Origin: a virus | IMG/VR virus record: IMGVR_UViG_3300048905_000128 | Length of the DNA: 64,000 nt | Strand: one strand, 5' to 3' | Shown: one piece after another, positions 1 through 64,000 of the stretch | Layout of the letters: the number at the start of each line of letters is the position of its first letter | How positions within the stretch are numbered: the first letter of the stretch is position 1 | Program-made: the position numbers and the translations under genes | Notes under the pieces: model-generated | The model's database searches: none | The model's input: only the letters and a program-made list of their open reading frames with translations | What the model was told of the DNA's origin: nothing

Positions 1-146
1 GGGCAGTGCCCCGCGAGCTTGAGCGCGAGGGCGTAGCGGTCGCCGAGACGGAGCAGCCCGTCCCCAGACGCGATCATGTTGTCGGAGTAGGCGGCCTTGG
101 CGCGGTCGAGGCAGTCGAGGAGTTCGGCGCGGTGGTCGGTACTCAC
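1..146 (-). CDS. hypothetical protein, partial (runs off left edge)
   Basis: GTG at 146 overlaps the stop of the upstream gene (GTGA). An open GC3-rich frame (VSTDHRAELLDCLDRAKAAYSDNMIASGDG...) runs to the window edge. Absent from the ORF track because it is truncated. Confidence 0.4.
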   Translation of the reverse strand, partial: MSTDHRAELLDCLDRAKAAYSDNMIASGDGLLRLGDRYALALKLAGHC

Positions 147-682
147 CGGGCACCACCCGCCAAGATCAGGGCGGCCACGAACAGGCAAGCGTGATGCAGC
201 GCCTGGTCGGCGAGGTACGGGCCGTGCAGTGGCGCGGGCACCTGCTGCTCCTGGACGTTGCCGTGCAGGGTGCTACCCCAAGTGTGGTCTCGGAGGCGAC
301 GTTCCTTCGCCATCTCCGGTGTCTCGGTCAACACGACGAGTTCCGGCACCGTCATCTGCCCGCGGGCGAAGCTCGACGAGCCGGTGGCGCGCAGAATCGC
401 GCGGACGGGCCAGCGCCGGTCGAGCAGCGCGTGGGTGCCTGTGGACCACGCCGAGGCGAGCGCGAGCCGCCACCACGCGGGCCGGACGCCGAGCGGGTAC
501 AGCGCGGCGACGGCGAGCGCCTGGGCGGCCTGATAGGAGCCGACATGCCCGGCCATCGCCCGCCAGCTGGTCGCCTTCGTCGCGGCCTGGTGATCCGTCT
601 GGATCACGTGGTCGGCGAGATCGTGTGCGGCCATCAGGGCGGCGTAGACGGCGCCGAGGCGTGCGGCCGGGGCGTCACCCAT
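143..682 (-). CDS. membrane protein, DUF3307-like
   Basis: 179-aa track ORF with an AGGAGA SD upstream of ATG 682. It has hydrophobic segments, and the HDLADHVIQTDHQAATK motif recalls DUF3307 (from memory). Confidence 0.7.
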   Translation of the reverse strand: MGDAPAARLGAVYAALMAAHDLADHVIQTDHQAATKATSWRAMAGHVGSYQAAQALAVAALYPLGVRPAWWRLALASAWSTGTHALLDRRWPVRAILRATGSSSFARGQMTVPELVVLTETPEMAKERRLRDHTWGSTLHGNVQEQQVPAPLHGPYLADQALHHACLFVAALILAGGAR

Positions 683-938
683 GGGTGGTCTCCTGTAGCT
701 CGGGGGCGGGTTCGGTGGCGGCCAGCTCGACGACGGTTTCCGCGAGGGTTAGGACGTGCGCGAGGATCCCGGAGGGCGGGGGCTCCGACGGCCGGGCGCC
801 GAGGTGGACGGCGCCGTCGCGGAGCAGCGCGACCAGGGGCTCGGCGAACGGGGACGACTGTCGGGCGGCCTCAGCTTCGAGCAGCTTGGCGGCCTTGCGG
901 CAGGTGCGGGCATAGTTGGCGGGTCGGGTGCTGCTCAT
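675..938 (-). CDS. hypothetical protein (87 aa)
   Basis: Internal ATG 938 of track ORF 675..1178, whose N-terminal part is Arg/Pro junk. ATGA overlap with the upstream stop. Confidence 0.55.
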   Translation of the reverse strand: MSSTRPANYARTCRKAAKLLEAEAARQSSPFAEPLVALLRDGAVHLGARPSEPPPSGILAHVLTLAETVVELAATEPAPELQETTHG

Positions 939-1417
939 GCGGTCACCGGGCCGAGGCCGCCGCCGGGGGTTCCGGCCAGGAGGTCGGCGTCGTTGACGGC
1001 GACCCGGATGCGGACCGCTTCGGGGCCGCCGAACTGTTCGACGTCCTCCGTGACGATGTTGACGGTCAGCTCGCCGTCGTCGTCGAAGTAGGCGAGGACG
1101 AGGGCGCCGCCGATGCGGATTGCGGGCCGGTCGTCGTCGGTGCGTTGCGGGAGGAACTGGGCGGACCGGTTCACCCACTCGGCTTCGACGGCGGTGGTGG
1201 CGAGCCGGAACCGTTGTCCGGCACTGGCGAGGATCGAGCGCTCGCCGTCGTCGAGGATGATGCGGTGGGTGGCGGGGCGGGCGATGCCGATGCGGGCCTG
1301 CTCGGGGATGGGTTCGACGCGGAGCACGGTCGCCGCGTTCCGCATCGAGATGGCGATGCGGTCGCCTGGGTGTAGCTCGTCGACGGCGCGGGATTCGAGG
1401 TCGGTGGTGAGTGTCAT
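935..1417 (-). CDS. hypothetical protein (160 aa)
   Basis: Internal ATG 1417 (MTLTTDLESRAV...) of track ORF 935..1567. ATGA overlap with the upstream gene; non-repetitive composition. Confidence 0.6.
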   Translation of the reverse strand: MTLTTDLESRAVDELHPGDRIAISMRNAATVLRVEPIPEQARIGIARPATHRIILDDGERSILASAGQRFRLATTAVEAEWVNRSAQFLPQRTDDDRPAIRIGGALVLAYFDDDGELTVNIVTEDVEQFGGPEAVRIRVAVNDADLLAGTPGGGLGPVTA

Positions 1418-1725
1418 GCCGCCGCCTCGATCCGGAGGAGCTCGCGGAGCTGGGCGGCGCACGCCCGGTAGCCCTCGGCGACTCCTTCGTCGTGGAACTC
1501 GGACGACGACAGGGTGATGGACAGGTCCGGCGGGAGGTCTGTCTGCTCGTCGGCGGCCCGGTCCCACCGGTCGGGGAGCCCGGCCAGCTCGGCGGCCGCG
1601 TCGGTCTCGGCGAGCAGCAGCCGCAGGTACTTCGCGGTGAGGTGGTCGGACAGGGTGACGGTTCCGGCTGCGACGCGGCGGGCGTGGGCCCGCTGCCCGT
1701 CGGTGAGCCGCTCTGGGGCGGGCAT
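1414..1725 (-). CDS. hypothetical protein (103 aa)
   Basis: Internal ATG 1725 (MPAPERLTDGQ...) of ORF 1414..1965. A CCCCTACCCC leader motif lies at 1744-1753 just upstream. Confidence 0.65.
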   Translation of the reverse strand: MPAPERLTDGQRAHARRVAAGTVTLSDHLTAKYLRLLLAETDAAAELAGLPDRWDRAADEQTDLPPDLSITLSSSEFHDEGVAEGYRACAAQLRELLRIEAAA

Positions 1726-1798
1726 GACGGTCCTGCTCTCTGTGGGGTAGGGGTCGATCGCGCGGCGGGGTGACCGGCGGTCTATCGGGTCTATCTTG

Positions 1799-1836
1799 CC
1801 GGGCCGGTCCGACGTTTCAGAGCCGGACCGGCCCGG
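1799..1836 (-). terminator. GC-rich hairpin downstream of gene 1839..2024
   Basis: CCGGGCCGGTCCG (1799-1811) pairs with CGGACCGGCCCGG (1824-1836), giving a 13-bp perfect stem. Confidence 0.55.
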
Positions 1837-1838
1837 GA

Positions 1839-2024
1839 TCACGCCAAGGCGGTGACGTGGTGGGCGAGCCCGCCGAGGAGGGCCCAGATGAAGCGGATGC
1901 CGTCGACGCCCAGCTCGACCGGGTTGTATCCGGCGGTCACCAGGCCGACCAGCACGGCCATGCACAACGCGATGACGGCAAACGAGACGATCCGCGGGGC
2001 GGCGGGGGCGGTGGGCTTCGTCAT
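1839..2024 (-). CDS. small membrane protein (61 aa), possibly leaderless
   Basis: ATG 2024 (MTKPTAPAAPRIVSFAVIALCMAVLVGLV...) with two hydrophobic helices. The start lies 7 nt downstream of the TAGGGT -10-like hexamer and has no SD. Confidence 0.6.
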   Translation of the reverse strand: MTKPTAPAAPRIVSFAVIALCMAVLVGLVTAGYNPVELGVDGIRFIWALLGGLAHHVTALA

Positions 2025-2026
2025 GG

Positions 2027-2266
2027 CTATGACCCTACACCATCTCCGCCGTTTTTGACCCCAGAATCTTCGGGGTTGTGTTCGGGGTCCTCCACCCCCT
2101 CCAACCATTCGGCCGTCCGCACGAACCCCTCGAACAGATAGCTCAGCATCCGCAGGAACGTCGTACCGGCCAGCAGCAGCGGGAAACCCACCACACCGGC
2201 CCGCACCGTCCCCGGCGCGAGCACCACCTCATCCACCCACCGCCACACCCGCCCGCCCACGCTCAC
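2027..2266 (-). CDS. hypothetical membrane protein (79 aa)
   Basis: Track ORF. GTG 2266 overlaps the upstream stop (GTGA). One hydrophobic helix. The 3' end runs through the promoter repeat. Confidence 0.45.
   Translation of the reverse strand: MSVGGRVWRWVDEVVLAPGTVRAGVVGFPLLLAGTTFLRMLSYLFEGFVRTAEWLEGVEDPEHNPEDSGVKNGGDGVGS
2032..2067 (-). promoter_or_regulatory. repeated promoter/operator cassette, copy 1
   Basis: On the minus strand: ATTCTGGGGTCAAAAA, a 14-nt spacer, then TAGGGT. The architecture is the same as in 7 other copies. Confidence 0.6.
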
Positions 2267-3129
2267 GACAGCGCCTCACGCCGCTCGCCCTCCGGGACGT
2301 CGTCGACGTCGACCACCGACGCCCCGTAGCCGCACGAACTGTTCGATGCCAGCTCGGCGGCCGCGTCGAGCAGCCAGTCGTCCCGCTGCTTCTCGGTCAG
2401 CGCCTCCCACCACGCCCGGGACACGACGAGGTGATCGGTGACGTCACCGCCGGGCCACTCAGCGGTGCAGCGGATCCACACCTGCGCCGCCGGGTCGTCC
2501 CGGTCGAAGTCGCTCATCCCGTCGAACGTGAACGCGGGCGGCTCTGCGGCCTGCGCCCGCAGCCGGTCCAGCTCGCCGAGGACAGCCGACAGCGAGACCG
2601 GGGTGAGCGACATGGCGACGCCCAGCCGGACGCACTCGCGAGCGTCGTCGAGCAGCTCGGCGAGCTGTTCGCGCCCCACCGGGACCGGCAGCTCCGCGTG
2701 GCCGGTGTCGTTCCGGGCGGATCTCAGGATGCGGTCGAGTTGCGCCTTGTGGCGTCCCGAGGGGGAGCGCTCCCCGCCTTCCCAGCCGACGACGGTCCGA
2801 CGGGAGACGCCGAGCGAGTCGGCGAGCTGCTGATGTGTCAGGTTGGCGATCTCGCGGCGCCGCCGTATCTGGACAGGGGTCCAGTCCGCGGTTCGGTCCT
2901 CGCCGTCATGGGGCTGCTCGACGAGCACAACGGGCCCGGCGAGCCTCTGCAGGTGCCCGATGACGCCCTGTAGCACGCGGGCGAGGTCGACCTGTGCACG
3001 CACGATGTCCATGCGGCCGCTGTCGGTTTCTGGGTTCGCCCAGCCGATCGAGTCCTGGGCGACCTTCACCCGGTGAGAGAGATCGCGGAGCCGGTCCAGG
3101 TCGAGCTGGTCGAGGCGCTCGTCGGTCAT
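2263..3129 (-). CDS. XRE-family helix-turn-helix protein (288 aa)
   Basis: Internal ATG 3129 (MTDERLDQLD...). HTH segment IRRRREIANLTHQQLADSLGVSRRTVVGWEGGERSPS. ATGA coupling to the upstream gene. Confidence 0.75.
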   Translation of the reverse strand: MTDERLDQLDLDRLRDLSHRVKVAQDSIGWANPETDSGRMDIVRAQVDLARVLQGVIGHLQRLAGPVVLVEQPHDGEDRTADWTPVQIRRRREIANLTHQQLADSLGVSRRTVVGWEGGERSPSGRHKAQLDRILRSARNDTGHAELPVPVGREQLAELLDDARECVRLGVAMSLTPVSLSAVLGELDRLRAQAAEPPAFTFDGMSDFDRDDPAAQVWIRCTAEWPGGDVTDHLVVSRAWWEALTEKQRDDWLLDAAAELASNSSCGYGASVVDVDDVPEGERREALS

Positions 3130-3500
3130 CGGGGGTCCGCCTCGGCGTAGGCGATGAACGCGTCGAGGGCGGCGCGCACGCGGCGGGCCTGGTCGACGTC
3201 GAGGTGCCCGCGGCGGCCGGGCTCGGCATCCGAGCCGATCCACACGGCATGCTTGTCAGCCAGCGACGACCGCTGCACGGAGAACGAATGGCCGTAGAGG
3301 TCGACGAACTGGGCCCAGACGGCGAACCCGCGCGGGGTGCGAGCGGGCGGCTCGGCGGCGGTCTCGTTCTCGACTTCCTCGGCGCGCAGCAGCAGCCACT
3401 CCGCCACTGCGGCCTGGGTGGTCTCGCCGTAGCGGTTGCAGATGGCGGGCAGGTCGTCGCCGGTGGCCATGGCGCGCAGCTCGTCGGACGTGTCGGTCAT
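3126..3500 (-). CDS. hypothetical protein (124 aa)
   Basis: Internal ATG 3500 (MTDTSDELRAM...), preceded by AGGAGGG and CCCCTACCCC (3520-3529). Confidence 0.65.
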   Translation of the reverse strand: MTDTSDELRAMATGDDLPAICNRYGETTQAAVAEWLLLRAEEVENETAAEPPARTPRGFAVWAQFVDLYGHSFSVQRSSLADKHAVWIGSDAEPGRRGHLDVDQARRVRAALDAFIAYAEADPR

Positions 3501-3553
3501 GGTGCCCTCCTGGGCGGTTGGGGTAGGGGTCCGGCGGCCGGTGGAGCGACCGG

Positions 3554-3955
3554 CTACAGCTCGAGGTCCGGCACGGTGAGGACGTCGGGGGCGGTGGCGT
3601 GGTTGACCAGCTCGTCGACCAGCAGGGGGCGGCCGTCCGGGTCGACGATCACGAGCCGGTCGGCGGTGACGGGAGTGGCCGGGATGGTGAGGCCGGGCCG
3701 GTAGCGGCGCCACGGGGAGACGCGGACGGTGCCGGCGAACAGGGCGACGGCGCGGTACGGGCCGGGGACGGTGGTCTCGGCGCGGGGCGGGCTGATCGGC
3801 GCGAGGGTGTCGGGGTCGATCAGCCCGGATACTCCGAGCTCGAACGCGGTCACGTCGAGGCAGAGCAGGGCGTCGACGAGGGCGGCCATGTCGATGTCGT
3901 CGGGCATGGCGTTGACGAGGAAGTCGACGGCGGCGGCGCGGTCGCGGATGTCCAT
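3554..3955 (-). CDS. hypothetical protein (133 aa)
   Basis: Track ORF with a GGAAGGA SD upstream of ATG 3955; acidic, non-repetitive. Confidence 0.65.
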   Translation of the reverse strand: MDIRDRAAAVDFLVNAMPDDIDMAALVDALLCLDVTAFELGVSGLIDPDTLAPISPPRAETTVPGPYRAVALFAGTVRVSPWRRYRPGLTIPATPVTADRLVIVDPDGRPLLVDELVNHATAPDVLTVPDLEL

Positions 3956-3978
3956 GGCGGGATCCTTCCGGATGGTGT

Positions 3979-4009
3979 GCCGGGCCCGGGGTTGCGCGCC
4001 GGGCCCGGC
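3979..4009 (-). terminator. GC hairpin after gene 4017..4412
   Basis: GCCGGGCCCGG and CCGGGCCCGGC form an 11-bp perfect stem. Confidence 0.55.
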
Positions 4010-4016
4010 TGGGCGG

Positions 4017-4412
4017 TTAGCGGGTGGCGTGGGTGGTGTCGGCGACGAACCGGCCCTGGGCGTCGCGGCCGGTGTGCAGCCCGGTGATCTCGCGGCGGGG
4101 GGCCTGGGCGTTCTTGCCCTCCCGGATGTTCTCGATGGCCCGGATGGCGTCGGCGACGCCGCCGCCGAGGTGGTGGCGGCCGTCGCGGGTGTACCAGCCG
4201 ACCCGGGCGACGTTCAGGAGCTTGACGGTGCGGGTGCGGGCCTCGTCGCAGGCGATGTACCGCTGGGGGACGAGGACGTCGAATGAGGTGGGGCCGTACC
4301 AGCGGAGCTCGGCGCGGACGTCGCCGATGGCGATGGTGGCGATGGCCTCGACGATCATCCGGATGGTGCGGGGGAGGGTGTCGAGGGCGGGCGGTGCGGT
4401 GCGGGTCTTCAT
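4017..4412 (-). CDS. hypothetical protein (131 aa)
   Basis: Track ORF. The leader is GAACCCCTACCCCGGAGGAcacgATG, with the promoter repeat upstream. Confidence 0.7.
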   Translation of the reverse strand: MKTRTAPPALDTLPRTIRMIVEAIATIAIGDVRAELRWYGPTSFDVLVPQRYIACDEARTRTVKLLNVARVGWYTRDGRHHLGGGVADAIRAIENIREGKNAQAPRREITGLHTGRDAQGRFVADTTHATR

Positions 4413-4449
4413 CGTGTCCTCCGGGGTAGGGGTTCCGGCTACAGGTGTA

Positions 4450-4485
4450 ACCCTACACCACCGTTGCCATTTCTGACCCCACTAT
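4450..4485 (-). promoter_or_regulatory. repeated promoter/operator cassette, copy 2
   Basis: On the minus strand: ATAGTGGGGTCAGAAA, a 14-nt spacer, then TAGGGT. Confidence 0.6.
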
Positions 4486-4486
4486 T

Positions 4487-4741
4487 TCAGCCGGTGTGTT
4501 CGGCGTCCTTCGCGACGAGGTGGCGCGGGTTCGGCCGCAGAACCGGCGCCTCCCGGTTAGCCGCCCACGCGTACGTCTCCCGCTCGACCACGCCCCGGCA
4601 GTTCACCACCGTGTAGACGGTGTCCCCGGCCCGGTACACGTCGAGGACGGCCCGCCATCCGGCGACCGGCAGGCGGAGCCAGTCCCCCACGGCGACGTCA
4701 GCGACGGGCAGGGTCAGGGCGAGGCGGGCGGGCGTGTCCAT
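4487..4741 (-). CDS. hypothetical protein (84 aa)
   Basis: Internal ATG 4741 (MDTPARLALTLPV...) with an AGGAGGAACCCC SD. Confidence 0.6.
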   Translation of the reverse strand: MDTPARLALTLPVADVAVGDWLRLPVAGWRAVLDVYRAGDTVYTVVNCRGVVERETYAWAANREAPVLRPNPRHLVAKDAEHTG

Positions 4742-4785
4742 GGGGTTCCTCCTGGGGCTGTACGGGTCGGTGAGGGATGAACGGC

Positions 4786-4809
4786 CCGGCCCCGGGGTTC
4801 CGGGGCCGG
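4786..4809 (-). terminator. GC hairpin after gene 4821..5252
   Basis: CCGGCCCCGG, loop ggtt, CCGGGGCCGG: a 10-bp perfect stem. Confidence 0.55.
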
Positions 4810-4820
4810 ACCAGGGGGAC

Positions 4821-5252
4821 TCAGCGGTGGAACAGCTCGGCGACCTCGTCGGGGCCGACCTCGTCGAAGCGGGAGACGCCCGGGATCTCCTCCATGACGC
4901 CGAGGATGCGGACGTGGAGCTCCTCGACCTTCCCGGCGCTGCCGTGCATCGACTCGATGACGGCGAGGCGACCATCGGTGAGGCGGCACCGGCGGCCGTT
5001 GTCGTCCATGGTCACCGAGGGGCGGACCTGGGCCTCCCAGTACGCGACGTTCAGCTTCCCGGCCGCGAGGCGGCAGGTCGGGCACGACCCGGCGAGGCCG
5101 GTCACGATGCCGTGGTTGGCGAAGCTGCGGCGCTTGGTGGCGCACATGATCGCGGGGGCGGCGTGGCCGTCGAGGTGGGCGAGGTGGCCGACGCCGCCGT
5201 TGTCGACGAGGAGCAGGAACTCGGGGACCGTCGTGGTGGCGGTGGTGTTCAT
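4821..5252 (-). CDS. hypothetical protein (143 aa)
   Basis: Internal ATG 5252 (MNTTATTTVPEF...). The leader is CCCCTACTCCGGAGGtcaccATG. Confidence 0.7.
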   Translation of the reverse strand: MNTTATTTVPEFLLLVDNGGVGHLAHLDGHAAPAIMCATKRRSFANHGIVTGLAGSCPTCRLAAGKLNVAYWEAQVRPSVTMDDNGRRCRLTDGRLAVIESMHGSAGKVEELHVRILGVMEEIPGVSRFDEVGPDEVAELFHR

Positions 5253-5288
5253 GGTGACCTCCGGAGTAGGGGTTCGTGCTGTGGTTTC

Positions 5289-5324
5289 ACCATACACCAT
5301 ATCGCGAGTTTTTGACCCCACTAA
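5289..5324 (-). promoter_or_regulatory. repeated promoter/operator cassette, copy 3
   Basis: On the minus strand: TTAGTGGGGTCAAAAA, a 14-nt spacer, then TATGGT. Confidence 0.6.
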
Positions 5325-5548
5325 TTCGAGGGTTGTGCTCGGGGTCCTTCCAGTTCCGCGAGGGCCAGCTCACGCCCCGCCTCGTAGCCCGCCGAGAACG
5401 CAGACATGATCGCGGCCGCTCCCCCACCGACCGGCATCCCCGCGATGGCCGCCCGCACGTCGACGTCGAGCGCGGGTGCGGCCGGGCGGCCCGCATCCCA
5501 GGCCGCCCGACCCAGGGCCTCGAACCGGGCCCGCTCCTCCCCCGTCAT
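5321..5548 (-). CDS. hypothetical protein (75 aa)
   Basis: Internal ATG 5548 (MTGEERARFEALG...) of ORF 5321..6028. ATGA overlap with the upstream stop. Confidence 0.5.
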   Translation of the reverse strand: MTGEERARFEALGRAAWDAGRPAAPALDVDVRAAIAGMPVGGGAAAIMSAFSAGYEAGRELALAELEGPRAQPSN

Positions 5549-5937
5549 CGGGCCAGCTCCGCGCGCTTCGCCTCCGCGTCGACGTCGGTCGCCAGGCCGT
5601 CCGCGAGGACCTGGCCGTCCGGGGTGACGACCTGCCAGCAGCGCACGTCGCCGGTGACGATGTCGTGGTAGGACCGCACGAACGGCTCGGCGAGCACGAA
5701 CGAGGAGCGGCGGACGTGCTCGAGGGTGCGCTCGCGCTGTGCGCCCGGCTCGCCTTCCAGCCGCACGAGCTCGTACCGGTCGCTGCCGTGCCGCTGCTGG
5801 TCGGCGCATGCCTGGCGGTCGCAGTCGCACCAGCCGAGGACGCGGTACCGGCCGCGGTGCTCGGTGAGGGAGCCCCGGTAGTCGACCAGCGCGCCGGGGC
5901 GGGGCGGGGCGGTCTCGGCGGTCAGGTCGGCGGTCAT
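5545..5937 (-). CDS. hypothetical protein (130 aa)
   Basis: Track ORF. The leader is CGACTACCCCCGAGGAGcgaccATG. Confidence 0.65.
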   Translation of the reverse strand: MTADLTAETAPPRPGALVDYRGSLTEHRGRYRVLGWCDCDRQACADQQRHGSDRYELVRLEGEPGAQRERTLEHVRRSSFVLAEPFVRSYHDIVTGDVRCWQVVTPDGQVLADGLATDVDAEAKRAELAR

Positions 5938-5972
5938 GGTCGCTCCTCGGGGGTAGTCGAGCGGGGACGTGA

Positions 5973-5997
5973 GCCCGGCCCCATGTCGGGGCCGGGC
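5973..5997 (-). terminator. GC hairpin after gene 6004..6255
   Basis: GCCCGGCCCC and GGGGCCGGGC form a 10-bp stem. Confidence 0.5.
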
Positions 5998-6003
5998 GGG
6001 CGG

Positions 6004-6255
6004 CTATACCGCCGCGGCGGCCCGCCACTGGTCGGCGGCGAGGTGGGCGCGCTCGGCGCGGGTGATGGCGGTCTCGGCGACCTGGCGCCCGATCTCGAGC
6101 GCGCGGTCGCGGGTGATGTCGCCCTCAAGGCGGGTGAAGCCGACGAGGCGAGGGTCGACCATGCGGAACCCCCAGGCGGAGCCGGCGAGGTTGAGCTGCC
6201 GGACCTCGACCTCGACGCCGTTGGTGCCGGTGATGGTGGTGGTGGTGACGGCCAT
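6004..6255 (-). CDS. hypothetical protein (83 aa)
   Basis: Internal ATG 6255 (MAVTTTTITGTNG...) of the 448-aa track ORF. The leader is GAACCCCTACCCCAGGAGcaccccATG. Confidence 0.6.
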   Translation of the reverse strand: MAVTTTTITGTNGVEVEVRQLNLAGSAWGFRMVDPRLVGFTRLEGDITRDRALEIGRQVAETAITRAERAHLAADQWRAAAAV

Positions 6256-6293
6256 GGGGTGCTCCTGGGGTAGGGGTTCCGTTCGGTGTGGTT

Positions 6294-6614
6294 TCACCCT
6301 ACACCCTGGCCGTCGTTTCTGACCCCAGTAATTTGGAGGACGTGGGACACATCGGCCGCCGGGTCGCCCTCGGCGACCGGACTGGGCAGCACACGCGTCG
6401 GCGCCGACACCGCAGCCGGGGCCGCCGGACCCACCCCAGGGATCGACGGCAACGCCAGCCCGACCAGCCCGAAAGCGACCAGCAAGCCGACGAGCACGCC
6501 GCCGATCCACACGCGGATGTCGGGGTCGATGTCGGACCAGCGGCGGCGCCGCGGCCGCTCGACGGCCGGGGCGGGCGGCTCGATGCGAAGGAAGCGGGTG
6601 GTGGGCGTGTCCAT
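6294..6614 (-). CDS. membrane protein (106 aa)
   Basis: Track ORF with a transmembrane helix (VWIGGVLVGLLVAFGLVGLAL). CCCCTACCCC lies at 6635-6644 plus a GCAGGAG SD. Confidence 0.6.
   Translation of the reverse strand: MDTPTTRFLRIEPPAPAVERPRRRRWSDIDPDIRVWIGGVLVGLLVAFGLVGLALPSIPGVGPAAPAAVSAPTRVLPSPVAEGDPAADVSHVLQITGVRNDGQGVG
6296..6331 (-). promoter_or_regulatory. repeated promoter/operator cassette, copy 4
   Basis: On the minus strand: TTACTGGGGTCAGAAA, a 14-nt spacer, then TAGGGT. Confidence 0.6.
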
Positions 6615-6651
6615 CGTGGGCTCCTGCGGGGTGTGGGGTAGGGGTCGGGGC

Positions 6652-6682
6652 GGCCCGGCCGTCAGGGGTGGACGGCCGGGCC
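6652..6682 (-). terminator. GC hairpin after gene 6690..7454
   Basis: GGCCCGGCCGTC and GACGGCCGGGCC form a 12-bp perfect stem. Confidence 0.55.
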
Positions 6683-6689
6683 CGGGGAG

Positions 6690-7454
6690 TCAGCCCTGCA
6701 GCTCGGCGAGGTACTCGGTGACCGCCGCCTCGACGTCGGCGGCGAGCAGGCACCGCTGCAGCCGCACCATGACCTCGCCGCGCTGGACCGTCTTGCGGGC
6801 CGGGCGGGTGCGACCCTGGCCGCGCTGGGCGAGCCGCTCGACGCGGGCCGTCCACCACTGCACCCCGGCCTCGACGTCGACCAGGTGGCGCTGCCCGTCG
6901 ACCTCCCGGCCCGGGTAAGCCTTGTCGGACAGGACGGCCCCATACATGCGCTGCGGGGTGAAGTCCTCGGCGACCAGGCCGCGCTCCCGCAGGATCGCCA
7001 CCAGCCGGTACGGGGTGACCAGCCCGTCCGGACGCTCGACGACCCGACGGGCCCGCTTCGACTCCGGGTGCTCGTCGGTGCAGGCGTCGAGGTCCTCGCA
7101 CTCGTCGCGGGTGTGGTCGGCGACGACCACTGCGTCGACCGGCTCGCTGTAGGTCTCGGCGATGCCGTCGAGCGCGGCCTCGACGCCCTTGTCCTCGACC
7201 GGGGCCGGGGCGTCGCAGGCCTCGTCGACCTCGGGGGCCTCGGCGATCTCCTCGGCGGTCGGGGTGTCGACCAGCTCGATGCGGTCGATGCGGACCCGCT
7301 TCGTCAGGGTGGCCGCCTTGCCCTTCACCTCGACCTCGACGACAACCCAACCGGCGTCGAGGTCGACGGACTGGACGATGCCGGGGCGGGCGGCCCGACG
7401 GGGGTCGAGCGTGACGTCGACGGTCTGGCCGACCTGGGGGGCGGTGGTGTTCAT
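6690..7454 (-). CDS. hypothetical acidic protein (254 aa)
   Basis: Track ORF 6690..7460. The second ATG (7454) is preferred because the GGAG abuts the first ATG. The leader is GAACCCCTACCCCACGGAG. Confidence 0.7.
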   Translation of the reverse strand: MNTTAPQVGQTVDVTLDPRRAARPGIVQSVDLDAGWVVVEVEVKGKAATLTKRVRIDRIELVDTPTAEEIAEAPEVDEACDAPAPVEDKGVEAALDGIAETYSEPVDAVVVADHTRDECEDLDACTDEHPESKRARRVVERPDGLVTPYRLVAILRERGLVAEDFTPQRMYGAVLSDKAYPGREVDGQRHLVDVEAGVQWWTARVERLAQRGQGRTRPARKTVQRGEVMVRLQRCLLAADVEAAVTEYLAELQG

Positions 7455-7494
7455 CGTCATCTCCGTGGGGTAGGGGTTCCTGCTGACATGGATA

Positions 7495-7530
7495 ACCCTA
7501 CACGCCTTCCACCGTTTTTGACCCCAGAAA
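7495..7530 (-). promoter_or_regulatory. repeated promoter/operator cassette, copy 5
   Basis: On the minus strand: TTTCTGGGGTCAAAAA, a 14-nt spacer, then TAGGGT. Confidence 0.6.
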
Positions 7531-7701
7531 CTAGCATCGAGTTGTGTGCTCTACGTCCTCCACGTCCGACCGCCATATGTACGACAGCCCCCACACGCGC
7601 GAGACGACGCAGGCGCGGGCGACCGACCTGGGGGTTTGTGGTGTGGGTGGTGTGGGGGTGCTGGTCGGGCGGTCTGTCCTGTGTGGTCTACGTCCTCCAC
7701 A

Positions 7702-7737
7702 TTTCTGGGGCCAGATATTCGGTTTTTGGTGTAGGGT
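7702..7737 (+). promoter_or_regulatory. repeated promoter/operator cassette, copy 6 (divergent from copy 5)
   Basis: TTTCTGGGGCCAGATA, a 14-nt spacer, then TAGGGT, upstream of gene 7776. Confidence 0.55.
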
Positions 7738-7775
7738 TAACCCGTCGGATCGAGCAGGGGAGGGAGGTGAACGGT

Positions 7776-8042
7776 ATGGCAGACAAGCTGGGCGACAAGA
7801 TCATGTTGGCGGCGGCCGACCAGGGATGGACGGTCGTCGACCACGGGACCATGGTCCGGTTCGTCAGCAGCCAGGTGGCGGCGTCTTTCGACGTCCCCCA
7901 TGAGCTGCTGGACGACCCGGCGATGGAGCCGACCCTTCGGGGCACGGTGCTCCTGGACATGATCGTCGCGGGACACCTGCAGTGGCCTTGGCCGCCGGAC
8001 CACGTCGAGTGGATCCACGGTGAGACGCCGCTGATGGAGTGA
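7776..8042 (+). CDS. hypothetical protein (88 aa)
   Basis: Internal ATG 7776 (MADKLGDKIML...) of ORF 6885..8042 with a GGGAGGGAGG SD. Confidence 0.65.
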   Translation: MADKLGDKIMLAAADQGWTVVDHGTMVRFVSSQVAASFDVPHELLDDPAMEPTLRGTVLLDMIVAGHLQWPWPPDHVEWIHGETPLME

Positions 8043-8047
8043 TCCCG

Positions 8048-8090
8048 GGGCGGGGGTCCTGCCGGGGTATGACCGGCAGGGCCCCCGCCC
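8048..8090 (+). terminator. long GC hairpin
   Basis: GGGCGGGGGTCCTGCCGG pairs with CCGGCAGGGCCCCCGCCC, an 18-bp stem with one mismatch. Confidence 0.6.
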
Positions 8091-8125
8091 GCCCAGCATC
8101 GCAGGACACGCCACTCAACCCGAAG

Positions 8126-8148
8126 GCCCTAGACAAACAGTCTAGGGC
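8126..8148. promoter_or_regulatory. perfect palindrome GCCCTAGAC-N5-GTCTAGGGC (operator-like)
   Basis: 9-bp arms, 19 nt upstream of ATG 8167. The core TAGAC-N5-GTCTA is the same as at 22899-22913. Confidence 0.5.
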
Positions 8149-8166
8149 TGGGCACCATACCGACCC

Positions 8167-8685
8167 ATGACTCCTACCCCCACCGAACCCCTCAGCCTCC
8201 GCATCGTCCTCGAAGTCGACGGCCACCCCATCGCAACCAGCATGGCGAACGTCCTCGGCCGCGAAACCGCGAAGCGCCTCGGCGGCACCCTCGCCGGCGT
8301 CGGCCACCTCGGCGACAACCGGCTGTCACTCACCATCGGAACAACCCCACCCGAGAACGGCAGCCTCGCCACCCAGCTCACCAACCTCGATGTCGCCGTG
8401 CACACCGTCCTCGCCGAGACCGGGCTCCGCGACCCCGACAGCATCCGCACCGCCGACCTGCAAGGCATGACCTACCGCGAGGTCACCCGCAGAATCGCCG
8501 AACACACCACACCCGACGTCGTGGGCGTCGAAGAAGCCTGCGAGATCCTCGACGTCAACCGGGCCCGCCTCTACGAGCTCCGCGCCAACGACAAGCGGTT
8601 CCCCGCCGCCTTCCGCCGCGGAGTGTGGATGCGCGCCAGCATGGAGCGCTACGCATCCATCCGCCACCAGCGCGAAGCAGGCTGA
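8167..8685 (+). CDS. DNA-binding protein with C-terminal excisionase/MerR-type HTH (172 aa)
   Basis: Track ORF. The C-terminal segment VVGVEEACEILDVNRARLYELRANDKRFPAAF resembles Xis/AlpA-type HTH. Confidence 0.6.
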   Translation: MTPTPTEPLSLRIVLEVDGHPIATSMANVLGRETAKRLGGTLAGVGHLGDNRLSLTIGTTPPENGSLATQLTNLDVAVHTVLAETGLRDPDSIRTADLQGMTYREVTRRIAEHTTPDVVGVEEACEILDVNRARLYELRANDKRFPAAFRRGVWMRASMERYASIRHQREAG

Positions 8686-8715
8686 CCCCGTATACGTCGA
8701 CCCCTGCCCCGACGC

Positions 8716-8757
8716 GACGGAGCCCCGCCGACCCGAGAGAGTCGACGGGGCTCCGTC
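8716..8757. terminator. hairpin between convergent genes
   Basis: GACGGAGCCCCG (8716-8727) pairs with CGGGGCTCCGTC (8746-8757). Confidence 0.5.
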
Positions 8758-8842
8758 AGCACCTACCCGCCCAGCCCCCTGGACGTGCACCAACGACGCT
8801 ACACGGGCACACCGACAATCCCCGGCCGACAACCCGGACCGA

Positions 8843-9175
8843 TCACAGCACGTCGCCCGGGCCGTGCCAGCGCAACCGGGCCGTCCTGCGCAGGTGGACC
8901 TCGACACCCGACGGGAGCCGCAGCCACGAGCCGCCGCCCGTCGCCAGCGCCGCCCACCGGCCGGCGATCGCCTCAGCATCCGCCCTCGACCAGCCCGGCG
9001 TGCCGATCTCCACCTGGCCGCCCGGGACCTCGACCAGGTACCGGCCCGCCTCGGCGGCGAAGTCCACGGAGGCGAACCCGGCCGTCATCGCCAGCGAGGG
9101 CGAGTAGCCCAGCCCGGACCGGTGCAGCCACCACCGCCACCGGCCGACGCGTGCCGGGCGACGTATACGGCTCAC
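8843..9175 (-). CDS. hypothetical protein (110 aa)
   Basis: GTG 9175 inside ORF 8843..9259, in GTGA overlap with the upstream stop. Last gene of the coupled operon. Confidence 0.5.
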   Translation of the reverse strand: MSRIRRPARVGRWRWWLHRSGLGYSPSLAMTAGFASVDFAAEAGRYLVEVPGGQVEIGTPGWSRADAEAIAGRWAALATGGGSWLRLPSGVEVHLRRTARLRWHGPGDVL

Positions 9176-9459
9176 CGGTGCACCCCCGGACCGGCGAGCA
9201 GGCGGGAGACCACCCGCCACAGCCCGGCCAGCACGCCCAGCAGCAGCCACAACGGCCACACCGCCAGGACCAGCCAGGCCGAGGCAAGCGCCTCACCGTG
9301 CACGTCCTGCGCCGCCTGCCGTTCGTCGAGCCAGCCATCGACGGCGGCCCGACGTCTCGCCACGTGCACGAGCACGGTCCGCCGATAGCAGCGGCGGCCG
9401 ACCACCACGCCGATCGCCACGTAGACGACTACCACGGCCGCCCAGGCGAGCCCGCTCAC
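9172..9459 (-). CDS. membrane protein (95 aa)
   Basis: GTG 9459 (VSGLAWAAVVVVYVAIGVVV...) in GTGA overlap; two or three hydrophobic helices. Confidence 0.55.
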   Translation of the reverse strand: MSGLAWAAVVVVYVAIGVVVGRRCYRRTVLVHVARRRAAVDGWLDERQAAQDVHGEALASAWLVLAVWPLWLLLGVLAGLWRVVSRLLAGPGVHR

Positions 9460-9803
9460 CGGCCCCACCGCCGTGCGAGCTCCTCCGCGCCGTCCCTCGG
9501 GTACAGGGAGGCGCCGGACTCCATCCGCTGCACCAACTGCTTGACCCGCTCCTCGTGGCGGACAGCCGCATCCGGGTCCGCCGCCCCATACAGCACGGTC
9601 CGCAGGATCCGGGTCCGGGCGGGCTCGCCGACCCCCTCGTCCTCCATCACCAGATCGAGGGTGTGCAGCAGCCGCCGCAGCAGCGCCACGTCGTGCGCGA
9701 ACTCGGCGGACGTCCGCGCCGCCTCGTCGGCCTGCGGATACCGGGCGAGGTAGCGGTCGATCACCTCCCGGGCGCGCTCCCGGATCACGACTCCACCGCC
9801 CAT
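9456..9803 (-). CDS. hypothetical protein (115 aa)
   Basis: Track ORF. An alternative GTG 9788 gives a GTGA overlap with the upstream stop. Confidence 0.6.
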   Translation of the reverse strand: MGGGVVIRERAREVIDRYLARYPQADEAARTSAEFAHDVALLRRLLHTLDLVMEDEGVGEPARTRILRTVLYGAADPDAAVRHEERVKQLVQRMESGASLYPRDGAEELARRWGR

Positions 9804-10249
9804 TCCGGCCGGTAGCCGTCCCGATCTCGGTAGCCAGCCGCGATGATCCGCACCGCGTCCGCAGCTGCGTCTCGACGGCCTTGCGCCACATCACGATCCG
9901 GCCCTACCAGGGTCCTCATGTGCAGCCACGCCTCCGCCCGTTCGTACAGTGCGAGCAGGGCGCGAGCCGCGGCCACCTGAGCGAGGACCGCGGCCGGGTC
10001 GTGGCGAGCGATGTGCTCCGCCTGGTCTCCACTGTGGCCGCCCTCGTCGTAGAGCTGAATGTCGCCGCCGACCACGCAGCACTCACCGTGTCCGGGCGGC
10101 AGATCGTTGTCGTCGAAGTCGACGTGCCCGCACTCGCGAGTCCACACACCGGCCTCTGGCCGGTCCGCCCCCGCACCGGCGGCGCGGGCCACGCGCTCGT
10201 CGTCGTCGAGCTGCGCATACAGCCACACCAGGCAGTTCACGACGCTCAC
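9785..10249 (-). CDS. DUF6221-like protein (154 aa)
   Basis: GTG 10249 in GTGA overlap. The motif AEHIARHDPAAVLAQVAAARALLALYE is recalled from DUF6221 phage proteins. Confidence 0.6.
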   Translation of the reverse strand: MSVVNCLVWLYAQLDDDERVARAAGAGADRPEAGVWTRECGHVDFDDNDLPPGHGECCVVGGDIQLYDEGGHSGDQAEHIARHDPAAVLAQVAAARALLALYERAEAWLHMRTLVGPDRDVAQGRRDAAADAVRIIAAGYRDRDGYRPEWAVES

Positions 10250-10443
10250 CGCGACCACCACCGCAGCCGCCGCGGCACGAACGCCGTCCACTCGTTACGC
10301 GACCACCGAGCCACCCGCCCGTCGACCAGGTAGAGCGACCAGCGGATTCCGCACTCGCACTGCCACACCATGCCCGTCGCCATGGGCTGGTCCCCGGTGT
10401 CCGGCTCGCAGTCGTGGCCCGGCTTGATGATCTGTCCGCTCAC
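10246..10443 (-). CDS. hypothetical protein (65 aa)
   Basis: GTG 10443 in GTGA overlap with the upstream stop; sequence VSGQIIKPGHDCEPDTGDQPMATGMVWQCECGIRW... Confidence 0.5.
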   Translation of the reverse strand: MSGQIIKPGHDCEPDTGDQPMATGMVWQCECGIRWSLYLVDGRVARWSRNEWTAFVPRRLRWWSR

Positions 10444-10823
10444 CGGCGCCGCCCATCCAACCGCGGAAGCGCAGGCCCGGTGCTCCGCCTGCGTTTCGCC
10501 CACAGCGCCCGCTCGAGCGGATCGTCGGGGATCGGATCGGCTTCGGGGAGCACGCCGGCCTCGGCGAGCTGCGCGCCGATCTCCCGCATCGTCGCCGCGG
10601 CCTGCTCCAACGGCGGGGCGACCATCTCGAAGATCGCGCGGGCCACCTCGTGCAGGTGGGCGACACAGCGCTCTAACGCGGCGCGGAGCTCGTCGTTCAC
10701 CGCCTCCGTAGCCTCCCGATGCGACACATCGTGCTCGCGGGCGTAGGCGTATACGGCGGCCTCGTACTGCAGGGCGAACCACGCCTTCCCGTTCCGGCGC
10801 GCCCACTCCAGCGGGGTCACCAC
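10440..10823 (-). CDS. hypothetical protein (127 aa)
   Basis: Track ORF whose start overlaps the upstream stop; helical, non-repetitive. Confidence 0.6.
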   Translation of the reverse strand: MVTPLEWARRNGKAWFALQYEAAVYAYAREHDVSHREATEAVNDELRAALERCVAHLHEVARAIFEMVAPPLEQAAATMREIGAQLAEAGVLPEADPIPDDPLERALWAKRRRSTGPALPRLDGRRR

Positions 10824-11284
10824 CGTTCCCCCAGCACCGGCAGGACGGTGGCCTCGACGATGCAGGCGAGCATGATCGGCCGCCGAGGGACCACACCGAA
10901 GAGCCCGGGGCCGGGCCGGAACATGCCGGGCAGATCGGCGCGCGGGATCCGGTGCCAGCCCTCGAACAGCTCGGCGATCGGCGCCGTCGACGACACCAGC
11001 CGATCCCGAACCTTCCCCAAGTCGTACGACATGGCGTGCGGGTCACCCCACCACGACACCACCCGGTCCACCTCGAGATGTGTGCGGGCCAGGTGGTCGC
11101 AGCGGTGGTGGCCGTCCTCCTCCGCGCGGTCGAGCACGTCGAGATGTCCCCGCCACAGCGTCTCGGCAGGCACGGCCGCCAGGCAGCGGATCACCTTCCG
11201 GGACCGCCACGTCGCGGTGATGTGCTCGACGATCGCGGCCTGCCGGGCGTCCACCCGGTCGACAGTCAGGGTCTCGATCTTCAC
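10817..11284 (-). CDS. hypothetical protein (155 aa)
   Basis: Track ORF with a GTGA overlap to the upstream gene. Confidence 0.65.
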   Translation of the reverse strand: MKIETLTVDRVDARQAAIVEHITATWRSRKVIRCLAAVPAETLWRGHLDVLDRAEEDGHHRCDHLARTHLEVDRVVSWWGDPHAMSYDLGKVRDRLVSSTAPIAELFEGWHRIPRADLPGMFRPGPGLFGVVPRRPIMLACIVEATVLPVLGERW

Positions 11285-11505
11285 GTGCCCTCCGGGGGGA
11301 GCGGGGAGTGGTCGAAGTGGTGCGGGTCGTACGGGTGCCGGAACGTCGGGGCAGGCCCGCCGGTCGTCTGACCGGCCACGCGGTCCGTATACGCGGCGAG
11401 CAGGGTTGCGATGTCGCGCGACAGGCCGGTGACCCCGATCGCGTGGAGCCTGGGCACGGCCTCACGGAGCCGGACCAGGGCGCCGGGCAGCTCGGCGGCG
11501 CTCAC
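11281..11505 (-). CDS. hypothetical protein (74 aa)
   Basis: Track ORF with a GTGA overlap to the RHH gene. Confidence 0.55.
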   Translation of the reverse strand: MSAAELPGALVRLREAVPRLHAIGVTGLSRDIATLLAAYTDRVAGQTTGGPAPTFRHPYDPHHFDHSPLPPEGT

Positions 11506-11681
11506 CGGGCGGCCCGACGTCTACGGGCGCGCTCGGCGAGGGCCTCCGACAGGAGGATGCGCAGCATCGCCGACAGGTTCCCGCCGGTCTCGCCGCGGGC
11601 CTCCTCCCGTATACGGGCCTTCGCGTCCGGGTATACGCGCGTGCACATGACCTCGCGGGGCGGCCTCGTCTGGTCGCTCAC
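11502..11681 (-). CDS. ribbon-helix-helix (CopG-like) protein (59 aa)
   Basis: Hand-translated, because it falls below the 60-aa track cutoff: VSDQTRPPREVMCTRVYPDAKARIREEARGETGGNLSAMLRILLSEALAERARRRRAAR. GTGA overlaps at both ends; strand-helix-helix pattern. Confidence 0.55.
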   Translation of the reverse strand: MSDQTRPPREVMCTRVYPDAKARIREEARGETGGNLSAMLRILLSEALAERARRRRAAR

Positions 11682-12136
11682 CGGGCGCCACCTGCCCGTA
11701 TACGCGACTGGTCGCGGGCCGACCGGCGCTGCTCCGGTGTCGCGGGGAGGACGTCGAGCCGGTCATAGCCGACCCCGGGGGCGGGCACCGGGATGACGGG
11801 CGGCCAGCAGACACCGTCGGGGCCGGGAGTCTCGGCGGCCGCCACCGCCATCCGGGGCAGCCGCGAGGAGACGTCGACGAACACGACGACCGCCTCCACC
11901 TGGCGGTGCTCGATCAGCGGGATCGGGGAGCCCGGGATCTGCTCGGTGCGGCCACCGCCGCGGCCCCACGCGGCGGCGACGTCACGGGCGGGCCGGATCC
12001 CCTGGTGCAGCAGCACATGCTCCCCCCACCTCGGGCGCAGCTGCTCGACGGTGCGGGCCGCGGTGCGGGCGTCGGGCCACTCGGTGCCGGTGACCACGAG
12101 CAGCTGCCGGGGCCGCTTCGCGGGGCGGCGGGTCAC
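11678..12136 (-). CDS. hypothetical protein (152 aa)
   Basis: GTG 12136 (VTRRPAKRPRQLLVVTGTEWPD...) in GTGA overlap. Confidence 0.6.
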   Translation of the reverse strand: MTRRPAKRPRQLLVVTGTEWPDARTAARTVEQLRPRWGEHVLLHQGIRPARDVAAAWGRGGGRTEQIPGSPIPLIEHRQVEAVVVFVDVSSRLPRMAVAAAETPGPDGVCWPPVIPVPAPGVGYDRLDVLPATPEQRRSARDQSRIRAGGAR

Positions 12137-12405
12137 AGCAGCCCCGCATGGCGGCGGGCGGCGACACGCTCCCGCAGGGCCCGGTTCTCCGCCTCGACGG
12201 CGCCCAGGCGGGCGCGGAGCTGGTCGAGCTGCTCGACGAGGGCCACGACGCCCGGGGTGTGCCCGTACCAGACGGTTGCGGCGGCCTCGGCGTCGTCGAG
12301 GCGGGGGCCGACCGCGTGGAGCACGTGCACCGTCCCGTCGGGGAACCGCTGCACAGCGGCCCCGAGGTCGGGGATCCACCCGAGGTCGGGGAGCTGGGCG
12401 GTCAC
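12133..12405 (-). CDS. hypothetical protein (90 aa), C-terminal coiled coil
   Basis: GTG 12405 (VTAQLPDLGWIPDL...) in GTGA overlap. Confidence 0.55.
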   Translation of the reverse strand: MTAQLPDLGWIPDLGAAVQRFPDGTVHVLHAVGPRLDDAEAAATVWYGHTPGVVALVEQLDQLRARLGAVEAENRALRERVAARRHAGLL

Positions 12406-12854
12406 GGGGTGGGGGTGATCGCGGAGGAGACGATGCGCTGGGCGGCGGTGCCCTGTGCGACGGTGCGCCGCTCGGCGGCCAGGGCCTCCCGGATCCGGTC
12501 GAGGGGGATCACGGTCGACTCGGCGTTGCGGTCCTCGAGCGCGTGACGGCCGGGCGCCGGGCGGGCCGGGACGGGGTGGAGCTGGGCGCTGTGAGAGAGC
12601 ACCGGGGCGGGCGGGGGCGGGGGCGGGCTGGTCGGCCGGGCGGGGGGCTGCGTCGCGGTCGACCGGCCTGCGACCGAAGGCCAGTCGAACTCCGCGGCGG
12701 TGATGGGCGGGCCCCAGGAGCGGGTCGGCTCCGGTTCGGGCTGGTCGAGGCCGAAGTCCCGCCACATGCGCTCGCGCTGCACGAGCCGGACGGTCAGGCC
12801 GGCGACGAGGCCGACCAGCAGGATCAGGGCGATCTCGACAGTGGTTTCGATCAT
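12402..12854 (-). CDS. membrane-anchored Pro-rich protein (150 aa)
   Basis: ATG 12854 (MIETTVEIALILLVGLVAGL...) with an N-terminal transmembrane helix. Confidence 0.6.
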   Translation of the reverse strand: MIETTVEIALILLVGLVAGLTVRLVQRERMWRDFGLDQPEPEPTRSWGPPITAAEFDWPSVAGRSTATQPPARPTSPPPPPPAPVLSHSAQLHPVPARPAPGRHALEDRNAESTVIPLDRIREALAAERRTVAQGTAAQRIVSSAITPTP

Positions 12855-12917
12855 CGGGGGTAGCACCCTTTCCGGGCGATGAAGTGCAGCGCGGCGGGGT
12901 TGTCCGCGCTGGTCGTG

Positions 12918-13220
12918 CTATCCGGCCGCGTCTCTGCGGCCCTTTCGGGTGCCGGCCTGCCCGCACCCGGGTTTGCGGGGGTCACTGCCGGGGATCCACC
13001 AGCAGCGGCAACGCCAGTTGTCGTAGCCGCCGATGGTGCCGTGCGGGCACTCTCGGTCGGTCTGCACCATCCGGCCGTCCGGCCCTCTGACGAGGGTGGT
13101 GTTCTTCGCGTCCCGCTCCTTCTGGCGCAGGTCCGCGAAGTGTGCTCGGCATCGGTAGTCCGGGCAGCCTTTGCGGGGATGCTTGAGGTGGTCGTGCGGC
13201 GGGATCGGCCGCCCGTTCAC
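12918..13220 (-). CDS. Cys/His-rich protein (99 aa)
   Basis: The only in-frame start after the SD region is GTG 13220 (VNGRPIPPHDHLKHPRKGCPDYRCRAHF...CPHGTIGGYDNWRCRCW). It is coupled by GTGA to a 21-codon uORF. Confidence 0.5.
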   Translation of the reverse strand: MNGRPIPPHDHLKHPRKGCPDYRCRAHFADLRQKERDAKNTTLVRGPDGRMVQTDRECPHGTIGGYDNWRCRCWWIPGSDPRKPGCGQAGTRKGRRDAAG

Positions 13221-13282
13221 GACAGCGAACGGGCGTTGTTCTCGCGTGGCGGGGCGCTGGCTGTTCGGGCTGGTCGTCTCAT
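13217..13282 (-). other. 21-codon upstream ORF (MRRPARTASAPPRENNARSLS)
   Basis: CCCCTACCCCCGGAG plus 9 nt precede ATG 13282. The stop TGA overlaps GTG 13220 of the main ORF. Confidence 0.35.
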
Positions 13283-13379
13283 GACGGTGGACTCCGGGGG
13301 TAGGGGTCGCAGGGTGCGTCCCGGGCGGGCTCTTTGGGGCGAAGAGCCTGTCCGGTACCCACACGATACCGCCGATTAT

Positions 13380-13685
13380 CTATCGGGACACTCCGGCCGG
13401 GTGGCGGCGTGTCGAGCACACCCGCCCCGGCACCGCCCGACGCCGCCCCCGGCTACACCACGCCCCGACCGGCGCACCGCACCCGCCGTCCTCCGACCGG
13501 CACGGCTGCACCAGCGGGTTCGGCCGCCACCCGCGCTCAGCCCGGACAGCCGCCACCAGCTCGGCGACCCGCGACGGGTCGGCCGGGTGCTCGCACGGGC
13601 CCGGATCGCGGAGATCCTCGCGGTACTCCTCGACGTCCGGGACGTGCGACAGCCCGAGGTCTGTCGGGTCCCGCTCCACGTCCAT
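13380..13685 (-). CDS. hypothetical Cys-containing protein (101 aa)
   Basis: Internal ATG 13685 (MDVERDPTDLGLSHVPDVEEYRE...). A degenerate promoter-repeat-like sequence lies upstream (13690-13745). Confidence 0.5.
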   Translation of the reverse strand: MDVERDPTDLGLSHVPDVEEYREDLRDPGPCEHPADPSRVAELVAAVRAERGWRPNPLVQPCRSEDGGCGAPVGAWCSRGRRRAVPGRVCSTRRHPAGVSR

Positions 13686-13701
13686 AGCCAGAGCATACGG
13701 G

Positions 13702-14886
13702 TTACACCACCAACGCCGCATCAGTTTCCGGGGTCGATAAACCCGGCTGCCCGTCCGGGATGAACTCCCGTGTCCGCCCCAGCCCCCGCCGCCTCGGCGC
13801 AGGCTTCGGCGCCGACTTGCGCGGCTGGTAGATCCGCCGCGCAGCCGCACGACCGGCCTCCGCGATCGGGGCGGGCTCCGTCTCGGCAGCGCGCCGGGCC
13901 TCCTCGGCCGCCTCCTCGGCGGCCGCCAGCTCAGCCACGACGACCCGATGCGGAGTCGTGTGGTCGCACGGCGTCCGCGGCGACAACAGGACCCCGGGAT
14001 GCCCAGGCTGGCACCGGTCGCCCACCGGGTTGCACATCTCGCACGCCGCCAGGACGGCCGCCGTTTCGCGGGTCTCAACGGCGACCGGGTCCGGGGCCGC
14101 CTCGTGGCGGACCCGCTGCTGCCGGTTGTGGTTCTTGACCCGCTGGCACTTCCAGCAGCCCGGCACGTCGAACTCGGGATCGGCCCGGATCGCCGCGAGG
14201 TGCTCGGCGCACGCCCACTCCGACTCGGGGTCCGTCCACTTCGACTTCGGCAGGGGTGGGGGGGCGTCCGGGACCGGCCCCGTCTCGGGCTGGCCGTCGA
14301 CGGTCTCAGCTGCCCCCCCGGTCCCCCTGATGGTTCCTAAATGGTTCAAGGGGTCCCGCTCCGGGACCCCTGCTACGTCCCGCTCCGGGACGGGGGTAGT
14401 CCCGGAGCGGGACCTTGCCGACACATGGTCCCGCTCCGGGACTATGTCGTCGACCTGGGGATCATCGTCGCATGGTCCCGCTGCGGGACTATGTTCGCCA
14501 CCTGGGGTTTCTTCGGCGTCTAGGGCGTCGTCGGTCGGGGTCGGGTCGTCCTCGAACAGGGCTTCGAGCTCGTCCATCTCCTCCTTCGAGACGACTCGCT
14601 TCCGCGCCTTGAGGGCCTCGATGTTGAGTCGGTAGGCGTTCGAGCGCCGCGACCCGTTCCGGCGACGGCGGGCCCGACGCTCGATCAGGCCGTCCTCGTT
14701 CTCCAGCTCCTTGAGGAGCCGGAACACAGTCGATCGCGGGATGCCCGACGACCCCATCAGGTGCTCAATGCCGGGCTTGCACAGCCCGACGACGTTCGCG
14801 TTGTTGGCGATGGCGATCAGCAGCATCCGCTTGTTGACCGGGCCGACGTCGGACTCGAGGACAGCGTTCAGGGCCGGGATGCTCAC
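13702..14886 (-). CDS. winged-helix DNA-binding protein, candidate replication initiator (394 aa)
   Basis: GTG 14886 (VSIPALNAVLESDVGPVNKRMLLIAIANNANVVGLCKPGIEHLMGSSGIPRSTVFRLLKELENEDGLIERR) is a wHTH. Five palindromic iterons lie inside the gene. It is coupled to a 22-codon uORF. Confidence 0.7.
   Translation of the reverse strand: MSIPALNAVLESDVGPVNKRMLLIAIANNANVVGLCKPGIEHLMGSSGIPRSTVFRLLKELENEDGLIERRARRRRNGSRRSNAYRLNIEALKARKRVVSKEEMDELEALFEDDPTPTDDALDAEETPGGEHSPAAGPCDDDPQVDDIVPERDHVSARSRSGTTPVPERDVAGVPERDPLNHLGTIRGTGGAAETVDGQPETGPVPDAPPPLPKSKWTDPESEWACAEHLAAIRADPEFDVPGCWKCQRVKNHNRQQRVRHEAAPDPVAVETRETAAVLAACEMCNPVGDRCQPGHPGVLLSPRTPCDHTTPHRVVVAELAAAEEAAEEARRAAETEPAPIAEAGRAAARRIYQPRKSAPKPAPRRRGLGRTREFIPDGQPGLSTPETDAALVV
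14353..14489. repeat. five copies of the 15-bp palindrome GTCCCG-N3-CGGGAC (iteron-like)
   Basis: Copies at 14353-14367, 14377-14391, 14399-14413, 14428-14442 and 14475-14489. Confidence 0.8.
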
Positions 14887-14951
14887 CAGACGACCCCCGC
14901 CCTCTTGAGCGCGGCCATCGAGCCGGGCGGTGGTTCGTGGGCAGGCGTCAT
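14883..14951 (-). other. 22-codon upstream ORF (MTPAHEPPPGSMAALKRAGVVW)
   Basis: CCCCTACCCCAGGGAGG plus 9 nt precede ATG 14951. The stop TGA overlaps GTG 14886 of the rep-like gene. Confidence 0.35.
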
Positions 14952-15027
14952 CGCGACGCACCTCCCTGGGGTAGGGGTCGATCGAGCGCGGTGGGGTTGA
15001 CCGGCTCGGGGGTAGGTGGGGTGAACA

Positions 15028-15711
15028 CTAAGCCGCCCCCCGCTGGTGGGAAAGCCGGGCCGGGGCCGGTGCGGGTTCCGCGACGTCCGGGGCGGTGGCG
15101 AGGAGGATCTCGACGACGGCGATCGGGCAGCCGAGACGTTGGGCGATCCGCGACGTGTGCATCCACTGGGCGCGCAGTGTCCGGACGGGGATCCACCAGT
15201 GTTCGGCGGGCAGGTCGGTGATCGGGGCGAGCCCGGCGGCGACACGGGCCACCAGGGTGCCGTCCACGCCCGCGAGGATCGAGCCGTGGCGTACGGCCGG
15301 GTTGTCGATGTCGTGGCCGTACCAGTCCTGCCGGGACGCCCAGCGGTGCGCCTGGGCGGCGAGCCGGGCGTGCGGGGATGGGCCGGGGCAAGACTCGAGG
15401 TCGATGAACAGGACGGTGATCTTCTCGGCGAGCGCCACGGTGACGGTGCGGGCCCCGCCGTCGCGGATCTTCGAGATGAGCCGCGGGGACTCGTCGAGCG
15501 CTTCGGCGATGTCGGGGACGGGCCAGCCTTCGGCGGCGAGGGCGCGCAGGCGGCGAACGGTTCCGCGGGCGTCGGTGCGCGGCACCTTTTTACTGTCGGG
15601 AGGGTTCTTCTTTCGGGTCGGCGGTGTGAATGTGTTGGGCGGCCGGGATGCGATTTCTTCGGTTGACTGTGCAACCAACGCCGGCGACGGTGAGTGATTG
15701 ACGCAGGTCAT
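15028..15711 (-). CDS. DNA-binding protein with two HTH-like segments; start uncertain
   Basis: Track ORF 15028..15828. GC3 becomes high only after about 15585 (GTG, VPRTDARGTVRRL...). HTH-like segments are WPVPDIAEALDESPRLISKIRDG and WMHTSRIAQRLGCPIAVVEILL. Confidence 0.55.
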   Translation of the reverse strand: MTCVNHSPSPALVAQSTEEIASRPPNTFTPPTRKKNPPDSKKVPRTDARGTVRRLRALAAEGWPVPDIAEALDESPRLISKIRDGGARTVTVALAEKITVLFIDLESCPGPSPHARLAAQAHRWASRQDWYGHDIDNPAVRHGSILAGVDGTLVARVAAGLAPITDLPAEHWWIPVRTLRAQWMHTSRIAQRLGCPIAVVEILLATAPDVAEPAPAPARLSHQRGAA

Positions 15712-15736
15712 GGGCGTAACCGTCGTGGCCGCTGCG

Positions 15737-15844
15737 TCACTTGTCGCAAAGATCGCAGCCGGGTGGATGAAGGCGACAGACGCTTGGGGACGTGTCATCA
15801 TGCGTGCTGCACCCGACTTGTGGTGCATGCCGCCAGATCGCCAT
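15737..15844 (-). CDS. possible 35-aa Cys-rich miniprotein
   Basis: CCCCTACCCCTAGGAGctgcgATG is a well-formed start (ATG 15844). Product: MAIWRHAPQVGCSTHDDTSPSVCRLHPPGCDLCDK. GC3 is only moderate. Confidence 0.35.
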   Translation of the reverse strand: MAIWRHAPQVGCSTHDDTSPSVCRLHPPGCDLCDK

Positions 15845-16039
15845 CGCAGCTCCTAGGGGTAGGGGTCGATGCGAGGCGGGCGGCATCGGCGAGCCGGTGC
15901 GGAGAGGGCCCCTCCGCGCCGGCTCGCCCCATGTCACCAGCCAGGCAGCTACCGGTCGGTACGGATACGGGTCTCGCGGAGCCGTCCGTCCGCCGTGTCA
16001 GTCGCGCCCCTACGTCCTCGCGCGCCGTTCCCCGACTCT

Positions 16040-16068
16040 GCCGCCCCGCTGGGGTCATGCGGGGCGGC
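16040..16068. terminator. GC hairpin
   Basis: GCCGCCCCGC and GCGGGGCGGC form a 10-bp perfect stem. Confidence 0.45.
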
Positions 16069-16342
16069 ACGCCAGAGGCGGAGGTTCTCAGCCGCGCCAC
16101 GCCGTGAGTAGCGTCCGTCACACCCTTGTGTGGAGTGCGGCGGACGGGGGTACCACCCCGGAGTCCGCAGATTTCGACCTCAAACATTTGAATCATCCCG
16201 CATCCGTTCGGCGTTACCGTCGTTGCGGAATCAGGACCTATGGCGTGCGCCATATACAGATTCACCGCACAACGGAATTTGAAGGGCAAATACGGCATCT
16301 CGGCCGCACTTGTGTTGTTGCTTACGCAAACAACGTGGCGGA

Positions 16343-16561
16343 TCAGCTCGTCAGCTGATATCCGCTCGCCACTCCCCCGCCGTTCGGGCCGACAGCCCGC
16401 AACACGCGGATCAGCCCCGCCCGTTCCAGCTCGCGCGTCGCACGCTGTGCAGTGCGGGACGACGTCCCGATCACCCGCGCCAGCTCGGCCACCGTCAGCG
16501 ACCGAGCCCCCTGCGCGCACACGACCCGCAGATGCGACAGCAGACGATCCCTCGCGGACAT
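16343..16561 (-). CDS. small winged-HTH regulator (72 aa; possible extension to 16666)
   Basis: ATG 16561 (MSARDRLLSHLRVVCAQGARSLTVAELARVIGTSSRTAQRATRELERAGLIRVL). Confidence 0.55.
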   Translation of the reverse strand: MSARDRLLSHLRVVCAQGARSLTVAELARVIGTSSRTAQRATRELERAGLIRVLRAVGPNGGGVASGYQLTS

Positions 16562-16822
16562 GCTCGACGATTCCGGCGCGCCTGCTTGAGGACGCGCATC
16601 ACCCACAGCTAGGGTCATCCCTAGACCAACTCTCTCGGTCACCTCTTCCCCTCGGGCGCCAACCATCGGGGTAGAGGTCTGCCCGCTCGTCGGGCATGGG
16701 CGAACCGTATCCCCGATTACATCCACAGCCGGGCAGGCTCGGTCAGCCCGGCGTGTCACCCCCCGACGGTCGGAACAATCGGGGACACCACTCGGCGCGG
16801 CGGCCCTCGACAGCCGCCCCAG

Positions 16823-17230
16823 ATGACCTACGCTCGCGGTGTGGCAGGACAAGAGCAGCGCACCACGACGCTCCCCCGCGGGCTGAACCGCCGATTCGGC
16901 GACCTCGTGAAGGCCCGCGGCGTCACCCGCGCATCCGTCCTGTACGCGCTGCTCCGCGAGGCCGCCGCCGCCGTCGTCGCAGGCCAGGGTGACCTGCTCC
17001 CCAAGGCCCCGCCGTCGGGGCGCCTCGAACGTGGCAGCGTCGGACCCGTCGACGAGGTCCGGTGGACCCAAGGTCTCGCCGAATACACCGACTGGTGCCA
17101 ACTCTACGAGTCCGTGGGTTCGTCTCTGGTCGTCGTGGCACGCGCCCGCGTGGCCGCCTACGTCGAGGCCGGTGGAGACTCGGTCCGGATGTCGTGGGCC
17201 GTCAAAAGGACCCTGAGCACAGCGGCCTAA
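16823..17230 (+). CDS. hypothetical protein with RHH-like N-terminus (135 aa)
   Basis: Track ORF. The segment TTTLPRGLNRRFGDLVKARGVTRASVLYALLREAA fits a strand-helix-helix pattern. Confidence 0.55.
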   Translation: MTYARGVAGQEQRTTTLPRGLNRRFGDLVKARGVTRASVLYALLREAAAAVVAGQGDLLPKAPPSGRLERGSVGPVDEVRWTQGLAEYTDWCQLYESVGSSLVVVARARVAAYVEAGGDSVRMSWAVKRTLSTAA

Positions 17231-17237
17231 CCCACCG

Positions 17238-17267
17238 TTGACCCCCCTTATATGGGGGGCGTATCGT
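17238..17267 (+). promoter_or_regulatory. candidate sigma70-type promoter (TTGACC, 18 nt, TATCGT)
   Basis: -35 at 17238-17243 and -10 at 17262-17267. In-frame GTGs at 17269 and 17275 suggest a leaderless or near-leaderless mRNA. Confidence 0.4.
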
Positions 17268-17268
17268 C

Positions 17269-18000
17269 GTGGGCGTGAACACCCCTACCCCAGGTGTTCA
17301 GCAGGTCACCCCGCCTGCTGACGCCGCGCCGTTCGTCGGCGCCCTCGTTCCCGTCCCGACCGCTGGCGCGCTGCCCGGTCTCCCCTCCCCCGCCGAGACC
17401 CGGCGCCTGCTCAAGGAGGGTGTGAACGCGGCCGTCGGCCGTGTCCGCGCCCAGCGGGTCGCCCAGAAGCCCGGCGACTACTTCCCGCTGATCCTCGACC
17501 TCACCGCGCTGCGGGAGCTGCTCGGCGAGTACGTCGACGCATTCAAGGCGATCATGGCGATCCTGCTGCAGGTGATCGAGGAGGAGCACCTCGAGGCCGC
17601 GGGCGAGCAAGACGGCATTCCGAACACCGGTCTCGACGTCCCCGACAGCGACGGAACCGTCGTGAAGGTCCGCGCCAAGACGTCGAACAAGCACGTCATC
17701 GACCCCGATCAGGTCCTCGGGCCCATCGCCGCACTCGTCATGGAGCGGTGGGTGATGCGCACCGTCCGCGAACCCGACACGGCCCTGATCGCCGCCGAGG
17801 CCCCCGAGGAGTACGCGATCGAGGTCGCCCGCGAGGCCCTCGCGATGATGGGCTCCGCGAAGATGCAGACGTCGCGGCTCAAGGAGCTGCGGCTCACCCT
17901 CGGCCAGATGGGACTGCACCAGCTCGCCGACGTGGTCAAGGACGCCGAGACCACCACCCGCAAGTTCGAGGGCACCACCGTGGAGCGCAAGACCGCCTGA
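17269..18000 (+). CDS. hypothetical protein (243 aa)
   Basis: Track ORF directly upstream of recT. The start may be GTG 17275. Confidence 0.65.
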   Translation: MGVNTPTPGVQQVTPPADAAPFVGALVPVPTAGALPGLPSPAETRRLLKEGVNAAVGRVRAQRVAQKPGDYFPLILDLTALRELLGEYVDAFKAIMAILLQVIEEEHLEAAGEQDGIPNTGLDVPDSDGTVVKVRAKTSNKHVIDPDQVLGPIAALVMERWVMRTVREPDTALIAAEAPEEYAIEVAREALAMMGSAKMQTSRLKELRLTLGQMGLHQLADVVKDAETTTRKFEGTTVERKTA

Positions 18001-18097
18001 CCGCGGGGTCCGTACCCCTGGGCCCGCGCCGCTGTACCCCGCAACGCCTTGACGCCGCGACCTACCCCGCGCGGCTCCTACCCCGGAAGGCACCGCC

Positions 18098-19741
18098 ATG
18101 ACGGCATCCGTACTCGACGCGCCCGCGTCGCCCGACCCCGACCAGCCAGACCCCGCGAAGGGCATCGCGGTCCGCCAGGGCCCGACCCCCACGAACGCCA
18201 TCACCCGACGGGCCACCATGGCCGAGAAGGTGCACTGGGCAGAGCAGATGGCCCGGTCGACCCTCGTCCCCGACGCCTACCGCGGCAAGCCCGCGAACCT
18301 GCTGTTCGCCTGCGAGTACGCCGAGTCCCTCAACCTCCCGACGATGGCCGCCATCCAGGGCATCCACGTCATCAAGGGCAAGCCGTCCGCGTCGGCCGCA
18401 CTTATGACGGCGCTGGTCCGCAACGCCGGTCACCGCGTGCGGTCCGGGTGGAAGCGCACCAGCGATGACGGGCCGTGGGGCATCGGCTGGTGCGAGATCG
18501 TCCGCAAGGACGACCCCGACTTCACGTTCCGCGCCGAGTGGCGGCTCGACGACGCCGCCCGCGCCGGCCTCTGCACGATCACCGCCGAGGGGAACCCCTA
18601 CTGCCGCTCCGACAAGGGCGAGCCGCAGAGCTGGGAGAAGTACCCGAAGGCGATGCTGACTTGGCGTGCGGTCACCGAATGCGTCCGTCAGGCGTGCGAG
18701 GAAGTGCTCTACGGGGCCCACTACACCCCGGAGGAGATGGGCATGGAGATGTCCGCCGACGGGGAGCCGATCATCATTGAGGGCGAGCTCGTCCGCACGA
18801 ACAACATCGCGCCCAAGCTGGTCGGGGATCCCGACCCGATCGACTGGGCGCCTCACATCGCGAAGGCCGGGACGGACCCCGTCGAGCTGGGCAAGCTCCT
18901 CGCCTGGGCTCGCAACGAGGCCCCCGAGGACTTCGTGCTGCACGACCGCATCAGCGGGGCGGTGCCGTGGCAGCTGATGATCGACGAGGCCGCCGACCGG
19001 GACGCCGCGGTCGCGCTGTACCGGCGGGCGAAGGGCATGCGCCCGAACGATGTCGAGCTGCTGGCCCGGATCACCGCCAAGGGCGAGACGTTCCCCAAGC
19101 CCGAGAAGGGGCCACAGCCGGGCGACGTCGACGACGACGGCATCGAGGAGGCGGACGTCGTCGACGTCCCGCCGGTCGGGTCGGAGGCCGCCGAGGAGAT
19201 CGAAGCCCACGAGGCCGCCGCCGAGTTCCACGCCACGCCGACCGCCGGATCCGACGCCGCCGAGGCGCTCGACGGCCACCAGCCGCCCGACGGGTTCCCC
19301 GCGCCCACGAAGGGCCGCAGCCTGAGCAAAGGCGACATCGCGAAGGCCGCGTCGGCGCTGGTGACGTTCCTGCTCGACGAGCACGACCTCGATATGGTCG
19401 AGCTGGCTATGTCGGAGGTCCACCCGGCAGCGGCCCGCACCGACGTGTCCGGCCTGCTGGGCGAGCACGCCGAGACCCTCGACGCGCAGGGCCGCACCAC
19501 CCTGGCGCAGCTCGCCGACCTCGTCATGGGCTACATCGCCCGCCACGGCCACGCCGTCACCGCAGTGGCCGAGCCCTCCGGCATCATCCACGACACCGGT
19601 AGCGCCCTGACCGACCAGCAGATCGCGGCCGCCGGGCTGGTCGCCCGGATGAGCGACCAGCAGGTTGAGGAACACTTCCACCGGTTCGCACGGCAGCAGG
19701 TCCGCGAGGCGCGTGACCTCGAATGGGATGGCGAGCTGTGA
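18098..19741 (+). CDS. recT: RecT-family single-strand annealing protein with long acidic C-terminal extension
   Basis: 547-aa ORF containing LVPDAYRGKPANLLFACEYAESLNLPTMAAIQGIHVIKGKPSASAALMTALVRNAGH, typical of RecT. GGAAGG SD. Confidence 0.85.
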   Translation: MTASVLDAPASPDPDQPDPAKGIAVRQGPTPTNAITRRATMAEKVHWAEQMARSTLVPDAYRGKPANLLFACEYAESLNLPTMAAIQGIHVIKGKPSASAALMTALVRNAGHRVRSGWKRTSDDGPWGIGWCEIVRKDDPDFTFRAEWRLDDAARAGLCTITAEGNPYCRSDKGEPQSWEKYPKAMLTWRAVTECVRQACEEVLYGAHYTPEEMGMEMSADGEPIIIEGELVRTNNIAPKLVGDPDPIDWAPHIAKAGTDPVELGKLLAWARNEAPEDFVLHDRISGAVPWQLMIDEAADRDAAVALYRRAKGMRPNDVELLARITAKGETFPKPEKGPQPGDVDDDGIEEADVVDVPPVGSEAAEEIEAHEAAAEFHATPTAGSDAAEALDGHQPPDGFPAPTKGRSLSKGDIAKAASALVTFLLDEHDLDMVELAMSEVHPAAARTDVSGLLGEHAETLDAQGRTTLAQLADLVMGYIARHGHAVTAVAEPSGIIHDTGSALTDQQIAAAGLVARMSDQQVEEHFHRFARQQVREARDLEWDGEL

Positions 19742-19974
19742 GCGGCCGCGAGTCGCGCCGGAAGGACAAGCGGCCCCGCTGTCTCGCCGACGGTGACAAG
19801 GTGATCTTCGAGTCGGAGGAGCAGGCCCGGTACGCCCTCTTCGAGGCCCGGATGCGGAAGGCGCTCTACCCGAACAACTACGGGAACCGCCGGGAAGCCC
19901 GCTACTACCCGTGCACCCGCAACCCGATGCACTTCCACCTGACCAGCCAGGACGAGCCCTCCCGCTCGCGCTGA
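19738..19974 (+). CDS. hypothetical protein (78 aa)
   Basis: GTG 19738 in GTGA overlap with the recT stop; sequence ...REARYYPCTRNPMHFHLTS. Confidence 0.55.
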   Translation: MSGRESRRKDKRPRCLADGDKVIFESEEQARYALFEARMRKALYPNNYGNRREARYYPCTRNPMHFHLTSQDEPSRSR

Positions 19975-19980
19975 CCCCAC

Positions 19981-20016
19981 GGCCCGGCCGCCGACCTACC
20001 CCTCGGCGGCCGGGCC
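19981..20016 (+). terminator. 14-bp-stem hairpin with CCTACCCC in the loop
   Basis: GGCCCGGCCGCCGA, loop cctacccc, TCGGCGGCCGGGCC. Confidence 0.55.
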
Positions 20017-20046
20017 CGACCCCTACCCCACAACCGGAGCCCAGCC

Positions 20047-20430
20047 ATGTATGTGAGACCCGACTTCGACCTGGTCGGCTACCTGCTGACCCTCCCCGAC
20101 GACCTGAGCCCCGTCGCATGGGAGCTGCACGAGCTGAGATGGATGCTGTCCGCGCTGTGCGCCGAGATCGGCACGCAGGCGTGGTTCTCCGAGCAGGGCG
20201 AGAACACCCACCCCGCCCGGCGCATCTGCGCCGCCTGCCCCGTCCGGTACGACTGCCTCGTCTACGGGCTGCGCAACCGCGAGGAGTACGGGGTGTTCGG
20301 CGGGCTCACCGCCAACGAACGCGACATCGTCCTCGCCCGGCACAAGCAGATGCGCCGCGGCACCCTGCCCCAGCCGGTCGCCGCCGCCCTGGCCGCCGCC
20401 CTCGACGACGACCAGGCGGTCGCCGCGTGA
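20047..20430 (+). CDS. WhiB-like transcription factor
   Basis: C-X24-C-X2-C-X5-C pattern (LCAEIG...RRICAACPVRYDCLVYGL) plus a GVFGGLTANER turn. CCCCTACCCC lies at 20020. Confidence 0.85.
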   Translation: MYVRPDFDLVGYLLTLPDDLSPVAWELHELRWMLSALCAEIGTQAWFSEQGENTHPARRICAACPVRYDCLVYGLRNREEYGVFGGLTANERDIVLARHKQMRRGTLPQPVAAALAAALDDDQAVAA

Positions 20431-20789
20431 GCACGATCGCCACCATCGGACAGGTCGTCACCGGCCACACCTGGCGCGCCAACAGCGAGGACGAGCTACA
20501 GGCCGGGCTCGCCGCGGCGCTCACCGCGGCCGGGGTCGACGTCGAACGGGAGCACCGGCTCGACGCCCGCAACCGGCTCGACCTGTGGACCGTCGACGGC
20601 ATCGCCATCGAGGTGAAGACGTCACGCCGCACCACCACCGCGGACGTGCTCCGTCAGGTTCGCCGCTACGCCGAACACGACGAGGTTTCGGCGGTCGTGG
20701 TGCTGTCGACGGTCCCCTCCCACACCCTGCTACCGGCGATGATCGGCGGGAAGCCGTGCCATGCCTACCACCTGCGGGGCGCTCTGTGA
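20427..20789 (+). CDS. PD-(D/E)xK (VRR-NUC-like) nuclease (120 aa)
   Basis: GTG 20427 in GTGA overlap. The motif DLWTVDGIAIEVKTS fits D...ExK. It is paired with the SNF2 helicase. Confidence 0.7.
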   Translation: MSTIATIGQVVTGHTWRANSEDELQAGLAAALTAAGVDVEREHRLDARNRLDLWTVDGIAIEVKTSRRTTTADVLRQVRRYAEHDEVSAVVVLSTVPSHTLLPAMIGGKPCHAYHLRGAL

Positions 20790-22510
20790 CCGCCACGTAC
20801 GGCACGCTGCGGCACTCCGTACCGGAGGGGAAGGGCCGCCCGGTGTGGGCGGTCAAGGCCGAGCCGCACGTGATGATCCGGCTCAAGCGCACCCTGCCCC
20901 GCATCCAGGCGTCACGGACCGGGGAGATCACGGTGGTCGATACCCCGGAGATGGCGCGCGAGCTCGCGTGGTTCATGGACCGGTTCCCGCTCACCGTCGA
21001 CCCGATCGCCCGGGCTCGCCTCGACAAGCGGCTGGGCGAGCACCGGGCACGTGAGGAGGACGTCGCCGCTGTGCTGCAGGGCAACGGCGGGTTACCCGGC
21101 CTCGTCGAACCGGCACGGACGCCGCGGGACTATCAGCAGGTCGCGGCGGCGATGATGCGCGCCTCCCGGCGCATGATCCTCGGCGACGACCTCGGGCTGG
21201 GGAAGACGTTCGAGAGCCTGCTGCTGCTCGCCCAGGAGGACGCGCTCCCCGCGCTCGTCGTGACCCAGACGCACCTGCCGTGGCAGTGGATCGGGGAGCT
21301 GGGGCAGACGTGGCCGCTGCTGCTCGGTCACATCCTGCGGGGCACGAAGCCGTACGACCTGGCGAACATCCGCGCGCACCGCGGCTATGTGCCCGACGTG
21401 CTCGTGTCCGGGTACTCGCGGGTCGCGGGCTGGGCCGACACGCTGGCCGGGAAGATCAAAACGGTGATCTTGGACGAGTGCCAGGAGCTGCGTAACGGGG
21501 TGGAGACGGCGAAGGGCACGGCGATCGCGCAGATCGCCGACCAGGCGAACTACGTGGTGGGGCTGTCCGCGACGCCGATCTACAACTACGGCGAGGAGAT
21601 GTGGAGCATCCTGTCGATCATCGCGCCCGACGCGTTGGGTGACAGACAGGAGTTTCGGCGCGAGTGGTGCAAGAACGTCACCCAGAACGGGCACGCGATC
21701 GTCGAGAACCCGGCCGCGCTCGGCGGCTACCTGCGCGACCAAGGGCTGTTCCTTCGCAGGACGCGCGCCGAGGTGGGCCGCGAGCTGGGCAGCGAACCGC
21801 AGCGGATCCGCGTCGACGTCGAGTCCGACCCGAAGGCCCTCGAAGCGCTCAAGGCCGACACCCTCGCGCTCGCCCGGCTGATCCTCGACCAGTCCACCGA
21901 GCACACCCGCCGCTTCGTCGCCATGGGCAGCCTCGACGCCCAGATTCGGCAGGCCACCGGCATAGCGAAGGCCCCGTACGTGGCCGCGTTCGTGCGGCTG
22001 CTCCTCGAGTCCACGCCGAAGCTCGTCCTGTTCGGCTGGCACCACAGCGTGTACGACATCTGGCGGGAGGAGCTGGCCGACGCCAACCCGGTGTTCTACA
22101 CCGGCGACGAGACCGCGGCGCAGAAGCGCAAGGCGGTGGAGGCGTTCATCGACGGTGACGCCCGCGTGCTCGTCATGTCGCTGCGGTCCGGGGCCGGTCT
22201 CGACGGACTGCAGAAGGCGACGTCGGTGTGCGTGTTCGGCGAGCTGGGCTGGTCGCCCGGCGTGCACGCGCAGGCGATTGGCAGGCTGCAGCGCGATGGG
22301 CAGGCCGCCCCGGTGCTCGCCTACTTCCCCGTGTCCGATGGCGGATCCGATCCGGTGATGGACTCGGTGCTGCAGCTCAAGTCCGCGCAGGCCGAGCCGA
22401 TGCTTGACCCCGACGCGCCTGTGTTCGTCCCGACCGCCGAGGACGCCGCCGACCACGTCCGGCTCCTCGCCGAGCAGCTCGTCGCGCGCGCCGCCACCGA
22501 CGCCGCCTGA
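20786..22510 (+). CDS. SNF2/DEAD-like helicase (574 aa)
   Basis: GTG 20786 in GTGA overlap. Motifs DDLGLGKT (I), VILDECQ (II), LSATPIYN (III) and QAIGRLQRDGQ (VI). Confidence 0.85.
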   Translation: MTATYGTLRHSVPEGKGRPVWAVKAEPHVMIRLKRTLPRIQASRTGEITVVDTPEMARELAWFMDRFPLTVDPIARARLDKRLGEHRAREEDVAAVLQGNGGLPGLVEPARTPRDYQQVAAAMMRASRRMILGDDLGLGKTFESLLLLAQEDALPALVVTQTHLPWQWIGELGQTWPLLLGHILRGTKPYDLANIRAHRGYVPDVLVSGYSRVAGWADTLAGKIKTVILDECQELRNGVETAKGTAIAQIADQANYVVGLSATPIYNYGEEMWSILSIIAPDALGDRQEFRREWCKNVTQNGHAIVENPAALGGYLRDQGLFLRRTRAEVGRELGSEPQRIRVDVESDPKALEALKADTLALARLILDQSTEHTRRFVAMGSLDAQIRQATGIAKAPYVAAFVRLLLESTPKLVLFGWHHSVYDIWREELADANPVFYTGDETAAQKRKAVEAFIDGDARVLVMSLRSGAGLDGLQKATSVCVFGELGWSPGVHAQAIGRLQRDGQAAPVLAYFPVSDGGSDPVMDSVLQLKSAQAEPMLDPDAPVFVPTAEDAADHVRLLAEQLVARAATDAA

Positions 22511-22521
22511 ACTCCGAGAGC

Positions 22522-22890
22522 GTGGCCCGCCGGATCGTCCGCGAACGATCCGGCGGGGTGTGCGAGGGCTGCGGTGCGGCCAGGGCGACGAGCTGGTCGC
22601 ACCGGATCGGCCGCGGCGTGGGCGGGTGGTGGTCGCCCGAGAACGGCCTCGACCTATGCGGGGACGGCGTCACCGGATGCCATGGGTGGGCGACCAGGGA
22701 ACGGCACGCGACCAGGCCGGACGCTGCGCGGGCGAAGGGGTGGGTGATCCGATCGACGGACGACCCGGCGACGTTCCCGGCGCTGACCGCGATGTGGGGA
22801 TGGGTGCAGCTCACCGAGGACGGGCTCTATATCCCATCCGACCCACCCGAAATTAGTGGGGTCAGAAACGTGAGACTTGGTGTATGGTGA
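22522..22890 (+). CDS. HNH endonuclease
   Basis: CEGCG...SHRIGRGVGGWWSPENGLDLCGDGVTGCH. The 3' end overlaps promoter repeat copy 7. Confidence 0.8.
   Translation: MARRIVRERSGGVCEGCGAARATSWSHRIGRGVGGWWSPENGLDLCGDGVTGCHGWATRERHATRPDAARAKGWVIRSTDDPATFPALTAMWGWVQLTEDGLYIPSDPPEISGVRNVRLGVW
22853..22888 (+). promoter_or_regulatory. repeated promoter/operator cassette, copy 7
   Basis: TTAGTGGGGTCAGAAA, a 14-nt spacer, then TATGGT. It is followed by the CCCTAGAC-N5-GTCTA palindrome (22896-22913) and CCCCTACCCC (22914). Confidence 0.6.
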
Positions 22891-22938
22891 AAGCACCCTA
22901 GACGGGTTGTCTACCCCTACCCCGACCGGAGCGCCGCC

Positions 22939-23436
22939 ATGACGAAGCCCCGCACGACCTGCCCGAGCTGCAACCGCAACGTCGCGATCGTGTCCAAATC
23001 CGGCGGGCTCGCCTACCACCGCTGCGAGCCCGTAGACCTCACCGAGGCCCGCGCCAACGTCATCCGCCACCGGGGCGCACGGGAGCGCGCCGTCCAGCTG
23101 CGCCGCGAGGTCCCCGCCGTGCTCCGCCGCGCCCTGGTCCGCGGCACCACCACCACCGTCGTCCTCGGCGCTCTCGGCGGGGTCGGTGTCGCCACCAGCT
23201 CTGTCGTGTGGCTCGCCTGGATCGCCGTGGTCGCCGCCGGGCTGGTCGCTCTGGTCACCGGGTGGTTCATCGAGACCACCGCCCGTGCTGTCCCCCGGCT
23301 CGACGCCGCGATCGTCGCGGCAACCGAGAAGTGCGGCCGGGCTGTGGACGAGCTGCGGGCGGTCGAGGCGTCCCTCCCGCTGCACGTCGTGTTCCCCGAG
23401 GTTTACCCGGCCCCGGAGGACCCCCACCACATCTAG
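22939..23436 (+). CDS. membrane protein with N-terminal CxxC...HxC zinc-ribbon-like motif (165 aa)
   Basis: Track ORF with two adjacent transmembrane helices (VVLGALGGVGVATSSVVWLAWIAVVAAGLVALVTGWF). Confidence 0.65.
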   Translation: MTKPRTTCPSCNRNVAIVSKSGGLAYHRCEPVDLTEARANVIRHRGARERAVQLRREVPAVLRRALVRGTTTTVVLGALGGVGVATSSVVWLAWIAVVAAGLVALVTGWFIETTARAVPRLDAAIVAATEKCGRAVDELRAVEASLPLHVVFPEVYPAPEDPHHI

Positions 23437-23440
23437 CAAG

Positions 23441-23476
23441 TTTCTGGGGTCAAAAACGGTCGGTGTGGTGTATGGT
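23441..23476 (+). promoter_or_regulatory. repeated promoter/operator cassette, copy 8
   Basis: TTTCTGGGGTCAAAAA, a 14-nt spacer, then TATGGT, followed by GACCCCTACCCCAGGAGatcgacATG. Confidence 0.6.
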
Positions 23477-23515
23477 GAAACCAAGCAACCGAGACCCCTA
23501 CCCCAGGAGATCGAC

Positions 23516-24202
23516 ATGACCGCCACCGCCACCACCTACCGCGGAGCCAAGGAGATCGCCGCAGACATCCGCAAGGCCGTCCGCGCCGCCACCAAGGACG
23601 AGAACGACGTCCTGTCCGGCATGAAGATCAGCGTGCGCACCCGCTACGCCTCGATGATGTCCGCGATCGACATCGTCATCGGCGCCGCGTTCGGCGACCT
23701 CTCCGAGGCCGACCCCGACGCCCCCGAGTGGAACCCCGAGCAGCGCCGCTGGACCGCCCCGGCCGTCGCCGTCATCGCCCGGCTGTACGAGCTGGCCGCC
23801 GAGGGGATGGCGTGGGCCGACAACACCATGCACTTCTGCGGCGTCTCCACCGAGGACGGCGTCAGCGCCCCCACCGAGTACCACCTCGGCGCTCTGGTGG
23901 CCCGATACCGGGACGAGGCCGAGTGCGCCGCCGCCGAGGCCGCGGCCGCCGCGCAGGCTGACGAGCCGGCTCCGACCGTCGTCGTCGACCCGGCCCCGGC
24001 CCGCCCGGTCCTGCACCTCATCACCGCCGACGAGGCCCTGATCCTCGAGTCCCTCGGCGGCACCTACGGCGACGTCGCCCAGACCGTCGCCCAGCTCGCC
24101 GTCGAGGCCGGGATCCAGGACAGCACGATCAGCGACCCCGCCCGGACGGCGGCCCGGTTCCGGGCGGTGTTCGCCGCCCTCGACGTCGAGCCCCCCGCCT
24201 GA
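23516..24202 (+). CDS. hypothetical protein (228 aa)
   Basis: Internal ATG 23516 (MTATATTYRGAKEIAADIRK...) of ORF 23186..24202. Confidence 0.65.
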   Translation: MTATATTYRGAKEIAADIRKAVRAATKDENDVLSGMKISVRTRYASMMSAIDIVIGAAFGDLSEADPDAPEWNPEQRRWTAPAVAVIARLYELAAEGMAWADNTMHFCGVSTEDGVSAPTEYHLGALVARYRDEAECAAAEAAAAAQADEPAPTVVVDPAPARPVLHLITADEALILESLGGTYGDVAQTVAQLAVEAGIQDSTISDPARTAARFRAVFAALDVEPPA

Positions 24203-24273
24203 TCCCCGGGCCCGGCCGCACACCCCGGCGGCCGGGCCCGTCACGACCCCTACCCCACGCAAGGAGGGCCACC

Positions 24274-24441
24274 GTGCCCGAGCTCCCCGACTACTACCCG
24301 CCCACCCCCGCCTACGGGACCCGGATCGTCTGGGTCAAACAGTGCACCTGCTCCGGGCCGCCCCACGAGCCGAACTGCGGGCAGGTCCCCGCCGACGAGC
24401 TGCCCGGTTCCGGGTTCACGCAGACGTTCGGGCCCCGATGA
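24274..24441 (+). CDS. hypothetical protein (55 aa)
   Basis: Hand-translated, because it falls below the track cutoff: VPELPDYYPPTPAYGTRIVWVKQCTCSGPPHEPNCGQ... CCCCTACCCC at 24247 and AAGGAGGG SD. ATGA overlap with the next gene. Confidence 0.45.
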   Translation: MPELPDYYPPTPAYGTRIVWVKQCTCSGPPHEPNCGQVPADELPGSGFTQTFGPR

Positions 24442-24671
24442 CCGACTGCGAGACGTGCACCAGCCCGGCAACCCGTGAACGCTCCTTCGTGCGGACGGTG
24501 GGCGTCGACGAGCCCGAGGGCGGCGCCTACGCCTCCTGCGACAACCCCGAGTGTGACCAGGAATCCCACGACTACATCACGGCTGTAGGCCACTACATCG
24601 AAACCTATTTACTGTCCCCGGAAATCCGGTACGCTGGCGGGGAACCGATCATCGTGGAGGAGAGGAGATGA
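24438..24671 (+). CDS. hypothetical Cys-rich protein (77 aa)
   Basis: ATG 24438 (MTDCETCTSPATRE...). Confidence 0.55.
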   Translation: MTDCETCTSPATRERSFVRTVGVDEPEGGAYASCDNPECDQESHDYITAVGHYIETYLLSPEIRYAGGEPIIVEERR

Positions 24672-25120
24672 CCGTCATGAACACCGTCACGAAGCTACCG
24701 ACCAAGGTCGCCGACCTGGCCGATCTCATCAGGCAGCACACCGACGACCCGGAGGGCGAGCAGATCCTCCGCGCGAAGCTCATCGACCAGGAGGGCGACA
24801 AGCGGGCCGAACGGCTGTGGCTGCGCTCCCTCGGCCACCTCGAGGCCGCCCGCAAGCGCGCCGAGCGGGAGGCCGCCGAGGCCGCGAAACCCAAGCGCGG
24901 CCCCGGACGGCCACCGGTGAACCCGGACGGCACGAACACCCGCCCCAAGTGGACGCCCGCCCCCGGCCAGCTCAAGCGGATCGAGCGGGTCGTCCACACC
25001 CGCCAGGCCACCCCCAGCGACGGCCGCACCGACCCCACCGACACGAGCTCGGCAACCCGCGAAGCCGTCGAACTGTGGCTGCAGCACTGGGAGAAGGAGC
25101 TGAACCTCCCCCGCGCGTAG
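24668..25120 (+). CDS. hypothetical protein (150 aa)
   Basis: Track ORF with a GGAGGAGAGGAG SD and ATGA overlap. Confidence 0.65.
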   Translation: MTVMNTVTKLPTKVADLADLIRQHTDDPEGEQILRAKLIDQEGDKRAERLWLRSLGHLEAARKRAEREAAEAAKPKRGPGRPPVNPDGTNTRPKWTPAPGQLKRIERVVHTRQATPSDGRTDPTDTSSATREAVELWLQHWEKELNLPRA

Positions 25121-25131
25121 CCCGACACGAC

Positions 25132-25166
25132 GAGGGCCCCCGATCCGATCCGGATCGGGGGCCCTC
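25132..25166. terminator. bidirectional hairpin between convergent modules
   Basis: GAGGGCCCCCGATCCG, loop atc, CGGATCGGGGGCCCTC: a 16-bp perfect stem. Confidence 0.65.
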
Positions 25167-25172
25167 CTGCGT

Positions 25173-25493
25173 TCAGGCCGCCTCGTCGAGGTGCCGGTAC
25201 CGCCGCGGCTGGCGGCGGGCCCGCCACCAGGCCCGCCACCACCGCCGAGGGGCCCGATGCCGCCCCCAGAGCACCACCAGCAGCCCCACCGCCGCCACCA
25301 CGACCCCGAGGAGCGGGTGACCGTTCACGGCCAGCAGGAGCGCCACCCCAACCCCCGTCATGACCTGCCAGACATTCGCCCGGACCGGCGCGGGCGGGTC
25401 CGGTTCCGGGCGGGTGTCCCCGACGACGATCACCCGCTGCGCCGGGTAATGCCGGGAGAACGGGAACCGCTCGTCGGCCTCCTCCGGGGTCAC
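25173..25493 (-). CDS. small membrane protein (106 aa)
   Basis: Track ORF with a GTGA overlap; two transmembrane helices and an Arg/Trp-rich tail. Confidence 0.55.
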   Translation of the reverse strand: MTPEEADERFPFSRHYPAQRVIVVGDTRPEPDPPAPVRANVWQVMTGVGVALLLAVNGHPLLGVVVAAVGLLVVLWGRHRAPRRWWRAWWRARRQPRRYRHLDEAA

Positions 25494-25831
25494 GCCGCGC
25501 CCTCCCCACGGATCAGCCGCAGCGCCGGACGGCCCAGCTCGACGTCGTGGTCCTCGACGACCGCGACAGGTTGCGCGGCCACCGCGGGCAGCGGGGCCGG
25601 CTGCGCCTCGCGGGCGTCGCGCTCGGCGGCCGCCGCGACAAGGTCACGGACCCGCAACTCCATCGCGGCCCGCCGCGCCGCCCACACGAGCACCAGCAGG
25701 GCGACGAGCCCGCCGACCGTCCAACCCCACCCGACCCGCCAGATCGCCAGAGTCACGACCGCGACGACCGCGACCGTCCCGTAACCCCACGGCCACACCC
25801 ACAGATCGGATGTCGCGGTCGAGGCCCTCAT
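25490..25831 (-). CDS. small membrane protein (113 aa)
   Basis: ATG 25831 (MRASTATSDLWVWPWGYGTVAVVAVVTLAIW...) with two transmembrane helices. Confidence 0.5.
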   Translation of the reverse strand: MRASTATSDLWVWPWGYGTVAVVAVVTLAIWRVGWGWTVGGLVALLVLVWAARRAAMELRVRDLVAAAAERDAREAQPAPLPAVAAQPVAVVEDHDVELGRPALRLIRGEGAA

Positions 25832-25836
25832 TCCGC

Positions 25837-26040
25837 TCACTCGCTCCTCCTCATGAACCCGAGCCGGATCCGCTTCCCCGACCCGCCGCAGCGCGGGCAC
25901 GGTCTCGATGCGGACTTACTGAGCGGCGACACGAACCGCCCCGCCCCGTCGCATTTGCGACACGGCTTGCGCCAGTAGCGGCGCGCATCCCACAGCCACA
26001 CGACCGCGACAACCACCACGAGCGCGACCAGCAGGGTCAC
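25837..26040 (-). CDS. membrane-anchored DnaJ-type zinc-finger protein (67 aa)
   Basis: N-terminal transmembrane helix plus two CxxCxGxG motifs (CRKCDGAG, CPRCGGSG). GTGA overlap. Confidence 0.6.
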   Translation of the reverse strand: MTLLVALVVVVAVVWLWDARRYWRKPCRKCDGAGRFVSPLSKSASRPCPRCGGSGKRIRLGFMRRSE

Positions 26041-26813
26041 AGCCGACCCCCAACCGCCGCCGCCGCGGAGTCACGCACCTCGGCGAGCCACGGCCACAAC
26101 CCAGCACCCAGCCACAGCGCCGCCGCCGTCATCCCGGCGAGCAGCACGACCTCCACCACGCCTCCGGTGTGGAACCGCAGCGGCCTGGGCAGCCCGACCG
26201 GGTACCAGCGCCGCCCCCGGATCGACAGCGGCCACAACAGCGGCGCCCCCGACTCGGTCAGCGCATCCCCGACGTCGTGCACGAGCATCCCCACCGCGAC
26301 AGCTGTCCCGGCCCAGGCGTGCCCGGCCCCGACCGTCCACCACAACCCGGCCGTCAGCAGCCCGGCCGCGGCCAGGGACGGCGGCCCGGGGATCAGGTGG
26401 TCGATGCCCTTCACGGCGAGGGCCAGGCCGACGAACACCACCGACCACAGCGCCCACGACCCCCACACGGCCACCGCGGCGTTCACGCCGACGCCGAGAG
26501 CGACGGCCGCCGCCCCGGTGTGGGTGAGCGCCCGATGAGTGCCCTCGCCGTGATCGCCGGGCCCGGCCGTCGCCCGGAACACGGCCGCCGACAGCGGCCG
26601 CACCACCCGGGAGGCGAGCCACGACGCCGGACCGAACCGGCGTGTGGCGGTCGACGTCGGGTGGTCGAGGTCGGGCAGCAGGCTGAACCCGGCCGTCAGC
26701 ACCGCGAACACGAGCGCGTCCTCACGGCTGTGCACACCCGCGAGCGCGGGCGCCGCGGACGCGAGCGCCAGGCCCACGAACGCACCCGACGTCGCATGAC
26801 TCACGCCCATCAC
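26037..26813 (-). CDS. membrane-bound metal-dependent hydrolase-like protein (DUF457/YdjM-like)
   Basis: LLPDLDHPTSTATRRFG and HRALTHTG motifs with multiple transmembrane helices. GGAGG SD 8 nt before GTG 26813. Confidence 0.6.
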   Translation of the reverse strand: MMGVSHATSGAFVGLALASAAPALAGVHSREDALVFAVLTAGFSLLPDLDHPTSTATRRFGPASWLASRVVRPLSAAVFRATAGPGDHGEGTHRALTHTGAAAVALGVGVNAAVAVWGSWALWSVVFVGLALAVKGIDHLIPGPPSLAAAGLLTAGLWWTVGAGHAWAGTAVAVGMLVHDVGDALTESGAPLLWPLSIRGRRWYPVGLPRPLRFHTGGVVEVVLLAGMTAAALWLGAGLWPWLAEVRDSAAAAVGGRL

Positions 26814-26955
26814 GTGATCCGCCTCCGCTCGTTCGTTCGCTCGTTCGCCCTCATCGCGCCCCCAATGCGCGCAGGCGTGTGCGGGTGTGCGCGGGCGCTT
26901 GCGCTCTCGCACGCGCGCACGTACGCGCGCGCGCACGGTGGGGTCACGGTGGGGT

Positions 26956-28767
26956 TCATGTCCGCACCCACTTGCCGCGCCCGCTGTTGCGGGCCCGGCC
27001 CGCCTCGGCGAGCTTCCGCAGCGCCCGGTCGACCCGGCCCCGATCCACGTCGAGGGCCTTCGCGATGGCCGTCGGCCCGATCCCGCCCTCGGCGGGGAGC
27101 TGGGCGAGCACCTCGTCCTCGAAGTCCGCCGCGGCGACCGCGAGGGATGGGGCGACCTCGAGCGCAGGCACCGGCCTGTGGTCGACGACCTGGGAGGTGG
27201 AGCCCGACAGGATCCCGGCCGACCCGTGGTCGAGCATGATCGCGCCCGCGTCGACGGCGGCCCGGATCAGCCGCTCCCGCTCACCGTCGGTCAGGTACAC
27301 GCCCTTCGCCACGCGCGGGATGTTGTGCTCGTCGTCGCGGAGCAGCCACGTACCGGCCTGCAACTGCGTGCCGTCCCAGCCCTGCTTCACCGCGGAGCCC
27401 CACAGGATGCCGTTCATGTGCTGGTCGAGGCGGCCCCCGAACACGGCCATCATCTGCGCCCGGAACTCGGTGGACCCGGCATCCTCCTTCGTGCCGTTCT
27501 GCAGCATCACGTAGATCCACACCTCGGCCTTGCGGGCACGCTCGGCGAGCACCGTCAACGGGCCCACGATCTCCGGGCCCAGCGCCCTGACCAGCGACGG
27601 AAGCTCGTCGATCACCAGGAAGATGGGGGTGCCGTCCCACTTCTTGAGCTTCCGTTTGCGCATGTCGCGCTCGCGGTGCTCCACGGCCGCCATCACGCGG
27701 TTGAGCAGCTCACTGGCCTGCCCGGCGGTCGTCGCGACCGGGGCGAGCATCGTCGGCTCCCACTCCCCCAGCGACACCCCGCCCGCCATGTCGACCCCGA
27801 CGACCCCGGCCCGGCCGATCGTCATCCACGCCATGAGCGTGTCGCCCATGACGGACTTCCCGCCGCCGGACTGGGCGCAGATCATCGTGTGGCGGGTCAT
27901 CTTGTGCCCGAGCGGCGCCCGGTCCTCGAGCCTCGCCACGTTGCACAGCTCCGAACGCAGGTCTATCTGCCCGAACGGGATCGGGCCGGTCTTCGGGACC
28001 CCCGGGTGCGGGATGACGCCCTGCCACGGGTTCCGCGGCACGATCCGCACCAGCACCCGCCGCGAAGACGCCGCCTGCGAGATCGTCACCGCCCCCGGTC
28101 GCAGATGCGTGGACAGGGCGGACTCGACCTCCCTCGCGGTCCCGCCGACGCTCTTGACCGTCTGGGCGCGTCGCAGCTCGATGACCAAGTCGGTGACGAG
28201 CCGGTCGCCAGTCGTCAAAGACGGGATCACCCGCGACCCCTCGAAGGCCTTGATCGACGATGCGACATGCGGCCACCGTCGCGCCCACCGCGACGAGCGA
28301 CGCCGCGACCGGAACCGGCGATGCCACCACCACGGCAGCCCGAGCGATGCGACAGTCGCAGCCCACGCGATCCACGCCGGCTGCGACATCCCCGCCCACG
28401 CGATGAACGCCATCCAGCCGCCGCCGACCGCGACGAGCGCCGCCAGGTAGGTGCGTTCGCTGTCGCGGTCGAGCACGCCTTTGCGTCCGGCGTCGATCCG
28501 CTCCGGGACGAACCACGCCAGGGCCCGCTGCAGCCACGGCGACAGCCGGTGCCCGGCGTGTAGCAGCACCGGTGCGACACCGAGTGCGACGAGCGCGACC
28601 ACCGCGGCCGCCCAGGGTGCGACAGCGTGTAGCAGCAGGCCTGCGACGAGGATCCCGGCCGCGACAGCCCACGGGGCCAGCCCGGACCGGTACCGCCACA
28701 GCCGCCGCGACACCCACCGGGCCGCCCGCCAGGTGCGGCGAGCGGTCCGCTTCGTCGACGCCTTCAC
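26956..28767 (-). CDS. FtsK/SpoIIIE-family DNA translocase (TraB-like), N-terminal membrane anchor, C-terminal wHTH
   Basis: 603 aa with Walker A (AQSGGGKSV), Walker B (IFLVIDELP) and N-terminal transmembrane helices. The C-terminus is GIGPTAIAKALDVDRGRVDRALRKLAEAGRA. Confidence 0.85.
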   Translation of the reverse strand: MKASTKRTARRTWRAARWVSRRLWRYRSGLAPWAVAAGILVAGLLLHAVAPWAAAVVALVALGVAPVLLHAGHRLSPWLQRALAWFVPERIDAGRKGVLDRDSERTYLAALVAVGGGWMAFIAWAGMSQPAWIAWAATVASLGLPWWWHRRFRSRRRSSRWARRWPHVASSIKAFEGSRVIPSLTTGDRLVTDLVIELRRAQTVKSVGGTAREVESALSTHLRPGAVTISQAASSRRVLVRIVPRNPWQGVIPHPGVPKTGPIPFGQIDLRSELCNVARLEDRAPLGHKMTRHTMICAQSGGGKSVMGDTLMAWMTIGRAGVVGVDMAGGVSLGEWEPTMLAPVATTAGQASELLNRVMAAVEHRERDMRKRKLKKWDGTPIFLVIDELPSLVRALGPEIVGPLTVLAERARKAEVWIYVMLQNGTKEDAGSTEFRAQMMAVFGGRLDQHMNGILWGSAVKQGWDGTQLQAGTWLLRDDEHNIPRVAKGVYLTDGERERLIRAAVDAGAIMLDHGSAGILSGSTSQVVDHRPVPALEVAPSLAVAAADFEDEVLAQLPAEGGIGPTAIAKALDVDRGRVDRALRKLAEAGRARNSGRGKWVRT

Positions 28768-29633
28768 GCCGTCACCTTCCGGGCCGCCCGCCGGGCGGCC
28801 TGACGGTCACGGTTGTAGCGCCTGCGGGCCTCCTCGACCGTCTCCCCCGGCATCGGCTTCGCCGAGAGCACCCCGGACGTCGTGTCGCGACGTCGCGGTG
28901 TCGCAGGCTTCGCCGGGCGGGCCTGCGCACGCACCGTCGCCGGCGACGTCGCGGCAGCCGCGACACGAGACGCGACCGGCTCAGCCGCGACAACCGGCGT
29001 CGGGGGCGGCTCCGGCCCTGTGGCGGCCGTCGCCTCGGCCTTCCGTGTCGCCTTCCAGCTCTCCCACGCTGCACGAGGGTCATCGGTGAAGGTGTCGATC
29101 GAGTGCCGCCACACCCGCGGCGTCACGAGCGGGAAAGCGAACCACCGCGACAGCCCGAACACCGCCCCGTGCGTGTCCGACGTCCCCCGCGCGGCGAGGA
29201 TGATCGCCTGGCGGCGGCGGGTGTGCATCCCCCACAGCCACGGCGACATCACCGAGAACACGGCGAACATGAATGCGAGCGGTGTCGGCGCCCAATGGTC
29301 GGAGAAATGCCACCACTGCAGCAGTGCCGCCCCGATCGCCAGCCCGTACGACGCGAGACGGCGACGGGCCGCCTGCAGTGTGGCGTTGCGGAGCAGCTCG
29401 TCATGGGCGTGCCACTGCACCGACAGTGACAGCGACTCGAACCCGGCCGACGCGGCGATCGACAGCGCGATACGGGCCCCGAGAGGCCAGCCGCTCGACT
29501 CGGTGATCCCCAGCAGGGCGATCACCTGCCCCGTCATCGCCAGACCGGTGTCGAGCACCAGCGGGACGAGCAGGTGCAGCGTCGGGAGGTGGCGGGCCCA
29601 GTACCCGGGCCGCTCCCCCGTGTCGGCGCTCAT
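28764..29633 (-). CDS. polytopic membrane protein, DUF2637-like (289 aa)
   Basis: ATG 29633 in ATGA overlap. Four hydrophobic helices and a basic C-terminal tail. Adjacency to the FtsK-like gene is as in actinobacterial conjugative elements (from memory). Confidence 0.6.
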   Translation of the reverse strand: MSADTGERPGYWARHLPTLHLLVPLVLDTGLAMTGQVIALLGITESSGWPLGARIALSIAASAGFESLSLSVQWHAHDELLRNATLQAARRRLASYGLAIGAALLQWWHFSDHWAPTPLAFMFAVFSVMSPWLWGMHTRRRQAIILAARGTSDTHGAVFGLSRWFAFPLVTPRVWRHSIDTFTDDPRAAWESWKATRKAEATAATGPEPPPTPVVAAEPVASRVAAAATSPATVRAQARPAKPATPRRRDTTSGVLSAKPMPGETVEEARRRYNRDRQAARRAARKVTA

Positions 29634-29842
29634 GCGACGTTCCCGCGCTGCTCGAGGTTCTCGATCCACGACTGCAGCTGTGCGCGGACGACCTCGGCTG
29701 CGTCGGCGGCCAGCGCGGGCGGCGCGTTCCGGATCGCCGCGGCGAGACGGTCACCGAGCACGCGGATCAGCGCGTCGGGGGTGGTGGCCGCGGCTTCCCG
29801 CGCGGCGAAGAACGCGACGCGGTTGTCCAGGGTCCCAGGCAT
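29630..29842 (-). CDS. hypothetical protein (70 aa)
   Basis: ATG 29842 (MPGTLDNRVAFFAAREAA...) with a GAGAGGA SD. Confidence 0.5.
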   Translation of the reverse strand: MPGTLDNRVAFFAAREAAATTPDALIRVLGDRLAAAIRNAPPALAADAAEVVRAQLQSWIENLEQRGNVA

Positions 29843-29872
29843 TACGAGTCCTCTCGGGGTCGTGCGGGTCGC

Positions 29873-29907
29873 GCGGCAGCCCGGGGGCGCCATCCCAGGG
29901 CTGCCGC
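29873..29907 (-). terminator. GC hairpin
   Basis: GCGGCAGCCC pairs with GGGCTGCCGC. It lies between CCCCTACCCC (29914) and the SD of gene 29842. Confidence 0.45.
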
Positions 29908-29930
29908 GCAGGTGGGGTAGGGGTCGCAGG

Positions 29931-30116
29931 TCAGCCGATCTGTCGGTTGCAGCCGACGCAGTAGGCGGAGGAGAAGAGCAGCCCGGAGTGCACGCACACG
30001 TCGGCGTCGGCGCACTCCGGGTGCCGCTCGACGTGCTTGTCCATCCGCTTGTTCGCGGCCTTCCGATCCCCCGCGCTCACCGTGTTGGGCTGCCAGTGCG
30101 CCCGGTGGTTCGCCAC
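29931..30116 (-). CDS. small zinc-ribbon-like protein (61 aa)
   Basis: AAGGAGA SD 5 nt before GTG 30116. Sequence: VANHRAHWQPNTV...HPECADADVCVHSGLLFSSAYCVGCNRQIG. Confidence 0.5.
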   Translation of the reverse strand: MANHRAHWQPNTVSAGDRKAANKRMDKHVERHPECADADVCVHSGLLFSSAYCVGCNRQIG

Positions 30117-30245
30117 TGCTGTCTCCTTGCGTGTGCGCGCACGCGGTCGCGGGCGTGCGCGCGTTGTGTGATTCGGTCGCCCGCCGGGGCTCCGGGAGGG
30201 GACTCGGAGGGCGGCACCCGGCGGGCGACCGCTGCACGCCACGCT

Positions 30246-30264
30246 ATCCAATGACTGATTGGAT
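30246..30264. promoter_or_regulatory. palindrome ATCCAAT-N5-ATTGGAT (operator-like), with an extra ATCCAA half-site at 30272
   Basis: Lies in the divergent intergenic region upstream of the XRE cassette. TTGACT is at 30285-30290. Confidence 0.5.
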
Positions 30265-30342
30265 CGTCTACCATCCAAGGGCACGTTGACTCGATCGGCG
30301 CAGCGCCGGACACTCGAACCGCTGACCGCGGGAAGGGGACCC

Positions 30343-30561
30343 ATGAAGATCACGACGCTGCGCACCATGGCCGGAACGAACAAGTGCCCGGACATCGAGA
30401 GCTGTCCTGCTGTGCTCACCACCGACACCACCGACGACCTGTTCGTCGTCACGAGAGTGGTCGACGACCCGGCCGTACTCGCCGAGTTCGCACACCTGGT
30501 CGGCCCAGGCGAGCAGCTCGGCTACGTGCCGCGCGAGCTGCTCAAGGACCTGGAGGTCTGA
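30343..30561 (+). CDS. hypothetical small protein (72 aa)
   Basis: ATG 30343 (MKITTLRTMAGTNKCPDIESCPAVLTTDTTDDLFVVTRVVDDP...) with a GGAAGGGGA SD. Confidence 0.55.
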   Translation: MKITTLRTMAGTNKCPDIESCPAVLTTDTTDDLFVVTRVVDDPAVLAEFAHLVGPGEQLGYVPRELLKDLEV

Positions 30562-30563
30562 GC

Positions 30564-31127
30564 ATGGGCGACTTCCTGGAGCCCCACGAGGTCGGGCCCG
30601 TCATCCGCTCCTACCTGCGCGGGGAGGGCGACGTCGCGTGGCGGATCGAGCAGCTCCCTGCCTACGCGGTCACCTCCGACGGAGACGACTTCCGGCGTTG
30701 GCAGGCTGGGGAGCTCGAACCGACGTGGGAGCGCAAGCAGCTCAACTTCGATGTCCTCGCCCAGCGTGCGGCCAACGGGATCCGCTCGGAGCGGGTGCGG
30801 ATCTTCACCCCCGAGCTGACCGAGTACGAGCGGTACGCCTGCGAATGGGGCTACGCGCTGAATGGCCCGGCGGGCGAGGACATCCGCGTCCTGCATCGCG
30901 GCGAGCACAGGATCCCGCCGCTCCTCGGCTTCGACTACTGGCTCCTCAACGACACGGCAGTGATCCGGATGCACTACGACGAGGTCGGCCGGTGGTGCGG
31001 CGGCGAGTTCGCGCCCGAGCTCCTCGACGTCTGCCGCCGCGAGCGGGCCGCGCTGTGGGCGGCAGCCGAGCCCTTCGACACCTGGTATGCCCGCCACCCT
31101 GAGCTGCAGAGACGACTGGCAGCCTGA
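30564..31127 (+). CDS. DUF6879-like protein (187 aa)
   Basis: ATG 30564 with a GGAGG SD. MGDFLEPHEV...YWLLNDTAVIRMHYDEVGRW. The family assignment is from memory. Confidence 0.6.
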   Translation: MGDFLEPHEVGPVIRSYLRGEGDVAWRIEQLPAYAVTSDGDDFRRWQAGELEPTWERKQLNFDVLAQRAANGIRSERVRIFTPELTEYERYACEWGYALNGPAGEDIRVLHRGEHRIPPLLGFDYWLLNDTAVIRMHYDEVGRWCGGEFAPELLDVCRRERAALWAAAEPFDTWYARHPELQRRLAA

Positions 31128-31132
31128 TCGAC

Positions 31133-31987
31133 ATGACGGACAGTGCGTTTCCGGAGCGGCCCCCGCACAAGCTGGGGCCGCTCCTCCGCGCTGCCCGCCG
31201 AATCGCCGGCCTGTCGCAGAGCGCCGTGGCGAAGTCGACGAGCCTCCCCCAGTCGTCGGTGTCCCGCATGGAGCAGGACCCGCCGGGCAGCGTCCCGACA
31301 CCGAAGCAGGCAGTCGAGCTGGCGGACCTCTACCGGCTCCCCCACGAGTGGAGGGACCAACTGGTGCAGCTCGCCGAAGATCACAAAGAGCAGCGCGAGG
31401 AGCATCGATTCGTCGTCGTCCGCGGCCGCAACGTGCTGCACGTGCAGCGACGATTCCGTCGCCTCGAAGAGTCCGTGCAACGGATGCGGTCGTACTCGTC
31501 CGGGGTCGTGCTCGGTCAGCTGCAGTCACCGCGGTACGCGGCAGCCATCTTCGGCCAGCCCGCCGACTCCGAGGTCGTGCGCGAGCGTCTTGCCCGCGGA
31601 GTGCAGTCGGCAGCCAACAGCGGCCGCCGCTACGAGGTCGTGATGACCGAAGGGACCGCGTACCCGGGTCTGGGATCCGCCGAGGTGATGGTCGAGCAGT
31701 TCGAGCACCTGATCGAGGTGAGCCGTCTCCCCCACGTTGACCTGCGATGGATCGGCCGCGGCACGGTGCTCGACTCCCCGTCGTCGGTCCCCGGTTTCAA
31801 CATCTATGACGACACCGCGGTGGTCCTCAGCCAGGTCGATGGCGCTGCCACCCTCGACGACCCGGACGACATACTCCGCTACGTCGCCGAGTTTGATCGA
31901 CTCTGGGGTGCCGCCGCGGCTGGTGCCGAGGCGCGCGACGCGCTCGCCGAGGTCTCCGGCTGGTACTCCCGCTGGGCCGCCCAGTGA
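31133..31987 (+). CDS. XRE HTH regulator with DUF5753-like C-terminal domain (284 aa)
   Basis: HTH segment LGPLLRAARRIAGLSQSAVAKSTSLPQSSVSRMEQ, then a long C-terminal domain as in WhiJ/Scr1-type regulators (from memory). Confidence 0.75.
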   Translation: MTDSAFPERPPHKLGPLLRAARRIAGLSQSAVAKSTSLPQSSVSRMEQDPPGSVPTPKQAVELADLYRLPHEWRDQLVQLAEDHKEQREEHRFVVVRGRNVLHVQRRFRRLEESVQRMRSYSSGVVLGQLQSPRYAAAIFGQPADSEVVRERLARGVQSAANSGRRYEVVMTEGTAYPGLGSAEVMVEQFEHLIEVSRLPHVDLRWIGRGTVLDSPSSVPGFNIYDDTAVVLSQVDGAATLDDPDDILRYVAEFDRLWGAAAAGAEARDALAEVSGWYSRWAAQ

Positions 31988-32163
31988 GGCGCACCCGGAC
32001 CGCCGGATGCGAGAGCACCGGGCCTCGTCGTCGATCCCGCTCGGTCACGGGTTAAATCCCGCACGGGACGACACGTATTCGACCCCGGAATAGGTGACGG
32101 GTGTTCTGCGGTCTCTCCCCGTACTCTGCGAGGGCCCTACCCGTGCCCCGGAAGGTTCTCGCC

Positions 32164-32526
32164 GTGCCCCGTCTCCTCCCCCCACCCACCGGTCACCCGA
32201 CGCCCGAGACGTCTGAGCTGATCGCCCGGATCTACGCGCTCGCCGATGCCCCGTACGAGGACGGGGAGGACCGGCTGACGGCTATCCGGGACCTGCACCA
32301 CCTGTTCGATGCGGCGTCGGCGGCATGGGAGGTGGCCGTCGCCCGGGCGGCTGGTGAGGTGGAGACGGGTGCGACGCTGCAGGACATCGCGGACGTGTGC
32401 GGCATGGATTACGGGACGATCCGGGACCGCGCCGAGAAGGGGCGCGAGCGGGTCGGTGGCCGGGAGCGCGCACGGCTCGAAGCGGGGATGAAGGCGAGAC
32501 GGAGCCGGGGGCCCCGTAAGTCGTGA
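32164..32526 (+). CDS. HTH-containing protein (120 aa)
   Basis: GGAAGG SD 8 nt before GTG 32164. HTH-like segment ATLQDIADVCGMDYGTIRDRAEKG. Confidence 0.55.
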   Translation: MPRLLPPPTGHPTPETSELIARIYALADAPYEDGEDRLTAIRDLHHLFDAASAAWEVAVARAAGEVETGATLQDIADVCGMDYGTIRDRAEKGRERVGGRERARLEAGMKARRSRGPRKS

Positions 32527-32783
32527 CGCCCCGCCACTCCCCCGCCGCCCGCTGAGATCGATTCTCCCGATTCCCGCGCCCGCGAGCACGGGCGGCCCCG
32601 ACTGGCGCGTCCTCGTGGCGCTCAGCCCCTCGGAATGGCCATGCGGCCCCCGGGCCGGGCGTCGGGAACCGGCCCGGGAGCGGTGTGACGTGTGGGCAGC
32701 CCGCTACCCGACCGCACCCCGCCAAGAGGCCGCACGCGGGTAGCCAGTGAGTGGCCGACCGGCTGCCACCCTGCCGCACACCA

Positions 32784-32892
32784 GCGGCCAACAGGCGGCC
32801 AACATGCGGGCAACGGGCGGCACGGTGGTGGCCGACAGACGGCCAGTGTGCCGCGTGTCGGCCCGTCATGGATGGGACACGTGCCGCGTGTC
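32784..32892. repeat. phased short repeats upstream of parA (candidate centromere/operator)
   Basis: Four tandem 11-bp units at 32784-32827: GCGGCCAACAG, GCGGCCAACAT, GCGGGCAACGG, GCGGCACGGTG. GTGCCGCGTGTC occurs at 32848 and 32881, 33 bp apart. Confidence 0.6.
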
Positions 32893-32987
32893 TGTCGCCA
32901 ACCGGTGGGGGAGTGGTGGTGTACTTTCCGCGCGCAACCGGCCCACCTGCCACCCGCACCCCACAAGCCCCCCAGGAGCTCCCCGCC

Positions 32988-33893
32988 ATGATCGAGCGCA
33001 CCGTGTCCTTCATCAACGGGAAGGGTGGCGTCGGGAAGACGTCGCTCACCGCGAACCTCGGTGGGCTGATCGCCGCCGCCGGGTATCGGGTCCTGCTGTG
33101 CGATCTCGACCGCCAGGGAAACCTGGCCCGCGACCTCGGCATCAAAAATGACCCCAGAAATGATCTAGGTCGGTCGATGTTCGTCGCCGCCACCACCGGG
33201 GCCCCACTCGCACCCGTGGAGAACGTGCGACCGAACCTCGACGTCATCCCCGGCGGGAAGGTCATCGGCGAGATGGCGGGCGCGCTCTACTCCCGGGCCA
33301 TCCGCGGCGAGAGCGTCGACACAGCCGTCGAGCAGGCCCTCGCACCGCTCGCCGGGAACTACGACCTCATCCTGTTGGACTGCCCGCCGGGGGAGGAGAC
33401 GGTGCAGCGCATGGCGTTGACCACGTCGGAGTACGTCGTCATCCCCACCAAGAGCGACGCCGCATCCCTCGACGGGCTCGTCGAGGTCTCCGAGCTGTTC
33501 GCCGCCGTCCGCCAGTCGAGCAACCCGTACGTGCAGCTCCTCGGCGTGGTGCTGTTCGGGACCGGGGTGACGTCGAAGCGGATCGCCGCCGACACCCGCA
33601 AAGCGGTGGCGCGGGACCTGGGGAACCCCGACCTCGTGTTCGACGCCCGGATCCGGCACGTCGAGGCGGCCGCCGTGAACACCCGCGACGTCGGCCGTCT
33701 CGTCCACGAAGTCGAGGCCGACCTGCCCGCCGCGAAGGCGGCCCGGCTCGCGCAGCTGCGAGCCGGGCGGCACCGGGCCGACGACGCCGGGCCCCGGCTC
33801 GCCGCATCGGCCGCCGGGCTGGCCGCCGACTATGCGGCGCTCGCCCAGGAGTTCACCGCCCGTCTCGCCGAGCGCGTCGAGGTGGCGCCATGA
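32988..33893 (+). CDS. parA: ParA-family partition ATPase (301 aa)
   Basis: Deviant Walker A FINGKGGVGKTS, plus LLDCPPG. AGGAG SD before ATG 32988. Confidence 0.9.
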   Translation: MIERTVSFINGKGGVGKTSLTANLGGLIAAAGYRVLLCDLDRQGNLARDLGIKNDPRNDLGRSMFVAATTGAPLAPVENVRPNLDVIPGGKVIGEMAGALYSRAIRGESVDTAVEQALAPLAGNYDLILLDCPPGEETVQRMALTTSEYVVIPTKSDAASLDGLVEVSELFAAVRQSSNPYVQLLGVVLFGTGVTSKRIAADTRKAVARDLGNPDLVFDARIRHVEAAAVNTRDVGRLVHEVEADLPAAKAARLAQLRAGRHRADDAGPRLAASAAGLAADYAALAQEFTARLAERVEVAP

Positions 33894-34411
33894 CGCAGGA
33901 CCCCCGCGACCTGTCCGCGATGACGTCCCCGCCACCCGCCCGGGCGGCCGGGCTCGCACTCCCGCCGAGGCGGCAGACAGCGGCGCCCGCCCCCGAACGG
34001 GAACCGGTGGGGGAGGAGCCCGAGAAGCGGGCCCGCCCGCCGAAACGCAAGCCCGCCGAGAAACCCGCAGGGCGCACGAAGCTGCAGTACACCGCCTACT
34101 TCCCGCTCCCCGTCGTCGAAGCCATCGAGCGCGACCTCGCAGGCCGGTCATGGTCGGAGTGGTTCCTCGACGCCTTCCGCGCCCACCACCACGAGCTCGA
34201 CGACCGCTTCGACAAGGGGGTGCCGGGGGACGACTCCGGGCTCCCCGCCCGCCCTCGCGGCGCACGGAAGGCCGTCGACAGGCCCACACCCAAGCAGCTC
34301 CGTCTGACGGCCGAGGAGATCGCCGTCCTCGAGTCCAAGCGGGAGAAGGTCGGCAGCCCCAACCGGTCCGAGTTTCTCACTGTGCTCGCGGAGCTCCACC
34401 TGGCGAGGTGA
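33890..34411 (+). CDS. partition partner, tandem ribbon-helix-helix (ParG-like) protein
   Basis: ATGA overlap with the parA stop. Basic Pro-rich N-terminus. Two RHH-like units: YTAYFPLPVVEAIERDLAGRSWSEWFLDAF and LRLTAEEIAVLESKREKVGSPNRSEFLTVLAELHL. Confidence 0.6.
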   Translation: MTQDPRDLSAMTSPPPARAAGLALPPRRQTAAPAPEREPVGEEPEKRARPPKRKPAEKPAGRTKLQYTAYFPLPVVEAIERDLAGRSWSEWFLDAFRAHHHELDDRFDKGVPGDDSGLPARPRGARKAVDRPTPKQLRLTAEEIAVLESKREKVGSPNRSEFLTVLAELHLAR

Positions 34412-34509
34412 CGCCCGTCCTCGTCGTCTACCGGTAACGACGATTCCACGTCACAACGATGTTGGTTGTGGGAGCACCACCCGACCCCTACCCCCGAGAG
34501 AGGCCCCTC

Positions 34510-35133
34510 GTGTCCCAGCACACCCACCGCCCCGACCCTGCGACACCCGCCCCGGCCCAGCCTCGCGGCCAGAACTGGGTTCCGCCACAGCCGCAGCCGG
34601 TCCCGGCGCAGGCCCAGCACGCCTACACGGCGCCGACCCGCGTCCAGCACCCGACGAACACCCCCGTCGAGCTGCCCGCGCCCGCGAAGAAGTCGGCCCG
34701 CCGCTTCGTCCTGCCGCTCGTCACGTTCGTGCTCGGCCTGCTGATCGGGCTCGTCGCCCACGGCGGAGGATCCAGCACCCCCACCTCGTCGGCGGCGTCC
34801 CCGACCACGCAGGCCGCAGCCCCGGCAGCCGCAGCCCCGGCAGCCCCGGCAGCCGCGGCCCCGGCGGCGGCGCCCGCCCAGCCGGCCGGGCCGCAGACCT
34901 CGTTCTCGGATGGCACCTACACCGTGCCGGACGAGATCGCGCCCGGCACGTACAGCGCCGACGGATCGAAGGGCACCCTCGGGTCCTGCTACTGGGCGCG
35001 GGAGAAGGACACGAGCGGCGACATGGGGGCGATCATCGCCAACGGGAACGCCGCCGGCCCCGTCACCGTGACGATCAAGGCCAGCGACAAGGCGTTCGAG
35101 ACGTCGGGCGGCTGCACCTGGACGAAGAAGTAG
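34510..35133 (+). CDS. membrane-anchored secreted-domain protein (207 aa), moron candidate
   Basis: CCCCTACCCCCGAGAGAGG lies before GTG 34510. It has a transmembrane helix (FVLPLVTFVLGLLIGLV), an Ala/Pro linker and a C-terminal domain with two Cys (GTYTVPDEIAPGTYSADG...CYWAR...GGCTW). Confidence 0.65.
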   Translation: MSQHTHRPDPATPAPAQPRGQNWVPPQPQPVPAQAQHAYTAPTRVQHPTNTPVELPAPAKKSARRFVLPLVTFVLGLLIGLVAHGGGSSTPTSSAASPTTQAAAPAAAAPAAPAAAAPAAAPAQPAGPQTSFSDGTYTVPDEIAPGTYSADGSKGTLGSCYWAREKDTSGDMGAIIANGNAAGPVTVTIKASDKAFETSGGCTWTKK

Positions 35134-35147
35134 CCCCGGACACGACG

Positions 35148-35191
35148 AAACGGCCCCGGCCACCCGCGAAAGCAGGTGGCCGGGGCCGTTT
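35148..35191. terminator. bidirectional terminator
   Basis: AAACGGCCCCGGCCACC, a 10-nt loop, GGTGGCCGGGGCCGTTT: a 17-bp perfect stem flanked by A and T runs. Confidence 0.75.
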
Positions 35192-35204
35192 CATGTTCGG
35201 ATGG

Positions 35205-36125
35205 TCAGCGCGACAGCGCGATCACCGAGGCGTTCACCTCGGCCGTCGGGTCGCATCGGCCCTCGACGGTGACCGCGACACAGCCGTCGAGCACCACGAC
35301 GCCGTGGATCAGGTTCCGCGGCGACCCGGGGATGTTCACCTCGCCGTTCGGGAGTACGACGCCGTGCTCGTCGAGCTGGCAGACCCGGAAGTCGGCGGTA
35401 CCGCCGTCGGGGCCGTACGCCATCCCGAACTTCACCCAGCAGGCGCGCAGGGCCGCGGACTGGGGTCCGGCCTCGGCGGCGGTGATGAGCCGCCGGAACG
35501 TGCCGTCGGGGCGGACGGTGATCGAAACGTCGGACACGGGGTCCTCCTCGGACGGGGCCGCCGCGGCGGCCGGGGAGCTGGTGGGGGAGCCGGTGACGGC
35601 GGCCATGAACTCGGGCCACGGGAACCCCGGCCCGGGGTCGGTGTGGGTGGACTGGTGCCACGTCTCGGAGACGTCGACGTGCCCGCAGATCCCGTGCCCG
35701 CCCTCGTGGAGCTCCGGGACGCCGATCCGGACGGCCGGGATCGCGAACCGGGCACACAGCTCGGCAGTGCGCCCGGCGGCCCGGACGACGGCGGGCCACA
35801 CGGCGGGGGAGAGCCACTGCTCCCGCGTGTAGGTGGCCTCCCCGCACACCTCGATGCCGATGCTGTGCTGGTTGGGCGGCGCATGCCAGGCGATGTGCGC
35901 GTCGGGGACGCAGTGCTGCTCCCCGGCGACGTCGACGACGTAGTGGGCGGACCCACGCGCCTCAGCCGTGTCGAAGTAGTGGGCCGTCGAGGCGGCCTGT
36001 CCTGCAGCGGACGCCTCCGGATAGCCCAGATCCGGGCAGGTCGCGTGGATGACGACCCGGGTCGGCATCAGGTTGCCCGGCCCGTCGTCGTGGACGGCCT
36101 GCAGAGTGACCGGCGGTTCCGCCAC
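35205..36125 (-). CDS. endolysin, N-acetylmuramoyl-L-alanine amidase (Amidase_2/PGRP-like) plus C-terminal domain
   Basis: GTG 36125 after GGGGA. Motifs VVIHATC, HYVVD, IAWHAPPNQHSIGIEVCG and HVDVS...HTDPG. Confidence 0.85.
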   Translation of the reverse strand: MAEPPVTLQAVHDDGPGNLMPTRVVIHATCPDLGYPEASAAGQAASTAHYFDTAEARGSAHYVVDVAGEQHCVPDAHIAWHAPPNQHSIGIEVCGEATYTREQWLSPAVWPAVVRAAGRTAELCARFAIPAVRIGVPELHEGGHGICGHVDVSETWHQSTHTDPGPGFPWPEFMAAVTGSPTSSPAAAAAPSEEDPVSDVSITVRPDGTFRRLITAAEAGPQSAALRACWVKFGMAYGPDGGTADFRVCQLDEHGVVLPNGEVNIPGSPRNLIHGVVVLDGCVAVTVEGRCDPTAEVNASVIALSR

Positions 36126-36138
36126 GGCGTCCCCTCTC

Positions 36139-39100
36139 TCAGATGGTGGTGATCGGTGTCGCGGCCCGGTAGAGGCCGCGGGCGTACGGGCGTCCGGCCC
36201 GGGGGAGACCGGTCGCGTAGGGCTGGCCTGCGCGCAGAGCACCGACCGGGCCCGGGCCGACCCCGAACGGGGCCGCCGAATCCCGCGCGGCCGCCACATC
36301 GGTAGCGGTCCGTGTGACCGCGTGGATCCGGGTGGCCGTGTCGAGGGCTGCGGCCTGGTCGACGACCGCCCGACCCCGCTGCGACGGGGCCCTCACCGCG
36401 ACATCGGTTGCGGCCGCGACATCCGCGGCGGTAAAGGCCCTCGTCGAGGTGGGCCCCGCCTGGTCGGCTGCGGGGGCCGCATCGGAGGCGGTGCGGGACA
36501 CCACCAGGTGACGGAGCACCGTGTCCGCTGCCGTCGCGGCATCGGCGATCAGCCGCGACAGCGACACCGCGGCCGTGGTGACATCGGAGGCCGGTGCGAC
36601 ATCCGATGCAAACCGGGGGAGCCCCGCCGGTACGAACACGCTGTCGAATGCCGGGGCCGAATCCTGGGCGGTCCGCGACCGTGACAGCGGGCTGCGGGTG
36701 GCGGCCGGTGTCGCCGAGGCCGAGTCGGTGACGTCGCGGCTGGTCGAGAGGTTCGCCCGGGTGGCGACGTCGACCGCTACGGCGACGTCCTGCGCCGTGT
36801 GTTGGAGCTGCACGGCCCGGCCCGCGACGTCGAGCGCCGGGGCCGAATCGGCGCTGCCCCGGGTGGGGGACAGCGCAGCCCGGGACGCCACGTCGACTGC
36901 AGCTGCGACATCCACGGCGGTGCGGCCGACACCGTCCGGGGCTCGGGTCGCCCCGTCGAGCGCCGCCGCGGTGTCGGCGACGGTCCGCCCGATCGAGGCG
37001 GCCGCCGTCGCCGCATCGACCGCGGCGGCCTGGTCGTCGGCGGTCCGGGCCCCGAGCTCGGGGGGGCGCCCGGCCTGATCCGTTGCCGCCGCGGTGTCGG
37101 CGGCCTGCCGGTCGACGGTGACCTGCCCGGCCGCGGTGTCGACGGCCGGGGCGTGGTCGACGACGAACTGGCCGCCCGCCGCTGACGTCCCCGCCGTGTC
37201 CACGGCGGGCGCCGAGTCGGCGGCCGACCGGGATCTCGTCGTTGCTGCTCGTCCCGCCGAGTCCACGGCCGGGGCGGAGTCGCCTGCCTGGCGGGATGCC
37301 ACCGTGCTCCGGGCCGCGCTGTCTGTCGCTGGCGCGGTGTCGGTGACGGTGCGGGACAGCCGGACAGCCGGTGTAGCACCGTCGACCGCAGGGGCGGTGT
37401 CCGTGGTGCTCCGTAGCGGCGACATCGTGGCCCGTGCCGCGACGTCGACGGCCGCCGCGACATCGGATGCTGTCGTAGCGCCGCCGAGCTGGTCGGCCGC
37501 CGAGTCCACGGCCGGGGCGGAGTCTGTCGCAGTGCGGGACCATGTCGCGCCACCCCGGTTTGCGACATCGGTCGCAGCCGCGGTGTCACCGGCCGTGCGG
37601 GCGGCCGAGAACGGGGCCCGGCCCGCCGAGTCGGTCGCGGCGGCGGTGTCCGTTGCGACCCGGGCGGGGGTCAGAGCAGACCGGGTGGCCGAGTCGGTCG
37701 CGGCCGCGGTGTCCCCGCCGGTTCGGGAGAAGATCGAGCCTGCACGGGCGGCGGTATCCGTCGCCGGCGCGAGGTCACCACCGGTGCGGCTGACCGCCAG
37801 TGCCGTCCGGCTGGCTGTGTCGGTAGCCGCGGCGGTGTCGGCGGCCGTCCTAGACCACGTGTCCGCCGAGCGTGTGGCGCTGTCGGTCGCCGCAGCGGTG
37901 TCGGCCCCGGTCCGGGTGACGAGCAGGGCCGCCCGGGTGGCCGTGTCGGCGGCTGGGGCCGTGTCGGTCGCGGTCCGGGCCCGGGTGATCGTCGAGCGGG
38001 TCGCGGTGTCCGCCGCCGGGGCCGAGTCGGTCGCGCCGATCGTGCTGGCCTGGGCGCCCCGCACCACCGCGTCGCCGGCCGGGGCCGAGTCCGATGCGGT
38101 GCGGATGGACGAGGTGGCCGCCCGTGAGGCCGCATCGGTGGCGGCCGCCGAGTCGACGGGGGAGCGGCCCGCCGTGGTCGTGCGGGCTACGGAGTCCGTC
38201 GCGGCCGCCGTGTCGGCGCCCGACCGGGACTTGAGTACCGCTCCGTGGGTAGCGGAGTCGCTGGCCGGGGCCGAGTCCGACGCGGTCGCCAAATGCGACC
38301 CCGACGTGCCGAGCAGCGCGTTCGTGACGAGGCCGCCGATGATGGCGTGTCCGGCGTCGGTCGGGTGATAGTCCGACGTCCAGTCGGTGGTTCCGGGGCC
38401 GCCGGTGCCGGACATCCACGTCTCGGCGTCGATGACCAGCAGGTTTCCGTCGGTTGCCGCGTAGCTCCTGATGGCGGCGGCGTACGCCGCCCACGTCGGG
38501 CTGGCCGTCGCGGCGGTCGGGGACACGTTGTGCGCGATGAACAGGGCGATCGACGGCACCTTCGTGAGGGCGCGCGCCCATCCGACCAGGGTGGTCAGGT
38601 AGCCGATGTACGCGGCCGTCGTGGTGTTCGCCGACCAGTCGTTGAGCCCCAGCTCGATGAGCACGAGGTCGGGGCTGAGGGCATCCCACGTGGCCGGGAG
38701 CGTGTTCGACCCGACCGCGTCGAAGCCGCTCGCATACTGCTGGGCGGTGATGCCGACGCGGGCCCCGTCGTAGAGCGTGATCCCGCTGGTGGCGTCGCCG
38801 TCGAAGACGACGAGGCCGCCGACGTACGCGTTCTGCGCTGCGTTCGTGGCGACCTGCACGGTGTGGGACCCGGAGGCGCCGAGGGTGATGGTCGTCGGCG
38901 TCCAGGTGGGCGCACCGCCGTTGTCGGCGGTCACGGTGACCGGGGAGCCGCCGTCGACGGAGTAGGTGAACTGGGAGGCGCCGCTGTAGGCGCCGTACCA
39001 GAGCTGCGCCGAGGTGCCGGTGACCGTCCACGTGAGGGTGGCGGTGGTGCCCAGTAGTCGAGTGTTGAAGCCGAACGGTCCGGACCAGAAGTCCGTATTG

Positions 39101-39564
39101 CTGCTGCCAGTTTCGGCGATCCCGGTTGTGCCCCAAGGGGAATCGGGGCCATACACCTGGTACTTCGCCGGGATGGCGCCGACGCCGCCCGCGGCCAGGC
39201 CCAGCCGTGCCCGGATCGCCGCGACCGTGAGGCTCGCCCACCGGTTGGCCCGGACGGACGCCCCCTGCCCTTCCCCGACGGAGTCGCCGATGACAAGCAG
39301 CCGGGCCCGACCCGTCCCTACCTGGGCCGCCGAGAGCGCCGTGTTCCATGCGGTCAGCGGTCCACTGGCGGGCACAGCCCGGTCGCCCGCTGTGTCCGTC
39401 GCCCCGGCCGTGTCCGCGGCCGACCGGGCACGGGTCGCCACACTGCGGGTCGCGGTGTCGGTGGCCGGGGCCGAATCCGAGGCGGACAGATTCGCCTGGA
39501 CCTGCGAGGCCACCACGGGCGCGGCCCGCAGGCGGCGGGGGATGCTGCGGCCGAGGATCGCCAC
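36139..39564 (-). CDS. 1141-aa minor tail-like protein: SGNH/GDSL hydrolase domain plus about 32 tandem 21-aa repeats
   Basis: GDS block LLVIGDSVGEGQG, GLNDW block and DYHPTDAGH (DxxH) block. From about aa 427 to 1105 the protein is a run of units such as RTGADTAAATDSATRSADTWS. Confidence 0.8.
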   Translation of the reverse strand: MAILGRSIPRRLRAAPVVASQVQANLSASDSAPATDTATRSVATRARSAADTAGATDTAGDRAVPASGPLTAWNTALSAAQVGTGRARLLVIGDSVGEGQGASVRANRWASLTVAAIRARLGLAAGGVGAIPAKYQVYGPDSPWGTTGIAETGSSNTDFWSGPFGFNTRLLGTTATLTWTVTGTSAQLWYGAYSGASQFTYSVDGGSPVTVTADNGGAPTWTPTTITLGASGSHTVQVATNAAQNAYVGGLVVFDGDATSGITLYDGARVGITAQQYASGFDAVGSNTLPATWDALSPDLVLIELGLNDWSANTTTAAYIGYLTTLVGWARALTKVPSIALFIAHNVSPTAATASPTWAAYAAAIRSYAATDGNLLVIDAETWMSGTGGPGTTDWTSDYHPTDAGHAIIGGLVTNALLGTSGSHLATASDSAPASDSATHGAVLKSRSGADTAAATDSVARTTTAGRSPVDSAAATDAASRAATSSIRTASDSAPAGDAVVRGAQASTIGATDSAPAADTATRSTITRARTATDTAPAADTATRAALLVTRTGADTAAATDSATRSADTWSRTAADTAAATDTASRTALAVSRTGGDLAPATDTAARAGSIFSRTGGDTAAATDSATRSALTPARVATDTAAATDSAGRAPFSAARTAGDTAAATDVANRGGATWSRTATDSAPAVDSAADQLGGATTASDVAAAVDVAARATMSPLRSTTDTAPAVDGATPAVRLSRTVTDTAPATDSAARSTVASRQAGDSAPAVDSAGRAATTRSRSAADSAPAVDTAGTSAAGGQFVVDHAPAVDTAAGQVTVDRQAADTAAATDQAGRPPELGARTADDQAAAVDAATAAASIGRTVADTAAALDGATRAPDGVGRTAVDVAAAVDVASRAALSPTRGSADSAPALDVAGRAVQLQHTAQDVAVAVDVATRANLSTSRDVTDSASATPAATRSPLSRSRTAQDSAPAFDSVFVPAGLPRFASDVAPASDVTTAAVSLSRLIADAATAADTVLRHLVVSRTASDAAPAADQAGPTSTRAFTAADVAAATDVAVRAPSQRGRAVVDQAAALDTATRIHAVTRTATDVAAARDSAAPFGVGPGPVGALRAGQPYATGLPRAGRPYARGLYRAATPITTI
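36250..38286 (-). repeat. in-frame degenerate 63-bp (21-aa) tandem repeat array
   Basis: Consensus R-T-x-x-D-T/S-A-A/P-A-x-D-x-A-x-R-x5; two further units at the N-terminus (aa 27-62). Confidence 0.8.
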
Positions 39565-39593
39565 CGAATGACCCCCCTCCTACTGTCGGCGGG

Positions 39594-40091
39594 TCATTCG
39601 TCGTAGACGATGTAGCAGTTCGCGGATACCGCGGTGGCGGTCGTCATCCGGATGCGCAGCACCCGCGTGGGCGGGACCACGAACTCGCGTCCGAGGGACC
39701 ACTCGTAGTCGTACTGCGACACCCCGATCGGGGCGATCCACTCGTCGCCGGTGCGGGTCGCGGTGATCGAGCCCTCCGCGGTCGAGGTGTAGCCGGTCCC
39801 GGACGTCGACAGGGTCACCCCGGAGGCCGGGGTGGTCTCACCGGCGCTGTAGGGCTGCACACCGGCGGCGACGTGCGCGGTCACGGTCGCCGCGACGGTG
39901 CCGGTCTCGAGCAGCTCGCACGAGACGACGGCGGTCGGGGCGGACGAGAACCGCACGCCCCACCGCACGACCCGCATCGCGCGGGTCGAGTGGAGGACCT
40001 GCAGCATCGTCTTGATCGAGGTGCCGGTCGTGACCGGTGTGCGGGCCGCCGTCGTCGGCATCGCGCTGTTCCACACGACGAACTGAGTCAT
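39594..40091 (-). CDS. minor structural protein (165 aa), paralog of 50668..51129
   Basis: AGGAGA SD before ATG 40091. The C-terminus SLGREFVVPPTRVLRIRMTTATAVSANCYIVYDE parallels PLGREPRGVGGSGNRIGLRVTTATGSTPNARAYIEIEE. Confidence 0.65.
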   Translation of the reverse strand: MTQFVVWNSAMPTTAARTPVTTGTSIKTMLQVLHSTRAMRVVRWGVRFSSAPTAVVSCELLETGTVAATVTAHVAAGVQPYSAGETTPASGVTLSTSGTGYTSTAEGSITATRTGDEWIAPIGVSQYDYEWSLGREFVVPPTRVLRIRMTTATAVSANCYIVYDE

Positions 40092-40108
40092 GGTGTCTGT
40101 CTCTCCTG

Positions 40109-40786
40109 CTACCAGTTGGCCGCGCGGCGGCGAGGCGTGTAGAGCTGCCGGGCGGGGATGACCAGCTCCGGGACGCCGGGCGGATCGGCGTCGGTGGTGG
40201 TGGCGGTCGACCCGGCAGTGAGCGTGTTCCCGAGCCCCGAATCGTCGGCTGTCGACGCCGAGACGAACCGGTGGTAGCGCAGCAGCCCGGTGGGTGACAC
40301 GGGCCTGAACTGTGTGAACTCGGCTGTCATCTGGTCGTCGGTGAGCGCGACGTTCCAGAGCTTCACCCCGGCGAGGCGACCGGGCCACCATCCCGAGTAT
40401 TCGTCCGAGCCGAGAAACAGTCGGGTCGGGGTGATCGCGGATACCGACGTGGCGGTGTACTTGGTGAGCGCGCTACCGAGGCTTGCCGCGAAGAACGCCA
40501 CTGACGTCCCGGACACGACGAAGCCGAGCTGATACCAGGTGTTCAGCGCGAACGCGTACCCGCCTGGGGCGACGTTGTTGTCCGAGAAGAACAGCTGAGT
40601 GGATCCCGAGTTCGTGCACAGATACCAGGCGTTCTGCCCGGTCGCGGTCGGCGCGAGGTACAGGACGGAGCCGCCGGCCGGGTTCGCGGTGGCGTAGGCC
40701 CAGCACACCCCCGAGTAGGTGGACCCGCCGGGGGCGCCGTTGCCGGCCGTGTAGGCGTCCGTGGCGGCGGCGAAGCGGACGGACAC
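40109..40786 (-). CDS. LamG/concanavalin-like lectin domain protein (225 aa)
   Basis: NTWYQLGFVVSGTSVAFF...RLFLGSDEYSGWWPGRLAGVKLWNVALTDDQM is typical of the Laminin_G_3 fold. Confidence 0.7.
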   Translation of the reverse strand: MSVRFAAATDAYTAGNGAPGGSTYSGVCWAYATANPAGGSVLYLAPTATGQNAWYLCTNSGSTQLFFSDNNVAPGGYAFALNTWYQLGFVVSGTSVAFFAASLGSALTKYTATSVSAITPTRLFLGSDEYSGWWPGRLAGVKLWNVALTDDQMTAEFTQFRPVSPTGLLRYHRFVSASTADDSGLGNTLTAGSTATTTDADPPGVPELVIPARQLYTPRRRAANW

Positions 40787-40798
40787 CGGCGGCCCCCT

Positions 40799-41167
40799 CT
40801 ACTGGATCAGGCGGTCGACCGCGAGGAAGGGGCCCCGTCCGGGGATGCCGGGCTGACCGAGGGGGTTGGTGATCTGCAGCTCGAACATCGCCGAGGTCCA
40901 CGTCCACGCGGCGGTGATCTCGCCGAGGAGCTGGAGGACGACGCCGTCGTCTGTGCAGGTCAGGTTGTTGTTGGCGGCCGACCACTCGTAGTAGAGGGTC
41001 TGGTCGCCGCCTTCCTGGCAGACCTGGGCGATGGCGGACCATCCGGCCATGGAGATCACGGCGGCGGAGTCGTCGAGGATCGGGATGGTGATCGTGAACG
41101 TCTCACCCTTGTTGACCTTGAAGTTGAGTGGGGTCGTCCGAACGTCCAACCCGAGCGCGGCCGTCAC
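40799..41167 (-). CDS. hypothetical structural protein (122 aa)
   Basis: Track ORF with a GTGA overlap to the upstream gene. Confidence 0.6.
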   Translation of the reverse strand: MTAALGLDVRTTPLNFKVNKGETFTITIPILDDSAAVISMAGWSAIAQVCQEGGDQTLYYEWSAANNNLTCTDDGVVLQLLGEITAAWTWTSAMFELQITNPLGQPGIPGRGPFLAVDRLIQ

Positions 41168-41505
41168 CCCGTCTCGCAGCTGTAGACGCCCGCCGACCGG
41201 TAGGTCAGCGGACAGTCCTCCACCCGACCGCCGACGTGCACCCGCACCGACACTGGGGGGACGGTCACGGTCTGGACGACCGGCGGGGGCGGATCGGCCG
41301 TCACCGGCGCCGTGGGGGCCGCGGACGGGGTGATCCGGCCGAACAGGTGCACCCCATCCGACACCGCCGTCCCCTGCAGGGCAGGAGCGCCGAGCACGAA
41401 CACGACCACCGCCACGACCACACCCGCCGTCGCGGCCAGAGCCTCGACAGGGAACACGCGGCTGGGCGAGCTGGGGCGCCGGTGGGCGCCCACCTGATGG
41501 GCCAC
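41164..41505 (-). CDS. membrane-anchored protein (113 aa)
   Basis: GGAAAGGAGGGG SD. It has a transmembrane helix (AATAGVVVAVVVFVLGA), a Pro-rich linker and two C-terminal Cys. Confidence 0.6.
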   Translation of the reverse strand: MAHQVGAHRRPSSPSRVFPVEALAATAGVVVAVVVFVLGAPALQGTAVSDGVHLFGRITPSAAPTAPVTADPPPPVVQTVTVPPVSVRVHVGGRVEDCPLTYRSAGVYSCETG

Positions 41506-41531
41506 GAGGCCCCTCCTTTCCGACGATGGGT

Positions 41532-41569
41532 GTCGCCGGACCCGGCCCTCTCCCTCCGGGCCCGGCGAC
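41532..41569 (-). terminator. GC hairpin after the holin
   Basis: GTCGCCGGACCCGG pairs with CCGGGCCCGGCGAC, a 14-bp stem with one mismatch. Confidence 0.45.
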
Positions 41570-41572
41570 AGA

Positions 41573-41962
41573 TCAGGACCCGGTCGGGACGGCCGGGATC
41601 TCGGCGGTCGACTCGGCGTCCGCCGGGGACGTCACCGACGACACAGCCGGGGCGGTGGCGGCCTGCACCGCCGAGATGTGACCGCGCAGCAGGTCCTCGA
41701 GATCGTCGATCAGCCCCGGCACGGCGGCCCGGGCGTCGGCCTCGACATCGGCGATCAGCTTCGTGCGGTTCGACGACGCGGCGTTCACCCCGACGACCTT
41801 GAGCAGCGCCAGGAGCGCGGCAACCCCGCCCCCGGCGAGCGCGGCCCGCCAGTCGAAGGTCTGCAGCGTGACGGCGGTTCCGCCCGCGGCGATGGATCCG
41901 GCGAAGGCCTGGACGAAGGTCCAGCCGACGCGCTCGGCGAGATCGAAGAGGGTGGCGTTCAC
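41573..41962 (-). CDS. holin (phage r1t-like family)
   Basis: GTG 41962 in GTGA overlap. ERVGWTFVQAFAGSIAAGG...FDWRAALAGGGVAALLALLKVV resembles r1t-type holins. Confidence 0.7.
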   Translation of the reverse strand: MNATLFDLAERVGWTFVQAFAGSIAAGGTAVTLQTFDWRAALAGGGVAALLALLKVVGVNAASSNRTKLIADVEADARAAVPGLIDDLEDLLRGHISAVQAATAPAVSSVTSPADAESTAEIPAVPTGS

Positions 41963-42588
41963 GGGGCTGCTCCGTTCGTGCCCGCCGTCGGGGTCGGGCA
42001 TGCGTAGTTGGGTGCCTGGTCGGTGCCGGGGTCGTTGGGGTCGCGGGTACAGACCGAACTGGTGCCGTCCGCGTAGCGCTCGGTGATCCGGGCAGGCGGG
42101 GCGCCGTCAGCCCCGGGTTTCCCGTCGACACCGTTGGTGCCGTTCGTTCCGTTGGCGCCGTCCACCCCGGGTTTCCCGTCCACCCCGGGTTTCCCGTCAG
42201 CCCCGGGTTTCCCGTCGGCCCCGTTGGTGCCGTCGCGACCGACGCACTGGCTCGGCGTGGACAGGCACGGCGGGGACTGACCGTCGTGGCCGTTCTGCCC
42301 CGGCGGGCCTTGGGTCCCGTCCCTTCCGTTGACCGGGGCGGGGGTGACTACGGGGGTGTGTCCGAGCGAGCGCACCTGATCTGCGAGCTGCGATGCGGAG
42401 TCGCCGAGGGACACGACCTCGCCCTGCAGCGTGTCGATCTGGCGGTGCGAGCCGAGCCAGAGCGTGAACAGGGCGATCGCGGCCGTCACTATCAGCCCGA
42501 ACAGGATCAGCAGTAGTCGGATCGTGCGGGGTTCGCGCGCCTGGTCGGCGGCCGTCGCGGTGATCGCCGCCCGTAGATCATCAGTCAC
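41959..42588 (-). CDS. membrane-anchored collagen-like repeat protein (209 aa)
   Basis: GTG 42588. Transmembrane helix IRLLLILFGLIVTAAIALFTLWL, then Gly-X-Y runs of 5 and 15 triplets (GRDGTNGADGKPGADGKPGVDGKPGVDG...). Confidence 0.7.
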   Translation of the reverse strand: MTDDLRAAITATAADQAREPRTIRLLLILFGLIVTAAIALFTLWLGSHRQIDTLQGEVVSLGDSASQLADQVRSLGHTPVVTPAPVNGRDGTQGPPGQNGHDGQSPPCLSTPSQCVGRDGTNGADGKPGADGKPGVDGKPGVDGANGTNGTNGVDGKPGADGAPPARITERYADGTSSVCTRDPNDPGTDQAPNYACPTPTAGTNGAAP

Positions 42589-42880
42589 CGTCGCCTCCGT
42601 CGTCGGTGAGGTCGTCGGCGACCTTCTCTGCCAGCTCGCCCAGCTCCACCAGCGCCTTGAGGCGGGCTGTGAGGACGTCGTCAGGGTCGCCGCGCTTGGC
42701 GTGCTTGTGTCTCTTGTGCGATGGCGGCCGACTGGCGGTCGCGAGCTCGGCGGCCTTCCCGGCTGCCTGCTCGCGCTGTCGTCCCGAGGAGCGCACCGCG
42801 ATGATGATCGCTGCCGTGGCGGAGCCGAGCGCCGTGACGAGGCTGGCGATAGCCGTGACGAGCGCGGCTGCTCCGTCCAC
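42581..42880 (-). CDS. small membrane protein (99 aa), holin-like topology
   Basis: GGGAAGGTGA SD. N-terminal transmembrane helix and a charged C-terminus. Confidence 0.55.
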   Translation of the reverse strand: MDGAAALVTAIASLVTALGSATAAIIIAVRSSGRQREQAAGKAAELATASRPPSHKRHKHAKRGDPDDVLTARLKALVELGELAEKVADDLTDDGGDGD

Positions 42881-42956
42881 CGGTCACCTTCCCTGCAGTG
42901 CTGCGCGGCCCCCTCCGGCCCGGCTGGCGCGAGGTGGGGGGCCGCAAGGCGGTCAT

Positions 42957-43427
42957 TCATGTCTGGGCGGCCGGGATGCTCTGCGGGCGGGGCTCGGGGG
43001 CGACCACGACGTGCTGCCAGTCGAAGTCGCCTTTCGCGACCCCGTGCTCGTTGCGGTGCGGCCACTCGTGGGACAGCACCCGGTAGTGCTGCCCGGCGAT
43101 CGACACCTCCTGCCCGGTCCGTAGCGGCGCCGAGACCGGCCCGGACATCAGCTCCTCGCCCTGCGGGGTGCGAACCTTCACCCGTGCCGCGGGGGTGCTG
43201 CTGACGACCCGGAATGCGGGGTCGAGGCTCACCGCGGGGTGCGGCTCCGAGCTGACGACGAGCTCCGCGCTACCGCCGTCGGCGGCGATGTGGACGTCGA
43301 GGAGTGTGTGCTGGTAGTGGGGGTCGAGGCCGGGCATCGTGATGTGCCGCTGCAGGAGGTCGTGGAAGGTGTCGGGTCGGAAACCGCCGGCCCGCTGGGC
43401 GTGCACGGTGAAGCGGCCTGTGAACAT
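42957..43427 (-). CDS. hypothetical protein (156 aa)
   Basis: GGAGG SD 5 nt before the internal ATG 43427 (MFTGRFTVHAQRAGG...). Confidence 0.6.
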   Translation of the reverse strand: MFTGRFTVHAQRAGGFRPDTFHDLLQRHITMPGLDPHYQHTLLDVHIAADGGSAELVVSSEPHPAVSLDPAFRVVSSTPAARVKVRTPQGEELMSGPVSAPLRTGQEVSIAGQHYRVLSHEWPHRNEHGVAKGDFDWQHVVVAPEPRPQSIPAAQT

Positions 43428-43456
43428 CGGGGCCTCCGAGGTCGAGGGGGGATGGT

Positions 43457-45514
43457 TCAGACCGCGTACTGGCGGTACCAGGCGACGTCCATGCGGCAGG
43501 GGTTCATGGGGGCCCCGGGGCCGCTGCCTGAGTCGAGCTGCGCGGTGGGGTGCATCGGCGACGCGGTCTGTACGTAGCCGTTGGTGTCGTCGAAGATCAG
43601 CGTGCCGTTCAGGTACACCCGGACATGGCCGGGAATCCACTCCACCGCATAGTTGTTGAATTGCGTCAGGTCGACGGCGTTTCCTTCTTGGGCGTCCTGG
43701 CCGCCGCCATAGTGGATGTAGATGCTGAAGGTGCTGTCGCCGACGTTCGACTCCGAGAAGTCCTGTTCGCCGTCGTCGGGCCAGTTCTCCGAGTCCGGCC
43801 ACATGAGCAGCACCGGGTGGTAGTCGTCGGCCCCGCCGCCGCCGGTGCGGTAGTGGCGCATCCGCGCTTCCCACCGGTGATACCGCGTGTTGTTGTCGTG
43901 TTTGTAGGAGACCGCGCCGCCGTGATTGTCGGCGGAGCCGGTGATGGTCAACATTCCGTTAGCGACGGAACACTGTTCCGGGTAGCGGACACCCGTCCCG
44001 TTTGTTTGCCCGAATGTGTTGTAGACGTCCCACTTCGCAGGGTCGGGGTCGCCCGAATACCCGAACTCGTCCCCGCCGATCGGGCTGCCCCAGCCCTGGG
44101 TGACCGCGGCCTGGACACCGTCGTCGGCTGACCCGCCCGTCGACCCGCCGCCCGTGCCTCCGGTGCCCGACCCGGTCCCGGTGTTGCCTCCCCCTGCCGC
44201 GTTCCCGGACCCCGACGTTCCCCCGGACGCCCCGACTGTGGCGCCCGCGGAGTCCCACACCGCCGACATCCACGTGCCACCCCAGTACGGGGCCGTGGCC
44301 GCGCCGTCCGCGGCGGACTGGCTGATCAGCCCGTACACCTTCGTCCCGGCCGGGAGGAAGTCCGAGAGGACCACCTGCACCCGTATCGGGTTCCCGATCC
44401 GGGCCGGTTCGTCCTTGACCGCGACGATGTTCGTCGGGGTGTCGAGGGCGATGTAGGCGGACATCGACCCTGCACCGATGTTGCCCCAGGCGCACTGGAC
44501 GACGACGTCGTACCAGCCTGCGGTGGCGATCGTGATGTGGTCGGGTGACCCGGAGCTCCACATGCCGTCGGGGTCGAATCCGGCGTCGACACCCGACCAT
44601 GTGATCGTCTTGAGCTCGTTCTGGTTGCTGGTCATCGGGCTGGCCAGCAGCCGGGCCAGGGGCCGCCCGGTCGGGGCGGACGCGGCGTGTTTCCCGGTCG
44701 TCAACACGGCGAGGGTGTCGACGTCGTCGGCGATGGTCGTCAGCTGGGCTGCGTGGACGAGGACCCCGTCGACGAAGGTGGGCAGCGCCGCCATCGGGGT
44801 GTTCGAGCCCCCACCACCAGTACCGCCGCCACCGGTACCGCCGTCGCCGCCGCCCGCGGTGGTGGTGCGGATCGCGAACAGCTTCGACGCCGCCCCAAAG
44901 GCGGGCGCCCGGTCCGCCGTCGCCGAGCGGGCCCCGGTGCTACCGGCCGCGGTCAGGGTCTGGACGGCCACGGCGAGGGTGACGTGCCCGGACGGGTCAG
45001 ACACCTGCCCGTTGGTGGGGATCGCCATACCGGCCGGGGCGGTGTAGGTGATCGCCGCACCGAACTGGATGCCGCCGAACACGGCGACGAGGAGGTCGTC
45101 GGTTCCGGTGGGGGACACCGCGCCGACGGTCTGCGTAGTGCCCGGGGGGGCGCCCTGGCTGACCACGACGTCGGTCGGTGTGCCGTCGATCGCCCCGCCG
45201 TCGCGGACGTGGAGGACGACGAGCGCGTTCTCGTTGGGGGCGGTCACGGACAGGGTGTGCGTGCCGGCGGCGGTGCACACCTTCGACCAGCCGGCGAGGT
45301 TGAAGTTCTCGTAGTCGGGGGCTTCCGGGGAGCCCAGGCGGGCCCCCACGGGCGTCCACGGGGCGTTGTCGGCGTCGTCGGCGACACCGAGGGCGGCGGT
45401 GGAGTAGCCGTTCCCGACGAGCGCGACGAGCTGGTCGGAGGCTTCGACGTTCAGGACGTCGAGTGTGGCGCCGCCGTTGTCCGCGTTGCTGTAGACGGCG
45501 ATCAGGTCGGGCAC
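43457..45514 (-). CDS. tail fibre/minor tail protein with C-terminal glycoside hydrolase family 16 domain
   Basis: 685 aa with Gly-rich linkers. The C-terminal WPDDGEQDFSE fits the GH16 ExDxxE motif. The middle module is paralogous to 45534..46124 and 46121..46822. Confidence 0.8.
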   Translation of the reverse strand: MPDLIAVYSNADNGGATLDVLNVEASDQLVALVGNGYSTAALGVADDADNAPWTPVGARLGSPEAPDYENFNLAGWSKVCTAAGTHTLSVTAPNENALVVLHVRDGGAIDGTPTDVVVSQGAPPGTTQTVGAVSPTGTDDLLVAVFGGIQFGAAITYTAPAGMAIPTNGQVSDPSGHVTLAVAVQTLTAAGSTGARSATADRAPAFGAASKLFAIRTTTAGGGDGGTGGGGTGGGGSNTPMAALPTFVDGVLVHAAQLTTIADDVDTLAVLTTGKHAASAPTGRPLARLLASPMTSNQNELKTITWSGVDAGFDPDGMWSSGSPDHITIATAGWYDVVVQCAWGNIGAGSMSAYIALDTPTNIVAVKDEPARIGNPIRVQVVLSDFLPAGTKVYGLISQSAADGAATAPYWGGTWMSAVWDSAGATVGASGGTSGSGNAAGGGNTGTGSGTGGTGGGSTGGSADDGVQAAVTQGWGSPIGGDEFGYSGDPDPAKWDVYNTFGQTNGTGVRYPEQCSVANGMLTITGSADNHGGAVSYKHDNNTRYHRWEARMRHYRTGGGGADDYHPVLLMWPDSENWPDDGEQDFSESNVGDSTFSIYIHYGGGQDAQEGNAVDLTQFNNYAVEWIPGHVRVYLNGTLIFDDTNGYVQTASPMHPTAQLDSGSGPGAPMNPCRMDVAWYRQYAV

Positions 45515-45533
45515 GGGGCGTCTCCGTTCATGC

Positions 45534-46124
45534 TCAGTAGGGGGCGTCCCAGATCGCGGAGAGCCACGTCCCGTAGTTGCCGGATTTGCGGAGCTGCACG
45601 TCGCCGCCGGTGTCCTGCCACACCCCGACGAAGATCGACGCCCCGGCGTCGAGGTGCTCGTACGCCATGCACTGGTGGCGCAGCTCGGTGGCCCCGCCGA
45701 GTACGACGTTCTCCGAGTCGGTGACGTTCGTCGGGTCGCCGGTCCCGTTCACGAGGATCTGCACGACGCGTTCGCTGGCTCCCGCCGCGCTCTCCCAGGA
45801 GGCGCCTGCGACGAGCCGATACCAGCCGGGGGTCTTGACGGTGAGGTGGTCGTTCGTGGCCGGGTCGAACATGGCGTCGGTGTCGATGGTGGCCGCACCC
45901 CAGGACACGATCTGTGTCGTCCCGCCCGCCCCCGAGGGGATGGGCACCCCACCGGAGAGCACCACCTTGCACGCCGGTTTCGCTGTGAGCCCGGACGCGG
46001 CCGGTTTGCCCTGCGTGATCTGGCAGAGCGTGTCGACGTTGTACGACAGCAGGTTCAGCTCGAACTGGTGGACGAAGTCGTCGGGGATCCAGTCGTCGGG
46101 CAGCGGGAGAAGGGATGCGCTCAC
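45534..46124 (-). CDS. minor tail protein, receptor-binding-module paralog (196 aa)
   Basis: Shares GKPxA, VSW, DxDxM/W, TPGWYR and WxSAxWD blocks with its neighbours. GTGA overlap. Confidence 0.7.
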   Translation of the reverse strand: MSASLLPLPDDWIPDDFVHQFELNLLSYNVDTLCQITQGKPAASGLTAKPACKVVLSGGVPIPSGAGGTTQIVSWGAATIDTDAMFDPATNDHLTVKTPGWYRLVAGASWESAAGASERVVQILVNGTGDPTNVTDSENVVLGGATELRHQCMAYEHLDAGASIFVGVWQDTGGDVQLRKSGNYGTWLSAIWDAPY

Positions 46125-46822
46125 AGCTGCCGCTCCCAGCTTGCGGACATCCAGCAGCCCCAGCGGGTATTCGGGAGCAGGTAGAGGCCCGACAGGGTGA
46201 CGTTCCCGCTACCACCCTGCACTGTGTAGGTGGTTTGTGAGCTTTGGAAGACTTGCCCGTAGATGGTGGTTCCGGCCTCGCAGCGCACGAGCGCCGAGCA
46301 TTGCTGGCGGATCGGGCGGGCAGGCTCCGGCTCGATGGACGCCGTGCAGTCACCCATGAGCGTGTTCGAGCTGGCGACGACGTTGTTCCCGGCACCGTCG
46401 CCCACCGAGTTGTCGACGGTGCCGTTGACGGTGATCTGGCAGACCCGTTCGACGGTCGCGGCGTCGGCGGTGGCGGAGAAATCCCACGTCACCTGCATGC
46501 GGACCCGGTACCAGCCGGGAGTACGGACGAGGAAGTGATCCTTGTCGGCGGTGTTCCACAGGTGGTCGGTGTCGTAGTCGTCGACATCCCAGGAGACGAC
46601 GGCCTCGCCGGTGTTGGTCTGCGACCCGCCGATCCGGTTCGGCACCAGCTGTGTGTTCAGCAGCCGCACCTTGGCCGCCGGTTTCGCCGCGTGCCCGGTG
46701 GCCACCGGCTTACCGGTGGCCACCTGCGACAGCGCGTCGATCTGCGCTTTCAGGGCGTTGAGCGAGGCGGCGGTGACGACCACGCCGTCGGTGAACGTGG
46801 GAAGGGCGGCCATCGCGACCAC
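46121..46822 (-). CDS. minor tail protein, receptor-binding-module paralog (233 aa)
   Basis: TAGGAGG SD 7 nt before GTG 46822 (VVAMAALPTFTDGVVV...). Confidence 0.7.
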   Translation of the reverse strand: MVAMAALPTFTDGVVVTAASLNALKAQIDALSQVATGKPVATGHAAKPAAKVRLLNTQLVPNRIGGSQTNTGEAVVSWDVDDYDTDHLWNTADKDHFLVRTPGWYRVRMQVTWDFSATADAATVERVCQITVNGTVDNSVGDGAGNNVVASSNTLMGDCTASIEPEPARPIRQQCSALVRCEAGTTIYGQVFQSSQTTYTVQGGSGNVTLSGLYLLPNTRWGCWMSASWERQL

Positions 46823-46833
46823 CGGCTCACCTC

Positions 46834-49584
46834 CTAGAAGATCGGGACGGTGGTCTGGCCCAACACGCCGCGCGTCGGGTCTTCGAGCACCCACGCCGAG
46901 TCGACGAACACGGGGGAGAGCTGCAGGTCCACGGTCCACTCCGACGTGTCGGCGACCACCTTGATTTCGATCTTCTCGACGTAGTAGTCGTGAGAGAACG
47001 ACAAGGCGGGGGAGCGGCGGAACACCCTCACCCGTTGCTGCAGCTCGAGGCCGAGCACGACCGGCCACAGCGACGGGTTCGCCGCCGGACGCAGCGTCAG
47101 CTTGGTGATCCGGGTACGTGGCGCCCCATAGCGGGCGAGGTAGAAGATGCCCGCCTGCTCGACGTCGAAGTCGGTGTTGACCTGCAGCTCTTGGGTGAGG
47201 ATCCGTTGCCCGTAGCGGTCCTGAGCGGCCTGGTCCACCATCGGGGCGATGTTGCTGTTGTCCGGCCTGGTCAGGTTCGCCTGCGTGAACACGTACGTGG
47301 GGTCGTGGTCGGTCGAGTAGTCCGAGTAGGGCAGCTCCGACTCGTCGTTGTCGGGGTCCTCCCCGAACACGGCCACCGGCTCCTGGTCGAGGTAGCGGTA
47401 ATCGCGGTCGGGCCACTGGACGGCGCCCGCCACGTCGGCGAACAGCACCGCCCGTTCGGTCTCGCCGATCTCCTGTAGGACGTCGAGCATCGTCCGGGTG
47501 TCATAGGAGAAATCCGGGGCCATTCGGGCGTAGCCGCCCATGTAGCCGCGCGGCCCCTTCCAGTACTTGTCGAGCAGCCGCGCCACCCGGGCACCGGACC
47601 GCTCGCCCTTGTACCCGATGCCGCGCTGGTAGTGCGCGAGCCGCCGCGCCGTCATGTCGGCGATCGACCACGCATAGTTGTAGACGGCCCACCTGCTGAC
47701 GGACCCCTGGGCCTGCGGCTCCCCGAACTGGCTGCTCGCCTCGTGGTACAGGGTGTTGAACCCGAGGAAGCGGGGGTAGCCGCCCGCGGAACCGCCCGGG
47801 GTGATCGAGAGATAGCCGAGGGCGTCCCCGTCCATCGCGACATACCAGCGGGCGCCGACGACGGCCTGCCACATGTAGTGCCACTCGCCGTCGTCGAACG
47901 TCTCGAAGCTCAACGAGTCCGCGAGCCCGTATGAGGCGCCCGACCCGGCGATCCCGGTCCGGAGCGCGAACCGCAGCTGCCCGCCGTAGCCGAGCGCGGC
48001 GACGGTGGGCACATTCCAGTTGAGGCCGTGCGGATCTGCGACGTCGAGGAGTTCGAGGGTGCCGAACTGGATGGTGCCCGCGTTGTAGCGCACCCACAGC
48101 TCCCACATGAACCCGCCTGCGGTGTCCAGTGAGACGAACCCGCCCTGCACGGTCATCTCGGTGGAGCCGCCGGTCGAGGGGAACACGGCGGGGGCGTCCT
48201 TGCTCTCGCCCCTGGCTGGGTCGCCGCCTGGGTTCTGGTTGGCGAACGTCACGGCGGGGGTGCCGTCGGGTGCGGCGTCCGACCCCCAGTTGATCGACCC
48301 GCCGTCGGGGATCACCCACCGAGTGAAGCCGTTGGGGCCCTTGCCCAGCTCGGCACCGGTGTTCGGGCTGACCTGGTTGCTCATCGGGTGGTACAGCATG
48401 GGGGTGTCGGCGGCGATCTCGGCGTCGTAGCTTTGCGCGATCGCGGTCCGGGAGAGGATCGCGAGGGCGTCGACGGCCTGTAGCGGTCGCTGTGCCCGCG
48501 TGCCGGACATGTCGTAGTTGGTGGGCCAGCGTTCGACGTAGCCGGTGAACTGCGGGTAGAGCACGGGGCCGGTGAGCGTGGCGTCGCTCAGGGACGGCCC
48601 GAACTCCAACTGGTAGTCATCCACGTAGAATGTCGGATTCGCGACGCCTGCACCGAAGATGATGATCTGTTCGGCGGTGTCGACCGTCTGCCAGTTGAAG
48701 AAGATCCGCGTCCACACGTTCTGTGCAGCCGCAACCGCCGACTGCGTCGTGTCCCCGCCCGCATCGACGACCTGCGCCATCACCGTGCACCCACCCGTCG
48801 GGCGCACCCACACCGACCACGTGTAGTCGAGCGCGGGCACCGTCGGCGGCACGATCGCCACCCCATGCCCCGCGCCCGCCGCCGCCTGCACCACCTTGAG
48901 CGACGACGAACCCGAGTGGTGCTGCTCGGTCACCACCGTCCGCGTCGTCGCCTCATCGAGCACCACCCACGGCGCCGCCGGATCCGCCGAACCCGCAGCC
49001 TCGAAGTCGGGCCGGTAGTCGACCCCGAGCGTCGGGTTGAAGATGTTCCCGCTGCCCGGCTGATTCGGCCACATCCCCCACACCCGAACCGCCCGGTACG
49101 CGGTGACCGCGTTGTCCCCGACGTTGTACGGCGAGGACGGGCTGTCCGGGTTCAGCATCTCCAGCGGGTCCGGCACGTCGATCTCACACGTCCCGGCCTG
49201 GACCTGGTCCAGCTCGTACTGACGTCCGCGCGACGTCGACCACGACCGCACCACCAGGCGCCGCCCAACCCGGTTGAGGGACTGCCGGGCCGCCCCCGGC
49301 ACACCGGGCGGCCCCTGGGTGAAGTCCACGTCGAACCCCACGACAGGCCAGTTCGGGTTCGGCAGCGTCGCCACCGGCGGGGCGGCGAGCTTGAGCGCCC
49401 CCGCAACATCGGTGGCCCCGGCGACGTCCTGCACGGTGCGGGACTGCGCAGGCATCCGCCACGACACCGAGTCCACGGCGGGCGCCGAATCGAACGCCAG
49501 CCCAGGAGTGACCGGCGCCGCCAGCACCCCCGGCGACACCCCGCGTGCCGGCCGGGCGGAGTAGCTCCGACCGATGCGAGCCAT
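46834..49584 (-). CDS. large minor tail protein (916 aa) with CBM4_9-like carbohydrate-binding module
   Basis: Track ORF. The block ...SLKVVQAAAGAGHGVAI...WTRIFFNW...ANPTFYVDDYQLEF is typical of CBM_4_9. Confidence 0.8.
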   Translation of the reverse strand: MARIGRSYSARPARGVSPGVLAAPVTPGLAFDSAPAVDSVSWRMPAQSRTVQDVAGATDVAGALKLAAPPVATLPNPNWPVVGFDVDFTQGPPGVPGAARQSLNRVGRRLVVRSWSTSRGRQYELDQVQAGTCEIDVPDPLEMLNPDSPSSPYNVGDNAVTAYRAVRVWGMWPNQPGSGNIFNPTLGVDYRPDFEAAGSADPAAPWVVLDEATTRTVVTEQHHSGSSSLKVVQAAAGAGHGVAIVPPTVPALDYTWSVWVRPTGGCTVMAQVVDAGGDTTQSAVAAAQNVWTRIFFNWQTVDTAEQIIIFGAGVANPTFYVDDYQLEFGPSLSDATLTGPVLYPQFTGYVERWPTNYDMSGTRAQRPLQAVDALAILSRTAIAQSYDAEIAADTPMLYHPMSNQVSPNTGAELGKGPNGFTRWVIPDGGSINWGSDAAPDGTPAVTFANQNPGGDPARGESKDAPAVFPSTGGSTEMTVQGGFVSLDTAGGFMWELWVRYNAGTIQFGTLELLDVADPHGLNWNVPTVAALGYGGQLRFALRTGIAGSGASYGLADSLSFETFDDGEWHYMWQAVVGARWYVAMDGDALGYLSITPGGSAGGYPRFLGFNTLYHEASSQFGEPQAQGSVSRWAVYNYAWSIADMTARRLAHYQRGIGYKGERSGARVARLLDKYWKGPRGYMGGYARMAPDFSYDTRTMLDVLQEIGETERAVLFADVAGAVQWPDRDYRYLDQEPVAVFGEDPDNDESELPYSDYSTDHDPTYVFTQANLTRPDNSNIAPMVDQAAQDRYGQRILTQELQVNTDFDVEQAGIFYLARYGAPRTRITKLTLRPAANPSLWPVVLGLELQQRVRVFRRSPALSFSHDYYVEKIEIKVVADTSEWTVDLQLSPVFVDSAWVLEDPTRGVLGQTTVPIF

Positions 49585-49607
49585 GAGCTACCCCCGTCCC
49601 GGGTCGA

Positions 49608-50234
49608 TCAGTTGGTGACGGAGTGCGTGATCGTCAGCTGATCCCCGGACGCGTTGATCGTCGCCGCCGCGCTCAGCGTCGTGTGGAACAGCGGAGCACC
49701 ACCCTGGGCGCGCTGAAAGATCCCGTCCGAGTACACGGTGACCGGCAGACCCGAGTCGGAGCCGTTCGCCGTGAACGTCGCGGTCAGCGTGTAGCCCGCC
49801 GCCGACGTCGTGTGCGTGTACCCGGCGGCCTTGCGGTAGAGCCCGCCCGCGGTGGTCGCGTACTCCGAGCCGAGCGCGGTGTCGCCCGCCGCCGGGGCGG
49901 TGTTGCTCGTGTCCAGGCCCATGAAGTAGGCGGCGGCCTGGCCCGGCAGCACGACGAACCCCGGCGTGCCGGTGGGGATCGACCCGGCCGTGGTGCCGCC
50001 CGGGGTCGACGGGTTGTACCACTTGTCCACGGTCAGGACGCTGGTCGTGTGGCTGACGATGTAGCCGTAGACGCCCCCGACCGCGACGATGTGGCCGACG
50101 AGCGCCGGGCTCGCCGGGAACGGGGTGCCCGTCGCCGTGATCGTCGTCGAGGTCGCCGACGACATGGTCGCGGTGACCTGCGTCGGGTCGCCCATCTGAC
50201 CGGCCTGCTGGTCGTTGCCTGCGTTGGTCTTCAC
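49608..50234 (-). CDS. minor tail protein (208 aa)
   Basis: Track ORF. Two CCCCTACCCC copies plus GGGAG lie upstream of GTG 50234. Confidence 0.7.
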   Translation of the reverse strand: MKTNAGNDQQAGQMGDPTQVTATMSSATSTTITATGTPFPASPALVGHIVAVGGVYGYIVSHTTSVLTVDKWYNPSTPGGTTAGSIPTGTPGFVVLPGQAAAYFMGLDTSNTAPAAGDTALGSEYATTAGGLYRKAAGYTHTTSAAGYTLTATFTANGSDSGLPVTVYSDGIFQRAQGGAPLFHTTLSAAATINASGDQLTITHSVTN

Positions 50235-50250
50235 TTCGAGGTGCTCCCGT

Positions 50251-50276
50251 GGGGTAGGGGTCGACAGGGGTAGGGG
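50251..50276 (-). repeat. tandem double copy of the CCCCTACCCC leader motif
   Basis: GGGGTAGGGG at 50251-50260 and 50267-50276; the only copies in the late operon. Confidence 0.7.
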
Positions 50277-50606
50277 TCAGCCCTGGACGGTCTGACCGGG
50301 AGCGCCCGCGACTGCCGCGGCGGGCACAGCGGGGCGACCGATGGGGACGTCGCCGCCCCAGGCCGCGACGAGCGCGGCGGTGAGGGCCGGGTCGGACGTC
50401 TCGATCCACGCGGGCTTCGTGACGGCGCTGTGACGCGCCCACGCCCCGTCGTCGTGGGTGATCGAGCGGACGATCGAGGGGATCGGCTCGTCGTCCGGGA
50501 ACACGGACGTGGTGATCTGCTCGCCGAGGTCCTCCCCGGTGGCGTGGTGGACGGCCTGCGGGTTGCCCATGACGATGGTCAGCACGGGGGTTACTCCTCT
50601 GGACAT
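50277..50606 (-). CDS. hypothetical structural protein (about 109 aa; start 50606 or 50585)
   Basis: ATG 50606 (MSRGVTPVLTIVMGN...). The alternative GTG 50585 has a GAGGAG SD. Confidence 0.55.
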   Translation of the reverse strand: MSRGVTPVLTIVMGNPQAVHHATGEDLGEQITTSVFPDDEPIPSIVRSITHDDGAWARHSAVTKPAWIETSDPALTAALVAAWGGDVPIGRPAVPAAAVAGAPGQTVQG

Positions 50607-50667
50607 GACGAAGCCCCGACACCGGGGAGGCGTCGGGGCTGGGGGACTCGAGCAGGCCCGGCGGGCT

Positions 50668-51129
50668 CTACTCTTCGATCTCGATGTAGGCGCGGGCGTT
50701 GGGGGTGGACCCGGTCGCGGTGGTGACACGCAGCCCGATCCGGTTTCCGGACCCGCCGACGCCACGCGGCTCACGGCCCAGCGGGAACTGCACCATGACG
50801 AGCCCCCCGAAGGGCTGCACGTACCAGGTGCGGATGATCTCGATGGCCGACGGCTCCGCGGTCAGGGCGGCGATCGCTGTCGCCGCGGCGACGGCCGCGG
50901 TGGGCATGCTGCCCCGCACGGGTGTCACGGACGTCCCGGCGGGTGACCCGATCGTCGTGGTCCGGTAGAGCTCGACGAGCGCCCCCGTCGCGGTGGCGGA
51001 CGCGTCGAACGAGACGGCCAGCTCGGTGATGACGAAGTCGACGGTCGGGACGATCAGCAGCAGGGATTTCGCGGTCGCCGCCGAGAGCGCGACCGCCGAG
51101 GGGGTTGATATGACGTGGGTACGCCCCAC
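50668..51129 (-). CDS. minor structural protein (153 aa), paralog of 39594..40091
   Basis: AGGAGG SD 6 nt before GTG 51129. Confidence 0.65.
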   Translation of the reverse strand: MGRTHVISTPSAVALSAATAKSLLLIVPTVDFVITELAVSFDASATATGALVELYRTTTIGSPAGTSVTPVRGSMPTAAVAAATAIAALTAEPSAIEIIRTWYVQPFGGLVMVQFPLGREPRGVGGSGNRIGLRVTTATGSTPNARAYIEIEE

Positions 51130-51145
51130 GGTGAGCCTCCTGAGG

Positions 51146-51856
51146 TCAGAGCAGAGCGGCCCGGTGAACGGGGGTCCGCGGGGCAGTCGAGGGCTTGGGG
51201 GGCGCCCCGGCGGTGACAGGCACGAACAGCCCGCCAACCGACACCCACTGCCCGGCCGGGGCGGCGGGGGCGGTGGTGGTGATCGAGCCGGACCCGACGG
51301 CCAGGTCGTAGGCGTAGACGCTGGTGTAGCCGTCGATCACATACGTGAACCCGGATGTGCTCCCCGCCGATCCGACGTTCGTGGGGACTGCGCAGCCGAC
51401 GTAGAGCCGCCCAGACCCCGCCGAGGTGAGCGTCGGGAAGTCCATGGTCGTCGCCGTGCCGGTCCCGCTGGTCGCGGTCGCGGGCGTGCCGTCGAGCGCC
51501 CACGTGGCACCGGCGATGTCGGTGTGGAACTGCGAGCCGGTCCACTGGCTGTTCACGGTGCCGATCGCGGCGGCCGGGGTGCCGACGATGGTGTCGGCTT
51601 GCCCGGCCGCCGTGACGATCCCCGCGAACCACGTCAGCCCCATGACCTCGGCGCCGCCCACGGCTTGGATGAGCCCGAGCCGCCCGAACGACCAGTTGAT
51701 GTAGGTCGAGGTGACGGATGCGAAGTAGTTCGTTGTGCTCGACGTCTGGATCACGAGGGTGACGAGGTCCCCGACGGCGCCGGTGGTGATCGCCTGGGTG
51801 GTTTTGCCGTCGGCGTTGGAGTCGACGTCCCCGCCGGATACCCGGGTTGTGGTCAC
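51146..51856 (-). CDS. minor tail protein (236 aa)
   Basis: Track ORF immediately downstream of the tape measure gene. Confidence 0.7.
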   Translation of the reverse strand: MTTTRVSGGDVDSNADGKTTQAITTGAVGDLVTLVIQTSSTTNYFASVTSTYINWSFGRLGLIQAVGGAEVMGLTWFAGIVTAAGQADTIVGTPAAAIGTVNSQWTGSQFHTDIAGATWALDGTPATATSGTGTATTMDFPTLTSAGSGRLYVGCAVPTNVGSAGSTSGFTYVIDGYTSVYAYDLAVGSGSITTTAPAAPAGQWVSVGGLFVPVTAGAPPKPSTAPRTPVHRAALL

Positions 51857-51860
51857 CGGG

Positions 51861-54800
51861 TCACCGCCCCGTGCCGAAGCCGTAGGTGGTGCCCGATCCG
51901 GTGTTCCGGATGCCGTGCTTGAGGAGCTCCTGCTGTAGCTCGGTGACGAGGTCCTTGGTGGTCCACACGTTGCCCTGCACAGTCGGTTGGACGTTGACGA
52001 CGGTGATCTGCTGGCCGGTGGGGGCGCCGGCGAGGATGCCGGGGCGTCCGGCCAGCAGGTTGGGGGTCGCCGCGAGGGCGGCCCCGTCGGACCCGATCGT
52101 CGAGGCGGTGAGCGACAGCCCGGACAGGGCGCCGCTGGTGGAACGGGTGGCGGCGATGATCTGGTTGGCGGCTGCCTGGGCTGCGGTGACGGCGAGGGGC
52201 GCTGCGGCGTCGATGCCGTTCGCGAGGCCTTGCATCAGCCACATGCCGGACTCGTGGGCGATCTTCGACGGGGAGGAGATCCCGAGGGCGGACTTCACGC
52301 CGCCCCACAGCGAGGACGCCCAGCCGGTCAGCTTGTCCCACACCCAGCCGGTCATCGAGGAGATGCCGTTCCACAGCCCGGCGAGTAGGTCGTGTCCGGC
52401 GTTGACGAGCCAGTCACCGGCGGACGCGAAGAAGTCCTTGATCTTCCCGGGCAGTTCGGACAGGAATCCGGTGAACTGCTCCCACTGGACTTTGATGCCA
52501 TTCCAGAGGCCCTGAACGACGTCCCCGCCGATGCTGTGGAAGATCGTCGACGGCGACGCGATGCCGAGCCCGCGCTTGAATCCGTCGATGAAGTTCGAGA
52601 TAAACGAAGTGATGCCATCCCAGATTGTGGAAAAGAATCCGGTGATGCCATTCCACAGGCCCTGCAGGATGTTCTTTCCGGCGTCGAGCAGCCAGCTACC
52701 TGCGTCGGAGAAGAAGTGGCCGATCTTGCTCGGCAGCGAGGTGAAGAAGTCCACCTCGATCTGCCACTGGCGCTTGCCGGACTCGATCCAGCCGTCCCAC
52801 ATCTCCTTCGCCTTGTCGGCGATCCAGTTCTTGGCGTCAGTGAAGAAGTCTTTTACTCGCTGAGGGATGGACTTGATGAAGGCGACCTCCATCTGCCAGC
52901 CCTCTTGGAACTTCTCTTTGAAGCCCTCCCACAGCGCCTTCGCCTTATCGGCAATCCAGTTCTTGGCGTCGGAAAAGAAGTCCTTGATCCGCTGAGGGAT
53001 GGATTTAATGAAGGCGACTTCCATCTGCCAGCCCTCTTGGAACTTCTGCTTGAAGCCCTCCCACAGTTCCTTCGCCTTATCGGCGATGGTGCGGGCCAGC
53101 TCGCCGAGCTTCTGACCCAAGATTTGTCCCCACTCGGCGGGGCTCTTGGACATGATCGTCTTGACCAGGTCGACCCCGGCCCGGAAGGGGGCGAGGAGGA
53201 AGTCACCGACCTTCGACAGGGCGGTCTTGACCGCGTCACCCGCAGCCGACAGCGCCGCCCCGATCTTCTCCGGAATGGATTTCACGAAACCGACGAGGTC
53301 GGAGATCCGGTCGCCGCACCAGTTGACGGCTGTGGTGAAAGCGGATTTGACCTTGTCCCACAGCCCGGAGAAGAAGTCGGCGACCCCCTGCCAGTGCTGC
53401 ACCAGCTCGTAGATGCCGTAGGCGAGCAGGGCGACCGCGGCGATGATCGCGAGGATCGGCCAGGTCGCGGCGATCACGCCGACCGCCGCCGTCGCGGCCG
53501 CGATGCCGAGGGCGACGAACGCGGCCACCAGGACCACGCCGATCACGACGGCCGCGATGGTGGCGACCGTCGAGTGCTGTGTGAGCCAGGTCGTCGCGGT
53601 CGAGAAGGCGCCGATGATCCCGGACACGACCGGGAGCAGCTTCTCCCCGATCTGGATCGCCAGGGCGCCGAGAGAGTCCTTCGCCTGACTCAGCTTGGTG
53701 TTGAACTCGTTCTGGATGTCGGCCCAGCCGCGGACGTGACCGCCCGCCTCGGTGGTTGCGCCCGAAACGTTCTTGATCGCCTGGTTGGTGTAGTCGGCGT
53801 TCTCGCCGGTCGTCATCAGGGCGACCTTGAGCCCGGTCGCATCGCCCATGACCTTCGTCATCGCGCCGCCGTAGGTCTGCAGCGCGGTCGCACCGTCCAT
53901 GTTCGTGGTGCCGAGCTGGTGGGTCTGACCGGCCAGGGTCGCGAACGACTGCGCCTGCTTCGCCGAGATGGGGTCGAGGGCCTTCGCCTGCTTGGTGAAG
54001 GCGGCGAGGCTGATCGACCCGTCCTCGAGTTTCGCCGCGAGCTGCTGAACGGCCGGGGTGCTGTTCTGCACCGCCGTCTTGAGCTGGGCGACGACCTGGT
54101 CCGTGCCGGGCGGCATCGCCTTCGACACGGCCTGCTGCAGGTACTGCATGGTTCCGGAGAGCCCGCGCTGCCCGAGCTTCGCTGAGACGTCGTCGGCGCT
54201 GATCCCGAGGAGCGCCATCTCCTGACGCTGGGTCGCGGTCGGGGCCTGCAGATGCCGGATGGCGTCCGCCATGTTCTGCGTCGCCTGGTCGGCCGAGATG
54301 CCGTGCGACGTCATCGAGGCGAGCGTGCCCAGCATGTCGTCGAGGGAGATGTTCGCCGCCGACGCGAGCGGGGCGACCGACGAGAGCGCGCCCGACAGCT
54401 CCTCGAAGGACATCTTGCCGGACGCGGTGGCCGCGACGAACTTGCTGGTCACGGTGGCCGCATCGTCGGCCTTGAGGTGGTAGTCGATCAGCGCGGTGGT
54501 GACCGCGTCCGAGACTGTCGTCAGGTCGGCGTTCTCGGCCTTCGCACCCTCGGCGGCGGCCTGCAGCACCTTGAGCCCATCGGCGCCGTGCTGCCCGCCG
54601 GACTCGATCTTGTACATGGCCTTGGCGAGGTCGTCGGCGCTGTACCCGACCTGACCGGCCATCTTGAGGATGCCGTCGCGAACCATGTCGAGGTTGCCCT
54701 CGGTCTCGTTCGCCGAGGTCACAAGGCGGGTGGTCGCCATGTCGAAGTCGCCGGCCATCTTCACCGTGACCCCGGCGACGATCCCGGCCGCTGCACCGAG

Positions 54801-55355
54801 CCCCATCAGCTGACCGGAGGTGAGGCCGACCATCCCGGCCGTGTCGGACAGCGTGGTCTTGAAGGTGTTAGCTGCTGTCGCGACGGTTCCCATCTCGATC
54901 GCCGAGCCGGACCACTTGGCGGCGGCGAGCTCGTTCGCAGCGACCAGCCGAGTCTCGGCCGCCTCCATCTCGGCGACGTCAGACAGCACTTTGTCCCGCA
55001 TGACGGACATCGCCGCGGCGCTGTCCCCGGCCGCCTTCTCGTAGCCGAGGGCGAGCTCCTGGGCGGACTTGGCGAGCATCGAGTTCGCGTCGATCAGCTC
55101 GCCGTCGATGGTGAACATGCGCCCGGTGGCGTCGATGTAGACCCCGACGGCGGCCAGCACCGCGGCCTGGACTTCCTCGGACATCGACACGGACGCCGCC
55201 GCGACGGTCTCGAACCCGCCCGCGGCCTCCGCGGAGGCCGCGGTGAGCGCGGCCGTCATCTCCTCGCCCGCGGCGGCGGCCTCGCCGAATCCTGCGGTGA
55301 GGGGGGCGGTCTCGGCGCGGAGGGAGACGTAGAGGTCTGCGACGGCGTCCGACAC
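51861..55355 (-). CDS. tape measure protein
   Basis: More than 1160 aa and helical, with a central transmembrane-like Ala/Ile/Val stretch and internal 44-aa repeats. It lies downstream of the G/GT chaperones. GAAGGGGG SD before GTG 55355; the alternative start is 55391. Confidence 0.9.
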   Translation of the reverse strand: MSDAVADLYVSLRAETAPLTAGFGEAAAAGEEMTAALTAASAEAAGGFETVAAASVSMSEEVQAAVLAAVGVYIDATGRMFTIDGELIDANSMLAKSAQELALGYEKAAGDSAAAMSVMRDKVLSDVAEMEAAETRLVAANELAAAKWSGSAIEMGTVATAANTFKTTLSDTAGMVGLTSGQLMGLGAAAGIVAGVTVKMAGDFDMATTRLVTSANETEGNLDMVRDGILKMAGQVGYSADDLAKAMYKIESGGQHGADGLKVLQAAAEGAKAENADLTTVSDAVTTALIDYHLKADDAATVTSKFVAATASGKMSFEELSGALSSVAPLASAANISLDDMLGTLASMTSHGISADQATQNMADAIRHLQAPTATQRQEMALLGISADDVSAKLGQRGLSGTMQYLQQAVSKAMPPGTDQVVAQLKTAVQNSTPAVQQLAAKLEDGSISLAAFTKQAKALDPISAKQAQSFATLAGQTHQLGTTNMDGATALQTYGGAMTKVMGDATGLKVALMTTGENADYTNQAIKNVSGATTEAGGHVRGWADIQNEFNTKLSQAKDSLGALAIQIGEKLLPVVSGIIGAFSTATTWLTQHSTVATIAAVVIGVVLVAAFVALGIAAATAAVGVIAATWPILAIIAAVALLAYGIYELVQHWQGVADFFSGLWDKVKSAFTTAVNWCGDRISDLVGFVKSIPEKIGAALSAAGDAVKTALSKVGDFLLAPFRAGVDLVKTIMSKSPAEWGQILGQKLGELARTIADKAKELWEGFKQKFQEGWQMEVAFIKSIPQRIKDFFSDAKNWIADKAKALWEGFKEKFQEGWQMEVAFIKSIPQRVKDFFTDAKNWIADKAKEMWDGWIESGKRQWQIEVDFFTSLPSKIGHFFSDAGSWLLDAGKNILQGLWNGITGFFSTIWDGITSFISNFIDGFKRGLGIASPSTIFHSIGGDVVQGLWNGIKVQWEQFTGFLSELPGKIKDFFASAGDWLVNAGHDLLAGLWNGISSMTGWVWDKLTGWASSLWGGVKSALGISSPSKIAHESGMWLMQGLANGIDAAAPLAVTAAQAAANQIIAATRSTSGALSGLSLTASTIGSDGAALAATPNLLAGRPGILAGAPTGQQITVVNVQPTVQGNVWTTKDLVTELQQELLKHGIRNTGSGTTYGFGTGR
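52690..53090 (-). repeat. three tandem 132-bp (44-aa) repeats inside the tape measure gene
   Basis: ADKAKELWEGFKQKFQEGWQMEVAFIKSIPQRIKDFFSDAKNWI occurs twice, nearly identical, plus one diverged copy. The anchor CGCCTT(A/G)TCGGC lies at 52809, 52941 and 53073. Confidence 0.8.
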
Positions 55356-55394
55356 CGGGCCCCCTTCGGTTCGGTGAGACAGGGGGCGCACAGC

Positions 55395-55868
55395 TCAGGC
55401 CAGGGTCATGCCCCAGGACTGGCCGTAGATTTCGCGGAAGATCACATAGACGGACACGGTGACGACCATGTGGAAGGCGGGCGCGAGGAACGGGTAGCGG
55501 ACCCTCGATCGCCCGGCGCCCTCGACTTCGAGGTAGCGGCCGTACTTGTTCGCCGGTGTCCGACGGCTGTAGGTGGGGTAGAGCCCGGTGGCGGTGCCGA
55601 CGAGCACCTCCCACCCGGTGGCGGTGCGGTGCACGTCGGAGTGGGTGATCGAACGGACCAGCGTCCCGGAGATTCGGGCGGGTCCGCTGCCCGGCCAGGC
55701 GGGGGTGGGGGTGCCGTAGCGGTGCTGACCGGTCGAGGCGTTGATCTTCGCCTGGCGTTCGACGGCCAGTGCGACGGGCGCGAGCGCGACCCGGCCCCGC
55801 ACCTCACCCTCCGCGGCCAGGCGGGTGAACAGCGCGGTCAGCACGCCCGGTAGGAGCTCCTCAGCCAC
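55395..55868 (-). CDS. HK97 gp10-family-like head-tail/tail completion protein (157 aa)
   Basis: GGGAGG SD before GTG 55868. ISGTLVRSITHS...VLVGT...YGRYLEVEGAGRSRVRYPFLAPAF resembles the HK97 gp10 family. Confidence 0.65.
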   Translation of the reverse strand: MAEELLPGVLTALFTRLAAEGEVRGRVALAPVALAVERQAKINASTGQHRYGTPTPAWPGSGPARISGTLVRSITHSDVHRTATGWEVLVGTATGLYPTYSRRTPANKYGRYLEVEGAGRSRVRYPFLAPAFHMVVTVSVYVIFREIYGQSWGMTLA

Positions 55869-56651
55869 CGGCCTCCCGTCTCGCCCGGTCGTGGGCTTCC
55901 TTCTCCGCGGTGCGGCGGGCCTGGATGAAGTCCCAGCAGTACCGGCGCACATAGGTGGGGGTGGACTGCAGGTCGTCCCACGTCCAGCGCATCTCGTGCA
56001 TCAGCTCGAAGTCCCGCCACTCGCTGGGGGGCGGCCCGGACGCCCACGTGCCGTCATAGATCGCCTCGACGGGGAGCAGGACGTCCTCGAAGTACTCCGA
56101 CCCGGGCTCTACTGAGGGTTTGCGGCCGCCTTGAGCTCCTCGGAGATCCGCGTGATGATCTGCATCGGCAGGCGGCGGACGAGGTCGACGGTGGCCGGGG
56201 TCGAGTGGCTGATCTTCGGCAGTTGCGGCTGGTCGAGTGGGGCCCCGGTGTCGGGGTCGACCGCTGCCGCGGTGGCGTCGTACACGCGCCAGGCGACGAG
56301 CAGGCCCGCGATGATCTCGTACATGGCGACCACGGCCTGGTCGTCGTCGAGGGGCCGCCCGTTCTCGTCGGTGGGGATCTCCCGGGGGCGCAGCTTGTCC
56401 GGGGGCTGCTGGCGCGGGTTGAGGATCGCCACCCACACCTGGTCGCCTTCCTCGGCGAGCTCGGGGAAGGGGATCGTGATGGTGCGGTTCGCGTAGCCGG
56501 CCACGGGGGGCTCCTTGAGCAGAGAGAGGACGTCGCGGGTCACCGACGCCAAGCAGGCGCCGGTGACCATCGCGACGAGGACTTGAGAGGGCACGCCGAT
56601 CAGCGCGGGGGCGACGAGCGCCAGGCCGACGAGCGCGAGGAAATAGCCCAC
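55861..56651 (-). CDS. tail assembly chaperone G-T fusion via -1 programmed frameshift
   Basis: The -1 frame is open from the slip site and encodes PSVEPGSEYFEDVLLPVEAIYDGTWASGPPPSEWRDFELMHEMRWTWDDLQ... through to 55861. Confidence 0.6.
56109..56651 (-). CDS. tail assembly chaperone (G-like); N-terminal start uncertain
   Basis: Lies between the major tail and tape measure genes. It ends ...ISEELKAAANPQ with the slippery heptamer 2 codons before the stop. Confidence 0.7.
   Translation of the reverse strand: MGYFLALVGLALVAPALIGVPSQVLVAMVTGACLASVTRDVLSLLKEPPVAGYANRTITIPFPELAEEGDQVWVAILNPRQQPPDKLRPREIPTDENGRPLDDDQAVVAMYEIIAGLLVAWRVYDATAAAVDPDTGAPLDQPQLPKISHSTPATVDLVRRLPMQIITRISEELKAAANPQ
56115..56121 (-). 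other. slippery heptamer A_AAC_CCT (X_XXY_YYZ in the zero frame)
   Basis: The minus strand reads gcA AAC CCT cag tag. Confidence 0.55.
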
Positions 56652-56652
56652 C

Positions 56653-57801
56653 TCAGTAGGCGGTGGAAGTGAAGTTCTTGATCGTCGCTGCGACGGCGCC
56701 GCCGTCGGTGGCGTTGTAGATCCCGGAGAGCGCGAACGACGCCTGGACGTAGTCGCCGCCCATGTCTCGCTTCCCGGAGTGCCAGCCCGACTTCGACATC
56801 GTCAACCCGAGGTAGGCGCCCCCGTTGGCGAGCGGCTGCACGAGCACCGCGGTGGCGGGCTGCTGCAGGTACTGCAGGTACAGATTCAGGTCGGTGTTGT
56901 TCTCGAAGATCGCCTTGTATGAGCCGTCAGCCTCGAGCGCGCCCTGGAAGATCTCGCGGGGCCCCTGGGTGCCGTCGGAGGAGTGGATGACGTCGACGGC
57001 CCGCTTCACGGTCAGGTCGTAGGACAGGCCGCGGTCGGACGAGGCGCCCGCGTTGGTCATCTGCCACTGCCAGCCGAGGTTCGGGGCGAGCTGTGTGAAC
57101 GTCGGGGTCATGGCCGACTGGGGGACCCCGGCGAAGCAGGAGGCCTTGAGCGCGAGGGTGACGGCCGCCTTCGGGTCGATCTTGATCTGCATCTCGGAGA
57201 ACACGACGTCGCTGTAGCCGAGGGTCTGCACGGTGTCGTACACGGTCAGCGAGTAGGTGGCCTTCGGCGCCGTCACGTCCTGCTTGAAGCTGTGGACGGA
57301 CTGGGCGACGACCGGGTCCCCGGAGGAGTGGGCCAGGGCCAGCCCCGCAGACCCCGTGTCGGCGCTCGTGACCGTCAGCGTGGTCCCGGCCGCGTTGGTG
57401 ACCTTCGCGTACTCGGTGGTGTTGCCCGAGCCGATCCGGATCACCGAGCCCGTCGCGATGGTGCTTGCGACGGTGATCGTGGTCGCACCCTGCGCCGACG
57501 CAGCGGACAGGGTCGTCGACGTCCCGGCCGTGACGGTGTCGGGGCCGACCACGCCGCGGAGGAAGTGCCCGATGAGGTCGGGGTAGGCCATCAGGTCGAT
57601 CGTCCAGTCGGCCTGAATGTTCCCGGCGTACATGCCCTGCAGCATGGTGTCGTTCGCCCGGATCGAGTTGTCCTTGATCTCGGTGATCTTGTCTTCGAAG
57701 TCGGCCTTCGAGAACGGGATGTAGGTGGTCGGCACGGTGTAGGTGCCGGGCGCCGACTCCTTCGCGAGTCCGAGGATCGCGGAGCGCGAGAGCTGCGTCA
57801 T
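56653..57801 (-). CDS. major tail protein (382 aa)
   Basis: AGGAGG SD. Its position upstream of the chaperones and its size and composition are typical of siphovirus tube proteins. Confidence 0.8.
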   Translation of the reverse strand: MTQLSRSAILGLAKESAPGTYTVPTTYIPFSKADFEDKITEIKDNSIRANDTMLQGMYAGNIQADWTIDLMAYPDLIGHFLRGVVGPDTVTAGTSTTLSAASAQGATTITVASTIATGSVIRIGSGNTTEYAKVTNAAGTTLTVTSADTGSAGLALAHSSGDPVVAQSVHSFKQDVTAPKATYSLTVYDTVQTLGYSDVVFSEMQIKIDPKAAVTLALKASCFAGVPQSAMTPTFTQLAPNLGWQWQMTNAGASSDRGLSYDLTVKRAVDVIHSSDGTQGPREIFQGALEADGSYKAIFENNTDLNLYLQYLQQPATAVLVQPLANGGAYLGLTMSKSGWHSGKRDMGGDYVQASFALSGIYNATDGGAVAATIKNFTSTAY

Positions 57802-57802
57802 G

Positions 57803-58045
57803 TCAGGCCTCCTGGGCGGGCACCGTCACGGCGCCCGGGGTCGCGGTGGTGGTCGGCGCGACGGGGGAGGGGGGCGTCGACGGGGTGGGGGGTGGGGACG
57901 GCGGGGCCGGGTCCTCGGGCTGGTCGACGGGCTCGAACCCGGCGAGCAGCTTGTCGAAGTCGATGTCGCCGTCCGGCGGGACCTCGACGGGCGGGTGCAG
58001 GGTCGGGAGGACAAGGGTGTAGCCGGTGACGTTGCGCTGCTGCAC
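57803..58045 (-). CDS. hypothetical Pro-rich protein (80 aa)
   Basis: GAAGGAG SD 4 nt before GTG 58045. Confidence 0.55.
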   Translation of the reverse strand: MQQRNVTGYTLVLPTLHPPVEVPPDGDIDFDKLLAGFEPVDQPEDPAPPSPPPTPSTPPSPVAPTTTATPGAVTVPAQEA

Positions 58046-58060
58046 GACGCTCCTTCGAGG

Positions 58061-58567
58061 TCAGGCGGTGTACTCGCGGCCGTCCGCGTCCCACAGGACT
58101 TCGCACCGCAGACAGGCGGGCGAGGCGGCGGCCGTCTGCTCCGGGTCCGAGTAGTGGACGGTGATCCGGCCAGGGCCGGGGGCCTCGGCGACGGACAGGA
58201 ACGCGCCCCCGTGGGTGTGATCGGCCCAGGACGCTTCGATCCGTTCGATCAGCAGGTCGAGGGCGTCATCGAGGGCCCGCTGCTCGTCCTCCCACAGCCC
58301 GGTCGATGTCGTGGTCGACCCGATCGGCCACCAGCACTTCGCCCTGAACTGCATCGAAGGGCGGCGGCGCTGTGTGGCGACCCGCGCGGTGGCGCGCTGC
58401 GGAGCCAGCAGGTAGATCCCCGTCGACCGGGTCTGCAGGGTGCGCGGCCAGTACGCCTGCACGACCTGCCACGGCCCCCCGTCGGCTTCGAGGAGCGACG
58501 GGAGACCGTCACCGGACCTCTTCAGCCAGGCGACTTCGGCATCCACGCGGCGGCCATCCTGGGGCAC
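58061..58567 (-). CDS. head-tail joining/tail terminator-like protein (168 aa)
   Basis: GAGGAGGAGG SD 6 nt before GTG 58567. The function is inferred from position only. Confidence 0.6.
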   Translation of the reverse strand: MPQDGRRVDAEVAWLKRSGDGLPSLLEADGGPWQVVQAYWPRTLQTRSTGIYLLAPQRATARVATQRRRPSMQFRAKCWWPIGSTTTSTGLWEDEQRALDDALDLLIERIEASWADHTHGGAFLSVAEAPGPGRITVHYSDPEQTAAASPACLRCEVLWDADGREYTA

Positions 58568-58570
58568 CGC

Positions 58571-59095
58571 TCACCTCCTCCTCGGGCGGACCCGGTGGTT
58601 ACGGTGCGGGCGGCGCCGCTTGAGGTGAGACCGTCCGGGCCGCCGCACACGGCTGTGGAGGAGCCCGCGGCTGGTGTGGTGGGTGCCGGTGCCCGCGGAG
58701 ATCAGCCCGTGCGCCGGGCGTGGCTTCCGGCGGCCCCGCTGTGGGGCGCTGACGGCCCGCGACGACGCGATGCCGGTCCGTCCGAGCTTGGCGCGCTGGG
58801 CAGCCCTCCGGGCCGTCCTTGCCGGTGTGGTGCCGACCGCGTGCCCGGCGGGGCGGGCCTTCTTCGGCGGCTTCGGCTTCGCCGGATGACGGGCCTTGAG
58901 CGACGCGCTGATCTTCGCCCTGGTCGCCGCCGAGATGGCGTGACCGGCGTGGGGGTGCTTCTTCCCCCTCAGCGCCGCACTGATCTTCGCCCTGGTGGCC
59001 GAGGAGACTGCGTGCCCGGCGTGGGGGTGCTTCTTCCCTTTGAGCGACGCGCTGATCTTCGCCCGGGTGGCTGCCGAGACGGCGTGACCGGCCAC
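58571..59095 (-). CDS. NUMOD3-repeat DNA-binding-like protein (174 aa)
   Basis: Three 23-aa units GHAVSxATRAKISAxLxGKKHPHA match the NUMOD3 signature (H-S-x-E-T-K-x-K-I-S...GK). The basic C-terminal half has high GC3. Confidence 0.55.
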   Translation of the reverse strand: MAGHAVSAATRAKISASLKGKKHPHAGHAVSSATRAKISAALRGKKHPHAGHAISAATRAKISASLKARHPAKPKPPKKARPAGHAVGTTPARTARRAAQRAKLGRTGIASSRAVSAPQRGRRKPRPAHGLISAGTGTHHTSRGLLHSRVRRPGRSHLKRRRPHRNHRVRPRRR

Positions 59096-59096
59096 G

Positions 59097-59771
59097 TCAG
59101 GCCGACCGCCCGTAGGGGAGCAGCCACGCCCCGGCGAGCTCCTCGAGGTTTCCGGCGTCGTGGGCCGTCTCCGGGCCGTGGATCGGGTCGAGCTCGCGGA
59201 CGCAGATCGCGGCCGCCATGTACTTGCACGCCCGCCGCAGGTCCGCGGGGACGGTGGAGTAGCCGCCCGAGTACGTCACCCGCAGCATCGAGGCGAGCGG
59301 GATGAACTCGCCGATCGCGAACCACACGTGTCCGGAGTCCGGCTCCGGACCCGACAGCACCCGCACCGACTGTGTGCCGCCGATCGAGCGGGTCACCTGC
59401 ACCGTGATGTCGGGCCCGTACTCCCACATCTCCGGGAACATGGGCGCGTACTCGTTGAGCCACACGTGCCGCACCATCGAACCGGCGTTGCCGAGGCTCG
59501 CCGCGTAGGACTGCGACAGGCTGGCCGTCTGGTCGAGCGGGATCCCACCCATGACGGCGTCGTACTCGTCGGGGTCGATCCCGCCCGCACGGTGGGATTC
59601 GGTGAGCGTGAACGGGGCCAGCCTGCGGTGTGTCTCGGTTTCGCAGGCCCGGGTGGCCTCGACGACGATCTGTTCGAGCGCGTCCGGCGGGAACGACTTC
59701 ACCAGGTCCGCGAAGGCGCCCTGCTGCAGCTCCGGGACGGTGCACAGCGGGACCGGGTTGTCGACGGCCAC
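59097..59771 (-). CDS. head-tail connector/adaptor-like protein (224 aa)
   Basis: Track ORF; function inferred from its position downstream of the capsid gene. Confidence 0.65.
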   Translation of the reverse strand: MAVDNPVPLCTVPELQQGAFADLVKSFPPDALEQIVVEATRACETETHRRLAPFTLTESHRAGGIDPDEYDAVMGGIPLDQTASLSQSYAASLGNAGSMVRHVWLNEYAPMFPEMWEYGPDITVQVTRSIGGTQSVRVLSGPEPDSGHVWFAIGEFIPLASMLRVTYSGGYSTVPADLRRACKYMAAAICVRELDPIHGPETAHDAGNLEELAGAWLLPYGRSA

Positions 59772-59774
59772 CGC

Positions 59775-60002
59775 TCAGGCCTTCGAGGCCGCGGCCCGAC
59801 GCTTCGCCGCGGGCTTCGCCGCGGCCTGCCCGGGGTCGTCGGTGCTGACGTCGATGCCCTCGGCGATGCTGAACCCGCCGTCGGGGATGGTGAGGAGCTC
59901 GGCGGCGTGGTAGTCGTCGACGGGCACGATCGCGCCGTCCTCGGGCCACACGTAGCCGGTGCTCGCGGACCCGGCGCGGGCCTTCCGGATGTGGACCGCC
60001 AC
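59775..60002 (-). CDS. hypothetical protein (75 aa)
   Basis: GGAAAGGGGG SD 5 nt before GTG 60002. Confidence 0.55.
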   Translation of the reverse strand: MAVHIRKARAGSASTGYVWPEDGAIVPVDDYHAAELLTIPDGGFSIAEGIDVSTDDPGQAAAKPAAKRRAAASKA

Positions 60003-60031
60003 GGCGGCCCCCTTTCCTGGGTCAGGACCAC

Positions 60032-60068
60032 GACGGCGGGCCCACCCGTGGGGGGTGGGCCCGCCGTC
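60032..60068 (-). terminator. 16-bp-stem hairpin immediately after the major capsid gene
   Basis: GACGGCGGGCCCACCC pairs with GGGTGGGCCCGCCGTC. Confidence 0.6.
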
Positions 60069-60074
60069 TGCGGG

Positions 60075-61448
60075 TCAGAGCGAGACGGCCACGCCGGTCA
60101 GCGCGCCGATGTACTTCGGCGCCCGGACCGCCAGGCAGGTGTCGCTGACCAGCGCGTAGGGCAGCGAGTCGGGCGACGAGGTGGTCGGGTAGATGTCGAC
60201 CGGGACGGCCTCCCGCACGTACGGGCGGCAGATGAAGTTCTCGTCGCGGGCCATCAGGTAGATCGGCTCACGCCCGGCGCTGGGCGCCTTCTTCGCCGTG
60301 TTCCCGCCGACGTACGCGGGCGGGACCTGGGCGGGCTGCGACGACCCGTTCTTCGGCGTCAGCTTGGTGCCGTCGTCGACGATCGAGGTGGTCGGGACGG
60401 GGGTGATGCCGTCCGCCGCGAGGCCGACGGTGGCGTCGACGACGCCGATCAGGGTCTCGGCGCCGGTGGCGGTGCCGCGGTAGACCTTGTAGAGGGTCGG
60501 CTGCAGCCCGTCGAGGCCGGTCGGGGTCGGGAAGGACAGGGTGACCGTCGAGGTGCCGCCGGTGGTGGTCTGCGACACCTCGGCGGACGCGGCGATCTCG
60601 CCCTGGCGGGCGATCACGGCGCTGACCTGGTAGTAGTACGTGTTCGCCGCGAGGGTGCCACCGGTGGTGGCGGGCGTGGTGGTCACCGTGCCGACCTGGA
60701 AGGACCGGGTCGACAGCATCGACGACTTGACCAGCGGGATGCCGCGGTAGGTGGGCACGAGCAGCCCGGCCGCGACCTCGACCTGGTCGACGAACCGCTG
60801 CTGGTTGGTGAGCAGCTGGGCGATCTTGGACACCGCCGAGTTCGACATCACGAACTGCCAGGACGAGTCGAACACCGACATGGCGGCGTTGGACTCGACC
60901 ATGTCTGCGAGCTCGTCGAGCAGAGCCAGCGACAGGGCACCCGAGTTGGCGGCGCCGGTGGCATCGATGCAGTTCTTGCCGTCACCCGAGTACTGCGACA
61001 CCTGCGAGTCCAGCCCGTCGAACTGCGGGTAGGCGCCGAACTGGGTTGCGCCCGCCGAACCCCACAGCAGGGCGTGCTCGGTGTCCCAGTAGAGGCCCTG
61101 GATGGAGCCCTCGATCTCGCGCGCCCGGAGGTCGCCGATGACCTGGCGGGTGACCTCCTCGGCGTAGCCGGTGATCGCGCCCACGATCTGCAGGTGCTTC
61201 ATCTGGAAGCTGTTCTGCACGTACGTGGAGTTCGACACGACCCGCGCGCCGCCGTCGATCACGAACCCGCCGTTGGGGTTCACGGTGCGCTGGTTGAAGT
61301 AGTAGGTGTCCGAGTCCCACTTGAGGGACGGGATCGAGCGGACCAGCGGGGAGTAGCGCCGCTGGTACTCGAGCAGCATCGGGCTGATGATCTTCGGGAT
61401 GAGGGCGGACGCACCGGCGGCGGTCAGGGCCTCGCGAAGCTCGGTCAC
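60075..61448 (-). CDS. major capsid protein (457 aa)
   Basis: AAGAGGAG SD before GTG 61448 (VTELREALTAAGASALIPK...). Size, position after the protease/scaffold gene and composition are typical of HK97-fold capsids. Confidence 0.85.
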   Translation of the reverse strand: MTELREALTAAGASALIPKIISPMLLEYQRRYSPLVRSIPSLKWDSDTYYFNQRTVNPNGGFVIDGGARVVSNSTYVQNSFQMKHLQIVGAITGYAEEVTRQVIGDLRAREIEGSIQGLYWDTEHALLWGSAGATQFGAYPQFDGLDSQVSQYSGDGKNCIDATGAANSGALSLALLDELADMVESNAAMSVFDSSWQFVMSNSAVSKIAQLLTNQQRFVDQVEVAAGLLVPTYRGIPLVKSSMLSTRSFQVGTVTTTPATTGGTLAANTYYYQVSAVIARQGEIAASAEVSQTTTGGTSTVTLSFPTPTGLDGLQPTLYKVYRGTATGAETLIGVVDATVGLAADGITPVPTTSIVDDGTKLTPKNGSSQPAQVPPAYVGGNTAKKAPSAGREPIYLMARDENFICRPYVREAVPVDIYPTTSSPDSLPYALVSDTCLAVRAPKYIGALTGVAVSL

Positions 61449-61584
61449 GGGGATGGGCTCCTCTTGGGCATGCGAAAGCCCCCGGCCAGGGTCGGCGCGG
61501 GGGCGGGGAGAGGGGGCGACCATCACTGCCTGAGAGGCACCAGCGCAGGGCTGGCGGTCCGGGGTGAAACGGTTGTGCGGGAAA

Positions 61585-61610
61585 GGCCCCGCCCGGTCAG
61601 GGGCGGGGCC
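61585..61610 (-). terminator. GC hairpin after the protease/scaffold gene
   Basis: GGCCCCGCCC, loop ggtcag, GGGCGGGGCC. Confidence 0.5.
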
Positions 61611-61616
61611 GGGGGG

Positions 61617-63341
61617 TCACTGCCCGGCGGCCTTGGCGCCGAGGACGGCACCGGCGGTCTGCGGGCGCACGTGCTGGCGCCACTCCTCCGGGGTGTACTC
61701 GTGCAGCGGCTTGAGCGGCCCGGTCCAGCCCTCCGGGTACCCGAAGTCGCCCGCGGCGGTGCTGGTGGCGGCCGCGCCGGTGCCCGGGGCGGTGAGCACA
61801 CCGGACGTGGACTCGACGAGGCCCTTCCGGGTCGGGCCGTTCGCCTCGACGTGCGCCTGCACGGCGCCCGGCAGCGCCGCCTTGACACCCTCGGCGACCA
61901 GCCGGGCGATGCGCTGCTCCTCGGTCTCCTGCACCGCGGCGGGCGCGGGGGCCGCCTCGGCGACCGGGGCCGCCGCAGCCGGGGCCGCCTCGACGGCCGC
62001 TGCGGGTGCCGCGACCTGGGCGCCGAGGCCACCGATAGCGCCGGCGAAGGACGCGAAGAGGTCCTTCACCTGCCCGAGGGACAGGCGGGGCTCGTCGACG
62101 GCCGGGGTGACGACGGCGGTCGGGGCCGGGGGCTCGATGTTCTCGACCGGCGCGGCCGCGGCGGGCGCCGGGGCCGCCTGGGCGGCGGGTGCGGCCGGGG
62201 TACCGGCCGCCGTGGGGGTCTGCTCCGACACGCGGGGCTCCTGTTCCTGTGCGGTCTGGCCGGTCGCCTGGTCGGCGGCCGGTGGAGAGGTCGTTTCCAT
62301 CGCGTCGTCGTCGGGGCGACGCGCGGTGGTCTCCTCGTCGCCGGTGTCGGCGTCGGGGATGTCGATGTCGCCGTCCTGGTCGGGGTCGACGGCGTTGAGC
62401 GCGGCGATCGCGCCGTCCATCGCCTTGCGGGCCGCCAACTCGAGGTCGGCCGGGTCGACCCCGTACGAGGACACGGAGATGTCGACGGTGCCGTTGTCCA
62501 GGCACACCCGGTAGCAGCCCGCCGTCTGCGGCCACAGCTCCATCTCGCGGACGGGCTCGGTGGTCATCACCCAGCCCTCGCGGGTGATCGTGGCGCCATG
62601 CTCGGCGAGGGCCTTCCGCACACGCTCGCGGACCCGCTTGCGCTGCCTGTCGGTGTAGCCGTGCTGCTCGCGCAGCGCCGCCCACGCCGCCCGGGCCTGC
62701 CCCATCGTGTCGAGCGGGAGGGCCTTCTCCCCGAGGTAGCCCGGATCCGCCCACCGCGACGGCGACGGGGCGGCCTCGACGAGCTGCACGGTGGCGTCCG
62801 TGGGGGCCGACTCGACGATGCGGCGGTCGTCGGCGGCGGTCTCCCGCGGGCTGGCGCCGACGCGGACGACACGGTCGATGTTCGCGCCGTCCACCCCCGG
62901 GGACTTGGTGAAGTCCAGCCCGTCGAGGGAGAGCCCGTCGGCGGTGGTGACGGTGCGGCCCTCGTGGGTGACCCGCCGGATCTCGCCCTTCCACGACCCC
63001 CGGATGCTCACGTTGCGCAGCACGGGGGGTGCGCCGCCCTCGGTTTCGATCAGCGGGAGGATCGAGCGGGCCGCCGGGTTGTCCACCAGGGCGAGCCGGT
63101 ACCGGGCGGCCCCGGACTCGTCGCAGGTGAGCTGGTCGAGACGGCCGGTGATCTTCTCGCTGTCGTCCTCGGCGTCGTGGTGGGTCATCGCGGTCATCGG
63201 GGTGATGTCCGGGCCGTCGGCGAGCCGGGTTTGTGCCTCGTCGACCGCGGCCCGGATCATGTCGGCGGTGTAGAGCCGCCCGTTCCGGGACACCCCGGGC
63301 TTCACGGCGGTGCCGTAGACGTACGCGAGCGTTCGAGCCAC
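61617..63341 (-). CDS. capsid maturation protease fused to Ala/Pro-rich scaffold-like C-terminus (574 aa)
   Basis: GGAGGAGGAG SD before GTG 63341. The N-terminal VSRNGRLYT motif is recalled from gp21/S77-type prohead proteases. The C-terminal half is low-complexity (AAPAPAAAAPV...). Confidence 0.7.
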   Translation of the reverse strand: MARTLAYVYGTAVKPGVSRNGRLYTADMIRAAVDEAQTRLADGPDITPMTAMTHHDAEDDSEKITGRLDQLTCDESGAARYRLALVDNPAARSILPLIETEGGAPPVLRNVSIRGSWKGEIRRVTHEGRTVTTADGLSLDGLDFTKSPGVDGANIDRVVRVGASPRETAADDRRIVESAPTDATVQLVEAAPSPSRWADPGYLGEKALPLDTMGQARAAWAALREQHGYTDRQRKRVRERVRKALAEHGATITREGWVMTTEPVREMELWPQTAGCYRVCLDNGTVDISVSSYGVDPADLELAARKAMDGAIAALNAVDPDQDGDIDIPDADTGDEETTARRPDDDAMETTSPPAADQATGQTAQEQEPRVSEQTPTAAGTPAAPAAQAAPAPAAAAPVENIEPPAPTAVVTPAVDEPRLSLGQVKDLFASFAGAIGGLGAQVAAPAAAVEAAPAAAAPVAEAAPAPAAVQETEEQRIARLVAEGVKAALPGAVQAHVEANGPTRKGLVESTSGVLTAPGTGAAATSTAAGDFGYPEGWTGPLKPLHEYTPEEWRQHVRPQTAGAVLGAKAAGQ

Positions 63342-63358
63342 GCGGCTCCTCCTCCTGG

Positions 63359-64000
63359 TCAGGACCCGCCGACGTAGCGGGCGATGCCCGGCGGGATGGC
63401 TTCGAGCGGGTTGGCAGGCATGAGCACGCACCGACACCACGGATGCCACCCCGGTGCGGGGGCCTGGTCGACCGGCCACGGGTTCTTCGACTCGTATTCC
63501 AGGCAGGTGGGGCACACGTTGCCGCCGCCCGCGGTGGAGTAGTCGACGGTGCGGATGCCCTCGCGGTCGTAGAGGGCGAGGGCGCCGCGCGAGTAGGCCT
63601 GATTCATGGCGAGGTCGACGAGCGTGGACACGGCGCGCGTGTCGGGGCCGTCGATCACGTCGGTGACCGCGCGCACGTAGTCGTCGTAGCCGCCGCCGTC
63701 CCGGACCTCGCGGGCGAGGGCGGCGCCGCCGTCGTTGGCGTTCCCGGCCACGACGCGGGACACCCAGCCCTGCGCCTCACCCCAGGACTCGCCGAGGCGT
63801 TCGAGCTGGTCCAGGGCGTCGTGGAACACGAGGTCGAAGTCGACGCCGGACTGTCCGGCGTGCTCGGCGATCAGCCCGACGGTCCCGGCCTGGCCCTCGG
63901 CCTGGGCCTCGACGATGGCGCGCTGCAGCGCGGTGACCATGTCCTGGTAGGTGCGCGCGGCCGGGTTCGCGATGACGTCGTGCACGAGCCGCTGCGCCTC
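63359..64000 (-). CDS. head morphogenesis protein, SPP1 gp7/MuF-like (partial, continues past right edge)
   Basis: NVCPTCLEYESKNPWPVDQAPAPGWHPWCRCVL is typical of the MuF C-terminus. Confidence 0.85.
   Translation of the reverse strand, partial: EAQRLVHDVIANPAARTYQDMVTALQRAIVEAQAEGQAGTVGLIAEHAGQSGVDFDLVFHDALDQLERLGESWGEAQGWVSRVVAGNANDGGAALAREVRDGGGYDDYVRAVTDVIDGPDTRAVSTLVDLAMNQAYSRGALALYDREGIRTVDYSTAGGGNVCPTCLEYESKNPWPVDQAPAPGWHPWCRCVLMPANPLEAIPPGIARYVGGS

Follow-up and report, generated by a model that had tools for sequence, protein, structure and literature searches.

A probable type Ib-like partition cassette with a predicted single-chain ribbon-helix-helix partner on an actinobacterial phage

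Partition systems with ribbon-helix-helix centromere binders

The type Ib and type II centromere binders that have been structurally characterised in the literature cited here are all homodimeric ribbon-helix-helix (RHH) proteins. The characterised type Ib system of actinobacterial origin is that of pCXC100 from Leifsonia xyli, in which a small ParA lacking an HTH domain is paired with a ParB composed of a flexible N-terminal domain of ~65 residues and a C-terminal RHH, and in which contiguous, weakly conserved, non-palindromic direct repeats 5' of parA double as operator (PMC3074162). TP228 ParF/ParG/parH and pSM19035 delta/omega also combine a Walker ParA with an RHH binder, the flexible N-terminal tail of which stimulates the ATPase, and with upstream arrays of short degenerate repeats (PMC3074162, PMC3130281). 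The binders of both are homodimers, and both systems belong to plasmids, not phages, of Gram-negative or Firmicutes hosts. The parH site is built from 4-bp boxes with 4-bp spacers and the omega sites from 7-bp heptads.

In the type II system R1 ParR/parC the motor is the actin-like ParM, and the homodimeric RHH protein ParR binds 11-bp direct iterons, one dimer on each, which flank the par promoter, the centromere serving at the same time as operator (PMC2241845). A whole RHH dimer fold within one polypeptide is found in F TraY, a monomer that occupies adjacent sites as a 'train' (PMC12117103), while VirC1 and VirC2 are Par-like proteins that have been co-opted for T-DNA transfer (PMC8406263). 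Among temperate phages, ParA-type partition cassettes are carried by P1, N15 and the Cluster A mycobacteriophages (RedRock and others). These phages rely on larger HTH-type ParB/SopB proteins, not on RHH proteins. In Cluster A the cassette is central, 3' of the virion genes, where it replaces the integration cassette, and the parABS phages have no integrase; their centromere is formed of short direct repeats, with eight 8-bp repeats in each of parS-L and parS-R, which flank the genes, and RedRock ParB binds DNA (PMC7157519).

Here we describe a cassette from a 64,000-nucleotide stretch of viral DNA (hereafter the window), which in our judgement is probably a type Ib-like system for active partition and autoregulation, in a variant with a single-chain RHH binder.

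The parA gene and the phased array upstream

The first gene of the cassette, parA (32988–33893; this and all cassette features below lie on the + strand), encodes a 301-aa ParA/Soj-type ATPase that opens MIERTVSFINGKGGVGKT. The deviant Walker A motif KGGVGKT occupies residues 11–17 and the ATPase domain begins at residue 4, without an N-terminal HTH domain, as in type Ib ParAs including the small ParA of pCXC100; a C-terminal extension of ~55 aa makes the protein longer than the classic members of that type. Pfam assigns AAA_31 (8e-32, 111 bits) along with CbiA and ParA, PHROG 164 'ParA-like partition protein' matches at 2.5e-39, and the relatives in the PDB are ParA, Soj and delta. Its closest relatives are annotated actinobacterial plasmid ParAs, which in three of the records listed lie no more than ~330 bp from coordinate 1. 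Identity to ParAs on Arthrobacter, Rhodococcus and Gordonia plasmids is 46–48%, the first two being genera with listed homologues of pCXC100 ParB (PMC3074162).

The start at 32988 is agreed on by the Logan and JGI gene calls and by the N-termini of homologues, and a Shine-Dalgarno sequence, AGGAG (32974–32978), can be read 9 nt 5' of the ATG. A longer open reading frame running over the repeats (32751–33893, 380 aa) was rejected, as the homologues and both gene callers use the 32988 ATG with its AGGAG ribosome binding site. The stop codon of parA shares the sequence ATGA (33890–33893) with the start of the partner gene (33890–34411, 173 aa), so that the translational coupling of a deviant-Walker-A ParA to a 173-aa protein, as claimed in the original prediction, is confirmed. 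The same 4-nt overlap occurs in 7/7 loci of relatives having both genes.

Upstream of parA, four 11-bp units and a repeated 12-mer had been proposed as separate features. Both exist, yet they belong to one centromere- or operator-like array of ~24 contiguous, degenerate 11-bp units in a single register (32696–32959), which ends 29 nt 5' of the parA ATG. The unit core is G-Y-N-G-C-C with 'GC' at unit positions 4–5; the units are very degenerate, with a phased core of only 2–3 nt. The four best-conserved units, GCGGCCAACAG, GCGGCCAACAT, GCGGGCAACGG and GCGGCACGGTG, lie at 32784–32827, where TRF reports a period-11 array (32784–32821, 3.5 copies, 81% matches). The 12-mer GTGCCGCGTGTC was found by repeat search in two exact copies (32848–32859 and 32881–32892), which are 33 bp apart and therefore separated by three array units, in register; the second copy extends to the imperfect palindrome GACACGTGCCGCGTGTC (32876–32892).

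The phasing is well outside the range of shuffled sequence. 'GC' falls in one phase in 17/25 units, whereas 500 dinucleotide shuffles averaged 7.5 and never exceeded 11, and the autocorrelation over the 320 nt 5' of parA reaches z = 7.3, 5.0 and 5.7 at lags 11, 22 and 33, respectively. When a 240-nt window was slid along the entire 64 kb, the lag-11 maximum was located at 32734–32973 (0.504 vs a mean of 0.282, z 6.2). Coding periodicity was ruled out as the source of the signal, given that 11 is not a multiple of 3, that the region is intergenic and that lags 10 and 12 give no signal. A second array was found neither elsewhere in the window nor in four off-window pieces (L025, L028, L039, L040).

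A candidate actinobacterial -10 element, TACTTT (TANNNT, 32922–32927), is weakly indicated within the last array units, and a scan with an E. coli-type promoter consensus returned no promoter. The array thus placed would overlap the par promoter. The proposal that the repeats constitute a parS/operator is supported as regards the helically phased array and its conserved architecture in relatives, while the overlap with the promoter is only presumed. Both pCXC100, with its contiguous, weakly conserved and non-palindromic repeats in the same position, and R1, with its 11-bp period and its centromere around the par promoter, offer parallels. The array differs from that of pCXC100 in period and number (9 bp and 9 units there, 11 bp and ~24 units here), and from parC in being a single run of degenerate units as opposed to 2 × 5 well-conserved iterons 39 bp apart. 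In Cluster A, by contrast, two repeat sets flank the genes.

Relatives share the same three parts: parA coupled by ATGA, the gene of a tandem-RHH partner and, 5' of parA, an array phased in 'GC' every 11 bp. Equivalent arrays lie 5' of parA in seven loci (L014, L019, L007, L010, L017, L022 and L024); the locus-wide lag-11 maximum falls just 5' of parA in L006, L010, L014, L017, L019 and L024, and significant phasing of 'GC(A)' is present in L014 (24/25 units), L019, L007 and L022.

An array of this kind might be a transcriptional operator only. The partner would then be an RHH protein that represses a ParA-family ATPase whose role is not segregation but, for instance, the positioning of sites of phage replication or assembly, or interference with the ParA/Soj of the host. 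Repression is the classical function of RHH proteins, cargoes of many sorts are positioned by ParA/MinD ATPases, and the array reaches the candidate -10 and the ribosome binding site region, all of which would fit. However, ~24 phased sites over 260 bp far exceed the needs of an operator and match centromere arrays (nine sites in pCXC100, ten in R1, ~100 bp of parH for ParG), and plasmid-like contigs without phage genes carry the same cassette, as do phage-like ones. The partner, furthermore, carries on its disordered tail a near-invariant N-terminal peptide, a hallmark of ParA-stimulating centromere binders. A purely transcriptional function is consequently regarded as highly improbable.

The partner protein and its proposed mode of action

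The partner begins with a region of low predicted order (residues 1–63, 33890–34078; AF2 gives pLDDT <60 over residues 1–60). It consists of the near-invariant motif M-T-x-x-x-R-D-L-S-A-L and a disordered Pro/Ala-rich linker that ends in the basic patch KRARPPKRKPAEKPAGRTK. Within the motif, conservation in two alignments is complete or reaches at least 90% at R6, D7, L8, S9 and A10. By analogy with the tails of ParG and omega (PMC3074162), the region is proposed to be the tail that contacts ParA.

Two RHH-like units follow in the AF2 models. Unit 1 (residues 64–107, 34079–34210, pLDDT 86–96) is predicted as a beta strand (64–72), two helices (73–82 and 88–99) and a short helix, and unit 2 (residues 132–172, 34283–34405, pLDDT 88–95) as a strand (132–140), which carries an invariant L-R-L-T, and two helices (141–154 and 159–172). 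In the full-length model the strand-helix-helix elements of both units are predicted with pLDDT >90, and a model of the domain alone has a pTM of 0.71. This agrees with the two RHH-like units and the basic, disordered N-terminus originally read from the letters. The assignment as RHH is made because of the AF2 topology and the Pfam matches in homologues, RHH_1 being matched in 38/45 family members. Unit 1 aligns with the sole RHH of a 129-aa Rhodococcus plasmid partner (hhalign E 5e-5), and a related ParA of Rhodococcus precedes a partner that has one RHH and an N-terminal motif resembling the one described here. In a check for internal duplication, no sequence similarity could be detected between the two units of the window protein. 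With high confidence in the model, the C-terminal 110 residues are predicted to form a complete RHH pseudo-dimer within a single chain.

The only consistent fold match in the PDB is F-plasmid TraY, chains of which (F relaxosome) take ranks 1–9 with the first model and ranks 1–11 with the domain-only model; the best match has TM 0.61/0.66 and an rmsd of 3.2 A, with Foldseek E-values for partner fold matches that are weak (0.009–0.3). ParG, omega and pCXC100 ParB, as well as ParR, have one RHH per chain and act as homodimers, whereas two non-identical units are fused here. The description as a ParG/type Ib-style binder accordingly stands in the looser sense: the protein is type Ib-like, but rather than being strictly ParG-like it is predicted to be a single-chain pseudo-dimer similar to TraY. 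It does not resemble the ParB/SopB of type Ia ParABS, with its HTH and N-terminal CTPase domain, since its predicted fold is RHH; in type Ia systems, moreover, parS is not restricted to the neighbourhood of the promoter.

At 50% identity the partner family falls into 792 clusters, and neither Pfam nor NCBIfam has a model dedicated to it. Nor does the window protein match any model in these two collections, those for ParB/HTH included, and a profile search of PDB sequences up to E 10 gave zero matches, which covers pCXC100 ParB if it is present in the PDB copy searched. Likewise, zero matches were obtained when the partner was searched by tblastn in 50,697 phage records and in the plasmid collection, by a scan of IMG/VR for the partner, and by megablast of positions 28000–40000 against the same phage records, and a full-text literature search returned nothing on tandem-RHH partition proteins. 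With ~800 clusters at 50% identity, the combination of ParA and a tandem-RHH protein appears to be widespread on Actinomycetota plasmids and phages. Recognition of the family would improve plasmid and phage annotation in Actinomycetota, a group that includes antibiotic producers such as Streptomyces and Amycolatopsis, because the family is large and lacks a model.

The likeness to TraY brings in DNA transfer as a possible function. In the VirC1/VirC2 pair, which is linked to a relaxase/T4SS and an overdrive-like site, virC2 follows the gene of the ParA-like ATPase VirC1, and the N-terminal half of VirC2 is disordered. A comparable module here would have the ATPase and an array-bound RHH protein place the element's DNA at a translocase for spread from cell to cell, and not for partition when the cell divides. 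The translocase in the window could be an FtsK/SpoIIIE-like protein encoded 4 kb upstream (26956–28767); in relatives it could be a T4SS coupling protein, genes for which lie near parA-partner in L007 and L010. The precedent of co-opted Par-like proteins (PMC8406263) and the fact that the only solved single-chain RHH proteins matched are the conjugation accessory TraY and, weakly, VirC2 add to its appeal. Yet the Pfam VirC1 match to ParA is far under threshold (E 0.007, 16 bits, vs 111 bits for AAA_31), the VirC2 fold match is poor (TM 0.22–0.28, rank 10 with the first model), and the records closest to this ParA are annotated plasmid ParAs. Neither relaxase nor T4SS genes turned up in the scanned window ORFs or in what was called on the contigs and flanking loci examined. 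The array's position 5' of parA is the one seen in type Ib and type II centromeres rather than one next to a nic or border site. TraY and VirC2 serve relaxosome assembly and T-DNA transfer at 1–3 sites in oriT or overdrive and are without sequence similarity to the window partner, a protein set apart by its conserved peptide at the N-terminus and by the long phased array 5' of its own operon. Taken together, a transfer module seems very improbable.

For the type Ib-like partition reading, the following mode of action is proposed. The major groove of each 'GC'-centred unit would take the two-stranded beta-ribbon of one partner monomer, formed by strand 64–72 paired with strand 132–140, the latter bearing the invariant R138 and T140. 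Because the units are one helical turn apart, successive monomers would be aligned head-to-tail on one face of the DNA, in a manner resembling the 'train' of TraY, or ParR bound to the 11-bp iterons in parC of R1. Such a filament may expose ~20 flexible N-terminal tails with the conserved RDLSAL motif, which would recruit nucleoid-bound ParA-ATP and stimulate its ATPase, leading to separation of sister copies. The same complex would also cover the par promoter, repressing the operon. We infer the way in which DNA is recognised, the stoichiometry and the part played by the N-terminal motif.

The carrier element and its maintenance

The carrier is a ~90-kb long-tailed phage, as judged from its tail-tube and tape-measure genes, of a high-GC actinobacterium. 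A 67,103-nt contig is circularly permuted relative to the window and gives an inferred circle of ~90,347 bp, of which ~3 kb (roughly 77.4–80.5 kb) lie outside the contigs. In addition to the partition cassette, the element encodes capsid, portal, terminase, tail tube, tape measure, holin and amidase, along with an O-like replication initiator, thereby uniting virion and lysis modules with replication and partition functions on one replicon, as phage-plasmids do. Host flanks or phage-host junctions were found on none of the contigs examined. The gene is also carried by a 132.5-kb contig outside the set examined. A relative of its virion genes is pAmyja1, a 92.5-kb circular Amycolatopsis plasmid with virion proteins 46–65% identical to those of the element, on which the full-text literature search returned nothing. 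Because pAmyja1 lacks both ParA and the partner, it speaks for how the phage lineage lives and not for what the cassette does. The cassette and these observations suggest, short of proof, that the phage can persist as a plasmid, and a circular, low-copy plasmid form of the prophage is most likely what the cassette stabilises.

The parallel that had been drawn with Cluster A, N15 and P1 fails at the partner, as those phages use HTH-type ParB/SopB proteins that have no sequence relationship to it by tblastn. It holds in the position of the cassette, which lies between the lysis/tail genes and an HTH regulator and is colinear with the central integration or parABS cassette of Cluster A, and in the use of short direct repeats (PMC7157519). 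A further difference is that the Cluster A parABS phages have no integrase (PMC7157519), whereas the element described here has a tyrosine recombinase (JGI name XerC) ~11 kb past the right end of the window in the IMG/VR extension. No integrase was found among the window ORFs scanned or the contig gene calls. The recombinase is called at 243 aa, is probably ~320 aa in length, and retains the full catalytic signature R...HxLRHT...GH...Y.

Extrachromosomal maintenance, as first proposed, is only partly supported: the permuted circle, the lack of host flanks, the O-like initiator and pAmyja1 are in its favour, while this recombinase and a circular map that also fits replicating or packaged phage DNA count against it. 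With a recombinase on the same circle the prophage might integrate, the cassette then serving only the excised or replicating form. The cassette would in that case be a genuine partition system but the element no plasmid-prophage: it would normally integrate through the tyrosine recombinase, with ParA and its partner acting on the excised or replicating circle or during establishment. Soj acts on the excised or replicating circle of some ICEs. In a metagenome, phage DNA that is replicating or has been packaged would give a circular map just as readily, and one relative (L024) has an integrase 4.5 kb from parA-partner. Regular integration is nonetheless considered unlikely, because the recombinase is Xer-sized (243, at most ~320 aa) with no arm-binding domain seen, adjoins HNH and terminase genes as opposed to the central slot, which makes it more similar to P1 cre than to phage int, and carries an apparent frameshift in one contig, while the central 'integration-cassette' slot is filled by parA-partner and no junction with a host was found on the contigs examined.

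Returning to persistence as a plasmid, a bolder reading may be advanced, tentatively and with somewhat less than even confidence. ParA together with a monomeric tandem-RHH binder on 11-bp sites along one face of the DNA could represent a distinct, so far uncharacterised class of Walker-type partition with a polar filament, maintaining a ~90-kb P1-like phage-plasmid on which the Xer-sized recombinase would be a Cre-like enzyme for dimer resolution or cyclisation. If so, the filament on direct repeats would be polar and unidirectional because the binder is an intrinsically asymmetric pseudo-dimer; to our knowledge, homodimeric centromere binders cannot build such a filament. A fused, asymmetric RHH protein working with ParA would demonstrate a new way of building a partition complex, and one monomer per helical turn with defined filament polarity would provide a clean system for relating the geometry of the complex to its coupling with ParA. 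The element would also extend candidate phage-plasmid lineages to high-GC soil actinobacteria beyond the well-studied Cluster A mycobacteriophages, and compact stabilisation cassettes of this kind may find use in actinobacterial vectors.

Two other possibilities were set aside. PADLOC gave nothing meaningful for a reading of the cassette as a defence system. An N15-like telomere was considered at 29,871–29,909, where three assemblies start; the site holds only a hairpin with a 16-bp stem between convergent genes and is most likely an assembler break.

The parA-partner pair and its upstream array

Type Ib partition and phage-plasmids are both already known kinds of system. What is new here is a large family of single-chain partners with predicted tandem ribbon-helix-helix (RHH) units, without a family model of its own, a long, conserved and phased 11-bp array with a 'GC' core tied to that family, and the presence of such a partition-type cassette in a 90-kb actinophage. 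The parA gene (32988-33893, + strand) encodes 301 aa, with the ATPase domain starting at residue 4, KGGVGKT at residues 11-17 and no helix-turn-helix (HTH) domain at the N-terminus. The protein matches Pfam AAA_31 (8e-32) and PHROG 164, 'ParA-like partition protein' (2.5e-39), and is 46-48% identical to plasmid ParAs of Arthrobacter, Rhodococcus, Gordonia and Cryobacterium. AGGAG lies 9 nt upstream of the ATG at 32988, and the stop codon overlaps the start of the 173-aa partner ORF (33890-34411) in an ATGA. An alternative 380-aa ORF spanning the repeats was unsupported, as homologues and two independent gene callers start at ATG 32988.

The original prediction described a period-11 repeat and a repeated 12-mer upstream of parA, and both were confirmed, the former by TRF (32784-32821) and the latter by a repeat search (32848 and 32881). 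They are not separate features, since in an 11-nt register the intergenic region stacks into one degenerate array of ca. 24 units of 11 bp (32696-32959; core G-Y-N-G-C-C) that takes in both. Autocorrelation at lags 11, 22 and 33 exceeds that of shuffles (z = 7.3, 5.0 and 5.7, respectively), with no signal upstream of parA at lags 10 and 12. In 240-nt windows, the highest lag-11 identity in the 64 kb falls at 32734-32973 (0.504, z 6.2), and the lag-22 and lag-33 maxima coincide with it. 'GC' occupies a single phase in 17 of 25 units, against 7.5 on average and at most 11 across 500 dinucleotide shuffles; the phased fraction of units is 0.66 at period 11 and at most 0.29 at periods 8-10, 12 and 13. 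A consensus scan returned no promoter, and a TANNNT hexamer (32922-32927) is the sole -10 candidate for the par operon.

The same architecture recurs in relatives. The parA/partner overlap is 4 nt in all fetched loci with both genes (L006, L007, L010, L014, L019, L022, L024). The top three autocorrelation lags 5' of parA are 11, 22 and 33 in L014, L019, L024 and L007, while L009 ranks lags 22 and 33 first and lag 11 fourth; the locus-wide lag-11 maximum lies immediately 5' of parA in L006, L010, L014, L017, L019 and L024. 'GC', often as part of 'GCA', is once more the dinucleotide in phase, in 24/25 units of L014, 14/25 of both L019 and L007 and 11/25 of L022 (all p ≤ 0.002). The array thus accompanies the parA-partner pair in whichever element it sits. 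These elements include plasmid- or ICE-like contexts, marked by T4SS coupling proteins in L007 and L010 and, in L024 and L019, by an integrase, a second ParA and a Fic/VbhA pair, as well as another phage-like contig (L017), in which a tail-fibre-like gene lies directly 5' of parA.

The tandem-RHH partner and a proposed mechanism

For the window partner itself, Pfam, PHROG, NCBIfam and PDB sequences gave no match. Indexed searches found 10 homologues when the query was the single sequence and 41 when it was a profile, and an exhaustive profile search returned 792 clusters (50% identity) at E ≤ 1e-3, 213 of them at E ≤ 1e-10. The sole named member is a 'ribbon-helix-helix CopG family protein' of Pseudonocardia adelaidensis, and 38 of 45 members scanned singly match Pfam RHH_1 (best E 2.8e-6). 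Residues invariant across the family include V69-Y70 of strand 1 and, from strand 2, L137-R138-L139-T140, and the N-terminal peptide M-T-x-x-x-R-D-L-S-A-L is near-invariant.

An AlphaFold2 model built on a 45-sequence alignment leaves residues 1-63 disordered and folds two beta-alpha-alpha units, E64-72/H73-82/H88-99 and E132-140/H141-154/H159-172, with pLDDT > 90; a domain-only model reached pTM 0.71. Against the PDB, Foldseek gave chains E, F and G of the F-plasmid relaxosome the top 9 positions when queried with the full model and the top 11 when queried with the domain-only one, with probability up to 1.00, best TM 0.61/0.66 and rmsd 3.2 Å, at modest E-values of 0.009-0.3. These are chains of TraY, which packs an entire RHH dimer fold into a monomer (PMC12117103). 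For the full model, VirC2 was a weak match at rank 10. Topology and matches thus bear out the predicted two RHH-like units, between which sequence comparison detects no similarity. A consequence that the original prediction missed is that the partner is modelled as a single-chain RHH pseudo-dimer. In this it is unlike ParG, omega and pCXC100 ParB.

A Rhodococcus plasmid carries an overlapping partner of 129 aa with a single RHH, which aligns to unit 1 of the window family, and an N-terminal 'RKLSGL' motif. A Paenarthrobacter plasmid carries a 231-aa ORF of tandem layout that is absent from the PLSDB gene table. Together these link the partner family to actinobacterial type Ib systems of the pCXC100 type. 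There ParB combines a flexible tail of 65 aa with a dimeric RHH, and its sites are nine 9-bp direct repeats of weak conservation that lie upstream of parA (PMC3074162).

Under the mechanism proposed, one partner monomer would occupy each 11-bp unit, with its beta-ribbon entering the major groove where the GC core lies, and monomers would assemble cooperatively, head to tail, on one DNA face. Precedents are R1 parC, with one RHH dimer per 11-bp iteron (PMC2241845), and TraY, of which three copies lie side by side on DNA as a train (PMC12117103). The filament could then offer many RDLSAL tails to nucleoid-bound ParA-ATP, driving segregation, while occupation of promoter-proximal units would repress the par operon. 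Overall, parA, partner and array quite probably form a partition cassette.

Implied circular map, recombinase and a putative phage-plasmid relative

All Logan and JGI contigs with the parA-partner genes match the window at 99.98-100% identity. One of 67,103 nt (SRR35925767_26943) reads in the window's orientation from position 29898 round to 6653, implying a circular map of ca. 90,347 bp, of which the fetched sequences cover all but ca. 3 kb; a second (86,748 nt) runs from 111 to 86,858 in window numbering. No fetched contig piece holds a host junction. A circular map would arise equally from replicating or packaged DNA, which weighs against reading it as an episome.

The sole plasmid-database relative of the virion proteins is pAmyja1 of Amycolatopsis japonica (NZ_CP008954.1), deposited as a circular 'non-mobilizable' plasmid of 92,539 bp (identity: capsid 65%, portal 64%, tube 52%, tape measure 46%). 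It is a complete tailed-phage genome with terminase, portal, capsid, tube, tape measure and GH25 lysozyme, also encodes a tyrosine recombinase, and seems to be a phage-plasmid, akin to the window element, that had gone unrecognised. Homologues of the window ParA, the partner or the element's recombinase were absent from pAmyja1. In the phage database, the capsid, the only virion protein searched there, gave a single weak match, to Leptospira phages.

Past the window's right end, an IMG/VR fragment codes for the catalytic domain, at the C-terminus, of a Xer-sized tyrosine recombinase (HPHRLRHTAAT...LGH...MRYL; PF00589, JGI name XerC), located at 3-431 of contig piece L039 and 1462-2432 of L040, ca. 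75-76 kb on the circle. The gene is called at 243 aa and its true length is probably ca. 320 aa; the N-terminal part lies in a different frame in L040, through a frameshift or sequencing error. Its surroundings include HNH endonuclease, ParB-nuclease-like, 7-deazaguanine (DpdA-like, QueC/QueD/QueE/FolE) and terminase genes. The enzyme may act as a resolvase of the Cre or Xer kind, or as an integrase. The predicted plasmid-prophage lifestyle is favoured by the circular map, the lack of host junctions in the fetched pieces, the pAmyja1 relative and the position of the cassette, and opposed by the recombinase; episomal maintenance is marginally the better bet. In Cluster A mycobacteriophages, parABS stands in place of the integration cassette (PMC7157519); the window cassette, between lysis/tail genes and an HTH regulator, is colinear.

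A variant contig of 101 kb departs from the window on its left side. Comparing L029 (10683-14402) with L027 and L028, pieces of the same sample series that match the window at 100% identity over tens of kb, divergence is abrupt left of 143, where a DUF1643 block replaces a dATP/dGTP pyrophosphohydrolase block. Such divergence between otherwise identical contigs indicates that mosaic phage variants co-exist in the samples.

Window layout and neighbouring genes

The whole window (71.6% G+C) reads as phage in character, with the cassette between an early/replication block (1-30000: RecT, SNF2 helicase, O-like initiator, many small ORFs) and a virion/lysis block (35205-64000, - strand: Amidase_2 endolysin, holin, 1141-aa tail-fibre-like, tape-measure, tail-tube and SU10-type capsid genes). 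The O-like initiator (13702-14961, - strand) is followed by two HTH/wHTH proteins and a region of lower G+C without a clear coding frame (~15800-17250; 0.687 over 16001-18000), a candidate replication origin, although no iterons were found.

At 26037-28767 (- strand), a 603-aa FtsK/SpoIIIE-like protein (PF01580, E 1e-5) adjoins a YdjM-like membrane protein; it may serve as a dsDNA translocase of the TraB kind in intermycelial spread, as in Streptomyces, and PADLOC gave only a weak mad8 match there. Between convergent genes at 29871-29909 lies a hairpin that looks perfect, a 7-nt loop joining 16-nt arms of 94% complementarity; no long telomere-like palindrome is present. Three independent assemblies begin inside it (29871, 29883, 29898), probably through assembler breaks at the palindrome.

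Just 5' of the cassette (30564-31987, +), a DUF6879 protein is paired with an HTH_31-DUF5753 regulator. The pair recurs within a few kb of parA-partner in L007 (7685-9080), an unrelated plasmid-like locus, and may form a linked module of regulatory or toxin-antitoxin-like nature. Directly 3' of the partner gene (34510-35133, +), the strand that carries the cassette also encodes a 207-aa protein in which an Rv1352-family domain occurs together with a hydrophobic segment; it is probably a 'moron', either secreted or membrane-bound. The 1141-aa tail-fibre-like protein (36139-39564, - strand) combines a GDSL-lipase domain with hundreds of residues of Ala/Thr/Asp-rich quasi-repeats (DTAAATD...), and a similar repeat-rich LamG-type protein is encoded directly 5' of parA in L017 (88-3354).

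Follow-up and report, generated by a model that had tools for sequence, protein, structure and literature searches.

A phage late gene joining a predicted Ape1-like SGNH esterase to a 20/21-residue repeat found in a wider family of phage proteins

The 64,000-nt stretch of viral DNA analysed here (IMG/VR record IMGVR_UViG_3300048905_000128, referred to in its entirety as the window) contains an ORF at 36139-39564 whose 1141-aa product combines an esterase domain with a long tandem repeat. What might such a protein do for a phage, and does it belong to the virion or to the machinery of lysis?

Position of the gene in the late operon

The target is the penultimate gene of a minus-strand late operon, lies downstream of the gene for the tape measure protein, and is flanked by a holin-like gene (upstream) and the endolysin gene (downstream).

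36139-39564, minus strand: target gene, late protein of 1141 aa (GTG start at 39564; stop codon 36139-36141)
35205-36125, minus strand: endolysin (Amidase_2), 306 aa; closes the operon, beginning 13 nt past the target stop codon
41573-42001, minus strand: holin-like gene whose 142-aa product has a single strong hydrophobic segment (PHROG 443, E 2.7e-8)

The ORF of the original prediction exists with the same ends and length, and its place directly upstream of an endolysin is borne out, but its strand has to be corrected to minus: the plus-strand reading of 36139-39564 was ruled out because that frame is full of stops, and long antisense ORFs such as that at 37094-38368 (plus strand) are by-products of the GC-rich repeat. 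The start codon is preceded by a GGAGG box 11 nt upstream, and downstream of the endolysin lies a terminator-like hairpin. An identical protein is encoded on 5 contigs from at least two sequencing runs, and so is not the assembly artefact that had been considered at the outset. Neither a signal peptide nor a transmembrane segment was found in the protein. The host is probably a high-GC, Pseudonocardia-like actinobacterium. (The window also has a collagen-like gene, distinct from the target, at 41959-42588.)

The reading that we prefer, with a probability of roughly 0.55, is that the target is a modular, fibre-like phage protein, most likely on the virion tail, in which a glycan O-acetylesterase is carried on a beta-rich repeat shaft. 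The position of the gene between the holin-like gene and the endolysin weakens this reading, and together with two further small membrane protein genes upstream of the target it favours a lysis-cassette accessory, that is, a soluble esterase freed at lysis with the amidase that would de-O-acetylate peptidoglycan or a wall polymer, its repeats forming a multivalent wall-binding domain like the ~20-aa choline-binding or CROP repeats. We consider this alternative unlikely, for reasons that lie mainly in the repeat and its genetic partners.

The esterase domain

The enzyme part of the protein has the following features.

38305-39357, minus strand: SGNH/GDSL esterase domain, aa ~70-420, interrupted by a beta-sandwich insert (Pfam PF13472, PHROG 15881, AF2 and Foldseek)
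39280-39288, minus strand: block I, G93-D94-S95 (G93 and S95 invariant in 7/7 homologues)
38803-39120, minus strand: inserted CBM-like beta-sandwich, aa ~149-254 (DSSP strands of the AF2 model; Foldseek matches to Ape1 and CBM-containing esterases)
38638-38649, minus strand: block III, G306-L-N308-D309 (G306 and N308 invariant in homologues; Asn at the oxyanion-hole position)
38347-38376, minus strand: block V region, S397-D-Y-H400-P-T-D403-A-G-H406 (homologue alignment)

Pfam Lipase_GDSL_2 (PF13472) matches the target with 58.5 bits (cut-off 32.9; E 1.6e-15) and PF00657 with 29.0 bits (cut-off 23.6); because of the insert, the Pfam match spans aa 264-410 only. The AF2 model of the enzyme part (pTM 0.76) has a three-layer alpha/beta/alpha fold, and a Foldseek search of the PDB gave 92 matches at E <= 1e-3, those listed being mostly SGNH esterases or CBM-containing glycan enzymes. 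The best match was Ape1 (4k3u; E 1.2e-14, TMt 0.72), with 8gkd also found (TMt range 0.65-0.72), whereas phmmer against PDB sequences gave no match at E <= 1. Like Ape1 of Neisseria meningitidis (4K3U) and Campylobacter jejuni (8GKD), the target has Ser, Asn and His motifs in an SGNH catalytic domain interrupted by a CBM-type beta-sandwich, which falls between block I and block III, where Ape1 has its CBM35-like insert. Unlike Ape1, the target is phage-encoded, lacks a signal peptide and carries a 680-aa repeat array, and the two are 13-17% identical in the structural alignment. That the nearest solved fold is a cell-wall glycan deacetylase accords with the earlier idea of an enzyme acting on a cell-envelope polymer, and the target is predicted by its modelled fold to de-O-acetylate a glycan as Ape1 does. 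A peptidoglycan O-acetylesterase as best structural match would equally suit an accessory of lysis.

The GDS (93-95), GLND (306-309) and DAGH (403-406) motifs of the original prediction were all found at those residues, and its SGNH assignment is upheld by the Pfam match and by the conservation of Ser95, Asn308 and the block V His in homologues. By this conservation Ser95 is the predicted nucleophile. H406, which had been taken as the catalytic His, gives way to H400: the latter, in S-D-Y-H-P, is the canonical block V His and is invariant in 7/7 homologues, whereas H406, in the downstream G-H, is kept in 6/7. Conservation of the full Ser/Asp/His set thus held for Ser95 and H400 but not for the position of the acid, since four homologues have D-x-x-H-P (Asp at His-3) whereas in the target, P0027 and P0028 the motif reads S-D-x-H (Asp at His-2). 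In the AF2 model, aa 385-398 form a loop whose pLDDT is below 50; esterase activity is not certain given that the triad acid is displaced by one residue and this loop is poorly modelled, and this counts against the fibre reading.

Phage homologues of the enzyme are labelled both as tail proteins and as enzymes. PHROG 15881, for which "tail protein" is an annotation label, aligns at E 1.8e-33 with aa 33-419 of the target over profile positions 157-551 of 554; in this family the enzyme is thus C-terminal, whereas the target continues for 720 residues after it. Top Foldseek matches in BFVD were a minor tail protein of Arthrobacter phage Thunderclap (E 2.8e-27), Gordonia phage hydrolases and a tail fibre protein of Rhodococcus phage ReqiPoco6, all of these names being annotations. 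These labels favour a tail protein, as does the place of the gene downstream of the tape measure gene. By tblastn, 4 of 50,697 phage records match the target, in the SGNH part only; they include Arthrobacter phage BrayBeast gp25 ("esterase") and Gordonia phage Gudmit gp29 ("minor tail protein"), which have the same enzyme module at ~31% identity. As in the window, these actinophage genes stand at the end of the late operon and adjoin lysis genes, directly following them in BrayBeast and Gudmit, and this setting, along with the plain label "esterase" of one of them, speaks for an accessory of lysis and weakens the fibre reading. The order of domains has the same effect: tail fibres usually have the head at the C-terminus, and an N-terminal enzyme with C-terminal repeats, as in the target, is the classic layout of Gram-positive lysins.

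SGNH esterases on tail fibres are well known for phages of Gram-negative hosts, and G7C gp63.1 is one such SGNH deacetylase fibre or spike. These are virion receptor-binding proteins that act on surface polysaccharide, and the target may resemble them in this while differing in host, envelope and shaft architecture. Further SGNH deacetylase tail fibres or spikes, from Acinetobacter, Klebsiella and Pectobacterium phages, are described in PMC11058221, PMC13123978 and PMC9569702.

The repeat and its family

Repeat units lie on both sides of the enzyme and in a second protein of the window, g916.

36250-38289, minus strand: repeat array, aa 426-1105 (680 aa), made up of 33 tandem units of 20/21 aa with the consensus R-T-A-x-D-x-A-x-A-x-D-x-A-x-R-x(5-6)
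36142-36249, minus strand: C-terminal tail (aa 1106-1141), in which three mini-repeats of ~11 aa can be read from the sequence, GALRAGQPYAT / GLPRAGRPYAR / GLYRAATPITTI
39367-39564, minus strand: N-terminal segment (aa 1-66), in which two repeat units (aa 26-66) come after a conserved leader (MAILGRS...); pLDDT below 50
49393-49497, minus strand: two repeat units in g916 (aa 30-64; gene 46834-49584), a protein of the tail module encoded immediately downstream of the family A gene described below

The roughly 32 tandem 21-residue repeats first reported at aa 427-1105, the two extra units N-terminal to the enzyme and the divergence of the DNA copies were all recovered, with small changes to the count and limits of the array. 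The motif D-x-A-x-[AP]-x-D occurs 33 times at a spacing of 20 or 21 aa, with two degenerate units filling gaps, and each unit consists of a conserved 15-residue core followed by 5-6 variable, length-polymorphic residues. TRF found no 63-nt DNA array in the gene, the unit cores having a mean nucleotide identity of 58% (maximum 78%; longest exact shared run 28 nt), and the use of several synonymous codons at the invariant Asp and Ala positions confirms the reading frame. (The repeat proteins P0001, P0003, P0004 and P0010 likewise end in short R/G-rich mini-repeats.)

The composition of the array (A 29%, T 14%, D 10%, S 10%) raises the alternative that it is a low-complexity, largely disordered spacer favoured by high G+C, with no defined fold or function beyond spacing. 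In lower-GC contigs Ser, Ile or Asn replaces Ala in the units, which argues that part of the Ala richness tracks base composition; the AF2 model of the repeats, with a pLDDT of 58.5, and the want of significant fold matches would also fit a spacer. Such a spacer is nevertheless very improbable, given a strict periodicity (lag-21 autocorrelation 0.33 against a best-lag value of 0.177 +/- 0.006 in 2000 shuffles; z about 24) and, in a 3-unit alignment, D5, A7 and A9 that are invariant and D11 that is at least 90% conserved despite the divergence of the DNA. Moreover, 1605 units from 129 proteins have alternating conserved positions (R1, h3, D5, A7, A9, D11, h13, R15), and the register of R1, D5, D/E11, R15 and hydrophobic residues at 3, 7, 9 and 13 is maintained in contigs with a GC content of 0.48-0.74.

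The AlphaFold check suggested in the original prediction gave two strands per unit, with beta strands in every unit, which speaks against a disordered spacer. Foldseek of this low-confidence model against the PDB gave nothing significant, only weak beta-helix/solenoid matches (best E 0.06, probability 0.03), and this too weakens the fibre reading. The layout of the unit resembles that of the triple beta-spiral of adenovirus and reovirus, in which trimeric, intertwined repeats have a ~15-aa core with two strands and a variable loop; only a monomer of the target was modelled, and there is no sequence or fold match to that family. Two strands per ~21-aa unit would also fit a hairpin repeat such as choline-binding repeats form, which would suit wall binding by a lysis accessory. 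Choline-binding repeats (Pfam CW_binding_1) have a period of ~20 aa, as CROP repeats do, and an aromatic-rich consensus, whereas the target array has 10 aromatic residues in 680 aa and no CW_binding match in Pfam, which speaks against the lysis reading. The array also lacks the G-X-Y periodicity of collagen-like phage fibres and the GGxGxD of the RTX beta-roll.

The original prediction did not recognise the repeat, and searches of Pfam (threshold E <= 10), NCBIfam, PHROGs and PDB sequences gave no match to it. No repeat array was found by tblastn in the 50,697 GenBank phage records, either with the target array or with the less Ala-rich array of P0003, and megablast of 24 kb of the window against these records found no near-identical or related cultured phage. 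Literature searches returned only streptavidin constructs (containing DSAPATD) for the motif strings and nothing specific for keywords on actinophage tail repeats or esterases. Narrow-pattern scans of GTDB species genomes gave no relatives, whether the query was the whole protein or an alignment centred on DTAAATD, although a Pseudonocardia genome contig carries repeat units. Among 1.84e9 representatives, by contrast with the named databases, the repeat is present in at least 287 metagenomic protein clusters at E <= 1e-3 (152 at 1e-10 and 50 at 1e-30). The homologues lie on phage contigs and carry varied heads, often lectin-like LamG (LamG_3 in 6 cases) and also FN3, CBM and others. The repeat family is an undescribed one, while the enzyme part is of a known kind, and the repeat is a reusable part of phage proteins whose exchangeable heads mostly bind carbohydrate or are enzymes. 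Its union with non-lytic lectin-type heads (LamG, FN3) argues against an accessory of lysis.

The same may be said of the repeat at the N-terminus of g916 and of its Pseudonocardia homologue, in which the unit HMM finds 8 N-terminal units. The first 60 aa of the target are 43% identical to the N-terminus of g916 (E 2e-9). This likeness suggests that the N-terminal segment would be a docking module, through which the phage of the window may dock two different proteins.

Partner genes and the proposed role

The repeat is genetically coupled to two small genes.

49608-50234, minus strand: family A gene, 208 aa; co-occurs with repeat proteins; C-terminal domain weakly resembles gp80, the phage GP4 fibre I protein
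50277-50606, minus strand: family B gene, ~109 aa from an internal Met (ORF extends to 50774); always directly upstream of A

Both A and B were found in 10/10 repeat-selected loci that include upstream sequence. Conversely, exactly one repeat ORF was present in 34 of 45 viral loci selected by A, 8 of the 11 negatives ending within 2 kb of A, so that a repeat protein is seen in 34/37 of the viral loci that have A and extend far enough downstream of it. Of 2262 ORFs, none besides these passes the repeat test. Two family A members match the Pfam family of the podophage GP4 fibre I protein (Gp80), while the window copies of A, B and a 165-aa upstream gene gave nothing above cut-off against Pfam and PHROGs, and a PDB profile search with family A gave no match. 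A third small family (C, ~180 aa), found a short way downstream of A, was rejected as a core member of the module, being present in 5 loci and absent from the window. In a related Pseudonocardia element no repeat-bearing SGNH gene lies within 10 kb downstream of A; the target gene is therefore accessory, which weakens the fibre reading.

The module follows the tape measure protein gene, within the tail gene block, in the window and in two further loci (L007 and L015). In L016 it directly follows the capsid gene, and in L003 the terminase and portal genes come right after it. That the repeat is linked to a gene with a fibre-knob-like product, at these sites well away from any lysin, argues against a lysis accessory. 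The same two loci, L016 and L003, could instead point to a head- or neck-attached fibre, with the module decorating the capsid or collar rather than the tail; A is weakly similar to fibres of GP4, which sit around the head-to-tail adapter according to PMC11445570, which describes Zheng et al. 2023. We regard such a decoration fibre as improbable, since the module lies inside the tail gene block in three loci and the target gene lies at the far end of the late operon.

We therefore return to a modular fibre-like protein of the tail. Under this reading, the shared N-terminal segment would attach the target to the tail, with A and/or B as possible intermediaries, and the array would form an elongated oligomeric shaft or a multivalent wall-binding rod. 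The esterase would de-O-acetylate a glycan of the host envelope (peptidoglycan or wall polysaccharide), and this deacetylation would expose a receptor or open the wall to access during adsorption, as the SGNH tail-fibre esterases of Gram-negative phages do. A more far-reaching proposal, which we put forward tentatively, is that the R-T-x-x-D-x5-D-x3-R repeat is a new phage fibre shaft, a trimeric beta-spiral-like rod or two-sheet solenoid of tens of nm, and that with A and B it makes up a mobile three-gene plug-in fibre cassette, shifted by Actinobacteria phages among capsid-, neck- and tail-proximal sites, with interchangeable lectin or enzyme heads and with short N-terminal repeat runs as docking element. 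If this is true, one phage could mount several proteins at the same site, here g916 and the esterase.

Beyond the original prediction, comparison of the sequences indicates that the repeat is a module of a whole phage protein family, linked to A and B, and that g916 has the same N-terminal segment as the target. Envelope recognition and modification by phages of actinobacteria, whose envelopes are thick and often acetylated, are much less characterised than in phages of Gram-negative hosts, and this locus offers a concrete candidate in the form of an Ape1-like deacetylase. The uncatalogued family, with its two partner genes, looks like a scaffold that uncultured actinophages use generally to carry heads that bind receptors or modify the wall. 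Defining it would sharpen the annotation of "hypothetical" late genes, and would give host-range engineering a modular scaffold and structural biology a new target.

Position of the gene in the late operon

The 1141-aa protein that combines an SGNH esterase with a repeat array (hereafter the target) is encoded by an ORF at 36139-39564 on the minus strand, with a GTG start codon at 39564 and a GGAGG box 11 nt ahead of it. (The plus-strand reading of this interval is full of stops and was rejected.) Five contigs, the longest of 86.7 kb and together drawn from at least two sequencing runs, encode the identical protein, and the target is therefore not an assembly artefact, a concern raised in the original prediction. 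Long ORFs of 185, 424 and 185 aa with high GC3 lie antisense to the target (36521-39571, plus strand); these were rejected as genes and regarded as a by-product of the GC-rich Ala/Thr/Asp repeat. The G+C content of the window is 65-77%, mostly about 70-73%, and a siphophage-type late operon spans about 64 to 35.2 kb on the minus strand.

Features of the late operon
Start of the operon (about 64 kb side), minus: head genes
51861-55391, minus: tape measure protein (PhageMin_Tail, PHROG 58)
Between tape measure protein and g916, minus: several small genes
50277-50606, minus: family B gene, defined by ORF clustering (about 90-170 aa across loci)
49608-50234, minus: family A gene, 208 aa, with a homologue in repeat loci
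46834-49584, minus: g916, a CBM-containing tail-module protein of 916 aa (PHROG 5313, CBM_4_9)
Between g916 and the collagen-like gene, minus: more tail-region genes
41959-42588, minus: collagen-like protein
41573-42001, minus: holin-like protein, 142 aa (PHROG 443)
Between the holin-like and LamG-like genes, minus: two small proteins
40109-40786, minus: LamG-like protein
39594-40091, minus: 165-aa protein directly upstream of the target (GC3 about 0.95-1.0)
36142-36249, minus: C-terminal mini-repeats of the target (aa 1106-1141), three copies of about 11 aa, GALRAGQPYAT / GLPRAGRPYAR / GLYRAATPITTI
35205-36125, minus: endolysin (Amidase_2), starting 13 nt past the target stop codon

Because the endolysin is the next gene and is itself followed by a terminator-like hairpin and by genes on the opposite strand, the target is the penultimate gene of the operon, as had been proposed. 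For the 165-aa protein, neither Pfam nor PHROGs gave a match, and the other repeat loci lack a homologue. Three small predicted membrane proteins of 99, 142 (the holin-like protein) and 113 aa are encoded at 41164-42880 (minus strand), and the collagen-like fibre gene lies among them, so that lysis genes and genes for fibre-like proteins are mixed at this end of the operon. Five genes lie between the holin-like gene and the endolysin.

Features of window 1-35133
32751-33893, plus: ParA-like protein
26956-28767, minus: FtsK/SpoIIIE-like protein
26037-26936, minus: YdjM
20585-22510, plus: SNF2 helicase
18098-19741, plus: RecT-like protein

HTH regulators are present in this region too, and there was no integrase among the proteins scanned there. 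The element may persist in a plasmid-like manner.

The esterase module

Both Lipase_GDSL_2 and Lipase_GDSL (Pfam) score above cut-off in the target, whose aa 33-419 also match PHROG 15881 ('tail protein'; E 1.8e-33). The GDS (93-95), GLND (306-309) and DAGH (403-406) motifs all lie at the residues originally given for them, and G93, S95, G306, N308 and H400 are invariant in an alignment of the target with six homologues. The assignment of DAGH as a catalytic block was right in position only. In particular, the block V histidine is H400, which lies within S-D-Y-H-P and aligns to the D-x-x-H-P of four homologues (the canonical block V), whereas H406 belongs to a G-H just past it and is replaced by Gln in one homologue. 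Note that the acid of block V in the target is at His-2 and not His-3, so that the geometry of the triad is uncertain. (In P0028, a 581-aa protein homologous to the enzyme module, G-D-S is replaced by G-T-S and Gln aligns to H406; the invariant Ser and the equivalent of H400 are kept, and so it may retain activity.)

In an AlphaFold2 model of aa 1-430 (pTM 0.76), an SGNH fold of the alpha/beta/alpha type is interrupted by a beta-sandwich at aa ~149-254; confidence is low for aa 1-65. Among PDB structures the best matches are Ape1 peptidoglycan O-acetylesterases, from Neisseria (4k3u, with E 1.2e-14 and TMt 0.72) and from Campylobacter (8gkd), both of which carry this inserted beta-sandwich too; the next are family 2 carbohydrate esterases. 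Searched against predicted viral structures, the model is closest to actinophage proteins from Thunderclap, Fosterous, Suzy and ReqiPoco6 (E down to 2.8e-27), which are annotated as minor tail protein, hydrolase, esterase or tail fibre protein. The homologous enzyme gene closes the late operon, just past the lysis genes, in both of the cultured phages that were inspected. Thus, the predicted SGNH esterase is borne out, and this part of the target is a known kind of enzyme and a widespread phage module.

The repeat family

The tandem repeat of about 21 aa is real: D-x-A-x-[AP]-x-D occurs 33 times in the target at a spacing of 20 or 21 aa, and the lag-21 autocorrelation is 0.33, compared to 0.177 +/- 0.006 for the best lag in shuffles. 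The array comprises 33 units (each one 20/21-aa copy) at aa 426-1105, with two degenerate copies counted in, and two further units are present N-terminal to the enzyme at aa 26-66, where they had been predicted. A core with the consensus R-T-A-x-D-x-A-x-A-x-D-x-A-x-R and a variable stretch of 5-6 residues make up the unit. When three-unit segments are aligned, D5, A7 and A9 never change, and D11 is retained in 90% or more of them. The DNA copies are old and diverged, as originally described: TRF detected no 63-nt array, nucleotide identity of the unit cores averages 58%, and the longest exact run in common is 28 nt. Several synonymous codons encode the invariant Asp and Ala, which establishes the reading frame and shows that selection acts on the protein.

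The repeat family had not been recognized, and aa 427-1141 indeed have no family match in Pfam (E up to 10), NCBIfam or PHROGs and match no PDB sequence; a tblastn search of 50,697 GenBank phage records found no repeat-bearing relative. A word-indexed metagenome search returned 26 proteins, most matching through the repeat, and a three-unit profile run against 1.84 billion representatives matched 287 clusters at E <= 1e-3, of which 152 also pass <= 1e-10 and 50 pass <= 1e-30. The repeat is thus common in metagenomes, in proteins of up to 2468 aa. Comparison of repeat number among relatives, which had been suggested, gave blocks of 2 to >45 units placed C-terminal to, between, or N-terminal to globular parts. 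Recognizable heads are mostly concanavalin-A-like LamG_3, with FN3, CBM and others too. Eight IMG/VR contigs were retrieved via the repeat motif alone. Contigs that bear the repeat look like phage DNA, carrying genes for tape measure, portal, terminase and capsid proteins. (Four family members, P0001, P0003, P0004 and P0010, end with 9-11-aa R/G-rich mini-repeats comparable to those of the target.)

At positions left free by the search pattern, 1605 units from 129 other proteins have R1 in 81%, a hydrophobic residue at position 3 in 70% and at position 13 in 80%, and R15 in 54%. Together with the pattern-fixed sites, these place the conserved residues on alternate positions, as in beta strands with one face constrained. 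In lower-GC contigs the register is kept and the core is swapped (DSISISD, DSSINTD, DTLFISE, DTGAGTE). That the array is a purely disordered spacer is unlikely given this conservation pattern. The suggested AlphaFold2 model of the repeat (ten units, 37-row alignment of in-register windows) has two strands per unit, but its pLDDT is only 58.5, and Foldseek found no significant match for it (best E 0.06, among weak beta-helix matches). We infer that the repeat is a folded, beta-rich and probably oligomeric element whose predicted fold is of low confidence.

Cores also vary with base composition (L032, L043, L045, L047, L058 and L016): Ala-rich DSAPATD and DTAAATD occur at 64-74% GC, and Ser/Ile/Asn-rich DSISISD and DSSINTD at 48-60%, with period and register unchanged. 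Several arrays have a 40/41-aa super-period made by two alternating unit types.

Linked genes and the probable role of the protein

We compared the late proteins of the window with every locus fetched through the repeat. An A homologue, 41-57% identical, is present in every such locus that includes upstream sequence, in phages with otherwise almost nothing in common. ORF clustering confirmed family A and revealed family B, always directly upstream of A; both are present in 10/10 distinct testable loci. Family A comprises 189 clusters, all 'hypothetical'; against Pfam PF23140 (gp80, the fibre I protein of podophage GP4), member P0261 scores just above and P0165 just below cut-off.

In the reverse test, 48 loci were fetched through A only. 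A repeat protein was present in 3/3 contigs looked up by A protein, and exactly one repeat ORF in 34 of the 45 IMG/VR loci, usually starting 0-3.5 kb downstream of A; of the 11 repeat-negative loci, eight end within 2 kb of A. As a control, 2262 six-frame ORFs of 150 aa or longer were screened with the repeat test, and only those repeat ORFs pass it. (A and B lie near repeat-protein genes in nearly all phage loci examined: the window, L001, L003, L007-L010 and L012-L064.) The B-A-repeat cassette follows the tape measure gene in the window, L007 and L015, and is found at the late-operon end (L001, L017), before terminase (L003) or after a capsid gene (L016). These differing positions suggest that it behaves as a mobile unit. 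Neither the repeat family nor its linkage to A and B was found in the libraries or literature searched.

In the window, A is immediately followed by g916, which carries two units at aa 30-64; its homologue in Pseudonocardia sp. T1-2H (L015 10646-13312) has eight by unit HMM. Over their first 60 residues, g916 and the target share 43% identity (E 2e-9), and thus two proteins of this phage have a leader-plus-two-units segment in common, which may be a docking element for both. The tail module of the L015 locus (GCA_038039215.1, contig JBBPCL010000002.1, 47128-67745) is syntenic with that of the window (tape measure protein 57% identity, g916 47%, A 53%, and other tail genes). No SGNH protein with repeats is encoded there in the 10 kb that follow A, which makes the target an accessory addition of the window phage. 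These tail homologues, with a 364-aa SGNH protein of Pseudonocardia pini as nearest relative of the enzyme module alone (58% identity), suggest that the host is probably a member of the Pseudonocardiaceae.

The main rival reading is that the target is an accessory enzyme of the lysis cassette whose repeats bind the wall. Its location between a holin-like gene and the endolysin and its lysin-like domain order fit such a role; nevertheless, the repeat is associated with lectin heads, occurs in tail-module proteins and is tied to the fibre-knob-like gene A at places unrelated to lysis, and we consider this reading doubtful. A head or neck fibre is more improbable still. We favor, at a probability of roughly 0.55, a virion-mounted target. 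Its N-terminal segment would attach it to the virion, so that an Ape1-like O-acetylesterase and a long repeat rod would be displayed towards the host surface; acetyl groups on peptidoglycan or a wall polysaccharide would be removed by the enzyme at adsorption, and the rod would give reach or multivalent binding.
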